Program-made: the position numbers and the translations under genes
In this document: piece after piece, positions 1 through 64,000 of the stretch
How the letters are laid out: the number at the start of each line of letters is the position of its first letter
Position numbering within the stretch: position 1 is the first letter of the stretch
The notes under the pieces: model-generated
Databases searched by the model: none
The model's input: the letters and a program-made list of their open reading frames with translations, nothing else
Told to the model about the DNA's origin: nothing
Origin: Erysipelotrichaceae bacterium
Lineage (GTDB): Bacteria > Bacillota_I > Bacilli_A > RFN20 > CAG-826
Assembly: GCA_012837435.1 (NCBI GenBank)
Contig: DURD01000025.1
Coordinates: 5,840-69,839, forward strand
Direction of reading: 5' to 3'
Length of the DNA: 64,000 nt

Positions 1-524
1 ATTTAGATGGCGTAAACGCAGCTCGTGCTTTGAGAGAAAAAGATAGTAACGTTATTTTGTTTTTTATTACCGCCACTCAACAATATGCTTTAGAAGGATA
101 CGAGGTTGATGCATTGGATTACATTCTTAAACCGATAAGTTATTATGAATTTGCTTTAAAGTTTACAAAGGCAATTAAAAAACTCGGAACTAAACAACCG
201 TCGTCAATCGTTGTTAAAACTAATAAAGGTTACAAAAGGATTTTTGAGCATGACATACTTTATGTCGAAGTTATAGCCCATCATTGTTATTTTCATACAA
301 AAGATGGAGTTTTCAAACAATACCAAACAATGAAAAATGTCATTAAGATTTTAAATAGTGATACGTTTGTAAAGTGCAATAACTGTTATTTGGTAAATTT
401 AGCCTATGTTTCTTCGGTAAAAAATCATTCTGTCATCGTCAATGGTGAAGCATTATTGATGAGCCATCCAAGAAAGAAGGAATTTACAAACAGATATTTA
501 GCTTATGCTAGTAAAAGAAAATAG
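1..524 (+). CDS. LytTR-family response regulator, 5'-truncated by the window edge
   Basis: The frame is open from base 3 (LDGVNAARALREKD...), and the ORF-track M at 30 is an internal TTG. A receiver-domain tail (DALDYILKPISYYEF) is followed by a LytTR-type DNA-binding domain (ILYVEV..HHCYFHTKDG...CYLVNLAYV). Confidence 0.85.
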   Translation, partial: LDGVNAARALREKDSNVILFFITATQQYALEGYEVDALDYILKPISYYEFALKFTKAIKKLGTKQPSSIVVKTNKGYKRIFEHDILYVEVIAHHCYFHTKDGVFKQYQTMKNVIKILNSDTFVKCNNCYLVNLAYVSSVKNHSVIVNGEALLMSHPRKKEFTNRYLAYASKRK

Positions 525-530
525 GTAGAT

Positions 531-1907
531 ATGTTTCTCGAAATTATTTCAAATTTTTTGGGCGATTATACAAGAGAAGCTTTTTCTTTTTGTTTAACAT
601 ATTTTCATTATTTCCTAGCATCTTCATTATTTTTAGTAAAACGCAAAAAGAGAAGTTTTTTTCATCTTCGAATTATTTTAGGGTTTATCGTGGGTCTTTT
701 TGTCGCTCTCGGCATTGGCTACATTAATTTTATAAGTTTATCAAGTAGGTTTACTGTCTTGATAAGGTGCATTTGTTATTTGTTTTTATCCCTTACTCCA
801 TTAGCTGTATTTTTTATATCTTACGACGAAACACCAAGTGAAATTCTTCTTGGGTGGACATCTGGAATTGCCGCACAGCACATCGCCAACAAATCTTTCC
901 CTTTGATTCAATATTTTTTAGGTATAGATGAAAGGGCAACAATTTCATTAATCAACAGGAATACGGAAGAGATACAGTTTTATGATTTCTTAATATACTT
1001 CGCTTATTATATTGCCTTATATATTCTCTTAGCCTTTCTTTTTAGGAGAGATACTAATCTTGCATATGATAAAAAGACATCCAGATCTGTTGTCGGATTA
1101 TCAGTAACCACCACTCTTTTTGCAAACTCAGTTATTTGTACTGCGAGATTGTACGAACCCGAAAGCGATTCATTGAACATTATTATAAAAATCTTTTCCA
1201 TCTTCTTTGGTTTAGTTGTTCTTTTAATCGGAAAAGGCCTATTCGAACAAAATAAAAAAATTGCTGATATGGTTGTGCTCGAAGAACTTTGGCATCAAGA
1301 GAAACTACAGTACGAAAGTATTAAAGCTAGTATGGATATGATTAACATTAAAGTTCACGACTTAAAACATATTTTAAATAAAGTCGAAAACGAAATTAAT
1401 AGCGAAGATTTTGAAAGTTTGAAGAAAGCCGTAGAATTTTACGATGGAACAATAAGAACAGGAAATGATGTTTTAGATGTGATATTGTACGAAAAAGTCT
1501 CTTTGTGTAAGAAAAATAACGTTAAACTTACTGTCATGGCGGATGCCAAAAAACTTACTTTTTTATCTCCCTCAAAACTCTTCTCTCTGTTTGGCAACAT
1601 TATTGAAAACGCGATTAACGCAACCAAAGATTTGTCTGATCCGACTATGCGTATTATTTCTTTAACTATCAAAGAAAAAAATAATTTCTTAATTATCGAA
1701 GAGACAAATTTTTATGAAGGTGTTTTAGAACTTACTGACGAAAACACAATTTTGACAAAAAATGAAAATAAAAATAAACACGGTTATGGTTTAAAGAGCA
1801 TTAATTATATTGTAAAAGAATGCAAAGGTTCTTTAGACATTACCACGGATAATGGTTGTTTTGCTCTAACAATTTCTCTTCCCTTGCCTAAAGAAAAACA
1901 AAATTAA
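531..1907 (+). CDS. AgrC/ComD-like (GHKL) sensor histidine kinase with a polytopic membrane N-terminus
   Basis: There are about 6 hydrophobic helices in the first ~230 aa. They are followed by an H-box-like segment (KVHDLKHILNKV) and an ATPase domain (IENAINAT...KHGYGLKSINYIVKECKGSL). The gene starts 6 nt after the LytTR regulator. Confidence 0.8.
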   Translation: MFLEIISNFLGDYTREAFSFCLTYFHYFLASSLFLVKRKKRSFFHLRIILGFIVGLFVALGIGYINFISLSSRFTVLIRCICYLFLSLTPLAVFFISYDETPSEILLGWTSGIAAQHIANKSFPLIQYFLGIDERATISLINRNTEEIQFYDFLIYFAYYIALYILLAFLFRRDTNLAYDKKTSRSVVGLSVTTTLFANSVICTARLYEPESDSLNIIIKIFSIFFGLVVLLIGKGLFEQNKKIADMVVLEELWHQEKLQYESIKASMDMINIKVHDLKHILNKVENEINSEDFESLKKAVEFYDGTIRTGNDVLDVILYEKVSLCKKNNVKLTVMADAKKLTFLSPSKLFSLFGNIIENAINATKDLSDPTMRIISLTIKEKNNFLIIEETNFYEGVLELTDENTILTKNENKNKHGYGLKSINYIVKECKGSLDITTDNGCFALTISLPLPKEKQN

Positions 1908-1928
1908 CCTAACCTTATAGCAAATCTT

Positions 1929-4337
1929 TTATCTAATCGTAATAATATATTCTTTGTTTTGCGTAATCTGAACGATTGTTTTGTTGTCGCTATTTTGAAG
2001 TGTATAGTTCCCACCTTCAACGCTGATGTTGTCCCCTAAAACATGGGGAATTGAAACGTAACCTTTTGCGGCGATTGAACTTATTTTTAGTGTTTTGCTT
2101 CCGTCATCATCAGAAGAGAAATTTAATCCAATATTGCCTTTAATGGTGTAGGTTTGACTTTTATAAGAAGTTAATAAGTTCGTTAAATCCAAAGCAAATT
2201 CTTCGTAGCCAGCTTTTAATGGCTTAAGACCAATTATGTATTTACCAACGATGTAACAAGGTCCTGAACTCCAAGCGTGATTGAATGTACCATCCGATAT
2301 ATCAAATTTTTCGTATAACGTATCTTTACTATCCTTAATCATCTCATCGTAACGATTAAGCATTCTTTCCATAGCTAAATCAATTCTTCCCATATAACAA
2401 AGAGCTTCAATCACGTATTTTTCAATAAACGGAGAAGCTTGAAACGTAGAAGTTAAAACATTAATAATTGTTTCATAATCGCTAGGTTCTGCTAAACCGC
2501 TCAGCGCTAGAAGGGCATTCGCGCGATCATCGACATAGCGACTAGAAGAGTCCTTGAATCCCTCGACAGTATAGTAAGCTTGATGATACTTAGCTTTCAT
2601 CGAAGCCATTCGTTCATCAATAAAAGTAACATCGTCGTTCATTTCTAATTCTTCGCTCAATTGTTTTACCAAATTTAGGGCATAATAGTAGAAACCAACT
2701 TGCAATAAATTACTATCAATTTTTTCACCCCAATCATTCCATGTCCATGAGCCGTAACGATAAACTGGTAACCCATTGCTCATTTCAAACAATTTTAAAT
2801 AATCGAGACAGGCTTTGTAGTAAATCTTCATGGTGTCGATATCTTTAGTATGCTGCCAGTAATGAAAAGCACTGGTCAAAAATGCTAGGGATTGATTTGG
2901 AATTTCCTGAGGCTTTACTGAAGGAGCTCTACTTGGAATAACACCATCGTTTTTAGTCCAGCCAATACAAGCAAGAATGGACTTTTTGATAAGATCTAGT
3001 CCACCTTCTCCGTAGCAATACAAAGTGGAGTCCACTTGATTGCTTGCGTCACCCATGTAAGGACCTCTTTCTCTATCTGGACAGTCCATAAAACTATCAC
3101 GCATGCAAACTCTAACTGTGTTTTGAGCTTTTTTCCAAAGAGTGTCAATGTCAGCGTTGGATGTTTCAACTGGCGGCATCATTTCGCCGTTAAAATAAGA
3201 AAAACGATAACCTAATTTTGTAAATTTTACTCCTGCAGGAGCTTCGATATATAGTGTATATCCGCTTCTCCAAGGATAGTTTTCGTATTCTTGAGTGCCT
3301 CCTTTGCAAATATAGGTGTCCATGAATGACTTTAAACCATCGTTATATGAATAAGAGTCTGTGTAGATAGTCAATTTTTGACCAGCTTGAGCTTCTAAAC
3401 CAATAACCCATGAAAATTGAATATCTGTCGGTAAATTAAGCTCTAATTTAGTATCTTGAATTAGAGTTTTGCCAGTATATTCGTCAGCGTTAGAAAAATC
3501 TACAACTTCATCGAATATAATTGGTTTTGTAACTGCTTTATACAAATCGCCAAATGGCAAATAACCAGCTTTACATATCGAAGAAGCCTTTTCCCAATCT
3601 GCATCGTCAAAACTTAAACTACGATAATCACCGATATCTTGTCTAGCATCATAACAAACATTTCTTTCTGCTAGCATCGAGGAGAGTGAGTAGGCGGGAT
3701 AATCTTTTTTTCCAGTAATTTTATTTAGATAAGCTCGAATTCGACTCGCTTTAAAGGTGTTATCCGATTTAATGAGAGTGTTGCCAGCCTGCATTTCAAA
3801 CAATAATCCGGCTTGAGAAATCTCGTCGCCTTCACTATCGATGCGCGTTGGATTGATAGAACCATCTCCGCTGCGGCCATTAAAAGCAACAAGAATAACG
3901 ATAATATTTTCGCCTTCCGCCAGATTAGTAATCTCTACTTCATCATAATAGGAATCGTAAGGAGTTGGTCCACGTTTTAAAGAACCATCGATTATCGTCA
4001 ATTTTTCATTGACCCAAAGAAAATATTTTGATTCCGCTGAAATGTAAGCTATCGTAGAAGATATATTCTCATCAAGAGTAAACTTTTTTCTAAAAGCGAC
4101 ATAGCTGTCTTCTGAACAATATTGTGTCCAAATCCAGTGAGCTTTCCAATCATCTTTTTTGTATTTTTCTATGCCGTTTAGATATTTTAAGTCATCTCTA
4201 TTGGCCTTCTCTGTTTCAGGTATAGCGTCCCCCCCTTCACTATTTCTATTTTTTGAAGAAGATGCTGAGGTATTGCAAGCACACAAGCAAAAAGAGATAA
4301 TGCTCGCAAATAATAAAAAATTGACTTTCGTTTTCAT
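1929..4337 (-). CDS. Surface lipoprotein, GH78-like alpha-L-rhamnosidase (six-hairpin) family
   Basis: The N-terminus has a signal peptide with a lipobox (FCLCAC-N). The catalytic-domain signature MDCPDRERGPYMGDA resembles the GH78 DCPQRDER.GW.GD motif seen in the paralog at 53306-55852. Length is 802 aa. Confidence 0.6.
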   Translation of the reverse strand: MKTKVNFLLFASIISFCLCACNTSASSSKNRNSEGGDAIPETEKANRDDLKYLNGIEKYKKDDWKAHWIWTQYCSEDSYVAFRKKFTLDENISSTIAYISAESKYFLWVNEKLTIIDGSLKRGPTPYDSYYDEVEITNLAEGENIIVILVAFNGRSGDGSINPTRIDSEGDEISQAGLLFEMQAGNTLIKSDNTFKASRIRAYLNKITGKKDYPAYSLSSMLAERNVCYDARQDIGDYRSLSFDDADWEKASSICKAGYLPFGDLYKAVTKPIIFDEVVDFSNADEYTGKTLIQDTKLELNLPTDIQFSWVIGLEAQAGQKLTIYTDSYSYNDGLKSFMDTYICKGGTQEYENYPWRSGYTLYIEAPAGVKFTKLGYRFSYFNGEMMPPVETSNADIDTLWKKAQNTVRVCMRDSFMDCPDRERGPYMGDASNQVDSTLYCYGEGGLDLIKKSILACIGWTKNDGVIPSRAPSVKPQEIPNQSLAFLTSAFHYWQHTKDIDTMKIYYKACLDYLKLFEMSNGLPVYRYGSWTWNDWGEKIDSNLLQVGFYYYALNLVKQLSEELEMNDDVTFIDERMASMKAKYHQAYYTVEGFKDSSSRYVDDRANALLALSGLAEPSDYETIINVLTSTFQASPFIEKYVIEALCYMGRIDLAMERMLNRYDEMIKDSKDTLYEKFDISDGTFNHAWSSGPCYIVGKYIIGLKPLKAGYEEFALDLTNLLTSYKSQTYTIKGNIGLNFSSDDDGSKTLKISSIAAKGYVSIPHVLGDNISVEGGNYTLQNSDNKTIVQITQNKEYIITIR

Positions 4338-4603
4338 GAGAAGCTCCTTTTATTAATTAAACATATTAATAATTTGGTCTAAATAACAACTATTTCAACA
4401 TATCCTTATGTTTTAAACGCATAGATTTTGCACAATTAAAATTATTTTTAAATTAATATCTTAGTTCTACAGTTTCACTTAAATTAGTTAGTAATTTTGG
4501 CACGTTTCTTTTCTATATATCTCTCACTACGAAGGTAGATGTGGTTACTTTTCTATCAATCAATATAAATCTATAATGAAAATATAATAAGGAAAAGAGA
4601 TAA

Positions 4604-4940
4604 AAAGTCAATAAACGAGCGGATTATGAACATTAAGAAATTGATACAATTATATCTAGACGAGGGAGATCGAAAGCGTGTTTCATAACTATTGTTGAAA
4701 GAAAATCCAGATTTTATTAGGCTATTAAATCATCTAATCGTCACGCGGATGTTGTGGCAAGATCAATCACAGATTATCTTAAACAATATCCCCCTGAACT
4801 TGTTAAAACTATAACAACAGATAGCGGAAAAGAATTTGCCAAATGGGAACAAATAGAAAAAGAACTCAACTGGGCACCTTCATCAAGGTTGATGTCTGAA
4901 GCTATCTCAAAGTGTTGCACTCAAGATTACAAATTACAGT
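4604..4940 (+). pseudogene. IS30-family transposase remnant (in-frame stops, internal deletion, retains the 3' element end)
   Basis: One frame reads KVNKRADYEH*EIDTIISRRGRSKACFITIVERKSRFY*AIKSSNRHADVVARSITDYLKQYPPELVKTITTDSGKEFAKWEQIEKELN. It then jumps to a C-terminal stub, ...SEAISKCCTQDYKLQ*. The HWE.DTI, VERKSRF and D.GKEF motifs are typical of the IS30 DDE core. Two stop codons and missing N- and C-terminal parts are visible. Confidence 0.75.
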
Positions 4941-5058
4941 GATATAAAATGATGGATTCCATCCATCATAAAAAATGCGCTTAAAATGTCGAAAGAAATA
5001 ATATCAAAAACATTAAATTTATTTGTTATGATATCAACGTGTTTATTGCCCAAATTTA

Positions 5059-5841
5059 ATGCAGAACAACGCATTGAGATTAACGAGACATTATATGAAG
5101 TTAATTGATTTTTTTAAAGAATACCCAAGAGTTGCAATCGCATTTTCTGGAGGGGTGGACTCAACTTATCTTTTATATGTTGCAAAGCAATGTGCGATAG
5201 AAGTACAAGCTTATTATGTAAAAACTGCTTTTCAACCACAGTTTGAGTTAAATGACGCACTGCGTATTGCTAACGAACTCGGTACACAAGTGAAAATACT
5301 GCATCTAGATGTTGTTTTAGATGAGAGAATCTCATCTAATCCTAATAATCGTTGCTATTACTGCAAAAGGAAACTTTTTGAAGCCATTAAAAAAAAGGCT
5401 GAGGTCGATGGATTTACTGTTGTACTAGATGGAACAAATGCATCTGATGACATCAGTGATCGTCCTGGTACAAAAGCGCTTCATGAATTATCAGTGATTT
5501 CGCCACTTAGATTATGTGGATTGACCAAAACTGAGATTCGACAATTGTCGCGTAATGCAGGACTATTTACATGGAATAAGCTCGCCTACTCCTGTCTTGC
5601 CACGCGCATTTCAGTAGGAGAACAAATCACCGAGAAGAAATTGCGAATAATAGAAACTGTGGAAAATTATCTGTTTTCGCTTGGTTTAAGCAACTTTCGT
5701 GTCCGCCACATGGGGGATGCGGCTAAAATACAAGTTTCTGCTTCGCAAATTGAAAAAATTATTGAAAATCGAGAGAGCATTATCGCAGAATTGAAACAAT
5801 ACTATTCAGCGGTTTTGCTAGATTTGGAGGTAAGAGAATGA
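5059..5841 (+). CDS. larE: LarE, ATP-dependent sacrificial sulfur transferase (PP-loop) for nickel-pincer cofactor synthesis
   Basis: It has the PP-loop AFSGGVDSTYLL and a conserved Cys region (NRCYYCKRKLF). It is followed by larB and larC, with an ATGA overlap to larB. The start is uncertain, since the ATG at 5095 (MKLIDFF...) is also plausible. Confidence 0.85.
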   Translation: MQNNALRLTRHYMKLIDFFKEYPRVAIAFSGGVDSTYLLYVAKQCAIEVQAYYVKTAFQPQFELNDALRIANELGTQVKILHLDVVLDERISSNPNNRCYYCKRKLFEAIKKKAEVDGFTVVLDGTNASDDISDRPGTKALHELSVISPLRLCGLTKTEIRQLSRNAGLFTWNKLAYSCLATRISVGEQITEKKLRIIETVENYLFSLGLSNFRVRHMGDAAKIQVSASQIEKIIENRESIIAELKQYYSAVLLDLEVRE

Positions 5842-6590
5842 AAACGGAAGTTAAAACGATTCTGGAAGCCGTCCGTGTAGGAGAAATGAGCGTTGACGAC
5901 GCCATCCTTGCTTTGAAAAAGGAACCATTCGAAGATATAGGTTATGCTAAAATCGATCTGCATCGTGGCATTCGCCAAGGTATACCAGAAGTTATATATG
6001 GCGCAGGAAAAACTGCTGAACAAATAATTGGGCTCGTGGAGAAAATGAAACTCAGAGGACAAAAAACAATTCTAATCACACGACTTTCTCCAGAGATAGC
6101 TAAAAAAATCGAAAAAACACATTCGATGGATTATCACAAGGAAGCTAAAATTGGAATTATCGGTTCCATTCCAAGCGCGAATGGAATTGGAAAAATTGTT
6201 GTGGCGACCGGAGGAACTAGCGACATGCCCGTAGCAGAAGAAGCTGCGTTAACCGCTGAAGTACATGGCAACGAAGTTATTCGGCTGTATGATGTTGGAG
6301 TAGCGGGATTGCATCGCCTCCTTGCACACTTAGACGAGATAATGAGTGCGAGTGTAATTATTGCCATTGCTGGAATGGAAGGAGCTCTAGTCAGTGTAAT
6401 TGGAGGACTAGCAGATTGCCCTGTAATCGCTGTCCCTACAAGCGTTGGCTATGGAGCATCTTTTAACGGATTATCCGCACTCTTATCCATGCTAAATTCT
6501 TGTGCTAGTGGGGTATCTGTAGTGAATATTGATAATGGTTTTGGAGCTGGATATTTGGCGAGCATGATTAACCATATGGAGGCAAAATAA
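5838..6590 (+). CDS. larB: LarB, pyridinium-3,5-biscarboxylic acid mononucleotide synthase (PurE/AIR-carboxylase-like)
   Basis: It has a PurE-like C-terminal domain (VVATGGTSDMPVAEEA...VIIAIAGMEGALVSVIGGL...PVIAVPTSVGYG). It sits between larE and larC. Confidence 0.85.
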   Translation: MKTEVKTILEAVRVGEMSVDDAILALKKEPFEDIGYAKIDLHRGIRQGIPEVIYGAGKTAEQIIGLVEKMKLRGQKTILITRLSPEIAKKIEKTHSMDYHKEAKIGIIGSIPSANGIGKIVVATGGTSDMPVAEEAALTAEVHGNEVIRLYDVGVAGLHRLLAHLDEIMSASVIIAIAGMEGALVSVIGGLADCPVIAVPTSVGYGASFNGLSALLSMLNSCASGVSVVNIDNGFGAGYLASMINHMEAK

Positions 6591-6591
6591 G

Positions 6592-7809
6592 ATGAAGATA
6601 TTATATTTAGATTGTGGAATGGGGGCAGCAGGCGATATGCTAACTGCTGCATTAATAGAACTTCTTCCAAACAAGGCAGAGTTTCTGTCTGAACTGAATA
6701 ACCTCGGTATTCCTGGGGTTTCAATTACCAGCGAATTATCAGTAAAATGCGGTATTCGTGGAACACACATTGTAGTAAAAGTTGATGGCAAAGAGGAAGG
6801 AATTTGTGCACACGCTTGTGAACATGAACGCTCCCACGATGAGAAACATGCACACCATCACAGCGGAATGCACGATATTGAACATATTATCAAGCAGTTG
6901 TCAGTTTCTGAAAAGATAAAAGCAGATGTTTTGGCTGTTTATTCGTTGATTGCGGAAGCAGAAAGTCATGTTCATGGCGTTCCAATCACAGAAATCCATT
7001 TTCACGAGGTGGGAACAATGGATGCTATCGCAGATATAACCGCGGTCTGTATGCTAATGGATCGCTTATCTCCCGAACAAGTTATTGTCTCTCCAATTCA
7101 CGTCGGAAGCGGTCATGTGGAGTGTGCTCACGGAATTTTGCCTGTTCCAGCGCCTGCAACGGCATACATTCTACGCGATATCCCAATTTACGGAGGCAAG
7201 ATTAAAAGCGAGTTGTGCACTCCCACTGGAGCAGCTTTATTGAAACATTTTGCGACAAGGTTTGGAGATATGCCAATTATGAGAACGACCGCCATCGGTT
7301 ACGGCATGGGAAAAAAAGATTTTGCTGCTGCAAATTGTGTTCGAGCCCTGCTCGGAGAAATAGATAATGCAGATAATGTTGGCGATACGGTTGTCGAACT
7401 TTTTTGCAACCTTGATGACATGACAGCCGAAGCGATAGGATTTGCAGAAGAGCAGTTCTTTTCATCAGGAGCTTTAGAAGTCTACACCATTCCTGCTCAG
7501 ATGAAAAAATCACGTCCCGGCTATCTGCTTTCAGTCATGTGTCGCGAAAAAGATAAAGAGGAGATGCTCAGACTTATTTTTCGACATACGACCACTCTAG
7601 GCGTGCGTGAGAATATCAGTCATCGCTACACCTTATCGCGTTCGATTGAAACGATAACGACAGAGTATGGTCAAGTAAGAAAAAAAGTATCTAGGGGATA
7701 CGGTGTTACAAAGATGAAATATGAGTTTGAAGATGTCGCCCGCATTGCACAAGAAAGAAATATGAGTCTTGCTGAAGTGATAGAATTTATCGCTGAACAA
7801 GAAAAGTAA
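6592..7809 (+). CDS. larC: LarC, nickel insertion protein (DUF111 family), single uninterrupted ORF
   Basis: The N-terminus MKILYLDCGMGAAGDM, the His-rich Ni-binding loop HACEHERSHDEKHAHHHSGMHD, and FHEVGTMDAIADI are all present. The 405-aa ORF has no frameshift. Confidence 0.9.
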   Translation: MKILYLDCGMGAAGDMLTAALIELLPNKAEFLSELNNLGIPGVSITSELSVKCGIRGTHIVVKVDGKEEGICAHACEHERSHDEKHAHHHSGMHDIEHIIKQLSVSEKIKADVLAVYSLIAEAESHVHGVPITEIHFHEVGTMDAIADITAVCMLMDRLSPEQVIVSPIHVGSGHVECAHGILPVPAPATAYILRDIPIYGGKIKSELCTPTGAALLKHFATRFGDMPIMRTTAIGYGMGKKDFAAANCVRALLGEIDNADNVGDTVVELFCNLDDMTAEAIGFAEEQFFSSGALEVYTIPAQMKKSRPGYLLSVMCREKDKEEMLRLIFRHTTTLGVRENISHRYTLSRSIETITTEYGQVRKKVSRGYGVTKMKYEFEDVARIAQERNMSLAEVIEFIAEQEK

Positions 7810-7972
7810 ATCTTTCTATCTTAATTGCATAAAAAATGATAAAAAATACGCAAAAAAAGAAAGAATGTGTACGATTTTACGCACAACGTTCTCTCTTAAA
7901 AATACTGTTTCATTAATTTTTTCTGATGTTGTAACTGATTATTTTTCGCTATTACGTGTAACAATTGAATCC

Positions 7973-8032
7973 TCCTTCAAGATTGGTGTCTAAAACTATC
8001 TCAAAGTGTTACACCTAAATTTACAAATTACT
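7973..8032 (+). repeat. Solo second copy of the IS30-type 3' end (direct repeat of 4878-4939)
   Basis: The sequence caagattggtgtctaaaactatctcaaagtgttacacctaaatttacaaattac aligns with caaggttgatgtctgaagctatctcaaagtgttgcactcaagattacaaattac at 4884-4937. The identical core is ctatctcaaagtgtt. It translates as a KVLHLNLQI-type transposase C-terminus with a stop. Confidence 0.7.
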
Positions 8033-8053
8033 ATCAGTAAGGTGCTAGTAAAA

Positions 8054-8461
8054 TTAGTCAACCCATGTAATTAAGACAATAGGAGCATTATCGCCGCGAC
8101 GATTTTCTAACTTATATTGTCTAGTATAACCGCCATCGCGTTCCTTCATCTTCGGGCCAATTTCGCTGAATAATTTGTCTAAAGCTGTGGTGTTTGTTTT
8201 TTTGTCAGCGACGATGTTGCGGACAAATCGAGCGGCTTGGCGTTTAGCGTTCATAACATCTTCTTTTTTAGTTAATGTCACTAAACGATCCGCTTCTTTG
8301 ATGACATCTTTTGCCGTCGCTTCTGTCACTTTGATTGAACCGTGAATGATTAAATCTGTGACAACATTGCGGAGCATGTTTTCATATTTGCTTTTGGTAT
8401 AGGCCGCTTTAAATCTGACACCGGCTTTACCATGAACGTTTTTTCTACCTTGTGCTGGCAT
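8054..8461 (-). CDS. rplQ: 50S ribosomal protein L17
   Basis: The L17 core is present (ENMLRNVVTDLIIHGSIKVTEATAKD...RDGGYTRQYKLENRRGDNAPIVLI). It is the last gene after rpoA. The N-terminus is ~13 aa longer than typical. Confidence 0.95.
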   Translation of the reverse strand: MPAQGRKNVHGKAGVRFKAAYTKSKYENMLRNVVTDLIIHGSIKVTEATAKDVIKEADRLVTLTKKEDVMNAKRQAARFVRNIVADKKTNTTALDKLFSEIGPKMKERDGGYTRQYKLENRRGDNAPIVLITWVD

Positions 8462-8476
8462 AAAGTCTAGCCTCCT

Positions 8477-9442
8477 CTATTCAAAATCTTTGAATGATAA
8501 GCCATAAGCCGCGAGTTTCTCTTTAATTTCTTTGAGAGATTTTTTACCGAGGTTTTTGACTTTCATCATTTCTTCTTCAGTTCTTCCTGTTAGTTCTAAG
8601 ACAGTAGCAACACCCGCTCTTTTTAAGCAGTTGTAAGAACGAACCGATAAGTCGAGTTCTTCGATAATGAAGTTCTCATATTTATTTTCTTCCACTTGAA
8701 CGACATCTTTTTCGATGTTGATATCGCGGGCGATTTCCGCCACATCGAGAAACTTAGCTAAATGGTCGATGAGAATTTTTGCCGACATGGCGAGCGCTTC
8801 TTGGGGAAGCACGGACCCGTTTGTCCAAACTTCAATCGTCAAGATATCGAAACGGCTATCGTGACCAACACGAGTGCCATCAACGATATAATTAGCTTTT
8901 TTCACTGGAGAATAATTGCTGTCGGTACAGATAGTACCTAGAGGCAAAGATGGACGGAGAACTTTATTTTGTTCGCCAGTCACATAACCACGACCATTGC
9001 GAGCGTGGAGAATCATGCGTAAGGAACCGCTTTCGGTCACATTGGCAATCACCAAGTCTGGGTTCACTACTTCCACGCCAGTTGGACAAATAATGTCTCC
9101 AGCTTTAACAACAGCTGGACCAGTGACATTGATTTCTAATCTTTTGTTTGATGTGTCTTCGTTATCAATACGTAAAATTAAATCTTTTAGATTTAAAACG
9201 ATAGTGGTCACATCTTCTTCAACGCCTGGAAGGGCGGTAAATTCATGACGAGCCCCTTCCACTTCTACCGCGTAAATGGACGCGCCAGGTAAAGATGAAA
9301 GTAGAACTCTGCGTAAGGCATTACCTAGAGTAAGTCCGAATCCTCTCTCCAGAGGTTCGATAACAAAACGACCATAGTTTTCAATATTATCGTAATCGGC
9401 TTGGGTAATACCAAATCTTTCAAATGGATTTGCAATTTTCAT
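8477..9442 (-). CDS. rpoA: DNA-directed RNA polymerase subunit alpha
   Basis: MKIANPFERFGI...GNALRRVLLSSLPGASI...C-terminal domain SVRSYNCLKRAGV. The start is set at ATG 9442, which has a GGAGGG RBS at 9451-9456. The ORF-track start at 9526 would overlap rpsK. Confidence 0.95.
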   Translation of the reverse strand: MKIANPFERFGITQADYDNIENYGRFVIEPLERGFGLTLGNALRRVLLSSLPGASIYAVEVEGARHEFTALPGVEEDVTTIVLNLKDLILRIDNEDTSNKRLEINVTGPAVVKAGDIICPTGVEVVNPDLVIANVTESGSLRMILHARNGRGYVTGEQNKVLRPSLPLGTICTDSNYSPVKKANYIVDGTRVGHDSRFDILTIEVWTNGSVLPQEALAMSAKILIDHLAKFLDVAEIARDINIEKDVVQVEENKYENFIIEELDLSVRSYNCLKRAGVATVLELTGRTEEEMMKVKNLGKKSLKEIKEKLAAYGLSFKDFE

Positions 9443-9464
9443 AAATGTTTCCCTCCTAACTTCA

Positions 9465-9851
9465 TTAGCCTCTTGGTTTCTTTGGTGGGCGGCAACCATT
9501 ATGTGGAATGGGGGTGGTATCGACAATCGATAACACTTGTAATCCGGCGACCGCTAGAGAGCGAATAGCTCCTTCTCGACCGGGGCCTGGACCCTTAACG
9601 TTGACATCCACTTGACGAATACCTTGTTCGTAAGCCGCTCTTCCGGCAGCTTCCGCCGCTTGCATAGCGGCGAAGGGAGTGGATTTTTTTGCACCTTTAA
9701 AACCGTTAGCACCAGCGCTGCTCCAAGTGAGAACATTACCTTGTTCATCGCAAATGGTGACAATGGTGTTATTGAAAGTAGCGTGGATATGGGCGACGCC
9801 ACGAGTAAATGTGCGTTTGACTTTCTTTTTACGAATAGTTGTTCTAGCCAT
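9465..9851 (-). CDS. rpsK: 30S ribosomal protein S11
   Basis: [42 protein letters not shown] matches canonical S11. Confidence 0.97.
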
Positions 9852-9869
9852 AAATCTCTTCTCCTTTCA

Positions 9870-10247
9870 TTAACCTTTAGCCGCCATCTTTTTGTTAGCG
9901 ATGGTCTTGCGGGGACCTTTACGAGTTCTCGCATTAGTTTTTGTCGATTGTCCACGAACTGGTAAGCCTTTGCGATGGCGAACACCACGATAACAACCGA
10001 TTTCGGTTAAACGTTTAATATTTAAAGCGACCTCTCTACGGAGTTCACCTTCTGTTTTGTATTTGCCAATTTCGTTACGAATAGCGCCTAATTGCTCATC
10101 AGTTAAATCTTTTACTCTTACGGTGCTATCGACTTTAGCACCTTCACAAATTAATTTTGCGACATGACGACCAATACCATAAATGTAGGTAAGAGCAATC
10201 CCTACCTGTTTGTCGTTTGGAATATCAACACCAACAATACGTGCCAT
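9870..10247 (-). CDS. rpsM: 30S ribosomal protein S13
   Basis: [26 protein letters not shown]...[17 protein letters not shown] matches canonical S13. Confidence 0.97.
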
Positions 10248-10268
10248 ATTCTAATTTCCTCCTAAATC

Positions 10269-10382
10269 TTAACCCTGTCTCTGCTTGTGTTTTGGGTTAG
10301 AGCAAATGATCATGATTTTGCCATTTCTTTTGATAACCCGACATTTCGAGCAGATAGGTTTTACGGAAGGTCTGACTTTCAT
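10269..10382 (-). CDS. rpmJ: 50S ribosomal protein L36 (absent from the ORF track)
   Basis: Hand translation of the minus strand gives [47 protein letters not shown] lies upstream, and the gene sits in the conserved infA-rpmJ-rpsM position. Confidence 0.93.
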
Positions 10383-10406
10383 AGTTTTTTCCTCCATCTT
10401 GATTCA

Positions 10407-10625
10407 TTACTTGAATCGATAAGTTATACGGCCCCGTGTTAAATCATAAGGCGAGATTTCTACTGTAACTCTATCTCCTGGGAGAATGCGTATATGGTAC
10501 ATACGGATTTTTCCAGAAACGGTGGCCAGAATTACAACGCCGTTTTCAAGTTCTACCCTAAACATGGCGTTGGGCAAACACTCTTTAACGACCGCCTGAA
10601 CTTCGATGACATCTGATTTAGACAT
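10407..10625 (-). CDS. infA: Translation initiation factor IF-1
   Basis: A 72-aa S1-like protein with [24 protein letters not shown]...[25 protein letters not shown]. Confidence 0.97.
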
Positions 10626-11391
10626 GCAATTTCTTTTCTCCTTCAGTTAATGTGATTATTTCGCAACCTTCTTCGGTAATAATAATGGTGTTTTCATAAT
10701 GACAGGTTAACTTCCCGTCTTTGCTTTTTACAGTCCAACCATCCCCTAAGACTTTCGTTTCTTTTTTACCTTCGAGAATCATCGGTTCCACCGCAAGAGC
10801 CATGCCCTCTTGTAGTAAGGGGCCAGTTCCTGGAGTGCCGTAATTAGGAACGCTTGGATCTTCATGCATGTTTTTGCCAATACCATGACCTGCAAAATCA
10901 CGTGCGACATTATACCCTGAAGACTCAACGTATTGTTGAATCGCTGCTGAGATGTCGCCCACACGATTTCCTACCTTGGCTTGCTTGATGGCAATAAAGA
11001 AGGCTTCACGACAGACCTTTACTAGTCTTTCGGCTTCTTCTTTTACTGTGCCAATAAGGAATGTTCTAGTGGCGTCAGCGCAGTATCCCTTAAGACCCGC
11101 CACGACATCAAGGGAAACGATGTCTCCTTCGCGTAAAATAATCTTTTCCGAAGGAATGCCGTGAATCAATGTGTCATTGACGGAGACACAAGTTCCCGCT
11201 GGATAGCCATAGTAACCTTTACAAGGACAGCTACCACCCGCCTCAAAGATGACTTTTTCCGCCACTTTATTAATTTCATAAGTGGAGACACCAGGTTTCA
11301 TTAAAGGTTCCACAGTCTCAAACACTTTAGCAACTAATTGGCCAGCTTCTTTCATCAGGGCGATTTCCCTTGGTGACTTGACGATAATCAT
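10618..11391 (-). CDS. map: Type I methionine aminopeptidase
   Basis: [16 protein letters not shown]...[10 protein letters not shown]...FAGHGIG..MHE...LAVEPM carries the metal-ligand motifs. It sits in the conserved adk-map-infA position. Confidence 0.95.
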
Positions 11392-11394
11392 AAG

Positions 11395-12042
11395 TTAACT
11401 TTTGAGAAATTTTGCAATTTCATCGAATAATACTTCGCTACTTCCTAGGCTGTTAAAGTTGCGGAGTAGCCCTCTTTCTTGATAGAAATCAAGTAGAGGT
11501 TTGGTTTCTTTAGTGTAGTGCTCTAGTCGGACTTTGAAGGCTTCTTCGTTATCATCATTTCTTTGATATAGAGGCCCGCCACACAAATCACAAACGCCTT
11601 CAACTTTTGGTTTTAGAGAATCAATGTGATAAGGCGCTCCGCATTGTTTGCAGATACGACGACCAGTAATGCGTCTCACTAATTCTTTTTCGCCACAATC
11701 GAGATTGATGACCACATCGATTTGACGATTTATTTCTTTAGTTAGTTGCTCGAGCGCTCTAGCTTGCACCAGAGTGCGAGGGAAACCATCTAATAGAAAT
11801 CCTTTAGCACAATCCTCTTGAGAAAGTCTTTCTTTCACAATACCGATGGTTAATTCGTCGGGGACGAGATCCCCGCGTTTGATGTATTGTTCCGCTAGTT
11901 GACCTAAAGCGGTACCTTTTTTAATCGCCTCACGGAACATATCTCCTGTAGAAATATGCACATATCCTAGGTCTATCAATTTTTTAGCGGCTGTTCCTTT
12001 ACCTGCCCCTGGAGGGCCCATGATAATGATGTTTTTTTTCAT
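11395..12042 (-). CDS. adk: Adenylate kinase (Cys4 zinc-lid type)
   Basis: It has the P-loop IIMGPPGAGKGT and the lid CKQCGAPYH...CDLCGGPL. Confidence 0.96.
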   Translation of the reverse strand: MKKNIIIMGPPGAGKGTAAKKLIDLGYVHISTGDMFREAIKKGTALGQLAEQYIKRGDLVPDELTIGIVKERLSQEDCAKGFLLDGFPRTLVQARALEQLTKEINRQIDVVINLDCGEKELVRRITGRRICKQCGAPYHIDSLKPKVEGVCDLCGGPLYQRNDDNEEAFKVRLEHYTKETKPLLDFYQERGLLRNFNSLGSSEVLFDEIAKFLKS

Positions 12043-13412
12043 TACTCTTGGCCTCTTGAAGCTACGACTTCATCGAATGATTTACCAGCGAGTAAGCCAT
12101 CAATTTGCGAATTGAGTTCGAGAGCTACGCCGACCACGATGATGAGACCTGTGCCACCTAAGGCTAGAGATTGGTTGTTGCCAAACACACCTGTCATCGT
12201 TAAGACTGGAGGTAGAGCGGCAATGAGAGATAGAGCTAAAGCCCCAATAACTGTCACACGATTTAAGACTTTGCGCACATAGCGTTCCGTTTCATTACCT
12301 TGGTGGATACCAGGAATGTAAGAACCGTTCTTTTGGAAGTTTTCCGCGAGTTGTTGCGGATTAATTTGCATATTTGCATAAAAGAACGTGAAAGCAATAA
12401 TCAAAATAATATAGATAATAAGACCCCAAGGCATGTACCATCCTCCATTGTCGTAAAGAACACTCGTGGAGAAGATGCCTAACCAAGAGGCGTTCGCCCC
12501 GTTTTCGCTATCGATGAACGCCATTATAACACTGGGAGCCATGAGGATAGAACTGGCAAAAATGACAGGAATAACACCCGCAGAGTTAATCTTAATCGGT
12601 AAGAATGAGGCTCGCGCCATACTCTGTGTCCGACCACCACCCTTTCCAGAATGTTGAACGGGAATTTTTCTTTTTGACAATTCGATAAACGTCACAAAGG
12701 CAATGATAAGTAGATAAGCAAAAACATAAAGCAGGAACTTAAAGATGCCAGCGATAGTTTCGCTCTCGCCCTGCGCGAAGACGTAAGGGGAGCACCAAGT
12801 ATTCCAAGCAGTGACCATTTGGGAAGGTAGACTAGAAACAATACCGGCAAAGATGATCATGGAAACACCATTACCGATGCCTTTTGTGGATATTTGGTCA
12901 CCTAACCACATAACGAGCATCGTGCCCGCGAGAAGAACGATGACAATGTAAATATATGTCATCCACTCATATTCTGCGGTGTGGAATGAAATATATTCAC
13001 TTGCCTCCATAGTTTTAATAATGCCGTACGCTTGTACCGCCCCTAACATCAACGTCAAATAACGCGATGCCATTTCGATCTTTTTACGTCCGTATTGTCC
13101 TTGGCGTTTTAATTCAGTTAAAGCCGGCAAAACATCAGTGGACAATAATTGAATGATAATTTGTGCGGTAATATACGGCGAAACCCCGAGAGCAAAAATA
13201 GAAAAGCTCTGTAAAGTTCCACCACCTAGCAAATTCATGAGTGATAAAGCATTGTTACCACTTAAATAAGTATTGAGGGCACTATCATCAGGAACGGATA
13301 CGCCAGGAACAGTGATCTGTGCACCGAGACGAAAAATAAAGAGAATCAAGAGCGTAAAAACAATGCGCCCCATGATTTCTTTGTTCTTGAGGATATCGAT
13401 CATTTTTTTCAT
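12042..13412 (-). CDS. secY: Preprotein translocase subunit SecY
   Basis: It is a 10-TM protein with ALGVSPYITAQIIIQLL and GTGLIIVVGVALE. The start is set at ATG 13412 (MKKMIDIL), directly after the rplO stop. The ORF-track start at 13448 overlaps rplO. Confidence 0.95.
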   Translation of the reverse strand: MKKMIDILKNKEIMGRIVFTLLILFIFRLGAQITVPGVSVPDDSALNTYLSGNNALSLMNLLGGGTLQSFSIFALGVSPYITAQIIIQLLSTDVLPALTELKRQGQYGRKKIEMASRYLTLMLGAVQAYGIIKTMEASEYISFHTAEYEWMTYIYIVIVLLAGTMLVMWLGDQISTKGIGNGVSMIIFAGIVSSLPSQMVTAWNTWCSPYVFAQGESETIAGIFKFLLYVFAYLLIIAFVTFIELSKRKIPVQHSGKGGGRTQSMARASFLPIKINSAGVIPVIFASSILMAPSVIMAFIDSENGANASWLGIFSTSVLYDNGGWYMPWGLIIYIILIIAFTFFYANMQINPQQLAENFQKNGSYIPGIHQGNETERYVRKVLNRVTVIGALALSLIAALPPVLTMTGVFGNNQSLALGGTGLIIVVGVALELNSQIDGLLAGKSFDEVVASRGQE

Positions 13413-13413
13413 G

Positions 13414-13854
13414 TTAAACCACCTCAATCTTACCACCAGCATCAACAATGGCGGCCTCTGCAGTTTTGGAGAAAGATTTAGCTTGAACAGTCAATTTTTT
13501 AGTCAATTGACCACCCCCTAATACTTTTAATCCATCATATTCTTTTTTTAGTAAGCCCACTTCGATTAATAATGCTGGGGTGACCACTGTTCCATCTTCG
13601 AATCTCTCCAGAGTGGAAACATTAATGGTTGCATATTTGGTACGATTAACATTTTTGAAACCGCGTTTTGGCAAGGCTCTCCAAAGGGGCAATTGGCCAC
13701 CTTCGAAACCTAAAGCTACGCCACCACCGCTGCGAGATTTTTGACCTTTATGACCTTTACCAGCGGTTTTGCCGTTGCCAGAACCAATGCCACGTCCTTT
13801 GCGGAAGCGGGCCACACGGGATCCATCTGTGCTTTGAAGTTCATGCAATTTCAT
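13414..13854 (-). CDS. rplO: 50S ribosomal protein L15
   Basis: [39 protein letters not shown] matches canonical L15. Confidence 0.96.
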
Positions 13855-13894
13855 ATGTACACCTCCAATTTCTTTTCAAATAACGAGTAATTTT

Positions 13895-14518
13895 TTATTC
13901 TTTACCACGAAGTTTTTTGACAACTTTGTAGGTTTTGAGGTTGTTTAAGCCTTGGTTGGTAGCTCTGACGATATTGATGGGAGCACGGCTACCATAGACT
14001 TTACTGCAGACGTTTTGTACGCCAGCGAGTTCAAGAACAGCTCTCACTGGACCACCAGCGACGATACCGGTGCCTTCTGGAGCAGGTTTAAGCAAAACGC
14101 TACAGGCTCCATATTTGCCAATAATTTCGTGCGAAATGGTAAAGCCTTTGGTTAAGTGAAGTTCAAAAGTATTTTTCTTGGCCGCTTCACTGGCTTTTTT
14201 GATTGCATCTGGAACTTCTGCGGCTTTGCCAACGGCAAATCCATATTTGCCTTTGCGGTTGCCGATGACTACCAGAGCAGTAAATTTTAGCCGGCGTCCA
14301 CCTTTGACGGTTTTGCTCACTCGATTGATGTAGACTACGCGTTCTTCAAATTCTTTTTGTTCTTCACGGCGACCGCGTCTATCGCGCGGACCACCTCTAC
14401 GACTACCGCGTCTATTATCGCGAGCAGGACGTTGTCCTCGAAGAGTAGGGGCTTTAGGAGCACTGGGGGCAGGGGTTTCTTGTTCCACTGCAACGACTTT
14501 ATTTTCTTCCATTTGCAT
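13895..14518 (-). CDS. rpsE: 30S ribosomal protein S5 with ~45-aa Arg/Pro-rich N-terminal extension
   Basis: The core is [32 protein letters not shown]...[18 protein letters not shown]. It is preceded by ...[40 protein letters not shown]. Confidence 0.93.
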
Positions 14519-14526
14519 TTCCTCCC

Positions 14527-14883
14527 TTAGAATGCTAAGCCCGCTTCACGAGCGGCTTCTGCTAAAGCTTTGACGCGGCCATGATAAATGTAACCACTTC
14601 TATCAAAGACAACTGTTTTAATATTTAATTTAAGAGCTTTTTCGGCGATATCTTTACCGACAGCTTTTGAGGCTTCGATATTGCCACCCTTTTCCAATTT
14701 TAATGACATTGAAGAGGAGGACGCTAGGGTCATGCCTTTAACATCATCGATGAGTTGAGCTTCGATGTTTTTGTTAGAACGATAGAGACAGAGTCTTGGT
14801 TTTTCGACTGTGCCAGAAACTTTACTTCTCACACGAGCATGTCTTCTTAAACGAGAAACATTTTTACTTGGTTTTTTAATCAT
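14527..14883 (-). CDS. rplR: 50S ribosomal protein L18
   Basis: [36 protein letters not shown]...[26 protein letters not shown]. Confidence 0.96.
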
Positions 14884-14900
14884 AACTCATTTCTACCTTT

Positions 14901-15446
14901 CTACTTGCCAGCGCCGGCGCGCTTACCTTCCTTAGTCAGGACCACTTCACCCTTGTAGCGAATACCTTTTCCAAGATATGGCTCTGGTGGGCGGACTCTA
15001 CGGATAAGAGCGGCAGTTTGGCCGACAGCTTGTTTATCGATGCCTTCGACTTTGATGTCGGTGGCATTCAATATAGTAATTTTAACGCCTTTTTCTGGTT
15101 CGACAACTGAAGTATGACTGTAACCAGTCCAAAGTTCAATAGCCGCCCCTTTCATTTGGGCTTTAAAGCCGATACCTTTCATCTCTAATACTTTTGTGTA
15201 GCCTTCGGAAACTCCGACAACAGCATTGTACACATTCGCACGAGTGGTACCGTGATTTTTCTTGACTTGCTTAGTATCGTTTTCACGTTTAAAAGTGACA
15301 TCCGAGCCTTCAACGTGCATTTTGATACCTTCATTGAGAATGACATTTAAAGTACCTTTTGGGCCAGTGACAACTGCTAGACCATTATTTTCACTGACTT
15401 GAACTCCAGCAGGGAGATGGATATGTTTGTTACCAATACGTGACAT
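14901..15446 (-). CDS. rplF: 50S ribosomal protein L6
   Basis: MSRIGNKHIHLPAGVQV...PEPYLGKGIRYKGE. The start is set at ATG 15446, because the ORF-track start at 15476 overlaps rpsH. Confidence 0.95.
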   Translation of the reverse strand: MSRIGNKHIHLPAGVQVSENNGLAVVTGPKGTLNVILNEGIKMHVEGSDVTFKRENDTKQVKKNHGTTRANVYNAVVGVSEGYTKVLEMKGIGFKAQMKGAAIELWTGYSHTSVVEPEKGVKITILNATDIKVEGIDKQAVGQTAALIRRVRPPEPYLGKGIRYKGEVVLTKEGKRAGAGK

Positions 15447-15460
15447 ATAATCTTTCCTCC

Positions 15461-15850
15461 TTACCAGACATAGCAAATTACCTCACCACCGATACCGAGC
15501 GTTCTAGCTTTCGTATCCGTCATCACGCCTTGGGAGGTAGAAATAATTGCAATACCTAAACCTTTCAGTACTCTTGGAAGTTTTTCAAAACCAACACTGA
15601 CACGCAAACCTGGTTTAGAGATTTTTCTTAAGCCAGAGATGATTCTTTCACCTTCAAAATATTTTAGATTGATAGTTAATTCTTTTTTTACTTTACCGGA
15701 AACTTTATAATTTTCGATAAAACCTTCTTCTTTGAGAATCTTAGCGATTTCAACTTTCATCTTGCTAGAAGGCATCTTCACAGATTCATGTTTTAACGCA
15801 TTGGCGTTTCTAATGCGGGTTAGCATATCCGCGATTGGATCAGTCATCAT
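15461..15850 (-). CDS. rpsH: 30S ribosomal protein S8
   Basis: [23 protein letters not shown]...[14 protein letters not shown]. Confidence 0.96.
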
Positions 15851-15875
15851 AATTAATCGATATCCTCCTTTTCTC

Positions 15876-16061
15876 TTACCAAGATGATTTCTTCATGCCG
15901 GGAATTTCGCCTTTATAGGCTAATTCTCTTAAACAAATACGGCATAATTGGAATTTGCTGTAAACAGAATGTGGACGTCCACAACGTTTGCAGCGCGTAT
16001 ATTCACGAACTTTGAATTTAGCGGGACGGCTTTGACGAACTCTCAAGCTTTTCTTTGCCAT
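15876..16061 (-). CDS. rpsN: 30S ribosomal protein S14, short zinc-binding type Z
   Basis: A 61-aa protein with [20 protein letters not shown] (two CxxC pairs). It sits between rplE and rpsH. Confidence 0.95.
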
Positions 16062-16079
16062 AATATTGTGAACTCCTTT

Positions 16080-16976
16080 CTAGTGATGGAAGGGCATACC
16101 TAATAACTGTAATAAGGTATACGCTTCAGCATCTGTTTTTGCGGTGGTGACAATCACGATGTCCATACCGCGAACCTTCACCACTTTATCGTAATCGATT
16201 TCGGGGAAGATTAATTGTTCTTTAATACCAAGTGTATAATTGCCGCGACCATCGAAAGCGTTTTTACTGACGCCACGGAAGTCACGAACTCTGGGGAGAG
16301 CAATCGAAACTAATTTATCGAAGAATTCGTACATTCTGAGACCTCTTAAGGTCACTTTACAACCGATTTCTTGACCTGCTCTTAGTTTGAAAGAGGCAAT
16401 GCTCTTTTTCGCTTTGGTAATAATTGGTTTTTGACCAGAGAGCATCGATAATTCGTTTACTGCTTGGTCTAATTTTTTGCTATCGTGCGCTCCGTCGCCC
16501 ACTCCGACATTAATGACAATTTTGTTTAATGCTGGAATTTGCATCGGGGAACGATAACCGTATTTTTCTAATAATTTAGCGCAAACTTCGTTTTTGTATT
16601 TGGCTTGCAAACGGCTGACGACAGCAGCTTGTTTGCTACCTTTGCTGACTTTTTCAGCTTTTGGTTTTTCAACTTTGGCTTCGACTTCTGGCGCTTTTTC
16701 TTTTTCAACTTTCTTCTCAGCCTTCGCTTCTTTTGGTTTTTCGACCTTGACTTCAGCTTTTGGTGCTTTTGCCTTTTCAGTTTTGGCTTCGGCTTTTGGT
16801 GTTTTTGCCTTTTCAGCTTTTACTTCCGCCTTCGGTGTTTTTTCTTTTTCTACCTTGGGCTCAGCCTTTGGTTTTTTCACCTTTTCAGCTTTAGCTTCAG
16901 CTTTTGGAGCAGCAGTTTTTTTAGGAGTGGCTTTCTTAGCTGGAGTTTTTGTTTCTTTTTTGATTTCTTCTGCCAT
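16080..16976 (-). CDS. rplE: 50S ribosomal protein L5 with ~120-aa Lys/Ala/Glu/Pro repeat N-terminal extension
   Basis: The C-terminal ~178 aa are canonical L5 ([10 protein letters not shown]...IVINVGVGD...[16 protein letters not shown]). ATG 16976 has an AGGAGA RBS and lies 14 nt after the rplX stop. The ORF is uninterrupted through the repeats. The ORF-track start at 17084 is rejected because it overlaps rplX. Confidence 0.9.
16653..16907 (-). repeat. In-frame 36-bp (12-aa) tandem repeat array within rplE (PKAE-x8 units)
   Basis: PKAE recurs at residues 24, 36, 48, 60 and 72, an exact 12-aa period, with degenerate units up to residue 108. Examples are [24 protein letters not shown] and [12 protein letters not shown]. 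The DNA shows recurring gcttttgg and ttttcagc strings. Confidence 0.85.
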
Positions 16977-16989
16977 GATCGCTTTCTCC

Positions 16990-17295
16990 TTATAACACTG
17001 TGTCGCTCGCTTTAGTAACGCGAACTTTTTTGCCTTTGACTTCTTTGTAACCGATGCGAGTTGGTTTTTTAGTCTTAGGATCAACTAGCATGACGTTGCT
17101 AGCATCGACGGGAGCATAAACTTCGATGATGCCTCCATCGGGATTTTTCTGGGTTGGCTTATTATGTTTTTTGCGAATGTTAACATTTTCCACCACCACG
17201 AGATTTCTCTTAGGAAAAACTTTTTGAATGGTTCCGGTTTTTCCTTTATCGCGACCAGCGATCACGATAACTTTGTCACCTTTTACAAGTTTCAT
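16990..17295 (-). CDS. rplX: 50S ribosomal protein L24
   Basis: [29 protein letters not shown] (KOW motif). Confidence 0.96.
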
Positions 17296-17307
17296 AGTTC
17301 TTCCTCC

Positions 17308-17685
17308 TTATAGTACTTCTTGGGCGAGAGAAACAATTTTCATGAATCCGTCGATTCCCTTTTCACGGAGTTCTCTAGCCACCGGGCCGAAGACACGCGT
17401 ACCTATAGGCACGTTATCCTCATTAATAATTACCGCGGCATTATCGTCAAAGGCAATGGTTGAACCATCGCGACGACCAATAGCTTTTTTTGTCCTTACG
17501 ATGACGCATCTCACGATATCACCCTTTTTTACTTTGCCGTTTGGCATAGCGGATTTAACGGTACATAGAACGATATCACCGACCCCGCTAAATTTACGAG
17601 CGGAGCCACCATAAAGATTGAAGGCGCGAACAGATTTCGCACCAGAATTATCTGCGACGACAAGATTGGTTTCTTTATAAATCAT
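17308..17685 (-). CDS. rplN: 50S ribosomal protein L14
   Basis: [22 protein letters not shown]...[22 protein letters not shown]. Confidence 0.96.
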
Positions 17686-17687
17686 AA

Positions 17688-18188
17688 TTATTCGGCCTCC
17701 TTATTTTCTTCTACGGGAGTTTCTATAGCTTCACCTTCGGTAGGTTCAGTTTCTAGAATTTCTTCTTTGGTTTCGGTGGTTTCCAAAGTTTCTTCTTTTT
17801 CTTCCACAGCCTCAATGGCTGTTTCTTTTGTTTCTGCTTCCAAAGCTTCCTCTTTGAGTTCGGCTTCTAAAGCTTCAGCTTCTAAGATTTCTTCTTTGAG
17901 TTCCGCTTCCACTTCTTTTAATGTCAAGCCTGCTTCTTTATCGATGGAGACCAGTCTCCAACGTTTAGTAGCGCTCAATTTACGGGTTTCCATGATGGTG
18001 ACGGTATCGCCATTTTTAGCAGCGTTTTCTTCATCATGGGCATAGTATTTTTTGCCATATTTCACACGTTTACCATATTTGGTATGTCTTTTGTGTGTTT
18101 CGACGAGAACCACGATAGTTTTAGGATTCTTGTCGGAGACGACGACGCCTTGGACCGTACGACGTGTTAATGTTTTTCTCTGTTCCAT
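17688..18188 (-). CDS. rpsQ: 30S ribosomal protein S17 with ~80-aa acidic C-terminal tail
   Basis: The core comprises residues 1-83 ([34 protein letters not shown]...TKRWRLVSI). It is followed by [29 protein letters not shown]...[11 protein letters not shown]. Confidence 0.92.
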
Positions 18189-18201
18189 TTAAACGTCCTC
18201 C

Positions 18202-18405
18202 TTATTCTGCTTCCGCTTCAAGTTCTCGTTCTCTTAAGACGAGATTGACACGGGCGATGTCTTTTCTGATAGCGGTGACATCTTCGCCTCTCTCGAGTAC
18301 TCCGACAGCTTTTTTTCTGCGGAGATCGAACAACTGTTCTTTGAGTGAGTATAATTTTTCTTTTAATTCACTCGTAGTAAGTTCACGAACTTCATTAATT
18401 CTCAT
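18202..18405 (-). CDS. rpmC: 50S ribosomal protein L29
   Basis: MRINEVRELTTSELKEKLYSLKEQLFDLR. Confidence 0.95.
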   Translation of the reverse strand: MRINEVRELTTSELKEKLYSLKEQLFDLRRKKAVGVLERGEDVTAIRKDIARVNLVLRERELEAEAE

Positions 18406-18410
18406 AACTA

Positions 18411-18821
18411 TTACTCACCTTTCTTAATTACTTTGCATTTAATGGGAAGTTTGTAAGTCGCTAAGCGCAAGGCTTCTCTCATATCATTTTCAGCGACACC
18501 GCTGATTTCAAACATAACGCAACCTTTTTTTACGACGGCGACCCAATCTTCCGGGTTACCTTTGCCAGAACCCATACGGACTTCGGCTGGTTTTTTAGTT
18601 TTGGCTAAGTGCGGGAAGATTCTAATCCAAATCTTGCCACCTCTTTTGGTATAACGAGCGAGAACGATACGAGCTGCTTCAATTTGACGGTTGGTAATCC
18701 AAGCCCCTTCTAAGGCTTGCAAACCATATTCGCCGAAAACCACTTCTGGAGTAGATTTGCAGTGTCCTTCATATTTTGTACCATGAGGGCGACGAAATTT
18801 AACGCGTTTTGGTTGTAACAT
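18411..18821 (-). CDS. rplP: 50S ribosomal protein L16
   Basis: [19 protein letters not shown]...[26 protein letters not shown]. Confidence 0.97.
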
Positions 18822-18823
18822 GG

Positions 18824-19504
18824 CTATTCTCCTTTCTCACTATTATTTTTCTTTTGGAGCTCGGGACGAATTTCACCACGGCAAATCCACACCTTGACGC
18901 CTAAACGTCCATATTGTGTGGCAGCGTGCACACAAGCGTAGTCGATATCACTCCTCAATGTATGTAGAGGGATGATGCCTTCGCGATATCCTTCGGAACG
19001 AGCGATATCGGCACCACCGAGACGACCACTGACTAGGGTTTTAATCCCTTTAGCGCCCGCTCTGCGAACTCTTTGGATAGCTCTTTTTTGCGCGGTTCTG
19101 AAACTGGCCCTTTCTTCGAGCTGTTTAGCAATTTCTTGAGCGACGATGTTAGCATCTAATTCGGGATTTTTAACTTCCACGACATCGATGCGCACTTCGC
19201 TGCTGTTGAGTAATTTTGCTAATTTTACTTTTAATTCATTGATATTTTTACCGTCTTGACCAATGACCACACCAGGACGGGCGACGAAGATCATAACAAT
19301 AACGTTATAACCTTTATCAGTTTTAATTCTTTCAATTTCGATATGAGAGAGTAAAGCTTCTTTGAGTCTAGCTGTTAAGAATTTACGAACCTTGATATCT
19401 TCATTCAAGAAAACGTGGTATTCTTTATCATTTGCAAACCAACGAGAATTCCAATCCTTGTTGATGCCCACTCTTAAGCCTATCGGATTAACTTTTTGAC
19501 CCAT
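18824..19504 (-). CDS. rpsC: 30S ribosomal protein S3
   Basis: [24 protein letters not shown]...KH domain...[19 protein letters not shown]. Confidence 0.97.
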
Positions 19505-19517
19505 TACGATTTCCTCC

Positions 19518-20000
19518 CTATCCCATTTTCACCACAACCACGATGTGGGAACTGCGTTTGACTAAGCCAGAAGCGGAGCCTTTGGCTCTCGGCAAATAAC
19601 GTTTCATCTTTAAGCCATCATTAGCGTAGATTTCAGAGATGACTAGCGCCTCTTCATCCATTCCAAAATTATTGACGGCGTTGGCTACAGCGGATTTAAT
19701 TAATTTCATCACTGGTTGGCTAGCAGCACGATTGACGTTAGAAAGAATGCCTAGCGCTTGTTTCACTGGTAAGCCTCTCACGAGATCGATGACCAAACGC
19801 GCTTTACGCGGAGTAACTCTCACGTTTTTCGCAATAGCTTTTGCTTCAGTTGGCATTGGTTTTTGTGGTTCAACTGGTTTTTTCTCTTCTTTAGGAGCTT
19901 TTGCAGCTTTTTTAGGAGTTTTCTTTTTCGCTGAGACTTCTTTTACTGGTTCATCAACTTTTTTAGCTTTTTTAGGAGTTTTCTTTTCTTCTACTACCAT
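19518..20000 (-). CDS. rplV: 50S ribosomal protein L22 with ~50-aa Lys-rich N-terminal extension
   Basis: The core is [24 protein letters not shown]...[20 protein letters not shown]. It is preceded by [45 protein letters not shown]. Confidence 0.93.
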
Positions 20001-20012
20001 TGATTAGTCCTC

Positions 20013-20306
20013 CTATTTTCTGGCCGTCGCAGCTTTATCTTCCGCTGTGTGGCCAGTATGTCCCGTGTATTTTCTCGTTGGAGAAAACTCACCTAATTTA
20101 TGTCCTACCATGTCTTCTGTGACATAGACAGAGATGTGCACTTTGCCGTTATAAACCGCGAATGTGTGACCCACGAATGATGGGTAAATTGTAGAACGGC
20201 GTGACCAAGTCTTAATGACTGCTTTTTTGTTTTTTGCATTTAAGGCTTCAACTTTTTTCATCAATGATTCATCGACGAATGCGCCTTTTTTTAAACTTCT
20301 TGCCAT
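20013..20306 (-). CDS. rpsS: 30S ribosomal protein S19
   Basis: [19 protein letters not shown]...[23 protein letters not shown]. Confidence 0.97.
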
Positions 20307-20326
20307 ATTTTTAACTCCTTTCGCGA

Positions 20327-21160
20327 TTATTTGGCTTTCCTATGACGGACGATTAGTTTGCTGGAAGCTTTTTTCCTGTTGCGTGTCTTGACACCTAATG
20401 CACGTTTTCCCCATGGGGTTCTCGGTGCATCGCGTCCGATTGGACACTTACCTTCACCACCACCATGTGGGTGATCAATGGGGTTCATAGCGCTTCCGCG
20501 AACTGTTGGTCTTACGCCATACCAACGGTTCTTACCTGCCTTACCAAAATTGATAAGATTCCATTCGTCGTTTCCGACTGTCCCGATGGTAGCGCGACAA
20601 GTCCCTAATACTTTTCTCACTTCTCCAGAAGCTAAGCGGACTATGACGTATTTGTCTTCACGGCCTAGCACTTGAGCAGAAGCACCCGCGGCCCTGCACA
20701 TTTGTCCACCTCGACCAGGGACTAATTCGATGTTGTGAATGAAGGTACCTTCTGGAATATTTCTAAGCAAACAGGCATTGCCAGTAACAATATCCGTGGC
20801 TTCATCTGAAATAATTTTGTCGCCGACTTGAATATTTTTGGGGGCGAGAATGTAACGCTTTTCACCATCGAGGTAGCTAACCAAACAGATGTTAGCGTTG
20901 CGATTTGGATCGTATTCGATAGTTTTCACGACCGCTGGAATGCCATCTTTATTGCGTTTGAAGTCAATAATACGGTATTTTCGTTTATGACCTCCACCAA
21001 CGTGGCGGCAGGTAATTTTACCTTGGTTATTTCTGCCACCAGATTTGGACAAACTAACTAATAAGCTTTTCTCAGGAGCGGTCTTGGTGATTTCACCGAA
21101 TGTCGAATTTGTCATGTTTCTACGGCTGGGAGTCGTAGGTTTGTAAGTTCTAATTGACAT
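20327..21160 (-). CDS. rplB: 50S ribosomal protein L2
   Basis: [16 protein letters not shown]...GGGHKRKYR...HPHGGGEGK. Confidence 0.97.
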
Positions 21161-21198
21161 TGCTTTTTCCTCCTATATTTTGAATAAGTGAACTTAAC

Positions 21199-21549
21199 TT
21201 ATTCTCTGAATAGGTCGATTGCTTCACCTTCAGCCACGGTGACAATCGCCTTCTTATAACCAGGGATACGACCAGGATATCTGGTTCCTCTAGTTGTTTC
21301 TTTTGCTCTCTGATTTGCGACTTTAACATCATCGACTTTAACTTGGAAGATTCTCTCGAAAGCTAATTTGATTTCAATTTTCGTCGCACTGGGGAGCACT
21401 TTGACTGTTACTTTGTTTTCGTTTTGCATCAGTGCCATAGTTTTTTCGGTAATGATTGGCTTAACGATTACAGAGAAATCTTTTTCTGTCGCTTTGGGGA
21501 AGCGAATTTCTTTTTTGGTCCTAGTTTTAGATTTTTTTCTTGGTGCCAT
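21199..21549 (-). CDS. rplW: 50S ribosomal protein L23 (about 20-aa basic N-terminal extension)
   Basis: The core is VIVKPIITEKTMALMQNENKVTVKV...KKAIVTVAEGEAIDLF. It is preceded by MAPRKKSKTRTKKEIRFPKATEK. Confidence 0.93.
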   Translation of the reverse strand: MAPRKKSKTRTKKEIRFPKATEKDFSVIVKPIITEKTMALMQNENKVTVKVLPSATKIEIKLAFERIFQVKVDDVKVANQRAKETTRGTRYPGRIPGYKKAIVTVAEGEAIDLFRE

Positions 21550-21550
21550 A

Positions 21551-22189
21551 CTACATTAACGCCTCCTCAATTGCTTTGATGCTAGTTTTAGAAACGATGA
21601 GGTTGTCGACATTTAACAAATCGAGAACACTGACGTTATCTGGCGTTACAACTTTGGCAAAGCCAATGTTGCGTGCACTAGCGAAGATTTCTTCGGTGAT
21701 TTCATCGACGACCACGAGAGCTTTGCCATTAACTTTGAAAGCATCTAAGAAACTCACAAAGTTTTTGGTTTTCCTTTCGTCAAATTTGATTTCATCGACG
21801 ACCACAAGTCCATCTTTTGTTTTTAAACTGAGCGCGGACTTGAGCGCTAGTTTATGTTCTTTTTTATTTTGAGAAATCTTGGGATTTTGATTTCCAATTG
21901 GTCCGAACATTGTACCGCCACCCACCCAAATGGGGGAACGGCTTGAACCAGCACGGGCGCGACCCGTACCTTTTTGACGGAAGGGTTTTTTGCCTCCGCC
22001 TCTGACTTCGTGACGCACTTTCGTTTTAGCGGTCGCTTGTCTAGAGTTTGCCTGTGCTACTTGAACGGAGTCGAACATCACTTGTCGATGGGGCTCGATG
22101 TCGAACACTTCGGCATTAAGACTCATTTTGGAGATTTCTTCGCCAGCCATGTTGTAAACTTTGACACTGACTGTTTTATTTTTTGCCAT
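21551..22189 (-). CDS. rplD: 50S ribosomal protein L4
   Basis: RQATAKTKVRHEVRGGGKKPFRQKGTGRARAGSSRSPIWVGGG. Confidence 0.96.
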   Translation of the reverse strand: MAKNKTVSVKVYNMAGEEISKMSLNAEVFDIEPHRQVMFDSVQVAQANSRQATAKTKVRHEVRGGGKKPFRQKGTGRARAGSSRSPIWVGGGTMFGPIGNQNPKISQNKKEHKLALKSALSLKTKDGLVVVDEIKFDERKTKNFVSFLDAFKVNGKALVVVDEITEEIFASARNIGFAKVVTPDNVSVLDLLNVDNLIVSKTSIKAIEEALM

Positions 22190-22211
22190 TTTGCTGTTCT
22201 CCTTTCCGTTC

Positions 22212-22940
22212 TTATTCCACCACTTCGCTTACTGGAGTTTCTGGGACAGGAACTTGTTCAACGATAGGGGCGCGATTAATGAGTGGTTTGACTGAACCAG
22301 GTTTTTTAATAGCCTTGACGGCACTTCTAATAGTCACAATGCCTTTACGCGGACCTGGAACACCACCTTTTATCAAGATGTAATTTTTATCGGCATCGAC
22401 GGCAACCACTAATTGGTTATGCACCGTTGCCGATTTATTACCGTGATGACCTGCCATATGTTTGCCAGGCATGACGCCTTGATTATAACGACCGTTGTTA
22501 GCAAATGAACCAGCACCTCTGTGATAACCTGAACCGTGACCTTTGGCCCCGATAGCAAGATTCCAGCGCTTGATAACACCCGTGAAACCGTGACCTTTAG
22601 AAACACCGATGACATCTACTATATCACCCGCTTTGAAGATGTCGGCTTTGATGACATCGCCAAGTTGATAATTGGCCATCTCATCACCCTTTAGTTCTCT
22701 CAGGTGTTGATGTGGAACTGTATTCGCTTTTTTAGCAATTCCTTTTTCGCATTTGTTGGCTTTTGATTCTTTTTTGAAAGGTTCATAACCAACTTGCAAT
22801 GCGTTATAACCATCTTTTTCAACAGTTTTGACTTGTGTGACAACGTTTGGTAAGACTTCCACGACCGTCACAGCATAAATTTGACCATCTTCAGCAAAGA
22901 CTTGAGTCATACCCATTTTACGGCCAATAATTGCTTTCAT
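22212..22940 (-). CDS. rplC: 50S ribosomal protein L3 (about 30-aa C-terminal extension)
   Basis: MKAIIGRKMGMTQVF...VSKGHGFTGVIKRWN...GGVPGPRKG. A Pro/Val/Glu-rich tail follows: PLINRAPIVEQVPVPETPVSEVVE. Confidence 0.95.
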   Translation of the reverse strand: MKAIIGRKMGMTQVFAEDGQIYAVTVVEVLPNVVTQVKTVEKDGYNALQVGYEPFKKESKANKCEKGIAKKANTVPHQHLRELKGDEMANYQLGDVIKADIFKAGDIVDVIGVSKGHGFTGVIKRWNLAIGAKGHGSGYHRGAGSFANNGRYNQGVMPGKHMAGHHGNKSATVHNQLVVAVDADKNYILIKGGVPGPRKGIVTIRSAVKAIKKPGSVKPLINRAPIVEQVPVPETPVSEVVE

Positions 22941-22953
22941 GAATTCTTACCTC

Positions 22954-23265
22954 CTATAACTTGATTTCGATATCGACACCCGCTGGTAAATCAAGATTCT
23001 TTAGCGCATCAAGAGTGGCCTTGCGGTAGTTTCTAATATCGATGATTCTCTTATGTGTTCTGATTTCGAATTGCTCACGAGAATCTTTGTATTTGTGAAC
23101 AGCTCTTAAAATAGTGAACACTTGTTTTTCCGTTGGGAGCGGGATGGGGCCCACAACTGTAGCGCCCGTATTTTTCGCCGCAGAAACGATTTTTTCAGCA
23201 CTCGAATCTAAGCTGACATGATCGTAAGCTTTGAGGCGAACCCTAATTTTGGATATTTTTGCCAT
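22954..23265 (-). CDS. rpsJ: 30S ribosomal protein S10
   Basis: [22 protein letters not shown]...[35 protein letters not shown]. It is the first gene of the operon. Confidence 0.97.
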
Positions 23266-23395
23266 GAATTAATTTTCCTCCTATCACGTTCGGACTTTGA
23301 CTTTGGTTCTCTCTTTGCGAATTACCTGAAGGCACCTTCATGACAACGCCTGTGGGTGTATCAGCAACCTCGCACGTCAACGCGAACCGTCAACG
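23266..23395 (-). promoter_or_regulatory. Putative structured 5' leader of the S10 operon
   Basis: About 130 nt lie between the predicted promoter and the rpsJ ATG. This stretch is visibly more GC-rich than flanking intergenic DNA. It contains the direct repeat CGTTGACG twice (13-nt period, 23375-23395 on the plus strand) and short hairpin-capable segments. The RBS GAGGAAAA lies just before the ATG. Confidence 0.4.
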
Positions 23396-23401
23396 TTCAT
23401 A

Positions 23402-23430
23402 ATCATACATTTTTGCCTAATAACTGTCAA
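23402..23430 (-). promoter_or_regulatory. Sigma-A type promoter of the ribosomal protein superoperon
   Basis: The minus strand reads TTGACA (23430-23425), a 17-nt spacer, then TATGAT (23407-23402). Confidence 0.7.
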
Positions 23431-23520
23431 CATATTATTTAAAATAAATATATATAGGGGTAAAAGTGCACAATAAGCGAACAGATTAAAAGGCTTTTTG
23501 CATCACAAAAAATTTAGAAA

Positions 23521-23546
23521 AAATTAGAAAAAGGCGATTTTTCGCC
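23521..23546 (-). terminator. Weak intrinsic terminator after queH
   Basis: The minus strand reads GGCGA-AAAA-TCGCC followed by TTTTTCTAATTTTTT. The stem is only 5 bp. Confidence 0.35.
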
Positions 23547-23611
23547 CCTTGTTTTTCGATTTTTTTGTCTGAAACAATACCGGAAAATATCAAAAAGATG
23601 AGTTGATAGAA

Positions 23612-24244
23612 TTATTTAAATTCCTCAATTTTTCTTCTAATTGAGAACTTGCAACCACAATAGTCTTGAAAATATATCTTAAAATCTCTGACAATTTTAA
23701 GTGATTTTTCGTACCCCCCATTTTTCTTGAAATCTGCGGGGAGCCATTTCGTATATAGACTATTTTTAGCTATTTCAAAACCAATTTCATTTAAAATTTG
23801 CGAGTTTTTAAATCTAGAAATGCTCATCACTGTCCCGTAGTAATCAAAATGATTTTTCGAAGCATAGGAAAAGGTTTTTTCCAGTCTTTTTGTAAAACAA
23901 ATTCTACATCTATCCCCACCTTCTTTTTGATCGGCGTAAGGTAAAAGATCGACATTATAAGCGTCATTATCGTAAGGCGGTTCAATGATGGGGATATCCG
24001 CGTTGATGGCTTTTAAATATTTTTTAAGTTCCGTTAGACGTCGATGATACTCCGCTTCAGGAAAAATATTAGAATTATTGTAAAATATTGTAATCCTAAA
24101 ATGATTTTTAAGGAGTTCATAAGGGTAAGTAAAGCAAGGACCGCAGCAAATATGCAGAAGCAAAGTCGGTTTATAATTTTTAGATTTGATTAAATCCAAC
24201 TCTTTTAAAAATTCATCATTGTAGTTAATCTTAGCAGTTTCCAT
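23612..24244 (-). CDS. queH: Epoxyqueuosine reductase QueH (DUF208)
   Basis: It has LLHICCGPCFTYP and the downstream Cys cluster GGDRCRICF. The start is set at ATG 24244 (METAKINYN), which overlaps the queA stop by 14 nt. The ORF-track start at 24325 lies deep inside queA. Confidence 0.8.
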   Translation of the reverse strand: METAKINYNDEFLKELDLIKSKNYKPTLLLHICCGPCFTYPYELLKNHFRITIFYNNSNIFPEAEYHRRLTELKKYLKAINADIPIIEPPYDNDAYNVDLLPYADQKEGGDRCRICFTKRLEKTFSYASKNHFDYYGTVMSISRFKNSQILNEIGFEIAKNSLYTKWLPADFKKNGGYEKSLKIVRDFKIYFQDYCGCKFSIRRKIEEFK

Positions 24245-25264
24245 AAATGAACATGGCGTCTCCAAACGAGAAAAATCTGTATTTCTTATCGATAGCGTAT
24301 TTATAAACTTCGAGTGTAAATTCACGTCCCATGTAAGCTGAAATCAACATGATTAACGTGGATTTAGGAAGGTGAAAATTTGTTATCAAAGCATCGATGG
24401 TTTGGAATTTATAACCTGGTTCGATGAATAGGTTGGTTTCTGCTTTTGTAGGTTGAAATTTACCGTATTTAAGGTAGTTTGATTCTAATGTTCTTACCGA
24501 TGTAGTACCGATGGCAATAATATGGCGATTTTCATTTTTAGCAGTATTTAACCTATCTGCAGCTTTTTTAGACATTTCGTAAAATTCGCTGTGCATTATA
24601 TGGTCCTTGGAATCACTAACTTTTATCGGTCTAAAAGTTCCTAAGCCGATATGCAATGTGATATCGACAATTTCCACACCCTTAGCTTTAATTTTATCAA
24701 ATAGTTCATCGGTAAAATGAAAACCGGCAGTTGGAGCGGCCGCGCTACCTTCGTTCTTTGCATAAATAGTCTGGTAGCGGTCATTGGGACATAGTTGTTT
24801 AGAAATGTATGGAGGAAGAGGCATTTTTCCGAGTTCATCGAGAATTTCTAGAAAAATACCGTGATATATGAATTTAAATATCCGTAGGCCTTCTTCTTTT
24901 TCTTCGACGCATTCGGCGATGAGTTTTCCTTCGCCAAAAATAACTCTCGCCCCTACTTTTAGCGACTTAGCAGGTCTAGTGAGGCATTCCCAATTATCTC
25001 CCTTTATTTGTTTTAGAAGCAGCAGTTCGCAGTGCGCCCCCGTCACTTCTTTCACACCGAAAAGACGCGCGGGAATAACCTTTGTATTATTTCTTACTAA
25101 GACGTCTCCAGGTCTTAAATAATCGATGATGTCAAAAAAATTTTTATCTTCGTACGTATGACTTTCTCGATTGACCACTAAAAGACGGGAGTGGTCTCTT
25201 ATCTCGCTCGGCTTTTGAGCAATCAGTTGCTCTGGTAAATGATAATCAAATAGATTGATGTCCA

Positions 25265-25265
<1 letters not shown>
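24231..25265 (-). CDS. queA: S-adenosylmethionine:tRNA ribosyltransferase-isomerase
   Basis: FDYHLPEQLIAQKPSEIRDHSRLLV...GSAAAPTAGFHFT...TLHIGLGTF...AIGTTSVRTLES. Confidence 0.95.
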
Positions 25266-26398
<1,133 letters not shown>

Positions 26399-26431
26399 TT
26401 ATAAAATAATGTGGTATAAACCACAACTAAC

Positions 26432-26456
26432 AAAAAAGCGCGGAATTAACCGCGCC
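26432..26456 (-). terminator. Intrinsic terminator after the GH43 gene
   Basis: The minus strand reads GGCGCGG-TTAATT-CCGCGC followed by TTTTTT. Confidence 0.7.
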
Positions 26457-26472
26457 TTAATGTCATCGGTAA

Positions 26473-27900
26473 TTATTTAAGAAACAATTTCGTTAAATCG
26501 AGAGAGCCTTTGCCCTCATAAATAAAGGTTACCTTGTCTTTTTCTCCACCTTTTTTAACAGGGAACTTAATTACTTTCATTTCTTTTTTCAAATCAATTT
26601 CTTGAATCGCTTCTTTATTGCCATACTGCATAGTAAGTTTTCCCTGCGCGAAAGAACTATTTACTTCGATACCAAAAGATTTCGTTTCTCTTAAATCAAA
26701 ATATTTGTAAGTGACTGAACACCCGTCGTTAAAGTTCTTTATATATTGATTGGGATTTTCTTCTCTATCGCGACCATGTTGGGTCAAATATGGCTCTTTG
26801 TTGTGGCCCCATTTGAAAATACCATAGAACCTATTACCTTCTTTAGCTCTCAAACCACAGCAAATAGAAGCAAAATATTCTCCTTTTCCTGGTAGGGGTT
26901 TACCGTATAAGCCTTGTGAGGTTCTTTCGACTTGTTTAATCGAACCATCTTCTTCAATAAACACTTCTTCAGCAATAGATTGCCTAGAGAATTGGCATTT
27001 ATTTGTTTGTCTATGGAAAAATATGTAGTAACGACCATTCGCTTCCACCATCGAACCATGAGTGTTACCTGTAAAATCAACAGCGGTTTTACTGTCGACA
27101 TGTTCACCGAGACCGATGTCGCCGTTAGAAACTATCGTGCCCCCTCTTTTGAATGGACCCATTGGACTTTCGCCGATGCAATAACATAGTTCATGACCAG
27201 CTTGTGAAGAATAAATGAAATAATATCGGCCTTTAAATTTGCGCATCGAACTGGCTTCAAAGAAAGCATGAATTCCATATTCATTGTTAACATCGTTTTT
27301 CATAGTAGGGACAGTCAGAACTGGTCCATCGATAACTGTCAGCATATCTTTTGGATCTAGTTCGACAACCGCACCACCCTTAATAGACTTAGAACGCACA
27401 TCAAGCAGAGGGTAAAACATAGCGGTTCCATAATATAAGTAAACGCGTCCATCTTCGACAAAAACCGCTGGGTCAAAGGGAAGATATGACTTATTCCATT
27501 TTCTTAAATCGACATTGCCATGAAATTTAAAAGGTCCCGCTGGGTTATCTGCAACAGCACAGTTGATAACAAAAGAACCACTAGTTATTCCTTGCACTGG
27601 GCAGTAATACAAATAGTATTTTCCATCTGGTCCTTGACAAACATCTGGTGCATAAAAAACTCTTTTACCATTTGTCGTGGGATCATCTGACTTTTTCCAA
27701 ATAACACCTTCGTACCGCCAATCAGATAAATCATCGACGGGAGCGGACCACGTTACATAATCATTCAAGCAGAAATTGTTTCCGTTGAAACGATCGTGAG
27801 AACCATAGATATAAACTCGTTCATTAAAAACGTGAGGCTCAGCATCTGGAATATACTCAAAATTAGGTAAATAAGGATTAGTAACTATTTTTTTCATCAA
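26473..27900 (-). CDS. GH43-family glycoside hydrolase (beta-xylosidase / alpha-L-arabinofuranosidase type), cytoplasmic
   Basis: The N-terminus NPYLPNFEYIPDAEPHVFNERVYIYGSHDRFNGNNFCLNDY is typical of a GH43 five-bladed propeller subfamily. There is no signal peptide. Confidence 0.75.
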   Translation of the reverse strand: MMKKIVTNPYLPNFEYIPDAEPHVFNERVYIYGSHDRFNGNNFCLNDYVTWSAPVDDLSDWRYEGVIWKKSDDPTTNGKRVFYAPDVCQGPDGKYYLYYCPVQGITSGSFVINCAVADNPAGPFKFHGNVDLRKWNKSYLPFDPAVFVEDGRVYLYYGTAMFYPLLDVRSKSIKGGAVVELDPKDMLTVIDGPVLTVPTMKNDVNNEYGIHAFFEASSMRKFKGRYYFIYSSQAGHELCYCIGESPMGPFKRGGTIVSNGDIGLGEHVDSKTAVDFTGNTHGSMVEANGRYYIFFHRQTNKCQFSRQSIAEEVFIEEDGSIKQVERTSQGLYGKPLPGKGEYFASICCGLRAKEGNRFYGIFKWGHNKEPYLTQHGRDREENPNQYIKNFNDGCSVTYKYFDLRETKSFGIEVNSSFAQGKLTMQYGNKEAIQEIDLKKEMKVIKFPVKKGGEKDKVTFIYEGKGSLDLTKLFLK

Positions 27901-27991
27901 AAAATCTCCTTTGAACTATGCTTTATTTTATCAATAAAAAACGATAACACTTATAATATTTATGCTTTTTATGGATGATTATCTTACGATA

Positions 27992-28510
27992 TTAAAGAAT
28001 TTTGATAAAATCCGCTTTTCTTTCTTTAACTTCTAGAGATACATTGTCTTTCACATAACCTAAAGCACAACCACCGACAACTTTAAAATTATCAGGTATT
28101 CCCAATGTTTTTTTAACTTTTAGTCCGTTTTTAGATCGTAACAATGAATCAAACTGATTAATCCAACAAGATCCAAGACCTAATGAATGAGCCGCTAAAA
28201 ACATGTTTTCTAGAATGCACGAACAATCTTTATCAGTGAAATCATCTTCGGCTGGGCCTGCTACTAAAATTATCGCTTGTACCCCGTGCATACAATCGCG
28301 ATCCAGTAATTCAAATGATAAATTGCGTAATTTTTCCACATTTGGTTTGCTTTTAACTACGTAAATATTAGCTATTTGACGATTTCTTCCACTGGGAGCA
28401 TACTTCCCAGCTTCCGCCACAGCCAAAACCTTTTTAGTGGGCACTCTTTTGTCGGAATACTCACGACAGCTAACACGGCTTTTAATTAATCTAATGAATT
28501 TATTTGCCAA
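27992..28510 (-). CDS. Nitroreductase-family flavoprotein
   Basis: RVSCREYSDKRVP...APSGRNRQ...AAHSLGLGSCWI is a typical NADH-oxidase/nitroreductase fold signature. Confidence 0.75.
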   Translation of the reverse strand: MANKFIRLIKSRVSCREYSDKRVPTKKVLAVAEAGKYAPSGRNRQIANIYVVKSKPNVEKLRNLSFELLDRDCMHGVQAIILVAGPAEDDFTDKDCSCILENMFLAAHSLGLGSCWINQFDSLLRSKNGLKVKKTLGIPDNFKVVGGCALGYVKDNVSLEVKERKADFIKIL

Positions 28511-28522
28511 AATTTTAACCTC

Positions 28523-29107
28523 CTATCTATAATATTTGACAGCCATTAAAGCTATATTTTTGTTTGTTTCATAATCGCTTTTTAATCGCGATTGATCTAC
28601 ATCTATACCTTTGTTATGACAATGCTTGATAAACTCCTTGGTAAAAAACCACAGGTGGATGTCGTTTTGAATAAATTTTTCTTTGCTTATGAATTTTTCA
28701 TATTTAAAAGGCAAGTAGTATAATTTATTATTTGAATATACGAAATTTTCAGGAAGATATTCTAAGGCAATTTTATCATTTTTTGCATACCAAAATGTCT
28801 TGAATAATAAATCAATAATCTCTTCTGGTAAGTTATCTTTCAGCAGAAGATTAAAACAGTTGTCTCCTTCAATAAAATCAATGACTGCTAACATAGTTTT
28901 TTTATCGTATCCGTAACATTTCGGCGAACTTACTCCAGAGACCCTTAGACGGTGTTCGCTATCGATAAATTGTTCAAAGCCTTGCTTGTCATCTTCAAAT
29001 TTTTTTAAGAAGTATATCTTATTTTTTCTTGATACTTTGAAAGAACGATTACCGATTTGTTCAATAACTTGATAGATTTTTCTTCTAACTTTAATTTCTT
29101 CGGCCAT
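28523..29107 (-). CDS. Hypothetical protein, short protein-kinase-like (APH/choline-kinase-like) fold with degenerate catalytic motifs
   Basis: It has a Gly-loop-like IGNRSFKV, an FLKKF lysine and a hinge-like VIDFIEGD. The expected HxDxxxxN and DFG positions read LPENFVY and YLPF. Confidence 0.3.
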   Translation of the reverse strand: MAEEIKVRRKIYQVIEQIGNRSFKVSRKNKIYFLKKFEDDKQGFEQFIDSEHRLRVSGVSSPKCYGYDKKTMLAVIDFIEGDNCFNLLLKDNLPEEIIDLLFKTFWYAKNDKIALEYLPENFVYSNNKLYYLPFKYEKFISKEKFIQNDIHLWFFTKEFIKHCHNKGIDVDQSRLKSDYETNKNIALMAVKYYR

Positions 29108-29149
29108 ATCAACATTTTATCGACATTTTTTTCATTAGCAAACAAAAGA

Positions 29150-29178
29150 TTACTAATCAATTGGTAACCATCTATAAT
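29150..29178 (+). promoter_or_regulatory. Candidate sigma-A promoter for pepT
   Basis: TTACTA (29150-29155), a 17-nt spacer, then TATAAT (29173-29178). It lies ~24 nt upstream of the pepT ATG. Confidence 0.5.
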
Positions 29179-29201
29179 ATTTCATATATAGAGGTGTGCT
29201 T

Positions 29202-30392
29202 ATGAACGAGAATATCAGAAGATTTATTAGATACGTAAAAATTGACACTCAGGCTGATGAAAATAGCACTACAGTGCCATCAACTGAAAAACAAAAAAAT
29301 CTATCTCGCTTGTTAGTGAAGGAATTGAAAGAATTGGGTTTAAGTGATGCCTATATGGATGAATATGGTATTGTTTATGCTCATCTAGAAGGCGAAGGAG
29401 ATGTCATTGGTTTAAACGCTCATGTCGATACCGCTACAGAAGTAACTGGTTGTAATGTTAATCCTCGTTTAGTAGAAAAATGGGATGGTCGCGACATCAA
29501 ATTAAACGATGAACATTCTATTACTTTAAAGCAATTTCCTTTCATGGAGCAAGTGATAGGACATGACTTGATTGTTACTGATGGCAACACTTTACTAGGT
29601 GCTGACGATAAAGCTGGCATCGCCATCATCATGGGAGTTCTCGATTACATCAAAAATAATCCTGATTTTAAGCATCACCCTCTAGCGATTGCCTTTACAG
29701 TTGATGAAGAAATTGGAAGGGGTCCTAAACATTTTTCTTTAGAAAAAATGGGAGCCGATTATGCTTTTACCATCGATGGTGGCTCCATAAATCACATCGC
29801 TATTGAAAACTTCAACGCTCAACAATTAAAAGTTCAAATAACTGGTGTAGCTGTTCATCCTGGTGAAGGGATTAACACCTTGCTTAACGCTATACAAATC
29901 CAATCAGAATTTATCATGTCATTACCACAAAAAGAAACGCCATTTTACGCTGATGAAGGTTACTGGCATTTAACGAGTACAAATGGCTCGAGTGAGAAAA
30001 CTGAATTTGTAGCGATTTTGAGAAATTTTGATCGTGAAAAATTGAATAAATTAAATATAAAAATATATGAGATTAGGGATACGTTGCTAGAAAAATATCC
30101 AAGAGCTAAAATCGAAGTGGAAATTTTGGAACAGTATGAAAATATGAAACCATATGTGGAAAAAGATCCTCGCCCAGTAAAGAAAGCTTCTGAAGCTTTG
30201 AAAAAATTAGGTTTAGAACCAGTTTTCTCTCGCATTAAAGGAGGAACAGATGGCGCGACCTTTTCAAAGATGGGATTAGTGACTCCTAACTTAGGCACAG
30301 GAAGCGCTAACCATCATGGCCGTTATGAATTTCTTTCTGTACAATTTTTCGAAAAAATGATAGAAATTGTTCTAGAAATTATCAAAAGATAG
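29202..30392 (+). CDS. pepT: Peptidase T (tripeptide aminopeptidase, M20B)
   Basis: FIRYVKIDTQADENS...AHVDTA...LLGADDKAGIA...FTVDEEIGRG...RIKGGTDGA is collinear with PepT. The ATG at 29202 has an AGAGG RBS, whereas the ORF-track start at 29196 is a GTG. Confidence 0.93.
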   Translation: MNENIRRFIRYVKIDTQADENSTTVPSTEKQKNLSRLLVKELKELGLSDAYMDEYGIVYAHLEGEGDVIGLNAHVDTATEVTGCNVNPRLVEKWDGRDIKLNDEHSITLKQFPFMEQVIGHDLIVTDGNTLLGADDKAGIAIIMGVLDYIKNNPDFKHHPLAIAFTVDEEIGRGPKHFSLEKMGADYAFTIDGGSINHIAIENFNAQQLKVQITGVAVHPGEGINTLLNAIQIQSEFIMSLPQKETPFYADEGYWHLTSTNGSSEKTEFVAILRNFDREKLNKLNIKIYEIRDTLLEKYPRAKIEVEILEQYENMKPYVEKDPRPVKKASEALKKLGLEPVFSRIKGGTDGATFSKMGLVTPNLGTGSANHHGRYEFLSVQFFEKMIEIVLEIIKR

Positions 30393-30400
30393 ATTAATAT

Positions 30401-30943
30401 TTGAATATGAAAAGAAACAATATTGCCCAAATTATTTTTGAAATTATCTCCGTTCTCGGAAACATCATTATCGGAACGACAATTTTAACTTTTATATTTC
30501 GAGACGAAACTATCAACAAAACATTTATTTCCTTTATCATCTTATCGATTGGCGCTATAGAAATAGTTGGTTTTTTAGCATTAAAAGATTCGGCAAAAAT
30601 TAAAAATATTCTCAATCTAGTTTCTAATTTAGCGTTGATGGCGCTAGGTATAATTCTCTTTATTCTAAATATTAAATTGGACGAATTGTGCTTAATTTGG
30701 GGTATTGTCTATTTAGTTCTTTACTCAATAAAAGTTACTAATTATGCGTTAAGAATTCCCTATCAGCCATTGCTATGTAGTATAAAAATAATTCTCTCAA
30801 TTATCTTAATCATTTATTCAATTATCTTAATTGTCAAAAGGTCATTGGTTATAGAAGCAAGTTTAACATATATTGGTGTATCTTTACTAATCGAAGCCTT
30901 TATACTTTTTATCGAATTTCTGATTCACCGCTACCAAAAATAA
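30401..30943 (+). CDS. Hypothetical integral membrane protein (about 5-6 TM)
   Basis: The only evidence is the hydrophobic helix pattern; no family was recognised. Confidence 0.5.
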   Translation: MNMKRNNIAQIIFEIISVLGNIIIGTTILTFIFRDETINKTFISFIILSIGAIEIVGFLALKDSAKIKNILNLVSNLALMALGIILFILNIKLDELCLIWGIVYLVLYSIKVTNYALRIPYQPLLCSIKIILSIILIIYSIILIVKRSLVIEASLTYIGVSLLIEAFILFIEFLIHRYQK

Positions 30944-31906
30944 TTACTTTTTATTTTTACCCTTCTTTTCTTGTGATCGTTTATCGTTGATTTCTTCCAT
31001 TTCTTTTACATCAACGATTTTTATTTGGCGTTCATTAGCCCAATCCACACAACCTTTTAAAACTAATTTAAGAAAAGGACGTGGAACTTTTACGAGCATT
31101 TTTAAAGCTTCGTCAGTAAATTTAACATCAGTATTCAATCTATCAGCAGCGTAACGAATTGAGGAAATATCAACTTCGCGATTTGGAATGCCTACTGCCT
31201 GTGGTTTTTTAAAATCTGAACACCAAAAATATTTGCTATCTCGATAGCCCCAATTTGTGGGAAGCGGACAAAAATTCTTTCGTGTAGCGCCTTCAATAAT
31301 TGAATTGTAATATTTTTCATTAATTAATATGCGATCAATTTTTAAAATAAAATGTGCACCAAATTTAGAAGTGATGCCATTAAAATTGTGATACTTAAAA
31401 TTATCGTAATCTTCTAAAACAGGGTCGTCTTGAGCATTGTCTAATTCACTTACCCAACTGCATTCGAAAATTTGCAGTGCTTCCTTTAAAATTTTCGGAT
31501 ACTTTTCTTTTGGATTTTCTTTTTGTAAATGACTATCGATAGGAGTAAATCTAAAATTTTTCATTTTTTCCTCGGGAGTATCACCAGGAAAACCGCAATT
31601 AACGTGTTGAATAAAATTCTTTTTGGAATAAGGCATAAAGTTTATCGTGCATTTTTTATGTCTGATTAAACCTTTCGCGGTGTTCGAGGTATTGCGGCAT
31701 TCAAGTATCATCGCATAAAATTCTTTTCCGGCGATATAATACGGAAATATCAGAGAATAAGCCCCATAAGATGTTAAAGACCTATCTTCATTTAAAGTAC
31801 CGATTAAGGTTAAGGGCATGGGGAAAAATGAGGATGACTGATAAAAATTATCAGTAATTCGGATTTCTTTAAAATTGTCGTTCATAATAATTTTCTCCTT
31901 CATCAT
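30944..31906 (-). CDS. Hypothetical protein (possibly flavin-reductase-like split-barrel N-terminal domain)
   Basis: A 320-aa ORF with good coding look. There is a weak resemblance (FFPMPLTLIGTLNEDRSLTSYGAYSL) to FMN-binding split-barrel proteins. It has a lysine-rich C-terminus. Confidence 0.4.
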   Translation of the reverse strand: MMKEKIIMNDNFKEIRITDNFYQSSSFFPMPLTLIGTLNEDRSLTSYGAYSLIFPYYIAGKEFYAMILECRNTSNTAKGLIRHKKCTINFMPYSKKNFIQHVNCGFPGDTPEEKMKNFRFTPIDSHLQKENPKEKYPKILKEALQIFECSWVSELDNAQDDPVLEDYDNFKYHNFNGITSKFGAHFILKIDRILINEKYYNSIIEGATRKNFCPLPTNWGYRDSKYFWCSDFKKPQAVGIPNREVDISSIRYAADRLNTDVKFTDEALKMLVKVPRPFLKLVLKGCVDWANERQIKIVDVKEMEEINDKRSQEKKGKNKK

Positions 31907-32007
31907 TATATAGCAGCAAATAAATTAAAGGTTGACAAATAAGTTATTAAGAATTACTTTTCTTTTGTAAGTGCGAATTATTTTCCCACGGAAAGATTGA
32001 AAAAAAT

Positions 32008-33447
32008 ATGGAAAAAACAGTTAAACCAACTCTGAAGTTGAATTACAAACGTACTTTCCTCATTGGTTTTGCCTTTTTTGGCATTTTATTATTTTGGCAA
32101 GTGTACGATTCTTGGTGTCCAACCTTACTATCAGAACTATTTAAGGATGCCTTACATACAACAGATGAAAAAAGTGTACAATATCTCGTCGGTGTTGTCA
32201 TGGCAATGGATAATCTTGCCGCTTTGATACTATTACCAATATTTGGTCATTTATCGGATAAAACAAATACTAGAATTGGCAAGCGTATGCCTTATATTTT
32301 AATAGGAACATTTGTCTGCGCGGTAGCTTTTCCATTCATTCCAGTGTTTTATCATTACAACAATGTCGCTGGAGTTGTCATTATGATGGCCATCGTTGTA
32401 TGTTTTATGATGATGTATCGCAACCCCGCTGTCGCACTCATGCCTGATTTAACGCCTAAACCGTTAAGATCAAAAGCTAACGGTATCATCAATATCATGG
32501 GTTATATCGGTGGAGCTTTTGCCACTGTCGTTGGTATAGTCTTTGTTCTAAGTGACTACCTCGGTACAAAACTACTTCCCGATGGATCGCCTGCTCCTCA
32601 TACTTGGGCTTACAACAATATTTGGGCTTTGGAGGCTCCTTTTTTAATTGCTTCGGTATTGATGGTTGTTTCCGCTGTCGTTTTATTCGTAAAAATTAAA
32701 GAGAATGAAGTTAAAGAAGAAATTGCTGATGAATTAAGACTTGGTGAAGAAATGTCAGCCACAGAAGACAAAGTCGATGATGATAAACCGATGACAAGAG
32801 CTAACAAAATAATGCTTTTCTTAATTCTTGGCGCAGAGTTTTTCTGGTTTATGGCGGATAATGGCGTCGGCACTTTTATGGGTAATTTTACTGTTTATCA
32901 TTTAGGAGCTTCTACTAGTTCGAACATGATTAACACCATTATAGGCGGAGTTGGTTCTGTGATAGGTTTTGCTATCGGAGGAATAATCGCTTCAAAGATT
33001 GGCCGTAAATGGACCGTTGTTTCCGGTCTAGCTTTATCGTTGTTTGCATACATTATTTGGATTGTTGGTACATTCACATTCCTGAAGGGTGCTGCTGGCG
33101 GTGGACAGTTCCCACCAATTATTTGGGTCATTTGGCTTATCAAAGGTTTCGGCATGTCATTAGTTCATCTCAATTCCTTCCCCATGGTTGTGGAACTATG
33201 CAACGCCAAAAAGATTGGAGCCTTTACTGGTTATTATTATGCTTCCTCCATGGCGGCTCAAACCATTACCCCTATCGCTTTAGGTTCGTTATTTTTAATC
33301 GAAGATTATTTTGATTGGGGATATTTACCAGTTTACGCCGCTGCGTGTTTAGTAATCTCATTAGCGATATTTATGTTTGTTAAAAATGTCAAAACTAATA
33401 AAGAGAAAATTACAGTAGGATTAGAAGCTATAGGAAGTGACGACTAA
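32008..33447 (+). CDS. MFS-type transporter (candidate glycerophosphodiester or sugar permease)
   Basis: It has 12 predicted TM helices with a central charged loop. It is translationally abutted to a GDPD gene. Confidence 0.7.
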   Translation: MEKTVKPTLKLNYKRTFLIGFAFFGILLFWQVYDSWCPTLLSELFKDALHTTDEKSVQYLVGVVMAMDNLAALILLPIFGHLSDKTNTRIGKRMPYILIGTFVCAVAFPFIPVFYHYNNVAGVVIMMAIVVCFMMMYRNPAVALMPDLTPKPLRSKANGIINIMGYIGGAFATVVGIVFVLSDYLGTKLLPDGSPAPHTWAYNNIWALEAPFLIASVLMVVSAVVLFVKIKENEVKEEIADELRLGEEMSATEDKVDDDKPMTRANKIMLFLILGAEFFWFMADNGVGTFMGNFTVYHLGASTSSNMINTIIGGVGSVIGFAIGGIIASKIGRKWTVVSGLALSLFAYIIWIVGTFTFLKGAAGGGQFPPIIWVIWLIKGFGMSLVHLNSFPMVVELCNAKKIGAFTGYYYASSMAAQTITPIALGSLFLIEDYFDWGYLPVYAAACLVISLAIFMFVKNVKTNKEKITVGLEAIGSDD

Positions 33448-33448
33448 T

Positions 33449-34144
33449 ATGAAACCCTTAGCTATTTCTCATCGCGGAGTACACAACAAATATTACGAAA
33501 ACACATTAAACGCTTTTAAGGAAGCGGCAAAAGGTGCTTTTTACGGCATTGAAGCCGATGTACATTTGACCAAAGACAATTATTGGATTGTTCATCATGA
33601 CGCTGACTTTTCAAGCAACGGAGAAAAATATGTCATCGCCGAATTAACAAAAGATGAAATTATTAAATTACCTTTAGATAATGACCTCGATGATAAAGAG
33701 GCCTACATTCCTCTAGTGGAAGATTATTTAAAAATTTGTTTAGAAAGTGGAAAAAGACCAGTTATTGAAATTAAACCTAAAAACCCCCCGATGAAACAAC
33801 TTAAAAAATTAACGAAATACATCGATCAACTTATGGGTTTAGGAAATGTCACATTTATCGCTTTTTATCCGTGGCCCTTATTAAAATTAAGATTTAAATA
33901 TGGTCGTCGCGTTCATCTTCAACTTCTTATCGAACCCTATCCTTCCTTAATTAAACTCGCAAAGTTTTTCCGAATGGATATCGATATTTCTGAAAAATTG
34001 TTAGATCAAAAAACTGTCGACAAATTCCACAAGAAAAAATTGAAAATTAATGTGTGGACGGTCGATGATATAAAAACACTTAGAAAATTAGAAGCGATGG
34101 GTGTTGACTATATCACCACGAATGTCTTCGATCAAAATTCATAA
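33449..34144 (+). CDS. Glycerophosphodiester phosphodiesterase (GDPD family)
   Basis: ISHRGVHNKYYENTLNAFKEA...GIEADVHLTKDNYWIVHHD...VIEIKP. ATG 33449 lies 1 nt after the MFS stop and has an AGGAAG RBS. The ORF-track start at 33437 is a GTG. Confidence 0.85.
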   Translation: MKPLAISHRGVHNKYYENTLNAFKEAAKGAFYGIEADVHLTKDNYWIVHHDADFSSNGEKYVIAELTKDEIIKLPLDNDLDDKEAYIPLVEDYLKICLESGKRPVIEIKPKNPPMKQLKKLTKYIDQLMGLGNVTFIAFYPWPLLKLRFKYGRRVHLQLLIEPYPSLIKLAKFFRMDIDISEKLLDQKTVDKFHKKKLKINVWTVDDIKTLRKLEAMGVDYITTNVFDQNS

Positions 34145-34166
34145 AAATAAAAGGGCGACCACCCTT

Positions 34167-34982
34167 TTATTTTTGGAACAACTCCACTAAATCAGCAATC
34201 GAATCGATGATATAGGTCGGTTTTCTTTCTTGAATTAAAAACTCTTCTTTTTTCGTTTCTCCAGTTAGTACCGCGACAGTATCGATGCCAGCATTAAGCC
34301 CAGCGACAATATCAGTATAATAACGGTCGCCCACAATCATAGTTTCTTCTTTACTGACTTTAAATTTTTCCATGACTTGATAAATCATTTCGGGTTCTGG
34401 TTTGCCTAAGAAAAGTGGTTTTTTATCGGTGCACATTTCGATGCATTTACAAATGCCACCGCAGTCAGGGATATAAAAACCGTCTTCAATCGGACACCGA
34501 TGGTCCATATTTGTGGCCACGAAACCACTTCCTTTTTGAATGTATAGACAAGCCGCTTTTAGTTCTTCATAAATTAATTCGGTATCAAATGAAACTAGAG
34601 TAACTTCTGGAATTTCATCGCTATTTTCATCTAACAATACAAAATATTTTTTTAGTTGTTCTTTGAATGATTTCACTCCAAGAACATACAGTGTTTTAAC
34701 TTGTTGATCTTTTAAATATTTAATTGTGGTTTCGATGGAAGAATAAAAATTATCGATGGTACATTCAATACCCATCCCTTTAATTTTTTCAACATAAAAG
34801 GGTAGAGAATGCGAAGAGTTATTAGTCAAAAAGACAAAAGAAATGTCGTGCTTTTTAAAATATTCAAACGTCTCTTTTACGCCTTTAAATAAAGTGTTGC
34901 CGAGATAGATAGTTCCATCCATATCAAGACAAATTAATTTCTTTTTATGAATTAATTTTTTTGATTCTTTTTCCTTTAACAT
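34167..34982 (-). CDS. HAD-IIA family sugar-phosphate phosphatase (NagD-like)
   Basis: ICLDMDGTIYLG...VFLTNNSS...GKPEPEMI...VGDRYYTDI. Confidence 0.8.
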   Translation of the reverse strand: MLKEKESKKLIHKKKLICLDMDGTIYLGNTLFKGVKETFEYFKKHDISFVFLTNNSSHSLPFYVEKIKGMGIECTIDNFYSSIETTIKYLKDQQVKTLYVLGVKSFKEQLKKYFVLLDENSDEIPEVTLVSFDTELIYEELKAACLYIQKGSGFVATNMDHRCPIEDGFYIPDCGGICKCIEMCTDKKPLFLGKPEPEMIYQVMEKFKVSKEETMIVGDRYYTDIVAGLNAGIDTVAVLTGETKKEEFLIQERKPTYIIDSIADLVELFQK

Positions 34983-35010
34983 AACGACATCCTTTTTTGT
35001 TCTAAAATGC

Positions 35011-35970
35011 TCATTTATCGCAAGAATAAATCACGCCAATTTGCTTTCTAATTTCATCCATTAATTGCAAGACTTCTAACGAAGATTTTAGAGAGACAAA
35101 GCTCTCCTTTTTACCTTCTTTTATATCCTTAGCTACTTGAGCAAATTGATAAGTAAATTTGGGGCGATTATCTTTAAATACAACTCGTTCTTTTTTGGTT
35201 TTTAAAATAGCTTTGTTGGCCCGATGAAATAACGGGACTTTAATCGTACCTTTTTCACCTTTTATCACACACGTATCGCCTTGATAAAGATTAAATCGGC
35301 TCGCTACATTCGCAGTAAAATTGTCATAAATGAACTGTGATTTATTAAAAATATCGACACCGTTATATAGTTTTCCAGTGCTGATGATTCTATTCGGCAA
35401 ACCAAATAATTCATACATATAACGAACGCAATAAACCCCCAAATCTAATAGGGCTCCCCCGTATTTTTCCACACTAGAAAGTCGAATGTTTTTTTTATAT
35501 CCGAAAAGAGGTACACAAAAGCGACAATCTGCGCTTTTAATCTTGCCGATTTTATTTTCTTTTATCCATTTTTTTACTTGCAGAGAAACGGGGTTAAACC
35601 AGGTCCACATTGCTTCAGAAAAAAACGTCTGATTTTTTGCATTTAACTTCAGTAGTTTTTGCAATTCTTTGGCGTTACCAGTCAATGGTTTTTCACAAAG
35701 AACAGGTTTCTTATTTTCTAGACATAATTTGATAAAATCAAAATGCGTATCATTCGTGGTAGCAATATATACACCTTCTACTTTAGAATCGTTTATGGCT
35801 TCAAAAGCCGTATCGTAAACTCGACCTTGAAACACCTCAGCAAACGAAATAGCTTTTTTCTTTGTTCGGTTATAGACAGAAACTATTTTATGCCCTTCGA
35901 TAGTCATAATTTGTTTAGCAACTCTACGAGCGATTTTGCCCGTGCCAATAAAACACCAATTAAATGACAT
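35011..35970 (-). CDS. Gfo/Idh/MocA-family NAD(P)-dependent oxidoreductase
   Basis: It has the N-terminal Rossmann motif WCFIGTGKIARRVAKQI and the EKP motif (VLCEKPL). Confidence 0.8.
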   Translation of the reverse strand: MSFNWCFIGTGKIARRVAKQIMTIEGHKIVSVYNRTKKKAISFAEVFQGRVYDTAFEAINDSKVEGVYIATTNDTHFDFIKLCLENKKPVLCEKPLTGNAKELQKLLKLNAKNQTFFSEAMWTWFNPVSLQVKKWIKENKIGKIKSADCRFCVPLFGYKKNIRLSSVEKYGGALLDLGVYCVRYMYELFGLPNRIISTGKLYNGVDIFNKSQFIYDNFTANVASRFNLYQGDTCVIKGEKGTIKVPLFHRANKAILKTKKERVVFKDNRPKFTYQFAQVAKDIKEGKKESFVSLKSSLEVLQLMDEIRKQIGVIYSCDK

Positions 35971-35978
35971 ATTCTCGA

Positions 35979-37556
35979 TTAAATGTGTTGTCCCTTCACA
36001 TGTTTAATCGCCGCTACTTCTACGGGGATAGCCTCGATGTAGCGCTCTAGAAATTTATTGAAGCCGCGAACTTCTTCTTGGGTGGCCATCGCTACTTCTT
36101 CAACCGCATTGATGAATACCTTATTGGCTAAGAAATCTTCTAGTGATTCACCTTTTTCTTTGTTCAACATATAAGCAGCGAGCAGAGCTTCTCCGTATGG
36201 TCCGCCTTCACCCGCGCTAGCCAATGTAGCCACTGGTGCATTAAGAGCGGCGCTCAGCGCTCTTGCGCCTACGACAGGAGTTTTAAAGAAGCCTCCATGA
36301 CCATAAATCTTATTGATTTTAACACCTTGCTCAATAACGATATCAAGACCAATTCTTACAATAGCTAAAATAGCTAAAATATGCACTTTCATAAAGTTAG
36401 CTAACGATAATTTAGCGTCGGGTTCTCGTACAAATAAAGGACGACCTTCCTGTACACCCACTGCGGCTTCACCAGTAAAATAATTAAAAGAGATTAAGCC
36501 TCCCGCATCGGGCTCACCTTCGAGAGACTTGTTAAATAGACGAACAAACAATTCGTTTTTCTGTATAGAGCCTCCCGCGAGAACGATAGCTTGATGCAAT
36601 AATTCTACCCAAGCATTTATATCGGTCGTGCAGTTATTCGCGTGAATTAAGACTGCGGGATTTCCGCTTGGAGAAGCGATAACATCAATTTCTTTGTTAA
36701 CTTTGATTTTTTTATCTGTTACTAGAGTAACGTTGCTGCTTGTTCCCAATGAAGAATTACCATATCCAATTCTCACAGAGTTAGTAGCAATCATCCCCGT
36801 TCCCATATCGCCTTCCGGAGGACAAAATGGAATGCCCGATTGTAAAACGCCTGATGGATCAATTATCAAAGAACCTTTTTTTGTCAGGTATCCAGCATTT
36901 TCTCCTGCTAACAAACATTTAGGTATTATATCTAGTATTTTCCAATTTACTTTATCTTTGATTAATTTATCAAATTTTTTGATCATCTCAGCATCATAAT
37001 CTTTAGTCTTGTTGTCTAATGGAAATATTCCACTGGCGTCATTCGCACCGATAACTTTTTGACCAGTGAGCAAATAATGGAAATATCCCGCTAAGGTTGT
37101 GGCAAAAGCAATTTCTTTCACCTCTTTTTCCTCATTTAAAATCGCTTGATATAAATGAGCGACTGTCCAACGTTGAGGGATATTAAAATTAAAAAGTTTA
37201 GACAATTGGTCTTGAGCTTCTGGACAAATGGTGTTTTTCCACGTACGGAATTCTGCTAATTGTTGACCTTTTTTATCAAAAACAAGATAACCATGCATCA
37301 TACCTGAAATCCCAATCGCTCCCACTTTTGACAATGGACGACGGTACTTGGTTTCAAATTTATTTTTTAAACCAGCATAGCAATCAATCAAACCCATTCT
37401 CGCTTGCTCCAAGGTATAAATCCAAATACCATTTTTTAAAGTGGATTCCCAAACGTATTCATTCGATGCAATTATTTCGTGATTTTCATCGAGCATGACC
37501 GCTTTAATTCTCGTAGAACCGAATTCAATGCCGATGACACATTTTTCTAAAATCAT
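35979..37556 (-). CDS. FGGY-family carbohydrate kinase
   Basis: It has an N-terminal ASKHA phosphate-1 motif (IGIEFGSTRIKAV) and a C-terminal HGGFFKTP..GARALSAAL segment. Length is 525 aa, typical of xylulokinase- or ribulokinase-like enzymes. Confidence 0.7.
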   Translation of the reverse strand: MILEKCVIGIEFGSTRIKAVMLDENHEIIASNEYVWESTLKNGIWIYTLEQARMGLIDCYAGLKNKFETKYRRPLSKVGAIGISGMMHGYLVFDKKGQQLAEFRTWKNTICPEAQDQLSKLFNFNIPQRWTVAHLYQAILNEEKEVKEIAFATTLAGYFHYLLTGQKVIGANDASGIFPLDNKTKDYDAEMIKKFDKLIKDKVNWKILDIIPKCLLAGENAGYLTKKGSLIIDPSGVLQSGIPFCPPEGDMGTGMIATNSVRIGYGNSSLGTSSNVTLVTDKKIKVNKEIDVIASPSGNPAVLIHANNCTTDINAWVELLHQAIVLAGGSIQKNELFVRLFNKSLEGEPDAGGLISFNYFTGEAAVGVQEGRPLFVREPDAKLSLANFMKVHILAILAIVRIGLDIVIEQGVKINKIYGHGGFFKTPVVGARALSAALNAPVATLASAGEGGPYGEALLAAYMLNKEKGESLEDFLANKVFINAVEEVAMATQEEVRGFNKFLERYIEAIPVEVAAIKHVKGQHI

Positions 37557-37730
37557 ATTATCCTCCAGTTGACCGAACCAAAAATATAGTTAACTAATTA
37601 AAATGTATTCGCAATTAATTGTACGTCAGTAAAAATTATACAATAAAAGTGCTGCTTAGAACATGATTAATTGTAGTATAAGATTCGACTTTTATTGTTT
37701 TTAAAATGTTATCAAACATAAATGGAAACA

Positions 37731-40700
37731 TTACATATTGAGTATGGATTTAAGTTCTTTGATAGAAAGCGATTTAATTGAAGAGTCGTCGCTGCTAATA
37801 ACTTTATCGACTAATTCTTTCTTTTCGTTTTGCAAATTAACCACTCTTTCTTCAATGCTGTTTTCTGCGATTAATTTAATTACTTCGACCGATCTTGTTT
37901 GTCCGATGCGATGGGCTCTATCACTAGCTTGATTTTCCGCAGAATAATTCCACCATGGGTCGAGATGAATGACCACATCAGCGCCGATTAAATTAAGGCC
38001 CGTACCTCCTGCTTTTAAAGAAATTAATACGACTTCGTATTCTTCATTTTGATTAAATTCATTGCATATTAACAAACGTTCTTTCGCGGGAGTTTCGCCA
38101 GTGATCATGAAAAATTTAATATCCATTTTAATTAGTTCTTCTTTGACGATATTAAGCGCGGAGACAAATTGAGAAAAGATTAAGAACCGATGGTTATCTT
38201 CTCTTTTTACTTTAATGATCTCTTTTAAAGTCGTAATCTTACCTGATTCCCCCACAAAATTATCAACAAAAGTTGAAGGGTCGACACAGATTTGTCTCAG
38301 CCGTGTAATAATCGATAATATTTCCATGACTCTCGTTCCCCCAGTCGATGCTTTGAATTCTTCTTTAGCCTTTAAACGGAAGGCGTCGTAGAGTTTTCTT
38401 TGTTCAGTGGTCATTTCGGTGGTGATAATCACTTCATATTTTTCTGGTAAATCTTTTAAAACATCTTCCTTTCTTCTCCTCAGAATGAAAGGAGCGACCT
38501 TGTTTTTAACAATCTTAAAGTAATCCTTATCGTTTTCAAAAGAATCTTTAAAATCTTCATAATCTAAAAGGTAATTAGGCATCAAGAAATCAAAAATACT
38601 CCACAAATCATAAATGTTATTTTCGATAGGTGTTCCCGTTAAGGCAAATGAATGCAAAGTATTGATTTGCTTAACAGCGTTAGTCTTTTTCGCGTGCATG
38701 TTTTTAATGAATTGAGCTTCATCTAAAATGCAAATATCAAAAGCAATATGAGATAAATTTTCGTATTCATTTCTCAAAGAATCGTAGCTGATAATATAAA
38801 CTCCGAACTTATCATTTTTTATTTTTTTAATAATCTTTTTTCTTTCTTCGACTGTCCCAATAATCGCATACACCGGTATTTTTCTTGCGAATTTAGCAAA
38901 TTCACTTTTCCAGTTAAAAATGAGCGACTTGGGCGAAACGATGAGAATTGGTTTATTTTGTTTTACTAAATCGATGAACGCGATAGTTTCGATAGTTTTT
39001 CCTAAACCCATGTCATCGGCTAAAATGCCCCCTAAAGAATACTTATACAAGATGAAAAGCCATTTAACACCTTCGATTTGATAATTTCTAAGTTCACCAT
39101 CAATAGAAGGAGTTTTGATTTCATAGTTAGCAAAATCTTTTAGTTCATTGAAAACATCATCTAAATAAGAATCCATCGATAAGAAGTCATCATTTTTTCC
39201 GTAAGCCTTGAAAGCATAATATAGTGGTAATTTTTTACTTTTGCTTAAAATATTGTTGGTGATTAAATCAAAGTCTTTGGCTAGTTCGTAAAATTCTTTG
39301 GTTTCTTCAGAAATTAAACTGATAAAATTATCGCCGATTTTAACAAATTTCTTCTTCCGCTTTAAACCAATTAAGATCGCTCTCAACTCTTCATCAGTGT
39401 AGATGGAGCTTTCTGTTAAAACATCGAGCATTGAACCCTCTTTTCTAATGGTGATTTTAGGAGAAGAAAAAGAAGATACTTGGCGGTTGTCTAGATCTTT
39501 AGAAAAATACAGTTCTGCGACAGCGCGCAACGGCTCAAGAGTGCTGTTTAAAAAGTCCCAAACTTTAGCACCATCACTTAACACTGATTCAAAAAACCCA
39601 TAACTTTCTAAAATATTTTGATAATGTTTAATTTGTGAAGTTTCATGAAAATTAGTGATATGTGAAGCTTTTATCTCCATATCATTTTTAAAATACCGAC
39701 TCTCGACATAAATGTTTTCTTTTTCATAATCAAAATAAGCTTTTATTTTTAAAGAAGATTCCAGCATTATTTCTTTAATGTTTTCTGAAATAATAAAATA
39801 TTCTGGGAATTTTTCAAAAAATAGGTATTTAAAATTATCAAAATTATTTTCCACTGTTGAAAGAGGGTAATTTATCGCAGAATCGATTAAATTATTTAAA
39901 TGTTTATTGTCGCTTAAAGCCTTAATTTCGTTCGCTGATTTACACATATAATATTTTTTAGTTAGAGGTATAAATCCAGGAATTATCCCTTCAACATTAA
40001 GAGAATAATCATCATTAGCGTGGATAACTACCGGCATTTTTTCTTCGACAACATGGTATATTTCACCATTTACATATAAATAATCATTCGTTAGACAATC
40101 TAGTAATTCATCTAAAAAAGCGAGTGATGATTCACTTTTTAAATCTATAAAAAAATTGGGACTATATTTTTGTAGAATTTGAATAATTCTTTGACTTATT
40201 TCGTCGAACGAAGCAAGGTTGTGAATTAGAGTTAAATCTTTACCATACCTAAATTCTTCCTCATTATTGAAACGAGATAAAAATCTTTCAATAGAAGCGA
40301 TTTTATAGTCTCGTCCTTTTCCCACTGTGGCGTTAATAGAGTAGGACCAGCGTGTATCTTCTAAATATATTTTTAGGCGAGCTTTGCTACTAGTTTTGGC
40401 AATTTCTTCTTTATACATTTCTTTAAAAACATCGTCCAAGGATAAATCGAAACTTCTTTGCTGTTCACGCCTTTCAACATCAGAAATTTCAAATAAAAAT
40501 TTTTCTGACAAATCTTTAATTTTTTGATATTCTTCTCTATAAATTTTTGTAGCGATAATATTGAAATGATCACAAGGTTTCTTCTCACGACAAATTTCAC
40601 AATTGTACTCAGTTTTACCACTATAAGTAATTCTAAAATCGATGATTTTTAAATGGTTGATTTTTGTTAATAAACGAATAAAAAAAGATGGATGATTTTC

Positions 40701-40808
40701 GGCATCATTTTCGATGCCGTATTCATAAACAAAATATGAAAATAACTCCAGATCTTTTGGTGTTAATTGCTCTAGCTGATAACGTTCTAAAAATAATAAT
40801 ACATCCAT
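37731..40808 (-). CDS. SNF2-family ATPase/helicase with an N-terminal SWIM zinc finger
   Basis: The SWIM motif is CEICREKKPCDH. The SNF2 motifs are GGILADDMGLGKT (I), DEAQFIKN (II), LTGTPIEN (III), LISLKAGGTGLNL (V) and DPWWNYSAENQASDRAHRIGQ (VI). Confidence 0.9.
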   Translation of the reverse strand: MDVLLFLERYQLEQLTPKDLELFSYFVYEYGIENDAENHPSFFIRLLTKINHLKIIDFRITYSGKTEYNCEICREKKPCDHFNIIATKIYREEYQKIKDLSEKFLFEISDVERREQQRSFDLSLDDVFKEMYKEEIAKTSSKARLKIYLEDTRWSYSINATVGKGRDYKIASIERFLSRFNNEEEFRYGKDLTLIHNLASFDEISQRIIQILQKYSPNFFIDLKSESSLAFLDELLDCLTNDYLYVNGEIYHVVEEKMPVVIHANDDYSLNVEGIIPGFIPLTKKYYMCKSANEIKALSDNKHLNNLIDSAINYPLSTVENNFDNFKYLFFEKFPEYFIISENIKEIMLESSLKIKAYFDYEKENIYVESRYFKNDMEIKASHITNFHETSQIKHYQNILESYGFFESVLSDGAKVWDFLNSTLEPLRAVAELYFSKDLDNRQVSSFSSPKITIRKEGSMLDVLTESSIYTDEELRAILIGLKRKKKFVKIGDNFISLISEETKEFYELAKDFDLITNNILSKSKKLPLYYAFKAYGKNDDFLSMDSYLDDVFNELKDFANYEIKTPSIDGELRNYQIEGVKWLFILYKYSLGGILADDMGLGKTIETIAFIDLVKQNKPILIVSPKSLIFNWKSEFAKFARKIPVYAIIGTVEERKKIIKKIKNDKFGVYIISYDSLRNEYENLSHIAFDICILDEAQFIKNMHAKKTNAVKQINTLHSFALTGTPIENNIYDLWSIFDFLMPNYLLDYEDFKDSFENDKDYFKIVKNKVAPFILRRRKEDVLKDLPEKYEVIITTEMTTEQRKLYDAFRLKAKEEFKASTGGTRVMEILSIITRLRQICVDPSTFVDNFVGESGKITTLKEIIKVKREDNHRFLIFSQFVSALNIVKEELIKMDIKFFMITGETPAKERLLICNEFNQNEEYEVVLISLKAGGTGLNLIGADVVIHLDPWWNYSAENQASDRAHRIGQTRSVEVIKLIAENSIEERVVNLQNEKKELVDKVISSDDSSIKSLSIKELKSILNM

Positions 40809-40809
40809 A

Positions 40810-42180
40810 CTAATATGTTTTTTGTTTCTTTGGTCTTCTAATATTTGTTTCCACTAATTCGTTAACAAAATGAGCAAAAGGAATTTTTTTGCTTAATTCG
40901 ATAGCGAGGCGAATGACTCTTTCATCGATAAAGTCGTGTTGCAAAGAGACACCCACCAGTAGTTCAACTAGAATGGGATATTGTTCCTTTTCAATCTGTT
41001 CGTACTTATCATAAACAATCGGTATATAGCGACTTTTGTCATTGCTATACGCCGATACCTTTAAGAAATAATCGAGAGGTATTTGTTTTATTTTCGATTC
41101 ATTATAGGGGAGAGCGTCAAAAAACAATAAATAGGTGCTAGAAAATCCTTTCGCGGGTCCATTCATGATTTCAGAAATATAATATTGATGATTCATTTGA
41201 AACAAGTAAGTGCTTTTCAAAAGGTAGACATCTTCAATGGTTAATTCTTGGTATTTTAAATATTCCACCATCACTTGATTAGCCAATCTTTCTTCGTTGA
41301 AATTATCTTCCGCGCGGATGAGAAAATTTACTAACCCTTGACAATCGGGTGCTAATATAATGTGATAAAGATTGGCTTTTTTTGAAGGGATGTTTCTTTT
41401 TTCAAAATCACTTTTTAGGTTGCTATAAAAAGCTCTCGCCTCCTTAATCATGTTCTGACCATCCTCAGAAATTGAATCCATCAAATTGTCAAAATTCGTA
41501 GCATTTTTTTCATTAAAAAATAGGGGAGCTAAAACATCGTTAATTGCGCGAGCCTTGTATTGCCCCCTCAAATAATAGGGTGTTAATTGTTCAATGAATT
41601 GTCGACATTTTTCTATATTTTTTATGCGATGGTTTAATTTGCCGATAAGAGGAATGTTGTCTCCACCTCGAACATAGAAAAATCTTTCCAACAAATCTCT
41701 AAAATCGTTTGTTGAAATATTTTGATTAACGACAACTTTGTTTGAATTTTTATCGAGAAGTTGTTTCATTTTAAGAAAAACCGCGTACAAATGTTTACAG
41801 CTATCCCCTAGGGGACATCCACATGACAAATTTATAAAAGAATTATTATCAATTGATATTCTAAATGCATATTCTTTGGTATCTATAATAAATCCATAGC
41901 ATTCATTTTCGCTTACGTGCATATCTTTAATGGCATTTTCAACGTAATTCTGTGCACTTTTTTTGCATAGTTCATCAAATATACCTTCAAACAAACTTAA
42001 CGAAACGAATTTTGTTAAGGACACATTGCTTGCAACCGACATATGTGGGTGTGTCAACAAAACATCTCTTGTGGCTTGATCTTCACCAAAAAAAATTTTG
42101 CCTACATCGTTTTGTTCTCTTTTTATTAACACACCGAGTCCAAGCGAAAGGTGTTTAGTGATTAAATAGCGGATTGCCAT
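40810..42180 (-). CDS. SWIM zinc-finger protein of unknown function, operonic with the SNF2 ATPase
   Basis: The SWIM motif is CGCPLGDSCKHLYAV. It ends 1 nt before the SNF2 gene start. The remaining ~300 aa were not recognised. Confidence 0.7.
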   Translation of the reverse strand: MAIRYLITKHLSLGLGVLIKREQNDVGKIFFGEDQATRDVLLTHPHMSVASNVSLTKFVSLSLFEGIFDELCKKSAQNYVENAIKDMHVSENECYGFIIDTKEYAFRISIDNNSFINLSCGCPLGDSCKHLYAVFLKMKQLLDKNSNKVVVNQNISTNDFRDLLERFFYVRGGDNIPLIGKLNHRIKNIEKCRQFIEQLTPYYLRGQYKARAINDVLAPLFFNEKNATNFDNLMDSISEDGQNMIKEARAFYSNLKSDFEKRNIPSKKANLYHIILAPDCQGLVNFLIRAEDNFNEERLANQVMVEYLKYQELTIEDVYLLKSTYLFQMNHQYYISEIMNGPAKGFSSTYLLFFDALPYNESKIKQIPLDYFLKVSAYSNDKSRYIPIVYDKYEQIEKEQYPILVELLVGVSLQHDFIDERVIRLAIELSKKIPFAHFVNELVETNIRRPKKQKTY

Positions 42181-42366
42181 ACCTAAAAGTCATTATATCA
42201 AAACATCAAAAAACACGATATAAAAATTTTACAAAAATATAAACATCCGTAAAAACGCAATTCTATCGGCTAGACACTAATTTTTATCACCATAGATTCA
42301 TGCTTTCAAATATTAAGGCAAATGATTTATTTTTGAGGAAAAAGTAGTAGAATTGGTCTAGCACTT

Positions 42367-42882
42367 ATGAACCGTTCGATAGCAATCAAAAGAATTACAA
42401 GAAACGCACTCATGTTGGCGCTTCTTTGCGTTATAGGAATGTTTGCTATTCCCTTAGGAGATAACATCAAAGTTTCGTTGCAATTGCTATTAGTTTTTAT
42501 TATTGGTTTAACCGCTTATTCCGTTATCGATGCCTTGATTATTACTTCTTTATATTTAGTTATCGGATTATTTCTACCTATATACGCGGGATTTTCCGCA
42601 GGTGTTACACCGACATTTGGTTACGTTATTTCTTTTGTGGTTATCGTAATTCCTTTATATTTTCTTAACAAAATTAAAATTAAAAATCAATTTATCCGGA
42701 TGGGAATTGCTTGTGTTGTTTCTTTAATAATTTGCTATGCGATTGGAACAATATTTCTTTCTTTATATTTAAATTTAGATATTAAAAGCGCTCTATTGAT
42801 TTCAGTTGTGCCTTATATACCTTTTGATTTTGTAAAGATTGTTATTGCGGTTTTAGTTGTTTCTATATTGAATAGAAATTAA
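42367..42882 (+). CDS. bioY: BioY-family biotin transporter S component
   Basis: KVSLQLLLVFIIGL, GLFLPIYAGFSAGVTPTFGYVISF and PFDFVKIVIAVLV align by eye with BioY signature regions. It has about 6 TM helices over 171 aa. Confidence 0.65.
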   Translation: MNRSIAIKRITRNALMLALLCVIGMFAIPLGDNIKVSLQLLLVFIIGLTAYSVIDALIITSLYLVIGLFLPIYAGFSAGVTPTFGYVISFVVIVIPLYFLNKIKIKNQFIRMGIACVVSLIICYAIGTIFLSLYLNLDIKSALLISVVPYIPFDFVKIVIAVLVVSILNRN

Positions 42883-42897
42883 TTCTATACTTGATTT

Positions 42898-43776
42898 TTA
42901 AACGCTAGTTAATCTTTTTTTCTCTTTGAAAATATAACCGATTGACACGCCTAAATTGATGAAAAAGTGCAAAAATATCTCGAGTGGAAAAGACGCTAGT
43001 CTCTCTAATGGTAAGACAGGCGAAACAGCGGAAATAAATAGAGTATTATCGTAGCCGATGATAATAGTAATAATAAATAAGAGCATATTTATTGCCATTA
43101 TTACAATAATTGGAATACTTAGTTTGACGTTTCTATAAACAATAGATAGGGTTTTTATAATTAATAGCGCTAAAGGAATTAGTAGAGAAAGATATAGAGG
43201 AACCGTCATCAAAAATGTGTTAGATGTCATAAATAGACCCGACATTAATAAAGCTCCAAATCTGTTATACGCTAAACCTACAAACATGAACATCCCAATC
43301 GAATACAGTACATATCGTGGGGTTACTTTAAATCTTTCTTCATCTTCTTTAAGCTGTCTAACAAATAAAAAATAAATAATAGGCATTCCCGTCATTAATA
43401 GTGAGTGAATGATTATACCGATAATTAAATAGCCAGGGAACGGGTAAGGTTTTATAAAAGAACGATAGACAAGTAAACCTGATAACAAAGAGCCAATTAA
43501 ACCAATTAAAGAAAGGCAAAAAACAATAATGCAATATGTCGTAGATAATCGTTTAATGTTTTTTGGTTTTTTGAAAAGGCGTAATAAATAAAAGGGCACA
43601 CAAATAGTAATGGCCGCAAACATGGCGATGGGTAAATTAACCAACGAAGTATTGTTGATTAGGCCAGTACCTAAATTTGCGATATCTCCAAATATAAAAT
43701 TGCAGACGTGGAATGTCGCCAAGGATCCGACAACAAGCGCAATCAATAAACAAGCGAGAACAATATTTTTATTCAT
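42898..43776 (-). CDS. Hypothetical polytopic membrane protein
   Basis: It has 8 or more hydrophobic helices and no recognisable family. It lies 1 nt downstream of the metallophosphoesterase gene. Confidence 0.5.
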   Translation of the reverse strand: MNKNIVLACLLIALVVGSLATFHVCNFIFGDIANLGTGLINNTSLVNLPIAMFAAITICVPFYLLRLFKKPKNIKRLSTTYCIIVFCLSLIGLIGSLLSGLLVYRSFIKPYPFPGYLIIGIIIHSLLMTGMPIIYFLFVRQLKEDEERFKVTPRYVLYSIGMFMFVGLAYNRFGALLMSGLFMTSNTFLMTVPLYLSLLIPLALLIIKTLSIVYRNVKLSIPIIVIMAINMLLFIITIIIGYDNTLFISAVSPVLPLERLASFPLEIFLHFFINLGVSIGYIFKEKKRLTSV

Positions 43777-43777
43777 T

Positions 43778-44764
43778 CTACCTTACCTCATCATAGGAAT
43801 GATAATACTGCTCATAGGTCAACGAGTGATCGTCGTGAATAACAACAACTTGTCCGCCTATCAAATTCTCATCGTGATAAAAGCGATTTGTAGACGTTAT
43901 TCCGTAGCCAAGAGAAATGCCTTTATAAGTAACGCAAAAGTTATTTAAGTGATCGTGACCAAAAAACATCGCTCTTGTTGAACCGAGAGAAACCATCATA
44001 TCAAATAACCCACTATTGTAATCTGGTGGACAAATTTTTTCTCTTTTTTCTCCGAATTCATGAACCGCATCGGGATCACCTTTTTGAGATTTTTCCCAAG
44101 CTTCATTCATCTCTGGAATAGGAATGTGACAATAAATTATAGAGGGAACAACGCTTCCATTTTGTTCGGTTGTATAATTTACTATTTTTTCATACCACTC
44201 TATTTGATCTTGTTTTATATAATCATAACCAAAATAACTTCCAAAGTTATAACGGTTGCTGTCCATTATTATTATTTGCTCATGAACAGCGTTATCCTTT
44301 TTTAGATTTATTACAAAATTACAATTGCCGTAAACATTATCATTTGCAATATCTTTAAATAAACAATTTGAACCATAATTTGAAAGATATTGAGCAAGCC
44401 AGTTAATAGAAAAATTACATTGTTCATCGTGGTTACCGAACGTTACTGTCCAAGGAACACCGTGGCTATCTAAATAATTAAATAATCTTTTAGCGGTCGA
44501 CTTGGAAGCGAACGTAAATATATCGCCAGTCACTACAATGAGATGGGGGTTGGCGTCCATAATTGTCAAATCGATGAATCGATAATGAAGGTCTTGGTCA
44601 TCTTTGTCTGAAATATGTAAATCAGTCAATTGAAGAATACGAAAATTATTTTGATAAGGAATCTCAATAAAATAGTCTTTTGTCTCGGGAACAATGCGAT
44701 TATTTCCACACGAGGCCAAAAGCAGAAATGTGGCAAAAAATAGTGAAGTCAGCTTACTTTTCAT
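43778..44764 (-). CDS. Lipoprotein metallophosphoesterase (calcineurin-like)
   Basis: The lipobox is LLASCG. The motifs are LTDLHISD, VVTGDIF, FGNHDE, CHIPIPE and FGHDHLNNF. Confidence 0.85.
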   Translation of the reverse strand: MKSKLTSLFFATFLLLASCGNNRIVPETKDYFIEIPYQNNFRILQLTDLHISDKDDQDLHYRFIDLTIMDANPHLIVVTGDIFTFASKSTAKRLFNYLDSHGVPWTVTFGNHDEQCNFSINWLAQYLSNYGSNCLFKDIANDNVYGNCNFVINLKKDNAVHEQIIIMDSNRYNFGSYFGYDYIKQDQIEWYEKIVNYTTEQNGSVVPSIIYCHIPIPEMNEAWEKSQKGDPDAVHEFGEKREKICPPDYNSGLFDMMVSLGSTRAMFFGHDHLNNFCVTYKGISLGYGITSTNRFYHDENLIGGQVVVIHDDHSLTYEQYYHSYDEVR

Positions 44765-44834
44765 AATATATTGTATACGTTACTAAAAATTTTCATAAAG
44801 ACTAGTGAGTGGCAGTAATTTCGCTAGAGAAAAA

Positions 44835-46220
44835 TCATTTATTTCCATATTTAATTTTATTTTTCCAAGACATGTCTTTTAATTTAAAACACCAATTAGG
44901 TTTACCGATGGTTCCTGGGTTGTTAATGCGCGCCTCATCACCTAATTTTAATAAATCTTGTAGAGGAAAAACAGTGATAAAACTTGGAGCGTTCCAAATG
45001 TATTCAAACAATGCTCCGTATAAGTCTTTCGGATGGTGAAATTTTTCTTCTAAAAAATTGATTTTTTCCTCACTGAGAGAATTGAGCCAGCCAAATAAGG
45101 TTTGGTTATCGTGAGTTCCTGGATAAAGAATAAAATTATCATTATCATCCGCTTCATCAAAGATAATAAATTGAATAACACGCATTCCTGGAAAATTGTA
45201 ATGGTCTCTCAACTCATGCACACTATCGAATAAAATTCCTAAATCTTCAGCGATGATTTTGATTGAAGGATTTTTGCTAAAAAGACGATCAAAAAAATCG
45301 GTTCTCGGGCCAATAAGCCATTGTCCACGGAATGTATTTTTATCTTCCGCGGGAATAACAAAATATGTGTCGAAAGCTCTAAAATGGTCTAATCTGAGAT
45401 AATTACAATGTTTTGCTAGATGTAGAATACGGTTGATTAGGAAAGAATAATTATCTTCTTTCATTTTGCCAAAATCATAAATTGGAGTTCCCCACAATTG
45501 ACCTACATCTGAGAAGGCATCAGGTGGGCATCCACTCACTAATGTCGGTTCGTTATTTTCGTCTAAAGCAAATTGATCTTTATGCAAATAACAATCAACA
45601 CTGTCTAATCCAACATAAAAAGGACAATCGGCAATGATTTGAACATCATTTTTATTCGCATATTTCAATATCTTAATCCAAGCATCATAAGCAATGAATT
45701 GGCACCAAACATGATAATTAATTTCCTCTTTTTTACACGGTGGAAGATGTTTGATAATCCACTTATTCCATGGTTTTCCATCGTTTATTTTTTTAAGCAC
45801 TAAATATTGAGCATATTGTTCGGCCCAAGGGTTTTCTCTTTTAAATTTTTCGAGGCCATAGGGTTTATTTTTTAAGTTTTTAAAGGCTTTCCTTAAATAC
45901 TTTTCCTTAAATGCAAGAACATCATCGTAATTGATTGATTGACTATTTTTTTGAAAGTTTGGAACGCTTTTTAATAATTTTTTATCTACTAAAGTTTCTA
46001 AGGAAATATAACGAATGTCGATAGCTTCGCTACATATGGTGACATATGGTGAATGGCCAGGCCCAATTGGATTAAGTGGTAAAATTTGCCAAAAATGGTA
46101 CTTTTTTTCTTTCAACCAGTCAATAAAATTATAAGCGTGTTGAGAAAAATCTCCGACACCATGATTACTAGGCAAAGCAGATACAGGCAATAATACACCA
46201 AACTTTCTTCTTTTATCCAT
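44835..46220 (-). CDS. malQ: 4-alpha-glucanotransferase (amylomaltase, GH77)
   Basis: FGVLLPVSALPSNHGVGDF...WQILPLNPIGPGHSPY...LRLDHFRAF...IIAEDLG...PGTHDN. The start is chosen at ATG 46220 (MDKRRKFG). Confidence 0.9.
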   Translation of the reverse strand: MDKRRKFGVLLPVSALPSNHGVGDFSQHAYNFIDWLKEKKYHFWQILPLNPIGPGHSPYVTICSEAIDIRYISLETLVDKKLLKSVPNFQKNSQSINYDDVLAFKEKYLRKAFKNLKNKPYGLEKFKRENPWAEQYAQYLVLKKINDGKPWNKWIIKHLPPCKKEEINYHVWCQFIAYDAWIKILKYANKNDVQIIADCPFYVGLDSVDCYLHKDQFALDENNEPTLVSGCPPDAFSDVGQLWGTPIYDFGKMKEDNYSFLINRILHLAKHCNYLRLDHFRAFDTYFVIPAEDKNTFRGQWLIGPRTDFFDRLFSKNPSIKIIAEDLGILFDSVHELRDHYNFPGMRVIQFIIFDEADDNDNFILYPGTHDNQTLFGWLNSLSEEKINFLEEKFHHPKDLYGALFEYIWNAPSFITVFPLQDLLKLGDEARINNPGTIGKPNWCFKLKDMSWKNKIKYGNK

Positions 46221-46325
46221 AACAAATAGAGTATATATTTTTCTGTAAAAATTTGATAACAATTTTTGAACAATTTTTGCTCATTACAACTTTTATTATT
46301 TTTTAAACGTAGATATTATGTAGGT

Positions 46326-46946
46326 ATGCAAAATGTTAAATTATTAATCGTCGATATTGAATTGGGTTTAAAACATCGTGAATACTTGTTGAAGCACATA
46401 AGTGAGGCCCAGAAAACAAAAATGAATGCTTATACTAAAGAAGTCGATCAAATTCGTTCTCTTCTATCTTCCTATTTAAAAAATCAACTATCGAAAGAAG
46501 AAGAAAAGACCAATGCATTTGGTAAATCCTATTTCGAAAATGGCCCATGCTTTAACATTTCTCATTCTGGACAATATTTGGTAATGGCCATTGCTGATAA
46601 TGAAGTAGGTATTGATATCGAAGAAAATAATGAGCGCGATATGTCTTCTTTGATAAAAATATTCAACGAAACAGAAACAAAACTATTAAAAAGTCATGCC
46701 GATTTTTATTATCTATGGTGCGCAAAAGAAAGTTTAATTAAATGTGTGGGTGGTTCCATCAATAGAATTAAAGAAGTACCGAGCTTGCCACTAAATGGTC
46801 TTAAAACTTACAAAGGCGTTGATTATCAATGCCGCTCATTCATGTATGGAAAGCATATTATCTCTATCACTTTAAAGGGTTTGCAACCATTTGAAATTAA
46901 AACTGAAGTTATTGATAAATTTCCGTTTGTAATTCGTTTTAAATAA
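46326..46946 (+). CDS. Sfp-type 4'-phosphopantetheinyl transferase
   Basis: The motifs are FNISHSGQYLVMA, GIDIEE and WCAKESLIKCVG. The start is chosen at ATG 46326 (MQNVKLL). Confidence 0.75.
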   Translation: MQNVKLLIVDIELGLKHREYLLKHISEAQKTKMNAYTKEVDQIRSLLSSYLKNQLSKEEEKTNAFGKSYFENGPCFNISHSGQYLVMAIADNEVGIDIEENNERDMSSLIKIFNETETKLLKSHADFYYLWCAKESLIKCVGGSINRIKEVPSLPLNGLKTYKGVDYQCRSFMYGKHIISITLKGLQPFEIKTEVIDKFPFVIRFK

Positions 46947-47096
46947 TTATTTCTTTCTATTGTTTCGTCCTAGTTGTTTTAAAGTTGACGATTTGTTTTC
47001 TAGTATTTTTATTATCGCTTTTATGATTGAAAATTACACTTACGTGTAATACAATGGAAAAAGAGATATTATTTACATATCCAGAAAGGAAATTTT

Positions 47097-48629
47097 ATGA
47101 AGTCTTCTATATTTGACAAGCCTCTCTTTAGAGCGCGAGTCGACAAAAACAAAGTAAAACTATTTCCAGAAGGTGCTTTGGGCTACTTAGTTGGTCCAAT
47201 CTTAGCTCTAGTTAGCAACTCATTCATCTCTAGTTATTTACAAAAATATTATACTGATGTTTTGGGCTTATCTACTTGGGCGCCCATCTTTTTAATTTTA
47301 CTACAAGTTTTATCAGTAATTTTAGTTGTAGCTGGCAACCTCCTTGTCGGTAGATTAATGAACAAACTCAACACTAGAGCCGGTAAGGCTAGGCCTCTAC
47401 TTCTAATTAGCCTTCCCCTTATTGTTTTGGCTTTTTTTGTTATGTTTTTCTTTACACCGATGCCAGTAGAAGCTGGAGGAAATGCTAATCTCGTTGTTAC
47501 CTGTATCCTTGTAGCCTTAGGCTATAATCTATATTTTTCAATCGGTTATCCATTATATTACACCTCTCACTCCGCGCTCGTTGGTCTATCGACACGTGAC
47601 AGTAAAGCTAGAGGCTTATTAGCTACATTATCAAACGCTTCTGCTTTAGGAGCTATGGGTGTTTGTACTATGATTTTGCCCTTCTTTATTGGAACAATCT
47701 TTGATGAACCTTCAAGAGCTTATGAAGTTCTAAGATGGGTAGCTCTTGTTTTAGTAGCAGTTACCATTATCGGCACCATTTTAGAATTTGCCTTTACTCG
47801 CGAAAGAATTAGCGAAGAGCAATTTGAAGATGCGGCCTCTAAAGTTGAAGAGGAAGAAAAGAAAGAAGAAATTAGTGTTTCCAAGCAATGGAAAGTTAGT
47901 TCGAAAGATAAATTCTGGTGGATTATGATTATCTTCTTCTTTTTATATCAACTAGGAGGAATGATCAAAAATTGTTCTCAATTATATTACTGCAACGCTA
48001 TTTGGGGCGCAGCGAACGATGATGGAATTCTCGCTACAACAATTAAAGAAGTTAATAATAATGGCGGCGCTAAATCTGGTTTATTAGCAATTCTTGGTGC
48101 TATTCCCACTGCTTTAGGCATGCTAGTTGTTTGGCCGCTATCAAACAAAATTGGTAAAGCTAGGCTTATTCTCATCGGGGGCATTTTAGCCGTTATCGGT
48201 GGCGTCTTAGGTCTATTTGCAGGCGATAATTTTATCCTAGCGGTGATTGCTTTCGTCATCAAAGCTTTAGGCGGTGCTCCCGCGATGTATATCTCGTTAG
48301 CTTTATTAGCTGACGTTTCTGATCACCAAGAAGCAAAACACGGATTCCGTTGTGATGGTTTATCAATGGCCATTTATGGAGCAATTATGGTCGGCATGAC
48401 TGGTATTGCTAACGGCATTATTTCCGGTGTTCTTTCCGCAGTTGGTTATAACACTGATACCGTAGCAGGTATGACAAGTGCTGCCGTTGGCACGGCTATG
48501 ACATGGCTTTTCTTCGGTGGAGAAACCATTTGTTATGCCGTAATTGCCTTGATGTTCCTTTTCATGAATGTAGAAAAATTCTCTAAAGAAGATCACGAAA
48601 TTATCGAAGCAAGAAAAGAAAAGAAATAA
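47097..48629 (+). CDS. GPH/MFS-family glycoside-cation symporter-like transporter
   Basis: It has about 12 TM helices with a central acidic loop (EEEEKKEE). The N-terminal LFPEGALGYLVGPI and overall layout resemble glycoside-pentoside-hexuronide transporters. Confidence 0.65.
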   Translation: MKSSIFDKPLFRARVDKNKVKLFPEGALGYLVGPILALVSNSFISSYLQKYYTDVLGLSTWAPIFLILLQVLSVILVVAGNLLVGRLMNKLNTRAGKARPLLLISLPLIVLAFFVMFFFTPMPVEAGGNANLVVTCILVALGYNLYFSIGYPLYYTSHSALVGLSTRDSKARGLLATLSNASALGAMGVCTMILPFFIGTIFDEPSRAYEVLRWVALVLVAVTIIGTILEFAFTRERISEEQFEDAASKVEEEEKKEEISVSKQWKVSSKDKFWWIMIIFFFLYQLGGMIKNCSQLYYCNAIWGAANDDGILATTIKEVNNNGGAKSGLLAILGAIPTALGMLVVWPLSNKIGKARLILIGGILAVIGGVLGLFAGDNFILAVIAFVIKALGGAPAMYISLALLADVSDHQEAKHGFRCDGLSMAIYGAIMVGMTGIANGIISGVLSAVGYNTDTVAGMTSAAVGTAMTWLFFGGETICYAVIALMFLFMNVEKFSKEDHEIIEARKEKK

Positions 48630-48655
48630 ACAGCAGGATCAGTCGTTCAATAGAA

Positions 48656-48688
48656 AAAGCCCTGTGGAAATCAGGGCTTTTTGTGTTT
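48656..48688 (+). terminator. Intrinsic terminator (possibly bidirectional)
   Basis: AAAGCCCTG-tggaaat-CAGGGCTTT is followed by TTGTGTTT. The A-run on the 5' side would let it serve the convergent minus-strand gene too. Confidence 0.75.
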
Positions 48689-48792
48689 CGTTCAGTAATT
48701 TTTTAACTAGTCCAATAAATGGGTTGCTTTAGGATTTAGGGCAAAGTTCATTTTTAGAATTTAGTCCTTTTTCTTTGCTCTACTAGATGTAA

Positions 48793-50025
48793 TTATTCTC
48801 TTCCGTTAGAGCGTTTGTTGCCATTGGAATTCTTGTTTCCACTAGAACATTCATTTTCGTTACAATATTCTTTTTCATTAGCATATTTATTTCCGTTGGA
48901 TTTTTCGTTTCCACTGGTATGCTGGTTTTGACCTTTCTCACCTTTCAAATTTTGATGTTGATGTTGGTGTTGATTTGATGAACCTGATGCACGAGATCTA
49001 AATGAAAGTACATAATCAACATTCCCGTCTTCGTCAACAGTTTTGATATAGGTCATTCTCTCTTCGTCATTTGCTACGATATCAATGAATGTTGTTTCAT
49101 TAGCAATTCGATAGGAAACTTCATAGTTGAAGTCATCATAGCTGAGAACCAAATATTTGTTGCCATTTTTTTTCGTTCCGAACGCTAGTGAATATTTTGT
49201 CTCGACACCATTATCCACTTTTGTACAAACATAAACTATTTCTTGTTTGTTCCTTTTTGCGGTCTCGTCCACTTCGACAGTCGTATAAACATTTTCTGAT
49301 TCGTGTAAAGTAAATAGCGATGTGATTTGCTCTTTGCGCATTTTTATTTCTTTTTGAATTATTACATCGAAATCAAATTGAAGTTCACCAGATTGTGCAA
49401 TGCCTGAATAGGTCGTAACCGCATTACTGCTCATCATTTTTTCATTTTTTTCCACGACTGGTTCGTGATAATACAAATTGTAGGAAGCTGAGGAACCATC
49501 GACATCCGTATAATGCACTTCTTGTAAATAAGGATAATCTTCTCTATCAGATTCGAGGTCATTAATTACATAGGTATCATTATTTGTGAGAATAGCGTCA
49601 AGCTCAATAATCACTGCTTTAAGTGGATCATCTTCTTCGATAAATGCTGGATTTTCTTCCGAGATGTCTTCAACGTTTTTTGTGTAATCAAAAGCTGGTA
49701 ATCTAGGAGCTAGAAAAGAACCATTATTAATCGCAGATGTACTGGTTCTAATAGCGTTTATCACTACAGGCGCTGACTGACTAGATATAGTTTCCCGATC
49801 CATCAAGGCTGGCACTATTTTAACATTCATTCCAGACATTAACACTGCAACCGTAATTATTCCTAAGGTAAATACCGCGGCTGATGGAATAAAAATCTTT
49901 GGCCAAATTTTCTTGCGAGTGTTTTTCTCTAAATATACATAGGGCGCTATATTCTCATAAGAAACATTGGGTGTAACTTTACTTAAATTTTCTTTTTTAA
50001 ATCTTTTTTCTACGTTCATATTCAT
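48793..50025 (-). CDS. Single-pass membrane protein, putative anti-sigma factor with a low-complexity C-terminal tail
   Basis: An ATGA overlap links it to the upstream ECF sigma gene. It has one TM helix (IFIPSAAVFTLGIITVAVLMSG), a large extracytoplasmic domain, and the tail QHQHQHQ...SGNEKSNGNK...SSGNKNSNGNKRSNGRE. Confidence 0.55.
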   Translation of the reverse strand: MNMNVEKRFKKENLSKVTPNVSYENIAPYVYLEKNTRKKIWPKIFIPSAAVFTLGIITVAVLMSGMNVKIVPALMDRETISSQSAPVVINAIRTSTSAINNGSFLAPRLPAFDYTKNVEDISEENPAFIEEDDPLKAVIIELDAILTNNDTYVINDLESDREDYPYLQEVHYTDVDGSSASYNLYYHEPVVEKNEKMMSSNAVTTYSGIAQSGELQFDFDVIIQKEIKMRKEQITSLFTLHESENVYTTVEVDETAKRNKQEIVYVCTKVDNGVETKYSLAFGTKKNGNKYLVLSYDDFNYEVSYRIANETTFIDIVANDEERMTYIKTVDEDGNVDYVLSFRSRASGSSNQHQHQHQNLKGEKGQNQHTSGNEKSNGNKYANEKEYCNENECSSGNKNSNGNKRSNGRE

Positions 50026-50525
50026 ACTCCTTTATAGTATTTTTTGAGTTTTTCTAGGGCTGCATAATAGATTGACTGAATTGTGCCTATTGGAGCATCC
50101 AGTTCTTGAGCAATTTCGTTAAACGTATAGCCCAACAAAACTTTTTTTGTCACAATGTGAGTTTCCCTATTGGTCAGCTGTCCCGATAAGTTTAACTCCA
50201 AACTGTACATAGATTCATCAATGGTGCCGAACGATTCAATTTCGCCTTCCGAATACTCAAGTTTGGTCTTCTTTTTGCGATACAAATCAATCGCTCTATT
50301 TTTTGCTAATTTCGCTAAATAAAGCTTTATATTGGTATTTTCTTCAAGTTTAGGATTATTGAAAAATTCGATAAATACTTCTTGAAGAACATCTTCAGCG
50401 TCTTCTCTACTGTTTAGCACCCTCATGCATTCATAGAAAACTAAATTTTTGTAGGTGTTAAAAATAGAAATATAGGCTTTTTCATTTTTGGCTTTCATCT
50501 GTTGAATCAGCTTAGAATCAGTCAT
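50022..50525 (-). CDS. ECF-type RNA polymerase sigma-70 family factor
   Basis: It is 167 aa. Region 2 is DAEDVLQEVFIEFF...AKNRAIDLYRKK. Region 4 is an HTH (LLGYTFNEIAQELDAPIGTIQSIYYAALEKLK). Confidence 0.85.
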   Translation of the reverse strand: MTDSKLIQQMKAKNEKAYISIFNTYKNLVFYECMRVLNSREDAEDVLQEVFIEFFNNPKLEENTNIKLYLAKLAKNRAIDLYRKKKTKLEYSEGEIESFGTIDESMYSLELNLSGQLTNRETHIVTKKVLLGYTFNEIAQELDAPIGTIQSIYYAALEKLKKYYKGV

Positions 50526-50705
50526 CTTTGCCTCCTATAATATGTAACGAGAAATAATCGCGTTTTGTTTAAATTAATTTTTTTACAATTCTAACTTTAA
50601 TATAAAAAATTACTCTTTGATTTAAAATCCAATTATTAATTACTTCACAAAAAAAGCGCCTAATCTCAATTAGAACATTGCTTTTAAATGTCCTTATGAA
50701 ACTAA

Positions 50706-52055
50706 TTAGCGCATTTTGCGTTTGTTTTCATACATCAACTTATCGGCTTCACCAATTGAAGAACTCAACGAATCAATATCGTCAGTAATCGTGTAACCAT
50801 AAGCAATACTGATGTCTTTTCCTTTAAACTCTTCCACAACTTGATCGCTAACGCGTTTCATTATGGATTCACATAAAGGGCTATCGCAATATTTTAGTAA
50901 GAATAAAAATTCATCGCCACCATAGCGAATTACTATATCATCACCACGAACCATTTTCTTAAATGTAGAAGCCAGACTAATTAAAGCTTTGTCTCCTTCT
51001 AGATGACCGTAAGTATCGTTAAAGTTTTTAAACTTATTCACATCAATCATCACCACTGCAAGTGGAGTCATGTCCGCGAGAAATGTTGATTTAGCATATT
51101 CGAGAAAGTGTCTTGAGTATAAGTTTGTGAGAGCGTCTCTATTTGCTTTTTCTTGATAGTATTCACTTTTTTGATTTTCTATTTTGATTTTACATGAGGC
51201 ATTGTTAAAACTAATCCAAATGCCAATTCCTAAACTAGCCACCACTAAAAAGCCACTCCAAAGTAAACTCCTTAAAGTCAAGGCATTGATTTTTGATTCT
51301 AACAAGTCTTGAGGAATTTCGACAGAAAGCGAATACTTGCTAGTGCCGAAGATATTTTTTGTCAAAAAAATCACCTTTTTTTCCTTAATTAATAGCGAAT
51401 ACCCGTCGTTCTTTTCAATTATCCTTCCTTCATCGAGAAGGGCTGAACTCGACTCTACGTTTAAAAGTTTGCAATCTCTTTTATTGTCATTTATCTCATC
51501 TACAGCGGGTGTCATATCAAAGGCCATTATGTCATGACCAACAATAAGGCCATCTTTTTTAATCGGTGAAATTATTCTCATTAGTACATTTTTTTGCTCA
51601 TCCATCAATAGATCGAATTGTATTTCATCTATATCTTGTACAAGACTTATTTCGTCTGGAGTTAATGTTTCGTTGACCTCCGCGACCACCCTACCGTCTA
51701 CGACGCGAGAAGCGGACACTGAATTGCTCAATATAGTAAACCCGTCTTCATATTTAGATTGCGTATATTCTTTTAATTCTTCGAAAGACATATTGTCGTT
51801 TTTATAGTCTAAGATAGCATTGAGTATCATCATACGGTTAGAAAGGCTCTTGGCTCCTTCGATTGAACGATCGATAAAATGCTGCACTACAGCCTGTTTT
51901 TGTTCAGAAATAATTACGTGATTGTTATATGTTTCGTTTTTTAATTCCATATCCATCGGAAGATAGATAAAAAAGTAGGAAGTGAAAAAAATCGTAAAAA
52001 CAGAAACACTTAACAAAATCAATGATGACAGTATGTTTTTTCTGTTAATACTCAT
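50706..52055 (-). CDS. Membrane sensor diguanylate cyclase (GGDEF domain)
   Basis: It has an N-terminal TM helix, an ~230-aa extracytoplasmic sensor region, a second TM helix, and then a GGDEF domain (DALTNLYSRHF...IDVNKFKNFNDTYGHLEGD...RYGGDEFLFLL). Confidence 0.85.
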   Translation of the reverse strand: MSINRKNILSSLILLSVSVFTIFFTSYFFIYLPMDMELKNETYNNHVIISEQKQAVVQHFIDRSIEGAKSLSNRMMILNAILDYKNDNMSFEELKEYTQSKYEDGFTILSNSVSASRVVDGRVVAEVNETLTPDEISLVQDIDEIQFDLLMDEQKNVLMRIISPIKKDGLIVGHDIMAFDMTPAVDEINDNKRDCKLLNVESSSALLDEGRIIEKNDGYSLLIKEKKVIFLTKNIFGTSKYSLSVEIPQDLLESKINALTLRSLLWSGFLVVASLGIGIWISFNNASCKIKIENQKSEYYQEKANRDALTNLYSRHFLEYAKSTFLADMTPLAVVMIDVNKFKNFNDTYGHLEGDKALISLASTFKKMVRGDDIVIRYGGDEFLFLLKYCDSPLCESIMKRVSDQVVEEFKGKDISIAYGYTITDDIDSLSSSIGEADKLMYENKRKMR

Positions 52056-52468
52056 AATGAACCTTTTTACAACATTTTGTGACTAATTATGGTACAACAA
52101 CACTCAATAGCTTGCTTCTCTTATCAAAAATAAACGAGAGAACCGCGTTGAACAAAGTGCTTTAAATGATTGTTTTTTATTTCTTCTCCACGGCATTAAA
52201 AAATTATTTTAAATGGATGGATGTTGTTTTTCTGTGAGTAGTTACTTAAATATACTTATATTTTATTAACTTGTCCCACCTATGTCTCATAATACGATAG
52301 AAGAAAACTTGGTGGTTGTCAACGTAAAAATCAACTTTTTAAACAGCGTAAAAAGTTCCGTCAACTATAACACTAAGCGCAACTTTATAAACGGGAGTGT
52401 GTCGTTAGGTATTTTTTAGGTTCTAACTAAGAAAAACGTTCAAACGCTCTATGTCACAAGGGACATTT

Positions 52469-53281
52469 TTAGTCGATAACACCTTTTTTGTAATTAACTT
52501 TGAAAAAATTTGCCAATAATCTCAATTGGTCATCAGTAATTGTATTAATTCTCTTTTGAGTAGAAGTTAGCATGTATATTTCCGCAGCTTTTTCAAGAGT
52601 TTCAATTAAACCAAAAGCTTCATCAAGATTTTTGCCACAAGCGTATATCCCGTGCATTCCCCAGATGACAAGGCGATATTCTTTCATTTTTTCACTAGTG
52701 GCATCTCCGATTTCATTAGTTCCACAGAGCATCCAAGGAAGAACGCCGATGCCTTCAGGAAAAACGACTATGCACTCTGTTCCCATTTTCCACATGTCTC
52801 GTGTGATAGAGATTTCATCTAATTCGTGAACGCAGTTCATCGCGAGTATATTTGTGGGATGGCAATGCATAATTACTCTATTTTCTGGATCAACTTCGAG
52901 TCTCTGCATGTGGCATTTCATATGAGAAGGAAATTCAGAAGTAAACACCCCACCATCTTCAAAACCCCACAGCAGTTCTGCATGGTGTCCATCTTTGGCA
53001 ATCCGGATTAAACCCAGGGTAGTTTCTGGTGAGCAAACAACATTTCTAAAATATTTACCGCTGGAGGTTACAAGGAAGTATTTTCCAGCCAATTTCTCCG
53101 CACAAAAATCAAATGGAATCGTTCTAATAACCACGTTCTTGTCAATATAGCCTTCTAATTCTTCGTCAGTCACTAGCAAACTGACATTACCGCCATTTCT
53201 CTCATCCCATCCGTGATGATACATGCCGTAAATAATGTCTCTCATTTTTTTAAAGAATGAGGATTCCAAAATGTTTTTCAT
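52469..53281 (-). CDS. rhaD: Rhamnulose-1-phosphate aldolase
   Basis: HHGWDERNGGNVSLLV...VTSSGKYFRNV...RVIMHCHPTNILAM...GTECIVVFPEGIGVLPWM..GT.EIG is collinear with E. coli RhaD as I remember it. Confidence 0.93.
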   Translation of the reverse strand: MKNILESSFFKKMRDIIYGMYHHGWDERNGGNVSLLVTDEELEGYIDKNVVIRTIPFDFCAEKLAGKYFLVTSSGKYFRNVVCSPETTLGLIRIAKDGHHAELLWGFEDGGVFTSEFPSHMKCHMQRLEVDPENRVIMHCHPTNILAMNCVHELDEISITRDMWKMGTECIVVFPEGIGVLPWMLCGTNEIGDATSEKMKEYRLVIWGMHGIYACGKNLDEAFGLIETLEKAAEIYMLTSTQKRINTITDDQLRLLANFFKVNYKKGVID

Positions 53282-53305
53282 AAAAATCTCCTAACCAAAT
53301 AATAC

Positions 53306-55852
53306 CTATAATTCTTCTACGAGACTATAATTTCCGCTTCTAAATGTCTTAATTTCTCCTCTGGGAGTTACCACTTGGCATTTTGTACCAAACGGAACTT
53401 TAAAAGATAAGTCTACCGATTTTTTTGACTTTTTCCACATGACATTAATTTCTCCATACGGAGTCATGGTTTTACCACTGACGTTGTCCAAACCACAGTT
53501 GTATAGAGGTTTAATAATAAAGCTCTTATAACCGCCTTCTAACGGTTCTAATCCAAGGAGGCGACGATACAAGAAATCGCCAACAGCACCCAGAGCATAA
53601 TGGTTAAACGAAACCATTCCCCCAGTACCATCTTCTTCAGCAAAGTTCAATGTGCCGTCCGCTTTTAGGGCGTCCCACCTCTCCCACATTGTTGTAGCGC
53701 CAACTTTAACGGGGTAAAGCCAGGAAGGACATTTATCATTAAAGAGCATCTTAAAAGCGACATCCTCCCTACCATTATCTGCTAGAGCAAAAAGAATATA
53801 AGGAGTTCCTGGAAAACCTGTAGCCACACAATAATCTTTTTCTTCTACAATTTTGACTAAGTTTTCTACAGCTAGAGGCTTAGTTTCTTCTTTAAACATA
53901 TCGAAGGCTAAGGGGAGAACATAAGCGGTTTGGAATTGTTTTCCTAAGATTAGTCCTTGACCATCAGTCAACTTGCTTTCATAAGCATCGCTGACTTTTT
54001 GAAAGATTTCTTGATAGTAAATAGCGTCATCATTTTTTCCTAAAATAGTAGCAATATCGGCGAGCATCTTACTCGTATTAGCTAAACTTGCGGTCGCTGT
54101 CCATTTATGACGTTTCTGCCATTCGCTCATTTTATCTGTATCGGGAGCCACCCAGTCACCAAAGTGCAACATCGATAAACTTTTCCAAATATAGCGAGAT
54201 TTACCAAAACTCAGGAAATTTGCCCACCATAAACAAGCTTTGTGGTACTTCTTAATCGTCTCGTAGTTCTCGATTAGAATAGTTTTATCCCCATGAGCCA
54301 TGTAAAGAGCCCATGGAACCATCACGCAGGCGTCACCCCAGAAATCAATTGCCTTATGCGGCATTGTCAGAGGGAAACCATGACTTTGAGATGGGATAGT
54401 GTTGGGAAAGCCGCCCGTTCTAATTTGTTCACTTCTCATGTCTTTTAACCATTTTTTTAGAAAAATTTGCATATCGAAGTTGTAACAAGCGACCAGCGAA
54501 AACAAACCAATATCACCCGTCCAACCCATTCTTTCATCGCGCTGCGGACAGTCAGTTGGAATTTCCACAAAATTCGATTTGGCACTCCAAACAATATTTT
54601 GTTGTAATTGATTGATTCTCTTATCACTACATGAAAATGAACCGACAGTTTCTATATCGGAATAAATAGCGCGAGCTTCAATTTCGATGTTTTCTTTTTC
54701 TATGCCAGAAACTCCAATGTATTGAAAACCCATATATGTAAAAGTAGGAATGAATTCTTGATTCCCGTCTTTACAAATATATTCGATGGTGCACTTGGCT
54801 TTTCTCAGTAGTTTTGTGCATAATTCTCCGTTGTGAAGAACTTCGGCGTGACGAATAACAATTCTTTGACCTTTTTTGGCATTTTTTACCTTGAATTTAA
54901 CTACGCCAGAAAAATTTTGTTCAAACTTATAAATGTCTTCGCCACTCGGAGATTTGCTCACCGAAACCGGCAAAAATGATTCGTGTAATCTGACAAATTC
55001 ACCATAAGTAGCCGTTAATTTTTTTGGATTTGTTTTAACTTTTTCTAGACAAGCCTCGTGAAAATCAGTTTCAACTAAATTAGCATCATAAATTTCGCCA
55101 TCATATAGATCAACGTAAATATATGGCCCCTTCGTGGTGACAAGCCAGCTTTCATCAGTGGGAATTGTTTCTACTTTCTTTTTATCTTCCAAACGAATTT
55201 CAGCTTTAAGTGCTTGTCGATCCGCGGAAATGCGGTTTTTATGACCATAGGTAAAATCACCCACAGCCCAACCACCGGCTACGACAACTTTAATTTCATT
55301 ATCTTTCTTCAAGAACTTCTTAATATCGTATATTTGGTATTGAAGATTTTCTTTGTAGTTAGTAAATCCTGGTGTGAAATAGTCTTCGCCCACACGCTTT
55401 CCATTGATATAGAGTTTATAAACACCGAGAGTGGTAATGCTAATTAAGGCTTTTTCCGGAATTTTATCTAGATGTAATTTCTTCACAAAAGTCATCACTT
55501 TGGGAGAACCTTTTCCAGTGAATTTATACTTCCCATCGCTAATCCAATTAGCCGTCCACGGAGTTTGTAATCTACCCGTATCAAATGACGTTTCATATGT
55601 CGCCACATCACCAAATCGGTCAGTGGCTTTTAATTTGACTGCATAATGAGAAAATGGAGTTAGTTTACCATCGAAGTCAGTGCGAATTTGATCAATAACC
55701 TCTTTTTTCCATTCGTTATTGACTAATATTTGAGCGGACTTTAAGTAATTCTCTTCTTTGTCGCTTTCAAGGGCAAACCCAAAGAAAGGATTTTCATCAA
55801 TATAGCGAGATTTATTGCTTCCATTAATAATAAATTTGATAACCTTCAGCAT
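53306..55852 (-). CDS. Alpha-L-rhamnosidase (GH78), cytoplasmic
   Basis: It has DCPQRDERMGWTGD and the usual N-terminal beta-sandwich regions (ITTLGVYKLYINGKRVG). There is no signal peptide. Confidence 0.9.
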   Translation of the reverse strand: MLKVIKFIINGSNKSRYIDENPFFGFALESDKEENYLKSAQILVNNEWKKEVIDQIRTDFDGKLTPFSHYAVKLKATDRFGDVATYETSFDTGRLQTPWTANWISDGKYKFTGKGSPKVMTFVKKLHLDKIPEKALISITTLGVYKLYINGKRVGEDYFTPGFTNYKENLQYQIYDIKKFLKKDNEIKVVVAGGWAVGDFTYGHKNRISADRQALKAEIRLEDKKKVETIPTDESWLVTTKGPYIYVDLYDGEIYDANLVETDFHEACLEKVKTNPKKLTATYGEFVRLHESFLPVSVSKSPSGEDIYKFEQNFSGVVKFKVKNAKKGQRIVIRHAEVLHNGELCTKLLRKAKCTIEYICKDGNQEFIPTFTYMGFQYIGVSGIEKENIEIEARAIYSDIETVGSFSCSDKRINQLQQNIVWSAKSNFVEIPTDCPQRDERMGWTGDIGLFSLVACYNFDMQIFLKKWLKDMRSEQIRTGGFPNTIPSQSHGFPLTMPHKAIDFWGDACVMVPWALYMAHGDKTILIENYETIKKYHKACLWWANFLSFGKSRYIWKSLSMLHFGDWVAPDTDKMSEWQKRHKWTATASLANTSKMLADIATILGKNDDAIYYQEIFQKVSDAYESKLTDGQGLILGKQFQTAYVLPLAFDMFKEETKPLAVENLVKIVEEKDYCVATGFPGTPYILFALADNGREDVAFKMLFNDKCPSWLYPVKVGATTMWERWDALKADGTLNFAEEDGTGGMVSFNHYALGAVGDFLYRRLLGLEPLEGGYKSFIIKPLYNCGLDNVSGKTMTPYGEINVMWKKSKKSVDLSFKVPFGTKCQVVTPRGEIKTFRSGNYSLVEEL

Positions 55853-55864
55853 AATTTAACCGTC

Positions 55865-58800
55865 TTACTGCGCTCTTTTTTTCTTTTCTAAAATTTCCAA
55901 AATTTCACTTGTTATCAACAATCCTGTTGCGCCAACAAGCGCTATTACTGAAACAGCGATGAGTGAATTCGTGACGTGCTCCCACCACGGAGTAATAGTA
56001 ACAATTTTGGTCGTTAGTGAAATACCATTCATCGCCGAAGAGAAGTTAACTGTAACATAGAGCATTCTCTTTGTTGCTTCTCTAATCCTTTGATTGAAAG
56101 TTGGAGAGCTTGACCATGGGCCTAACGTGGATTCATTACCACTCATTAAGAAACAAGTTGTACCATTCATAAAGCCATCATCAAGAGCCATGATACCACC
56201 ACCATTGGATTCAGCCATATCGGTAATCGCATAACCATCAAAATTCCATTCATCTCTTAAAATACTGAACATAAGGTCGCTGCTAGCGCTAGTCCAGAGA
56301 CATCCTGCTCTATTAAAAGACGTCATCATAGCGTGAGCGCCCCCATATTTGCTGCCTTCGACAATATTCCAATCTTCATCTAATTCTGCTGGAGAACATA
56401 CATATTCCCACGGCAATAGATAAATTTGTCTAACAGCTTGTTCATTGCACCAAATACCAATGCCGTTACGATTGCTTTCTTCATCGTTTAAAATATAGTG
56501 TTTTGGATGAGCAATGACCCCTTGCTTTTGCATTTCTTGAACTTGGTAAACACCCGCGACCGCGGAAAGAAGGGGATCTTCTGAGAAGTATTCACTGGCA
56601 CGACCACCAAAGACCGCGCGGTGAATATTGATGCCAGGAGCATATAAACCATTGAGTTTATTATTGTTGATACCTGCTTTATCAGCATCCCTTCTTGCAT
56701 CTGCGGCAAATGCTTCACCGACTTTCTTATATAAATCTACATTAAAAGTAGAAGCGATGATACCAGCACAACTCATTGAAGAATAGGCATATGGAGAATG
56801 GCTGACGCCATATGGGCCGTCATCTTCATCCGTATATGGTTTAACGATACTGTCGATCGCGGTGGTATAGCCAAAGCAATCTGTTAAGTATCGAGAAATT
56901 TGTTCATAAGTTAATTGATCTAATAATTTGTCCCATTGGGGATCGTCGTAGTCGACATGGCGTAATTGCAATAGTGTCAAACCATTATTTTCACCATACA
57001 GTGGCATTTCAGCACCTTCATCTTCCACAATTGGTTTATTGATAGAGATGTCGTATTTAACCGCCCCTTTATCAGTGAGAACTAATTCAGTTTTAGCTTG
57101 GGGGAATGAATCTTTCCAGTTGAGACGAGAAACGTAGGTAACGCGCTTATCTTCTGTCGCACTATTTTCAACGCCTTCATATCTATTGGGATCCATGAAA
57201 GCTAATCTGCTAGAAATTTTTTCGCCAGATTGCTCTGATGTAGCAAATTTCGTTTTGTTTAATCTATCATTATGAAATGCAACTTTAGCTAATGAAGCAT
57301 TTCCTACTCTATCCATATTCGCAGGAGCGATAGTTCTATCTCCAGCATTCAAGCGAGCTTGTAAGATATTGTTGATTGCATCATGAGAATCTTTCGCGGC
57401 AGTTAAATAATAATCGCCCGCATCTAAGATGTACGTTTTCGCTGCGAGAGCGTCGAACACGCGCATGCTTTCCTCTTGGACTCTAATTAATAAAGTTTCG
57501 CTCTGATCAGCGTTCAGCATTTTAGTTTTTCCAAAACCCACTAGTTCGACCGATGGTTTTTCAATTTCAAATGTCTGGTCGTAAATTGTATAGGGTTGTT
57601 GCATATAAATTTGAACAGTTTCTTTTCCTGGGTAAGTGCCAGTATTGGTAACTTTAACACTCACTTGGAAATCACCGTCCTCTAAAGTCGAAACAACCAT
57701 ATCAGAATATGTGAACGTCGAATAAGAAAGCCCATAGCCAAAGGGATAGGCTACAACACTATCGTAATCAAAATTGCCGACATTGCTTCTTTGGACAACA
57801 AAATCTTCATATCTAGTTTCAAAGTAGCGATAACCGACATAAATGCCTTCGGCATAAACACCATAATATTTTTGAGCGGCGGTTAAGCCTAGTTCCCCAC
57901 TATTCGCGTATGCCGAAGAGAAACCTTCGTTGACTTTCCAATAAGCGTTCGCTGGAGCGGCAAAGTTATCTTTCATAAAAATGTCAGATAAACGACCGCT
58001 GGGGTTAACTTCTCCTTTTAAAGCTTTGGCCACGGAATAAACGCCATTACATCCAGGATTGCCAATCCACATAGCGGCATCAATGTTGAGCGATTCATTG
58101 AATAAGAAATCGCACTGAATTTGCATTGCAGAGTTGAGCAATATGACGATTTTTTTGATTTTCCCTTCGGCTTTCTTTTGCGCCAAAGCAGAAAGAACAC
58201 TCAATTCATCATTTGTTAGCGACAAGTAGCTACCATCCACCCCATCACTGTTGATGTAAGAAACATCACTACCTTCGCCCGAAATCCGAGTGATTACCGC
58301 GACGGCGACATCTGTATTATCAATTGATGCTCTGACGTTTTCTGGATAGCTAGTCCATGGTTTTTCATTTGTATAGAATGTACCACTGCGCAAACCTCTA
58401 CCAGTTTTACCAGCGTCGAGATAGTAGTTAAATAAAGTTTCATTAACTGTAAAACCAGTCTCGATTAATGCTGTATCAAAACGTGTTTTTTGAATGTTTG
58501 GCGCCGCTCCTGGTCCGTGAGTGGCATAAAAGATACTCGCCGATCCACTTAACACTAAGGAAAGACTTCTTTCATTCTCAGCTAAAGGAAGGGCGTTTGC
58601 TTCGTTTTTAAGAAGGACTAAACCTTCGTCTTGAACAGCAATATTGACTGCTTTATAGTAGTCTTCAATATTGCTTGAATTGTATTTTTGTTCAAAATAT
58701 TGGTGATCTTCTGGATTATCGTTTTCATCGAAAACAATCTTGCTGGTCTGAATCTGAAACGTCTCATTTAATAGACCTGATTTTGCATGAGCTACATCGC

Positions 58801-59329
58801 TTACGACAATAGAAACCGCAAAAAAACAGGCGAGACAGATAGAGGTAGTTTCCCAAGCTTTTTTCTTGAACAACTTGCCTAACTCAATTTTTTCTGCCTC
58901 TTTATAATAGTTTCTCTTGTGCAGGGCCGCGGCGACAAAACCACTGACGACCGCTAAGAAATAGATAATTGTTTGAGAAATATAATAGGAAACGACTTCT
59001 GGCGCGACTGGGTCGGTAGCGATAATCCAGTTGGACCAAAAGTTCACTTCATTGATAAAGAATTCTAAGAATCCGAATAAAGTAGCTACCGCCGCAATAT
59101 ATTTTAAATAACGGATGTTGATAACTAAAGAAAGAATTGAAAAAGTAATACCAATTCCTAATAGTGTTAGTACCGCTGAGGCCAGTTTGTTTTGATTATA
59201 TTGAGTTGCACCTGATTGGCTATAGATTACGAGGAATACAATAGATAAAACTAGTGACACAATTTCAATGTAGAAATGTGGTTTCTTGTAAAAGTCCTTA
59301 TCAAATAATTTATTTAGTATTTTTTTCAT
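55865..59329 (-). CDS. Membrane-anchored GH3-family glycosidase with reversed domain order, N-terminal 5-TM module and C-terminal TM helix
   Basis: Residues 1-190 hold about 5 TM helices. Next come GH3 C-terminal-domain motifs (EGLVLLKNEANALPL, ITRISGEGSDV, NPSGRLSDIF), then GYGLSYSTFTYS plus an Fn3-like region. The GH3 catalytic-barrel motifs come last (NIHRAVFGGRASEYFSEDP, KHYILNDEESNR, MTSFNRAG, YAITDM). The final TM helix ends in KKKRAQ. Confidence 0.8.
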   Translation of the reverse strand: MKKILNKLFDKDFYKKPHFYIEIVSLVLSIVFLVIYSQSGATQYNQNKLASAVLTLLGIGITFSILSLVINIRYLKYIAAVATLFGFLEFFINEVNFWSNWIIATDPVAPEVVSYYISQTIIYFLAVVSGFVAAALHKRNYYKEAEKIELGKLFKKKAWETTSICLACFFAVSIVVSDVAHAKSGLLNETFQIQTSKIVFDENDNPEDHQYFEQKYNSSNIEDYYKAVNIAVQDEGLVLLKNEANALPLAENERSLSLVLSGSASIFYATHGPGAAPNIQKTRFDTALIETGFTVNETLFNYYLDAGKTGRGLRSGTFYTNEKPWTSYPENVRASIDNTDVAVAVITRISGEGSDVSYINSDGVDGSYLSLTNDELSVLSALAQKKAEGKIKKIVILLNSAMQIQCDFLFNESLNIDAAMWIGNPGCNGVYSVAKALKGEVNPSGRLSDIFMKDNFAAPANAYWKVNEGFSSAYANSGELGLTAAQKYYGVYAEGIYVGYRYFETRYEDFVVQRSNVGNFDYDSVVAYPFGYGLSYSTFTYSDMVVSTLEDGDFQVSVKVTNTGTYPGKETVQIYMQQPYTIYDQTFEIEKPSVELVGFGKTKMLNADQSETLLIRVQEESMRVFDALAAKTYILDAGDYYLTAAKDSHDAINNILQARLNAGDRTIAPANMDRVGNASLAKVAFHNDRLNKTKFATSEQSGEKISSRLAFMDPNRYEGVENSATEDKRVTYVSRLNWKDSFPQAKTELVLTDKGAVKYDISINKPIVEDEGAEMPLYGENNGLTLLQLRHVDYDDPQWDKLLDQLTYEQISRYLTDCFGYTTAIDSIVKPYTDEDDGPYGVSHSPYAYSSMSCAGIIASTFNVDLYKKVGEAFAADARRDADKAGINNNKLNGLYAPGINIHRAVFGGRASEYFSEDPLLSAVAGVYQVQEMQKQGVIAHPKHYILNDEESNRNGIGIWCNEQAVRQIYLLPWEYVCSPAELDEDWNIVEGSKYGGAHAMMTSFNRAGCLWTSASSDLMFSILRDEWNFDGYAITDMAESNGGGIMALDDGFMNGTTCFLMSGNESTLGPWSSSPTFNQRIREATKRMLYVTVNFSSAMNGISLTTKIVTITPWWEHVTNSLIAVSVIALVGATGLLITSEILEILEKKKRAQ

Positions 59330-59350
59330 ATTATTTGTTCTCCTTGTTCT

Positions 59351-61399
59351 CTATTTGCGGTTGAGAAATTCTCTATATTCAATCATTGTGAGTCCATTTG
59401 TTTCTTCAGTGAAAATATAGATACAATCAATCATGGGGGCATTAGCTCTAAATGTACCAGCGCCGTAATCCCAAGAGTTATTAGTAATAAAGCTAATCAT
59501 GTTGTAACCTTCACTTAAACTGAAATGATAAGAGATGATGACGTCTTCAAATGGCGTCTTTTCGCCATCTGGATCATTTTCTCTTTCTGTATTGGGAAGT
59601 GGTAAAGTCAATGGTAGTTCGTACTCAAACTCCACACCATTTACTAAGACAGAATAGGTTTCTGGAGTTAAGGGATTGTGATGTAGTTCCTTGAACTCGG
59701 AAGAAACTCTCATGACTAAAACTGCATCTTCGATAGCTTGATCCGCCATTATTTCAAAGTTAATTCCTGCACCACTATAGTATAGACCAGCAACATACCA
59801 ACCATTGCTGACCCAATCAACACCGGTATTGTTACCAGCCCCAATCTTTTCATAGGAGAAGATCATCGCTTCTTCATATAACTCGACCGAGGAACCAACT
59901 CCATGCATATCTTGCAAGTTGACAAACTCAGCTTCAAATGTATTGCGTTTAACGATGCGACCATAAATCATGGTATCGTTATTGATAACTTTGTTAGGAT
60001 CGTATTCGTTTGTCAAGGCGGCATCTGTATACCAGTTGATAAACATGTAGTCGTTGTCGGTATGCGTGTTAGCGAACGCTGGTTTGTTTGGCATTTTATC
60101 CGCACCAATAAAATCACCTTTATCGACTTCAACAGTAGCGTGAGTTACCGTCGCTCCACCTTTAATGTAGGTAAAGGTAACTGTGGCTTTGCCGCTAGTA
60201 GCAACTGCCCAATGAGCATACAAAGTCTTATCAGAAGTAATCTTATCAGTAGCAACGTTAAATTCTGTTGCATCATCGCCTGCGCCATTGAACCATCCTA
60301 AAAATACATAACCATCTCTAGTTGGGTTGGCTGGGCGATTAATTAATCCTTGGTACTTGATACTTTGATCATTAGGTGCACCTGTTGCGCCCTCATAGTT
60401 CAAATCGAATTTTACCGTATAACTATTAATGTTCCATTTTGCATAGATTGTTATATCGTCTTTAACTTCGTTCAAATTGTACGGAGTGGTTAATGCGGCA
60501 TCTGTATACCAAGTAGCATCTAATGTATAGCCTTCCCTTACAAATACGGGAGGTACGGCTACTGGATTAGCTAATGGCACTCTAACCACAATTGGTTGCA
60601 AAGTACTTACATTTGGATTGAATGTTACAGCATAAAATTGGCGAACCCATTTTGCGTATAAAATGATGTCGTCCTCAAATCCAACTGTTAGGTCAACTGC
60701 CACATCTGTTTCTGCAGGGAAGGCTTTTGTATACCATCCAGCAAAAGCATATAAATCCCGCTCTAAAACTACAGTAGGAGGGAGAGCTACTTCTTGATTG
60801 ACAGAAGCGCTAACAACCACGTTAGTAGGCGCTCCCGTATAATTAAAATTAAAAGTAATGGAAATTGCGGAGCGTGTCCATCCACAATAAAGGACCAGAT
60901 CTTCCACGACTACAGAATCAAAATCATATGGCTCTGTACAGAGAGCGTTTAAGAACCATCCGTCGAATGTATATCCATCTCTTACTGGCTCAGCAGGTTC
61001 ACTAACCTTAGCACCCGCATCAACATTTACGACATCATCACTTTTATCAGTGTTGTATTTGAAAGTAACAATATTGACATTTTTACTCCATTGACCATAG
61101 AACTCGGTATCAGAAGTAATTGGGGATTCAAAATCAAAAGTTTCTAATCCTTCATAGTCTGTTGTCCAACCATTGAACGTATACCCGTCTCTTATTGGAT
61201 CGCTCGGAGCGGTAGCGGTTTCGCCAGATTTAACTGTTTGAACTGTATATCCTGCGCCTGGGTAACCGATGAAGAATGTCACCCGGCAATTATCTTCATT
61301 TGAAATTGAAATACTCGGTTTGCCATCACACCCGACAAGTACCATCGACATTGCCGTGAACATAGCTAGAACTTTAAACAACTTATTTCTACTTTTCAT
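59351..61399 (-). CDS. Surface lipoprotein with six Listeria-Bacteroides (InlB B-repeat/Flg_new-like) repeats and a C-terminal CBM-like domain
   Basis: The lipobox is LVGCDG. It has six ~70-aa repeats, each containing (D/E)GY.F.GW(F/Y)(T)D and ending in (I/L)Y(A/G).W. The C-terminal ~200 aa form a beta-rich domain (EAEFVNLQDMHG...). Confidence 0.75.
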   Translation of the reverse strand: MKSRNKLFKVLAMFTAMSMVLVGCDGKPSISISNEDNCRVTFFIGYPGAGYTVQTVKSGETATAPSDPIRDGYTFNGWTTDYEGLETFDFESPITSDTEFYGQWSKNVNIVTFKYNTDKSDDVVNVDAGAKVSEPAEPVRDGYTFDGWFLNALCTEPYDFDSVVVEDLVLYCGWTRSAISITFNFNYTGAPTNVVVSASVNQEVALPPTVVLERDLYAFAGWYTKAFPAETDVAVDLTVGFEDDIILYAKWVRQFYAVTFNPNVSTLQPIVVRVPLANPVAVPPVFVREGYTLDATWYTDAALTTPYNLNEVKDDITIYAKWNINSYTVKFDLNYEGATGAPNDQSIKYQGLINRPANPTRDGYVFLGWFNGAGDDATEFNVATDKITSDKTLYAHWAVATSGKATVTFTYIKGGATVTHATVEVDKGDFIGADKMPNKPAFANTHTDNDYMFINWYTDAALTNEYDPNKVINNDTMIYGRIVKRNTFEAEFVNLQDMHGVGSSVELYEEAMIFSYEKIGAGNNTGVDWVSNGWYVAGLYYSGAGINFEIMADQAIEDAVLVMRVSSEFKELHHNPLTPETYSVLVNGVEFEYELPLTLPLPNTERENDPDGEKTPFEDVIISYHFSLSEGYNMISFITNNSWDYGAGTFRANAPMIDCIYIFTEETNGLTMIEYREFLNRK

Positions 61400-61436
61400 A
61401 ATTTTCCTCCTATTGTCTCTTGTTTAAAATTGAATT

Positions 61437-61464
61437 ATTTTATCATTTGCTCGTTCACTGTTAA
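61437..61464 (-). promoter_or_regulatory. Candidate internal promoter for the B-repeat lipoprotein gene
   Basis: The minus strand reads TTAACA, 16 nt, then an extended -10 (TGATAAAAT). It lies just downstream (in the minus sense) of the hairpin at 61494-61526. Confidence 0.35.
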
Positions 61465-61484
61465 ACAAAAGACAATATTTCTTT

Positions 61485-61526
61485 AAAACACAACCGACAC
61501 GCTTTGAAGTCATCTCAGCGTGTCGG
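61485..61526 (-). terminator. Intrinsic terminator/attenuator hairpin after the collagen-stalk GH3 gene
   Basis: A perfect 10-bp stem (ccgacacgct / agcgtgtcgg) has a 13-nt loop. On the minus strand it is followed by TTGTGTTTT. Confidence 0.6.
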
Positions 61527-61580
61527 ATTGTTTAGAGATCCTACCTACGCTTGGTTGAATCTATTTTTTGTTTTTCACGA

Positions 61581-64000
61581 CTATTCGTGTTTTCTTGAAT
61601 GTTTTTTAGCAGCGACAAATGCTAATCCAAGAGCAGCAACTATAGCCATAATGCTAGATGTAGCAGCAATGGAGCCACCACAACCTTTTGGAACTTCTGC
61701 ATCTTTGCCATCCGCACCCGCAGGACCTTGAGGACCTGTGGCTCCGGTAGCACCGGTTTCACCTTTTGGACCTTGAGGACCAGCTGGGCCTTGAGCACCG
61801 TCTTGTCCATCCGCACCCGCAGGGCCTTGAGGACCTGTGGCTCCGGTAGCACCTGGTTCACCTCTGTCACCTTTAGCACCATGAGCGCCATCAGCACCAT
61901 TAGTTATAGTAAAGCGATATGTTGTGCCGTCAGCATATGTAATTTCATAGGTGTCGACTAAGCCTTCGCTACTAACTTTTTCAATGGATGAAATGCCACC
62001 GTGATCGACTGGAACGGGAGCGCCTTCACCAGTAACATTTAGTGTTATGGAGAGTTTGTAGACTACTCCTCCGCTTCTTACGCCGATAACGAGGTCGTAA
62101 GTTCCTGGAACAGTTGGTTGACCTGAAATCTTACCATCTCTTCCGAGAGTTAAACCTTCTGGTAACTCGCCTTCAACTATCAAGTATGAAGGATTTGCAA
62201 GTTCTGTAGAAATTGCTGCTTCACTATCTTCACCAACTTCGAGATTAAGATTAGAAGCTGTGATGGCTGGAGTAATAACAATCTTGAAATTGTTAGTTTG
62301 AGTAATCCATTTGTCAAATGTACCTTTAACAGAGAATTGGAACGTGCCTGCAACGCGTGGAGTACCAGAAATGATGCCGGTATTTTCATCTAGGGCTAGA
62401 CCTTCTGGTAATTCGCCAACGAGTTCATATTTTTCATAGATGACTTCGCTATCAATAGAAGCATCGATTGCGGCAATTGCAGTACCTTGTTTACCTGTTA
62501 ATTCTAAATTCCCCGTGTACATATTGAGGACTAAACCGTTTCTGCTATGACCTTGGTTAGCGTACTCGCTAAACATTTGCATCGCTCTGAAACGAATGAT
62601 GTACCATTGGTTATTAGAGATTACTGCTTGTTGACCAGTTCCTGGGTTATCAATACCAATCTTGACAACGCCTTTTGTACCAGTTAACGGGTTATTAGTT
62701 TCAGCATCCCAATAGCCTGATAATGCGTTGGCACCGGTATTGCCTTGTCCAAATGTTCCACCTGGAGCATGGTTGTGACCAGTACGGACCATCAAGTCTT
62801 CGCCCGCAACGTTAGCTTGTGGACTATACATATCTGGATGGAAGAAGAATCTTTCTGCTCCCCATTCAGTACGGGTTAACACATCACACATATTGAAGTG
62901 GACTGGGGTTGGAACTGAACCTAAACGCGCGAACGCTGACATAGCGCCTTCAGCACCACCTTCTTGAATACCCATCTGGAATGGTTTGAGATAGACTTCT
63001 CTAGCCGCTCTTTCGGATACCCATGCGAATAGGTCATTAGTATTACGATTGGTTTCTTGATCGTTGAATGCCATATGTTTTAAGTGACAGCCAACGCCAG
63101 TGGATTGAATGCCGTACGCACAAGCGGCAGCCATGTATCCGGCGTGTATTCCATCTTGTGAATAGTATTCATTATTTCTGCCTGAGAATGGAGTTCTGTG
63201 AGTGTTTACAGCAGGGTTCAACCATTGCTCTTTAGCATTGTTCATGTTAGTGGAGTTCTTTAATAGACCTAAAGAAGCTGTAATAACACCTTGTTGATAG
63301 ACTAAATTTTGATTCCAAGTAGAAGCAATTGTCGTATTGCAGCACCATGAATAAGTGCCGTTAAAGGAAGTTGGGCTATCGGCAATACCTCCATTAGGAA
63401 TACCTAAGTTAGGAACTGGCTTACCGTTGTTTCCGCCTTGCCAACAGGCTTCTTGGAAGTCTATCCATGTCCATTGATTCATGAACTGTTTCCAGACTTC
63501 TGCGCCGGTCATATCTTTGAATCGGCCTTCGGTAATAACTTCTTGGCTATCGTAGTAAATGCCTGCTAATTCATTGAACCAAATCCAGTCACTATCCTCA
63601 GCTTCAATCGCTGCTCTTTGTGCAGCGGCATTAGGCATTTGTGACCAACCTGCCATCATTTCGGCTGTGACATCGTACAAGTCTTCTTGGCCAGGTTTAT
63701 TTCTGCCTTCGAGACCTTTGTGTAATTTGTCGGAATACTTATAAGAGCCAATATTTTCTTGCAATAATTTTTCTGTTTTATCGTTCAAAAGACCTGCTTG
63801 ATATGTTTCTGTGATATCCGTAACATTTGCCGATCCACCAGATGTGAAAACGTAATTGTTAATAGTAACAGCAGTAACGTTTCCTCTACTACCGGTATTA
63901 ATTGCTCCGCCTGCTGGGATTGCTTGTGTAACCCTATAGGCTGTGCCGTTATATGTGATCAAATCTCCAACAGCATACGCACTACCGGGAACGTAGGCTG
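61581..64000 (-). CDS. GH3-like surface protein with He_PIG-type Ig repeats, collagen-like G-X-Y stalk and C-terminal TM anchor (5' end outside the window)
   Basis: The frame stays open to base 64000 (...[23 protein letters not shown], a CBM5/12-like motif), and the ORF-track M at 63962 is an internal TTG. GH3 barrel motifs are [30 protein letters not shown] and MSAFARLG. Two Ig-like repeats match GELPEGL.L...G.ISG.P. These are followed by 22 G-X-Y triplets, a TM helix and KKHSRKHE. Confidence 0.8.
61701..61898 (-). repeat. Collagen-like G-X-Y coding repeat (22 triplets) containing a ~99-bp internal duplication
   Basis: The sequence is [66 protein letters not shown]. The DNA string ccttgaggacctgtggctccggtagcacc occurs twice, near 61728 and 61827. 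The region is locally GC-rich. Confidence 0.9.

Follow-up and report, generated by a model that had tools for sequence, protein, structure and literature searches.

The question raised by this locus is what a protein would do, and how it would be held by the cell, when it joins a glycosidase to a perfect collagen-like repeat and a membrane-spanning tail. The window, meaning the whole stretch of 64,000 nucleotides that was analysed, contains the C-terminal part of the corresponding gene together with several of its neighbours (Table 1). A preliminary description had placed a number of modules in one uninterrupted minus-strand frame, and this holds for the complete gene. Translation of positions 61581-63998 on the minus strand gives a single open frame of 805 codons, with the stop codon at 61581-61583 and its other end at the window edge. 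The 5′ end was recovered in full from two independent Logan assemblies (SRR2917897 and SRR2917898), in which the gene is complete (L007:5263-9819) and encodes 1518 aa; over the 14,650 nt that were compared, there are no mismatches between these assemblies and the window. The full-length protein consists, in this order, of a signal peptide, a GH3 sandwich domain, an Fn3-like domain, three CBM5/12-like motifs, the GH3 barrel, two He_PIG Ig domains, a small beta module, the 22 G-X-Y triplets and a tail of 39 aa. When the fragment contained in the window is compared with Pfam, CBM_5_12, Glyco_hydro_3, He_PIG and Collagen are all found above their gathering scores. An assembly artefact or a frameshift parting the G-X-Y tract from the enzyme was also considered, and it is excluded by the identical independent assemblies and by the many syntenic relatives. 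Downstream of the gene, an intrinsic terminator is predicted from folding; a terminator scan missed its hairpin, probably because its loop limit was too short.

Table 1. Features of the putative stalked GH3 gene and of its neighbours, with positions in the window.
Feature	Position	Strand	Basis or remark
Putative surface GH3 glycosidase gene, C-terminal 805 codons	61581..64000	-	5′ end beyond window
Third of three CBM5/12-like motifs	63903..63998	-	CBM_5_12, 26.9 bits vs cutoff 26.2, fragment residues 1-32; 18-aa motif at 63930-63983
GH3 (alpha/beta)8 barrel core (PF00933)	62859..63335	-	Pfam; PDB alignments; 18-aa motif 63153-63206, 12-aa motif 63045-63080
HPDM, predicted nucleophile Asp	62829..62840	-	Aligned to 2X40: D242 of T. 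neapolitana Bgl3B, SDW motif
First He_PIG Ig-like domain	62265..62471	-	Pfam; AF2 beta-sandwich, pLDDT about 80-90
Second He_PIG Ig-like domain	62022..62264	-	Pfam; AF2
Small three-stranded beta module, 34 aa	61899..62000	-	AF2 pLDDT 87-91; resembles collagen-flanked surface repeat
Collagen-like tract, 22 unbroken G-X-Y triplets, 66 aa	61701..61898	-	Translation; Pfam; ~19 nm if triple-helical
G-C-G-G-S signature of tail	61671..61685	-	Gly-Cys at predicted outer membrane face
Hydrophobic TM segment of tail, ~21 residues	61608..61670	-	Sequence; AF2 predicts helix
Basic, predicted cytoplasmic end KKHSRKHE	61584..61607	-	Sequence; stop codon next
Predicted intrinsic terminator, hairpin and U-run, downstream of the stalked GH3 gene	61485..61531	-	Fold -23.7 kcal/mol, z = -6.1
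Flg_new-repeat lipoprotein, lipobox LVGC	59351..61399	-	Downstream partner of stalked GH3
Second permuted GH3 (GH3#2), predicted to be membrane-anchored at both ends	55865..59329	-	N-terminal 150 aa = 4-TM protein, separate ORF in relatives
GH78 alpha-L-rhamnosidase	53306..55852	-	
Class II aldolase, candidate rhamnulose-1-phosphate aldolase	52469..53281	-	

The assignment of the protein to the GH3 glycosidases is well supported. Glyco_hydro_3 (PF00933) matches with 30.8-32 bits (cutoff 27) at fragment residues 222-380, which correspond to residues 935-1093 of the full-length protein, and among solved structures 5WUG comes closest (E = 3.5e-48), followed by 2X40 (E = 4.7e-45) and 5K6L (E = 8.6e-38). 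Although the barrel motifs noticed earlier are present, they account for no more than one half of the catalytic unit, as the GH3 C-domain PF01915 (residues 73-326 of the full-length protein; 72.6 bits vs a cutoff of 31) and the Fn3-like domain (residues 444-527) are encoded upstream, outside the window. The resulting order of sandwich, FnIII and barrel is the permuted GH3 topology and matches the subfamily definition based on GlyA1 (PMC5104943). Characterised permuted GH3s (GlyA1, PDB 5K6L-5K6O; 5WUG) share this order, the position of the catalytic Asp and the KH motif with the protein described here, and come from the same kind of habitat, namely plant-fibre-degrading gut and rumen communities. 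By contrast, they have no He_PIG domains, collagen stalk or anchor, while the present protein adds three CBM5/12-like inserts.

Alignment to the PDB structures indicates that the KH and R residues of the GH3 barrel are retained, with D1102 (full-length numbering) as the candidate nucleophile, next to which the Trp of the SDW motif is replaced by Met. Two residues that line subsite -1 are unlike those of glucosidases: MSAF has Phe in the place of Tyr, and the Trp that follows the nucleophile is Met. These positions are Tyr-677 and Trp-710 in GlyA1 numbering, and owing to the two substitutions the sugar specificity may differ. The candidate acid/base (~E160, in ARGGGEGSD) is proposed by motif similarity alone, from its resemblance to GRTAGEDKD of 5K6L (Glu-143 of GlyA1), and the two segments are out of register in HMMER because of an insertion of ~28 residues. 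Judged from its sequence, the gene product would be a Sec-exported exo-glycosidase of the permuted-topology GH3 subfamily, exposed at the cell surface.

The linker that joins the Fn3-like domain to the barrel contains the CBM5/12-like motifs. The motif recognised at the window edge is confirmed by Pfam, but the full protein has three and not one, a number counted by eye, with a single motif scoring in Pfam. The two He_PIG-like Ig repeats had been identified correctly, since two stretches match the Pfam model (47 bits vs a cutoff of 24). The beta module matches PF19079 (CFSR) with 18.6 bits, under the cutoff of 27. It directly precedes the G-X-Y tract, and near-identical modules flank the G-X-Y tracts of unrelated proteins in other loci (L003, L005 and L006); the module may thus have a part in nucleating the collagen helix or in setting its register.

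The 22 perfect triplets were found exactly where they had been reported, and their number is far above chance expectation. The Pfam Collagen model (PF01391) matches fragment residues 707-761 with 29-30 bits (cutoff 27.2), and Pro occupies 7 of the 22 X positions. A 99-nt internal duplication is present within the tract, and the number of triplets is variable, as a 95%-identical relative (P0001) has 15 of them and relatives span 5 to 28. Nevertheless, the Gly columns are invariant, and the G-X-Y periodicity is kept among divergent orthologues. In the orthologues, the same slot may be occupied by collagen, coiled-coil heptads, a Ser/Thr/Pro-rich linker or a Flg_new domain, and some of them are devoid of both stalk and anchor. 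As the type of stalk is interchangeable, the role shared by all of them would be that of a spacer, and the orthologues with Ser/Thr/Pro linkers imply that oligomerisation is not required for the function of the family. Trimerisation through the collagen tract is plausible as an extra beyond this spacer role, and three 1400-aa heads forced together would be, to our knowledge, unprecedented for the GH3 family. The AF2 model is of a monomer and is uninformative on the G-X-Y tract, which appears unstructured and with low confidence; the confidence of the TM helix is also low.

Other readings of the tract have to be weighed at this point. It might be one of several exchangeable, extended and protease-resistant linkers that form no triple helix, so that the enzyme would be monomeric on the surface. 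Such a linker would be compatible with the Ser/Thr/Pro-rich stretches or the single Flg_new domain that occupy the stalk slot in orthologues, with the range of triplet numbers, some tracts being too short for a stable helix, and with the scarcity of prolines (8 of the 44 X/Y positions), to which hydroxyproline cannot be added in a bacterial protein. However, the unbroken run of 22 triplets and the conserved periodicity argue for selection on a helix-forming pattern and not on length alone; Scl2 and BclA, bacterial collagens of similar composition, form stable triple helices, and Scl and BclA models match the tract. Moreover, the alternative stalks are mostly coiled coils, i.e., likewise oligomerising rods, and we regard the monomeric linker as unlikely. 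It could also be argued that the collagen region is mainly an adhesin for a host or substrate ligand, in the manner of Scl1 or Lcl, with the GH3 unit being secondary or inactive, as the tract gives low-scoring matches to SclA, SclB and Lcl of NCBIfam and two residues of subsite -1 are substituted. Such a function seems highly improbable, given that these adhesin models match the G-X-Y repeats only and far under their cutoffs (46 bits vs 400), that the catalytic Asp, KH and R are kept, that the gene has GH78 and Rha genes as partners in a sugar-catabolic cassette, and that the source is a biogas plant and not host tissue. In the reading that we prefer, the tract would form a rigid rod with a length of ~19 nm; most likely, three identical chains would wind into a triple helix, their register being set by the neighbouring beta module.

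Some known systems resemble this design in part. Scl1/Scl2 of Streptococcus pyogenes and BclA of Bacillus likewise have an unbroken G-X-Y region between a globular head and an envelope anchor, and the number of triplets likewise differs between close strains (15 vs 22 in the present case). In the present protein, the tract has matches to the models SclA and SclB and to chain 1WCK of BclA, but the head is a multidomain glycosidase of ~1400 aa and not a small adhesin or C1q-like domain, and the anchor is a Gly-Cys tripartite tail, whereas Scl proteins use LPXTG and BclA an exosporium attachment. Since the scores are far under the cutoffs of the Scl and BclA families, the stalked GH3 is not a member of them. 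The Klebsiella pullulanase PulA is likewise a surface-exposed glycoside hydrolase with G-X-Y repeats, and its collagen-like sequence was reportedly described by Charalambous et al. in 1988 as stabilising trimers. [quoted passage not shown] The collagen-like sequence of PulA is mentioned in PMC3022705. The absence of a characterised GH3 with the present architecture, as previously suspected, agrees with our literature search, in which no such enzyme or paper was found; the searches on collagen-glycosidase fusions and on “collagen-flanked surface repeat” returned nothing relevant.

How the protein would be retained by the cell depends on the tail that follows the tract. This tail has 39 aa (61584-61700) instead of the 37 originally given, while the single TM segment, the basic end and the lack of LPXTG after a true collagen-type tract were correctly described. 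Neither LPXTG nor a related Pro-x-Thr motif was found ahead of the TM segment, where GCGGS stands instead. Similar tails were gathered through a back-translated pattern scan of metagenome contigs, which retrieved 33 metagenome loci, and in 20 of them the carrier of the tail is unrelated to the GH3 core. Among the carriers are S8 subtilases with a PA domain as well as Y_phosphatase3, Big_2 and CBM_X2 proteins, some of the carriers being Ig-repeat proteins, and a GCGGS-type tail is also present in a protein of a Clostridia MAG (MBQ9482249.1). Gly-Cys occurs in all 56 distinct tails, 33 of which were retrieved with the GCGGSI pattern; the Cys-to-basic spacing is constant at 24-25 residues, with the Cys itself positioned 29-35 residues ahead of the C-terminus. 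A profile built from 24 tails had no match at E <= 10 among 5.8 billion proteins, because it is too short for a database of that size. No specific Pfam or NCBIfam model matches the signal of these tails: LPXTG_anchor and Gram_pos_anchor match weakly via the TM and basic parts (20 of the 24 tails in the case of Gram_pos_anchor), the MYXO-CTERM models match 2-3 of the 24 with E about 0.04-0.09, Synerg-, JDVT- and CGP-CTERM are absent among the matches listed for them, and no existing signal model reaches its cutoff. A literature search for the GCGGS motif also found nothing relevant. Taken together, the tail looks like a portable, Cys-containing, tripartite sorting-type signal and not like an ad hoc anchor.

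Two described types of signal are comparable. LPXTG/sortase-anchored enzymes of Firmicutes have a similar TM and basic part, with LPXTG in the place of GCGGS, and their cargo overlaps in kind, as it includes cell-envelope S8 proteases with PA domains. MYXO-CTERM shares the tripartite organisation, with an invariant Cys (Gly-Cys here, GCGC there), a TM helix and a basic cluster, and it is likewise found on many unrelated exported proteins, while CPBP/Rce1-like proteases are encoded near some of the loci studied here. The differences are also clear: the present tails belong to Firmicutes, carry a GCGGSI signature and end in Lys-rich instead of Arg-rich sequences, neither an outer membrane nor type II secretion is involved, and the CPBP is paired with a divergent Lgt homologue.

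The genes for these candidate processing enzymes are found in only part of the loci. A CPBP/Rce1-like gene lies at <=10 kb from tail-bearing genes in L029, L037 (where two tail-bearing proteins are adjacent), L041 and L042, i.e., in 4 of about 40 contexts, and CPBP genes are common in Firmicutes. The four CPBPs were detected by tblastn and Pfam, an earlier regex screen having given a false negative; their catalytic motifs are intact, and they match MrtS, MrtJ and Mrt_core below threshold only. In L029, L037 and L042, the CPBP gene adjoins an Lgt homologue, and these homologues score 63-71 bits, far under the cutoff of the Lgt equivalog (118.9). No Lgt/CPBP pair was found in the 64-kb window, in the 13 GH3-collagen loci retrieved by scanning metagenomes (with flanks of up to 6 kb) or in 7 of 8 further contexts of GH3 homologues. 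An Lgt-like lipidation step before myxosortase cleavage has been proposed, with the enzyme still unknown (PMC11980579). These data suggest, as a lead and not as a result, a lipidate-then-cleave system similar to that of MYXO-CTERM and myxosortase.

According to this proposal, the combination of GCGGS, TM segment and Lys/Arg tail would be an undescribed sorting signal of Firmicutes (Erysipelotrichia and Clostridia), in which a divergent Lgt paralog lipidates the Cys and a CPBP/Rce1-like protease then cuts off the helix, leaving large surface enzymes held by a C-terminal lipid; we consider it a tentative model with somewhat less than an even chance of being right. The tail could instead serve as a simple type-I membrane anchor and stay unprocessed, so that the protein would remain attached by its TM helix, with the Cys either forming interchain disulfides that tie the chains together at the membrane or being S-acylated without cleavage. 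A hydrophobic stretch followed by KKHSRKHE is indeed an ordinary stop-transfer design, some members of the family have TM tails without Cys at the same position, the Lgt/CPBP pair is missing from the window and from most related loci, and animal collagens have Cys knots at the ends of their helices. On the other hand, a knot of three chains cannot be closed with one Cys in each, and GCGGS, TM segment and basic end, with fixed spacing, also terminate unrelated monomer-type subtilases and phosphatases that have no collagen or coiled coil. The strict invariance of Gly-Cys and the recurrence of CPBP and Lgt-like genes nearby also fit better with a recognised and processed signal, and we think it rather doubtful that the tail is only a plain anchor.

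With respect to function, the neighbourhood of the gene is informative. The stalked-GH3 architecture was found in at least 13 metagenome loci, representing 11 protein clusters, always within a conserved cassette; the GH3-collagen fusion thus recurs across rumen and biogas metagenomes and is not unique to the window. The cassette, formed by the GH3 with its stalk, the Flg_new lipoprotein, a TM ORF of ~150 aa and GH3#2, is present in >20 loci. The lipoprotein gene adjoins the stalked GH3 in every related locus whose flank extends far enough, and the ~150-aa TM ORF is present in most loci, being fused to GH3#2 in the window. Genes for rhamnose catabolism and GH78 flank the cassette, with RhaA, RhaB and a DeoR regulator just past the window edge. 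Because the stalked GH3 is partnered with GH78 and RhaA/RhaB/aldolase, it likely trims sugars from rhamnose-containing plant glycans or glycosides.

In the mechanism that we favour, the tail would stop transfer in the membrane with its basic end inside the cell, and the rod and the two Ig domains would carry the catalytic heads across the wall layer to where bulky plant glycosides can be reached. The stalked GH3 would work with its invariant neighbours, the Flg_new lipoprotein and the second membrane-anchored GH3, and, in the genome of the window, also with the GH78 rhamnosidase and RhaA/RhaB/aldolase. It is less certain that the Gly-Cys marks the tail as a MYXO-CTERM-type sorting signal, that an Lgt-like enzyme would lipidate its Cys, that the helix and the basic end would next be cut off by a CPBP/Rce1-like intramembrane protease, and that the protein would finally be held by a C-terminal lipid. 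As a whole, this explanation (a surface GH3, a collagen rod, cassette partners and, less certainly, a lipidated tail) is probable, although by no means secure.

Should this be correct, the locus would represent a strategy by which Firmicutes of the gut, the rumen and biogas plants display very large carbohydrate-active enzymes without sortase, by means of a modular spacer and a C-terminal signal, with the collagen-like rod as one of several swappable spacers in the display cassette. A collagen-stalked and possibly trimeric GH3 would, if true, add a new quaternary design to the family and provide a ready scaffold for enzyme display. In addition, Gram-positive bacteria appear to have a new Cys-type C-terminal sorting signal, defined by this tail, and the Lgt-CPBP gene pair, if confirmed, would give the first genomic clue to the lipidating enzyme that has been postulated in the case of MYXO-CTERM-type signals. 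Since the tail is occasionally linked to an Lgt paralog and a CPBP protease joined in one operon, it can be tested directly which enzyme acts on the Cys ahead of myxosortase-type cleavage (PMC11980579).

Regarding the host, a scan of GTDB genomes found no close orthologue, and SecY homologues place it within the Erysipelotrichia. The suggestion that the organism would be wall-less or sortase-poor is not supported: its SecY shares 91% identity with the SecY from an Erysipelotrichia MAG, a tail of the kind described here is also found in a Clostridia MAG, and related loci carry genes of the DltA/DltB families (AMP-binding and MBOAT). Erysipelotrichia are a walled lineage of Gram-positive descent, and a wall-less host was rejected on the SecY result. 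The habitat from which the DNA was obtained is a biogas plant fed with maize silage and manure.

The fusion of a GH3 glycosidase with a collagen-type tract, proposed in the preliminary description from one open reading frame, holds. The 805 codons of the stalked GH3 present in the window form a single open frame that leaves the window at its other end, and the four Pfam families matched by this fragment, GH3 and Collagen included, all exceed their gathering scores. An assembly error or frameshift behind the fusion is excluded by two Logan assemblies (SRR2917897 and SRR2917898), located via the neighbouring lipoprotein gene, which show 0 mismatches to the window over 14,650 nt and reach past its edge. 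[quoted passage not shown] The complete gene, whose 5′ end the preliminary description had proposed to recover, was found in a retrieved locus, L007, and encodes 1518 residues starting with a typical Sec signal peptide. Because its domains follow the order GH3_C, Fn3-like and GH3_N, the protein is a permuted-topology GH3, a subfamily established with GlyA1, an enzyme from the rumen (PMC5104943). Two CBM5/12-like motifs are seen by eye in addition to the only one reported by Pfam, and the stop codon is followed by a strong hairpin and a U-run (-23.7 kcal/mol, z = -6.1, by folding).

Features of the stalked GH3, its neighbourhood and the loci retrieved for comparison (L numbers; positions without a locus are in the window)
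Feature	Location	Remarks
Stalked GH3	61581-63998 (-)	stop codon 61581-61583
CBM_5_12	fragment residues 1-32	26.9 bits, cutoff 26.2
Glyco_hydro_3	fragment residues 222-380	32 bits, cutoff 27
He_PIG, two stretches	best at fragment residues 526-576	47.2 bits, cutoff 24
Collagen	fragment residues 707-761	30 bits, cutoff 27.2
Complete gene	L007:5263-9819	GH3_C 73-326; Fn3-like 444-527; CBM_5_12 714-745; GH3_N 935-1093; two He_PIG stretches; Collagen 1420-1474 (Pfam)
G-X-Y tract	61701-61898	
99-nt repeat	61708-61898	
Beta module	61899-62000	
Repeated beta module	L003:9605-17353; L005:9605-13708	leucine-rich-repeat lipoproteins, Eubacteriales MAGs
Single beta module	L006:2741-6109	tail-fibre-like protein, Victivallis vadensis MAG; 65% identity over best segment
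HPDM motif	62829-62840	
Flg_new-repeat lipoprotein	59351-61399	downstream of stalked GH3
Second permuted GH3	55865-59329	downstream; TM anchors at both ends
GH78 rhamnosidase	53306-55852	downstream
Class II aldolase	52469-53281	downstream
Core cassette	55865-61399	also in L009-L055
Dlt-like set	L042:3493-9720; L050:18819-23981; L055:9578-14746	
Second GH78-like protein	1929-4337 (-)	more divergent
LarC-type nickel-insertion protein	6592-7809 (+)	
GH43	26473-27900 (-)	
SNF2-family helicase	37731-40808 (-)	
Non-GH3 tail carriers	L029:2237-5482; L031:2107-6096; L039:1129-5523; L026:4363-6099; L032:2842-6099; L041:1599-4109	examples within L020-L041
Adjacent tail-bearing genes	L037:1486-4605; 4636-6099	
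GH78 beside Big_2 tail proteins	L032:6131-8653; L035:6139-7029; L040:6153-9499	
Lgt (PF01790) and Rce1-like (PF02517) genes	L029:252-1749	overlapping pair and DUF3899 gene, all preceding S8 protease
	L037:9258-10817	after two adjacent tail-bearing proteins and a lipoprotein
	L042:1-1002	overlapping pair, 9 kb upstream of GH3-collagen gene; NCBI MAG GCA_947632015.1
Rce1-like gene	L041:1-204	short contig opening inside the gene, 1.4 kb upstream of tail-bearing protein
DUF3899	L029:1746-2168; L031:6224-6619; L020:2371-2598	L020, weak tblastn match only (E about 2e-4)

When the 68 closest protein clusters were sorted by their C-terminal end, 11 carried a G-X-Y tract (5-28 triplets) and the Gly-Cys tail, while in at least 16 this tail came after a Flg_new domain, coiled-coil heptads or a linker rich in Ser/Thr/Pro. 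About 10 had a TM tail without Cys, and about 31, among them P0004-P0009 (66-69% identical), ended directly after a He_PIG domain or were truncated. One collagen-bearing member, MBQ9482249.1 (Clostridia MAG, NCBI), is annotated merely as a GH3 C-terminal domain protein, and a pattern scan of metagenome contigs yielded 13 further GH3-collagen loci (27-67% identity). Hence the fusion is genuine, occurs widely in rumen-type and biogas communities, and is unnamed; no paper describing the architecture was found in a literature search. The feature common to all variants is an extended spacer that separates the Ig domains from the membrane, with collagen as one of several solutions. The proposed collagen-type stalk is present, but the spacer system is modular and the stalk is one of its options.

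The tract itself consists of exactly 22 uninterrupted triplets, as originally counted. Its coding DNA is made up of a 99-nt unit (1.9 copies at 83% identity), consistent with a stalk that grows and shrinks by recombination. P0001, a relative at 95% identity, has 15 triplets where this protein has 22. The collagen triple helix rises 0.286 nm per residue; the 66 residues, if triple-helical, would form a rod of ~19 nm that, with the two Ig domains, would project the heads by roughly 25-30 nm, a distance close to the thickness of a Gram-positive wall. The 34 residues preceding the tract are modelled as a confident three-stranded unit (pLDDT 87-91, AF2 monomer), and score 18.6 bits, below the threshold of 27, against a Pfam collagen-flanked surface repeat. 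A near-identical module, reading 12 residues and then ...FTITNG, adjoins G-X-Y tracts in unrelated proteins of three loci; therefore, module and collagen repeats look like a mobile cassette, in which the module might nucleate the collagen helix.

Among solved structures, the best matches are beta-glucosidases (5WUG, E = 3.5e-48; 2X40, E = 4.7e-45; GlyA1 5K6L, E = 8.6e-38). In the alignments, D1102 of HPDM falls on the Asp that acts as nucleophile in the SDW motif, and three further sites are conserved: Arg in NTHR, Lys-His in LKHM and Arg in ETNR. Two subsite -1 positions differ from glucosidases, with Phe replacing the Tyr of SAYN and Met replacing the Trp that follows the nucleophile. E160, within ARGGGEGSD, is the probable acid/base Glu, by motif resemblance to GRTAGEDKD of GlyA1 rather than by a clean alignment, and the protein is very probably a retaining exo-glycosidase.

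Upstream, past the window edge, lie a divergent DeoR regulator, RhaA and an FGGY kinase. Likely, the stalked GH3 and its gene neighbours serve to trim rhamnose-containing plant glycans or glycosides at the surface, followed by rhamnose catabolism. A core cassette of the stalked GH3, the Flg_new lipoprotein, a ~150-aa 4-TM ORF (in most, not all, loci) and the second permuted GH3 recurs in >20 loci, where a LytTR two-component system is a frequent neighbour. In the window, the 4-TM protein makes up residues 11-152 of the second GH3, as an N-terminal fusion. A Dlt-like set (LRR_5 protein, AMP-binding enzyme, 80-94-aa ORF and MBOAT acyltransferase) adjoins the cassette in three loci. Elsewhere in the window are genes for a second GH78-like protein, a GH43, a LarC-type protein and an SNF2-family helicase, as well as a ribosomal-protein/SecY cluster at about 8-24 kb.

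The preliminary description further suggested a wall-less or sortase-poor host, an idea that is unsupported. The SecY encoded in the window shares 91% identity with its counterpart in an Erysipelotrichia MAG and 79% with those in Erysipelotrichaceae MAGs. Erysipelotrichia are a walled lineage of Gram-positive descent, and DltA/DltB-family (AMP-binding, MBOAT) genes occur in related loci. The 64-kb window contains no gene for an LPXTG-type protein, which says little about the whole genome. The same description's stalked, membrane-tethered GH3 stands, with stalk and anchor reread, as a variant of bacterial collagen-like stalks, permuted GH3 enzymes and Cys-containing C-terminal signals.

The most interesting aspect is the tail, together with its possible processing pair. 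It spans 39 residues (not 37) and, although it has the C-terminal TM segment and basic end expected of a membrane anchor, it is apparently more than that. Its Gly-Cys is invariant in 24 tails from homologues, and scanning metagenomes for GCGGSI[IAV]Ax[ST] gave 33 loci whose motif lies at the very end of a long ORF and precedes a hydrophobic stretch and a Lys/Arg cluster. In 20 of them the carrier does not resemble the GH3 core; S8 subtilases with PA domains, Y_phosphatase3, Big_2 and CBM_X2 proteins are among these carriers. Across 56 distinct tails, the Cys lies 24-25 residues from the basic cluster and 29-35 from the end. In Pfam and NCBIfam no specific model matches the tail, which gives only weak sub-threshold matches to LPXTG-type anchors via its TM and basic parts, and the Cys-containing signals surveyed by Haft (MYXO-, JDVT-, Synerg- and CGP-CTERM) include none from Firmicutes (10.1101/2023.06.07.544157). 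The anchor, then, seems to belong to a wider, apparently undescribed Cys-type sorting signal. In three loci (L032, L035 and L040), Big_2 tail proteins of ~1000 aa lie directly upstream of GH78 genes, followed in L040 by an aldolase and an FGGY kinase; by gene content, these loci represent a putative second rhamnose-linked use of the tail.

For myxosortase, it has been proposed that an Lgt-like enzyme, still to be identified, lipidates the Cys before a CPBP protease cleaves (PMC11980579). The genes near tails would fit this order of events: Rce1-like genes lie within 10 kb of tail-bearing genes in four loci, with a divergent Lgt homologue adjacent in three (the two genes share a 14-nt overlap in L029 and in L042 and converge in L037). 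The CPBP motifs EExxxR, FxxxH and HxxxN/D are intact; the CPBPs match MrtS, MrtJ and Mrt_core below cutoff only, and the Lgt homologues score 63-71 bits versus 118.9 required for bona fide Lgt. The pair may thus be a dedicated sorting module in which the Lgt-like enzyme would lipidate the tail Cys and the CPBP/Rce1-like protease would then cleave the tail. However, CPBP genes are common, which counts against the link, and no such pair occurs in the window or the other roughly 35 contexts; processing of the tail by this pair is a tentative lead, somewhat doubtful at present. A small DUF3899 membrane protein is also encoded beside three tail-bearing S8-protease genes.
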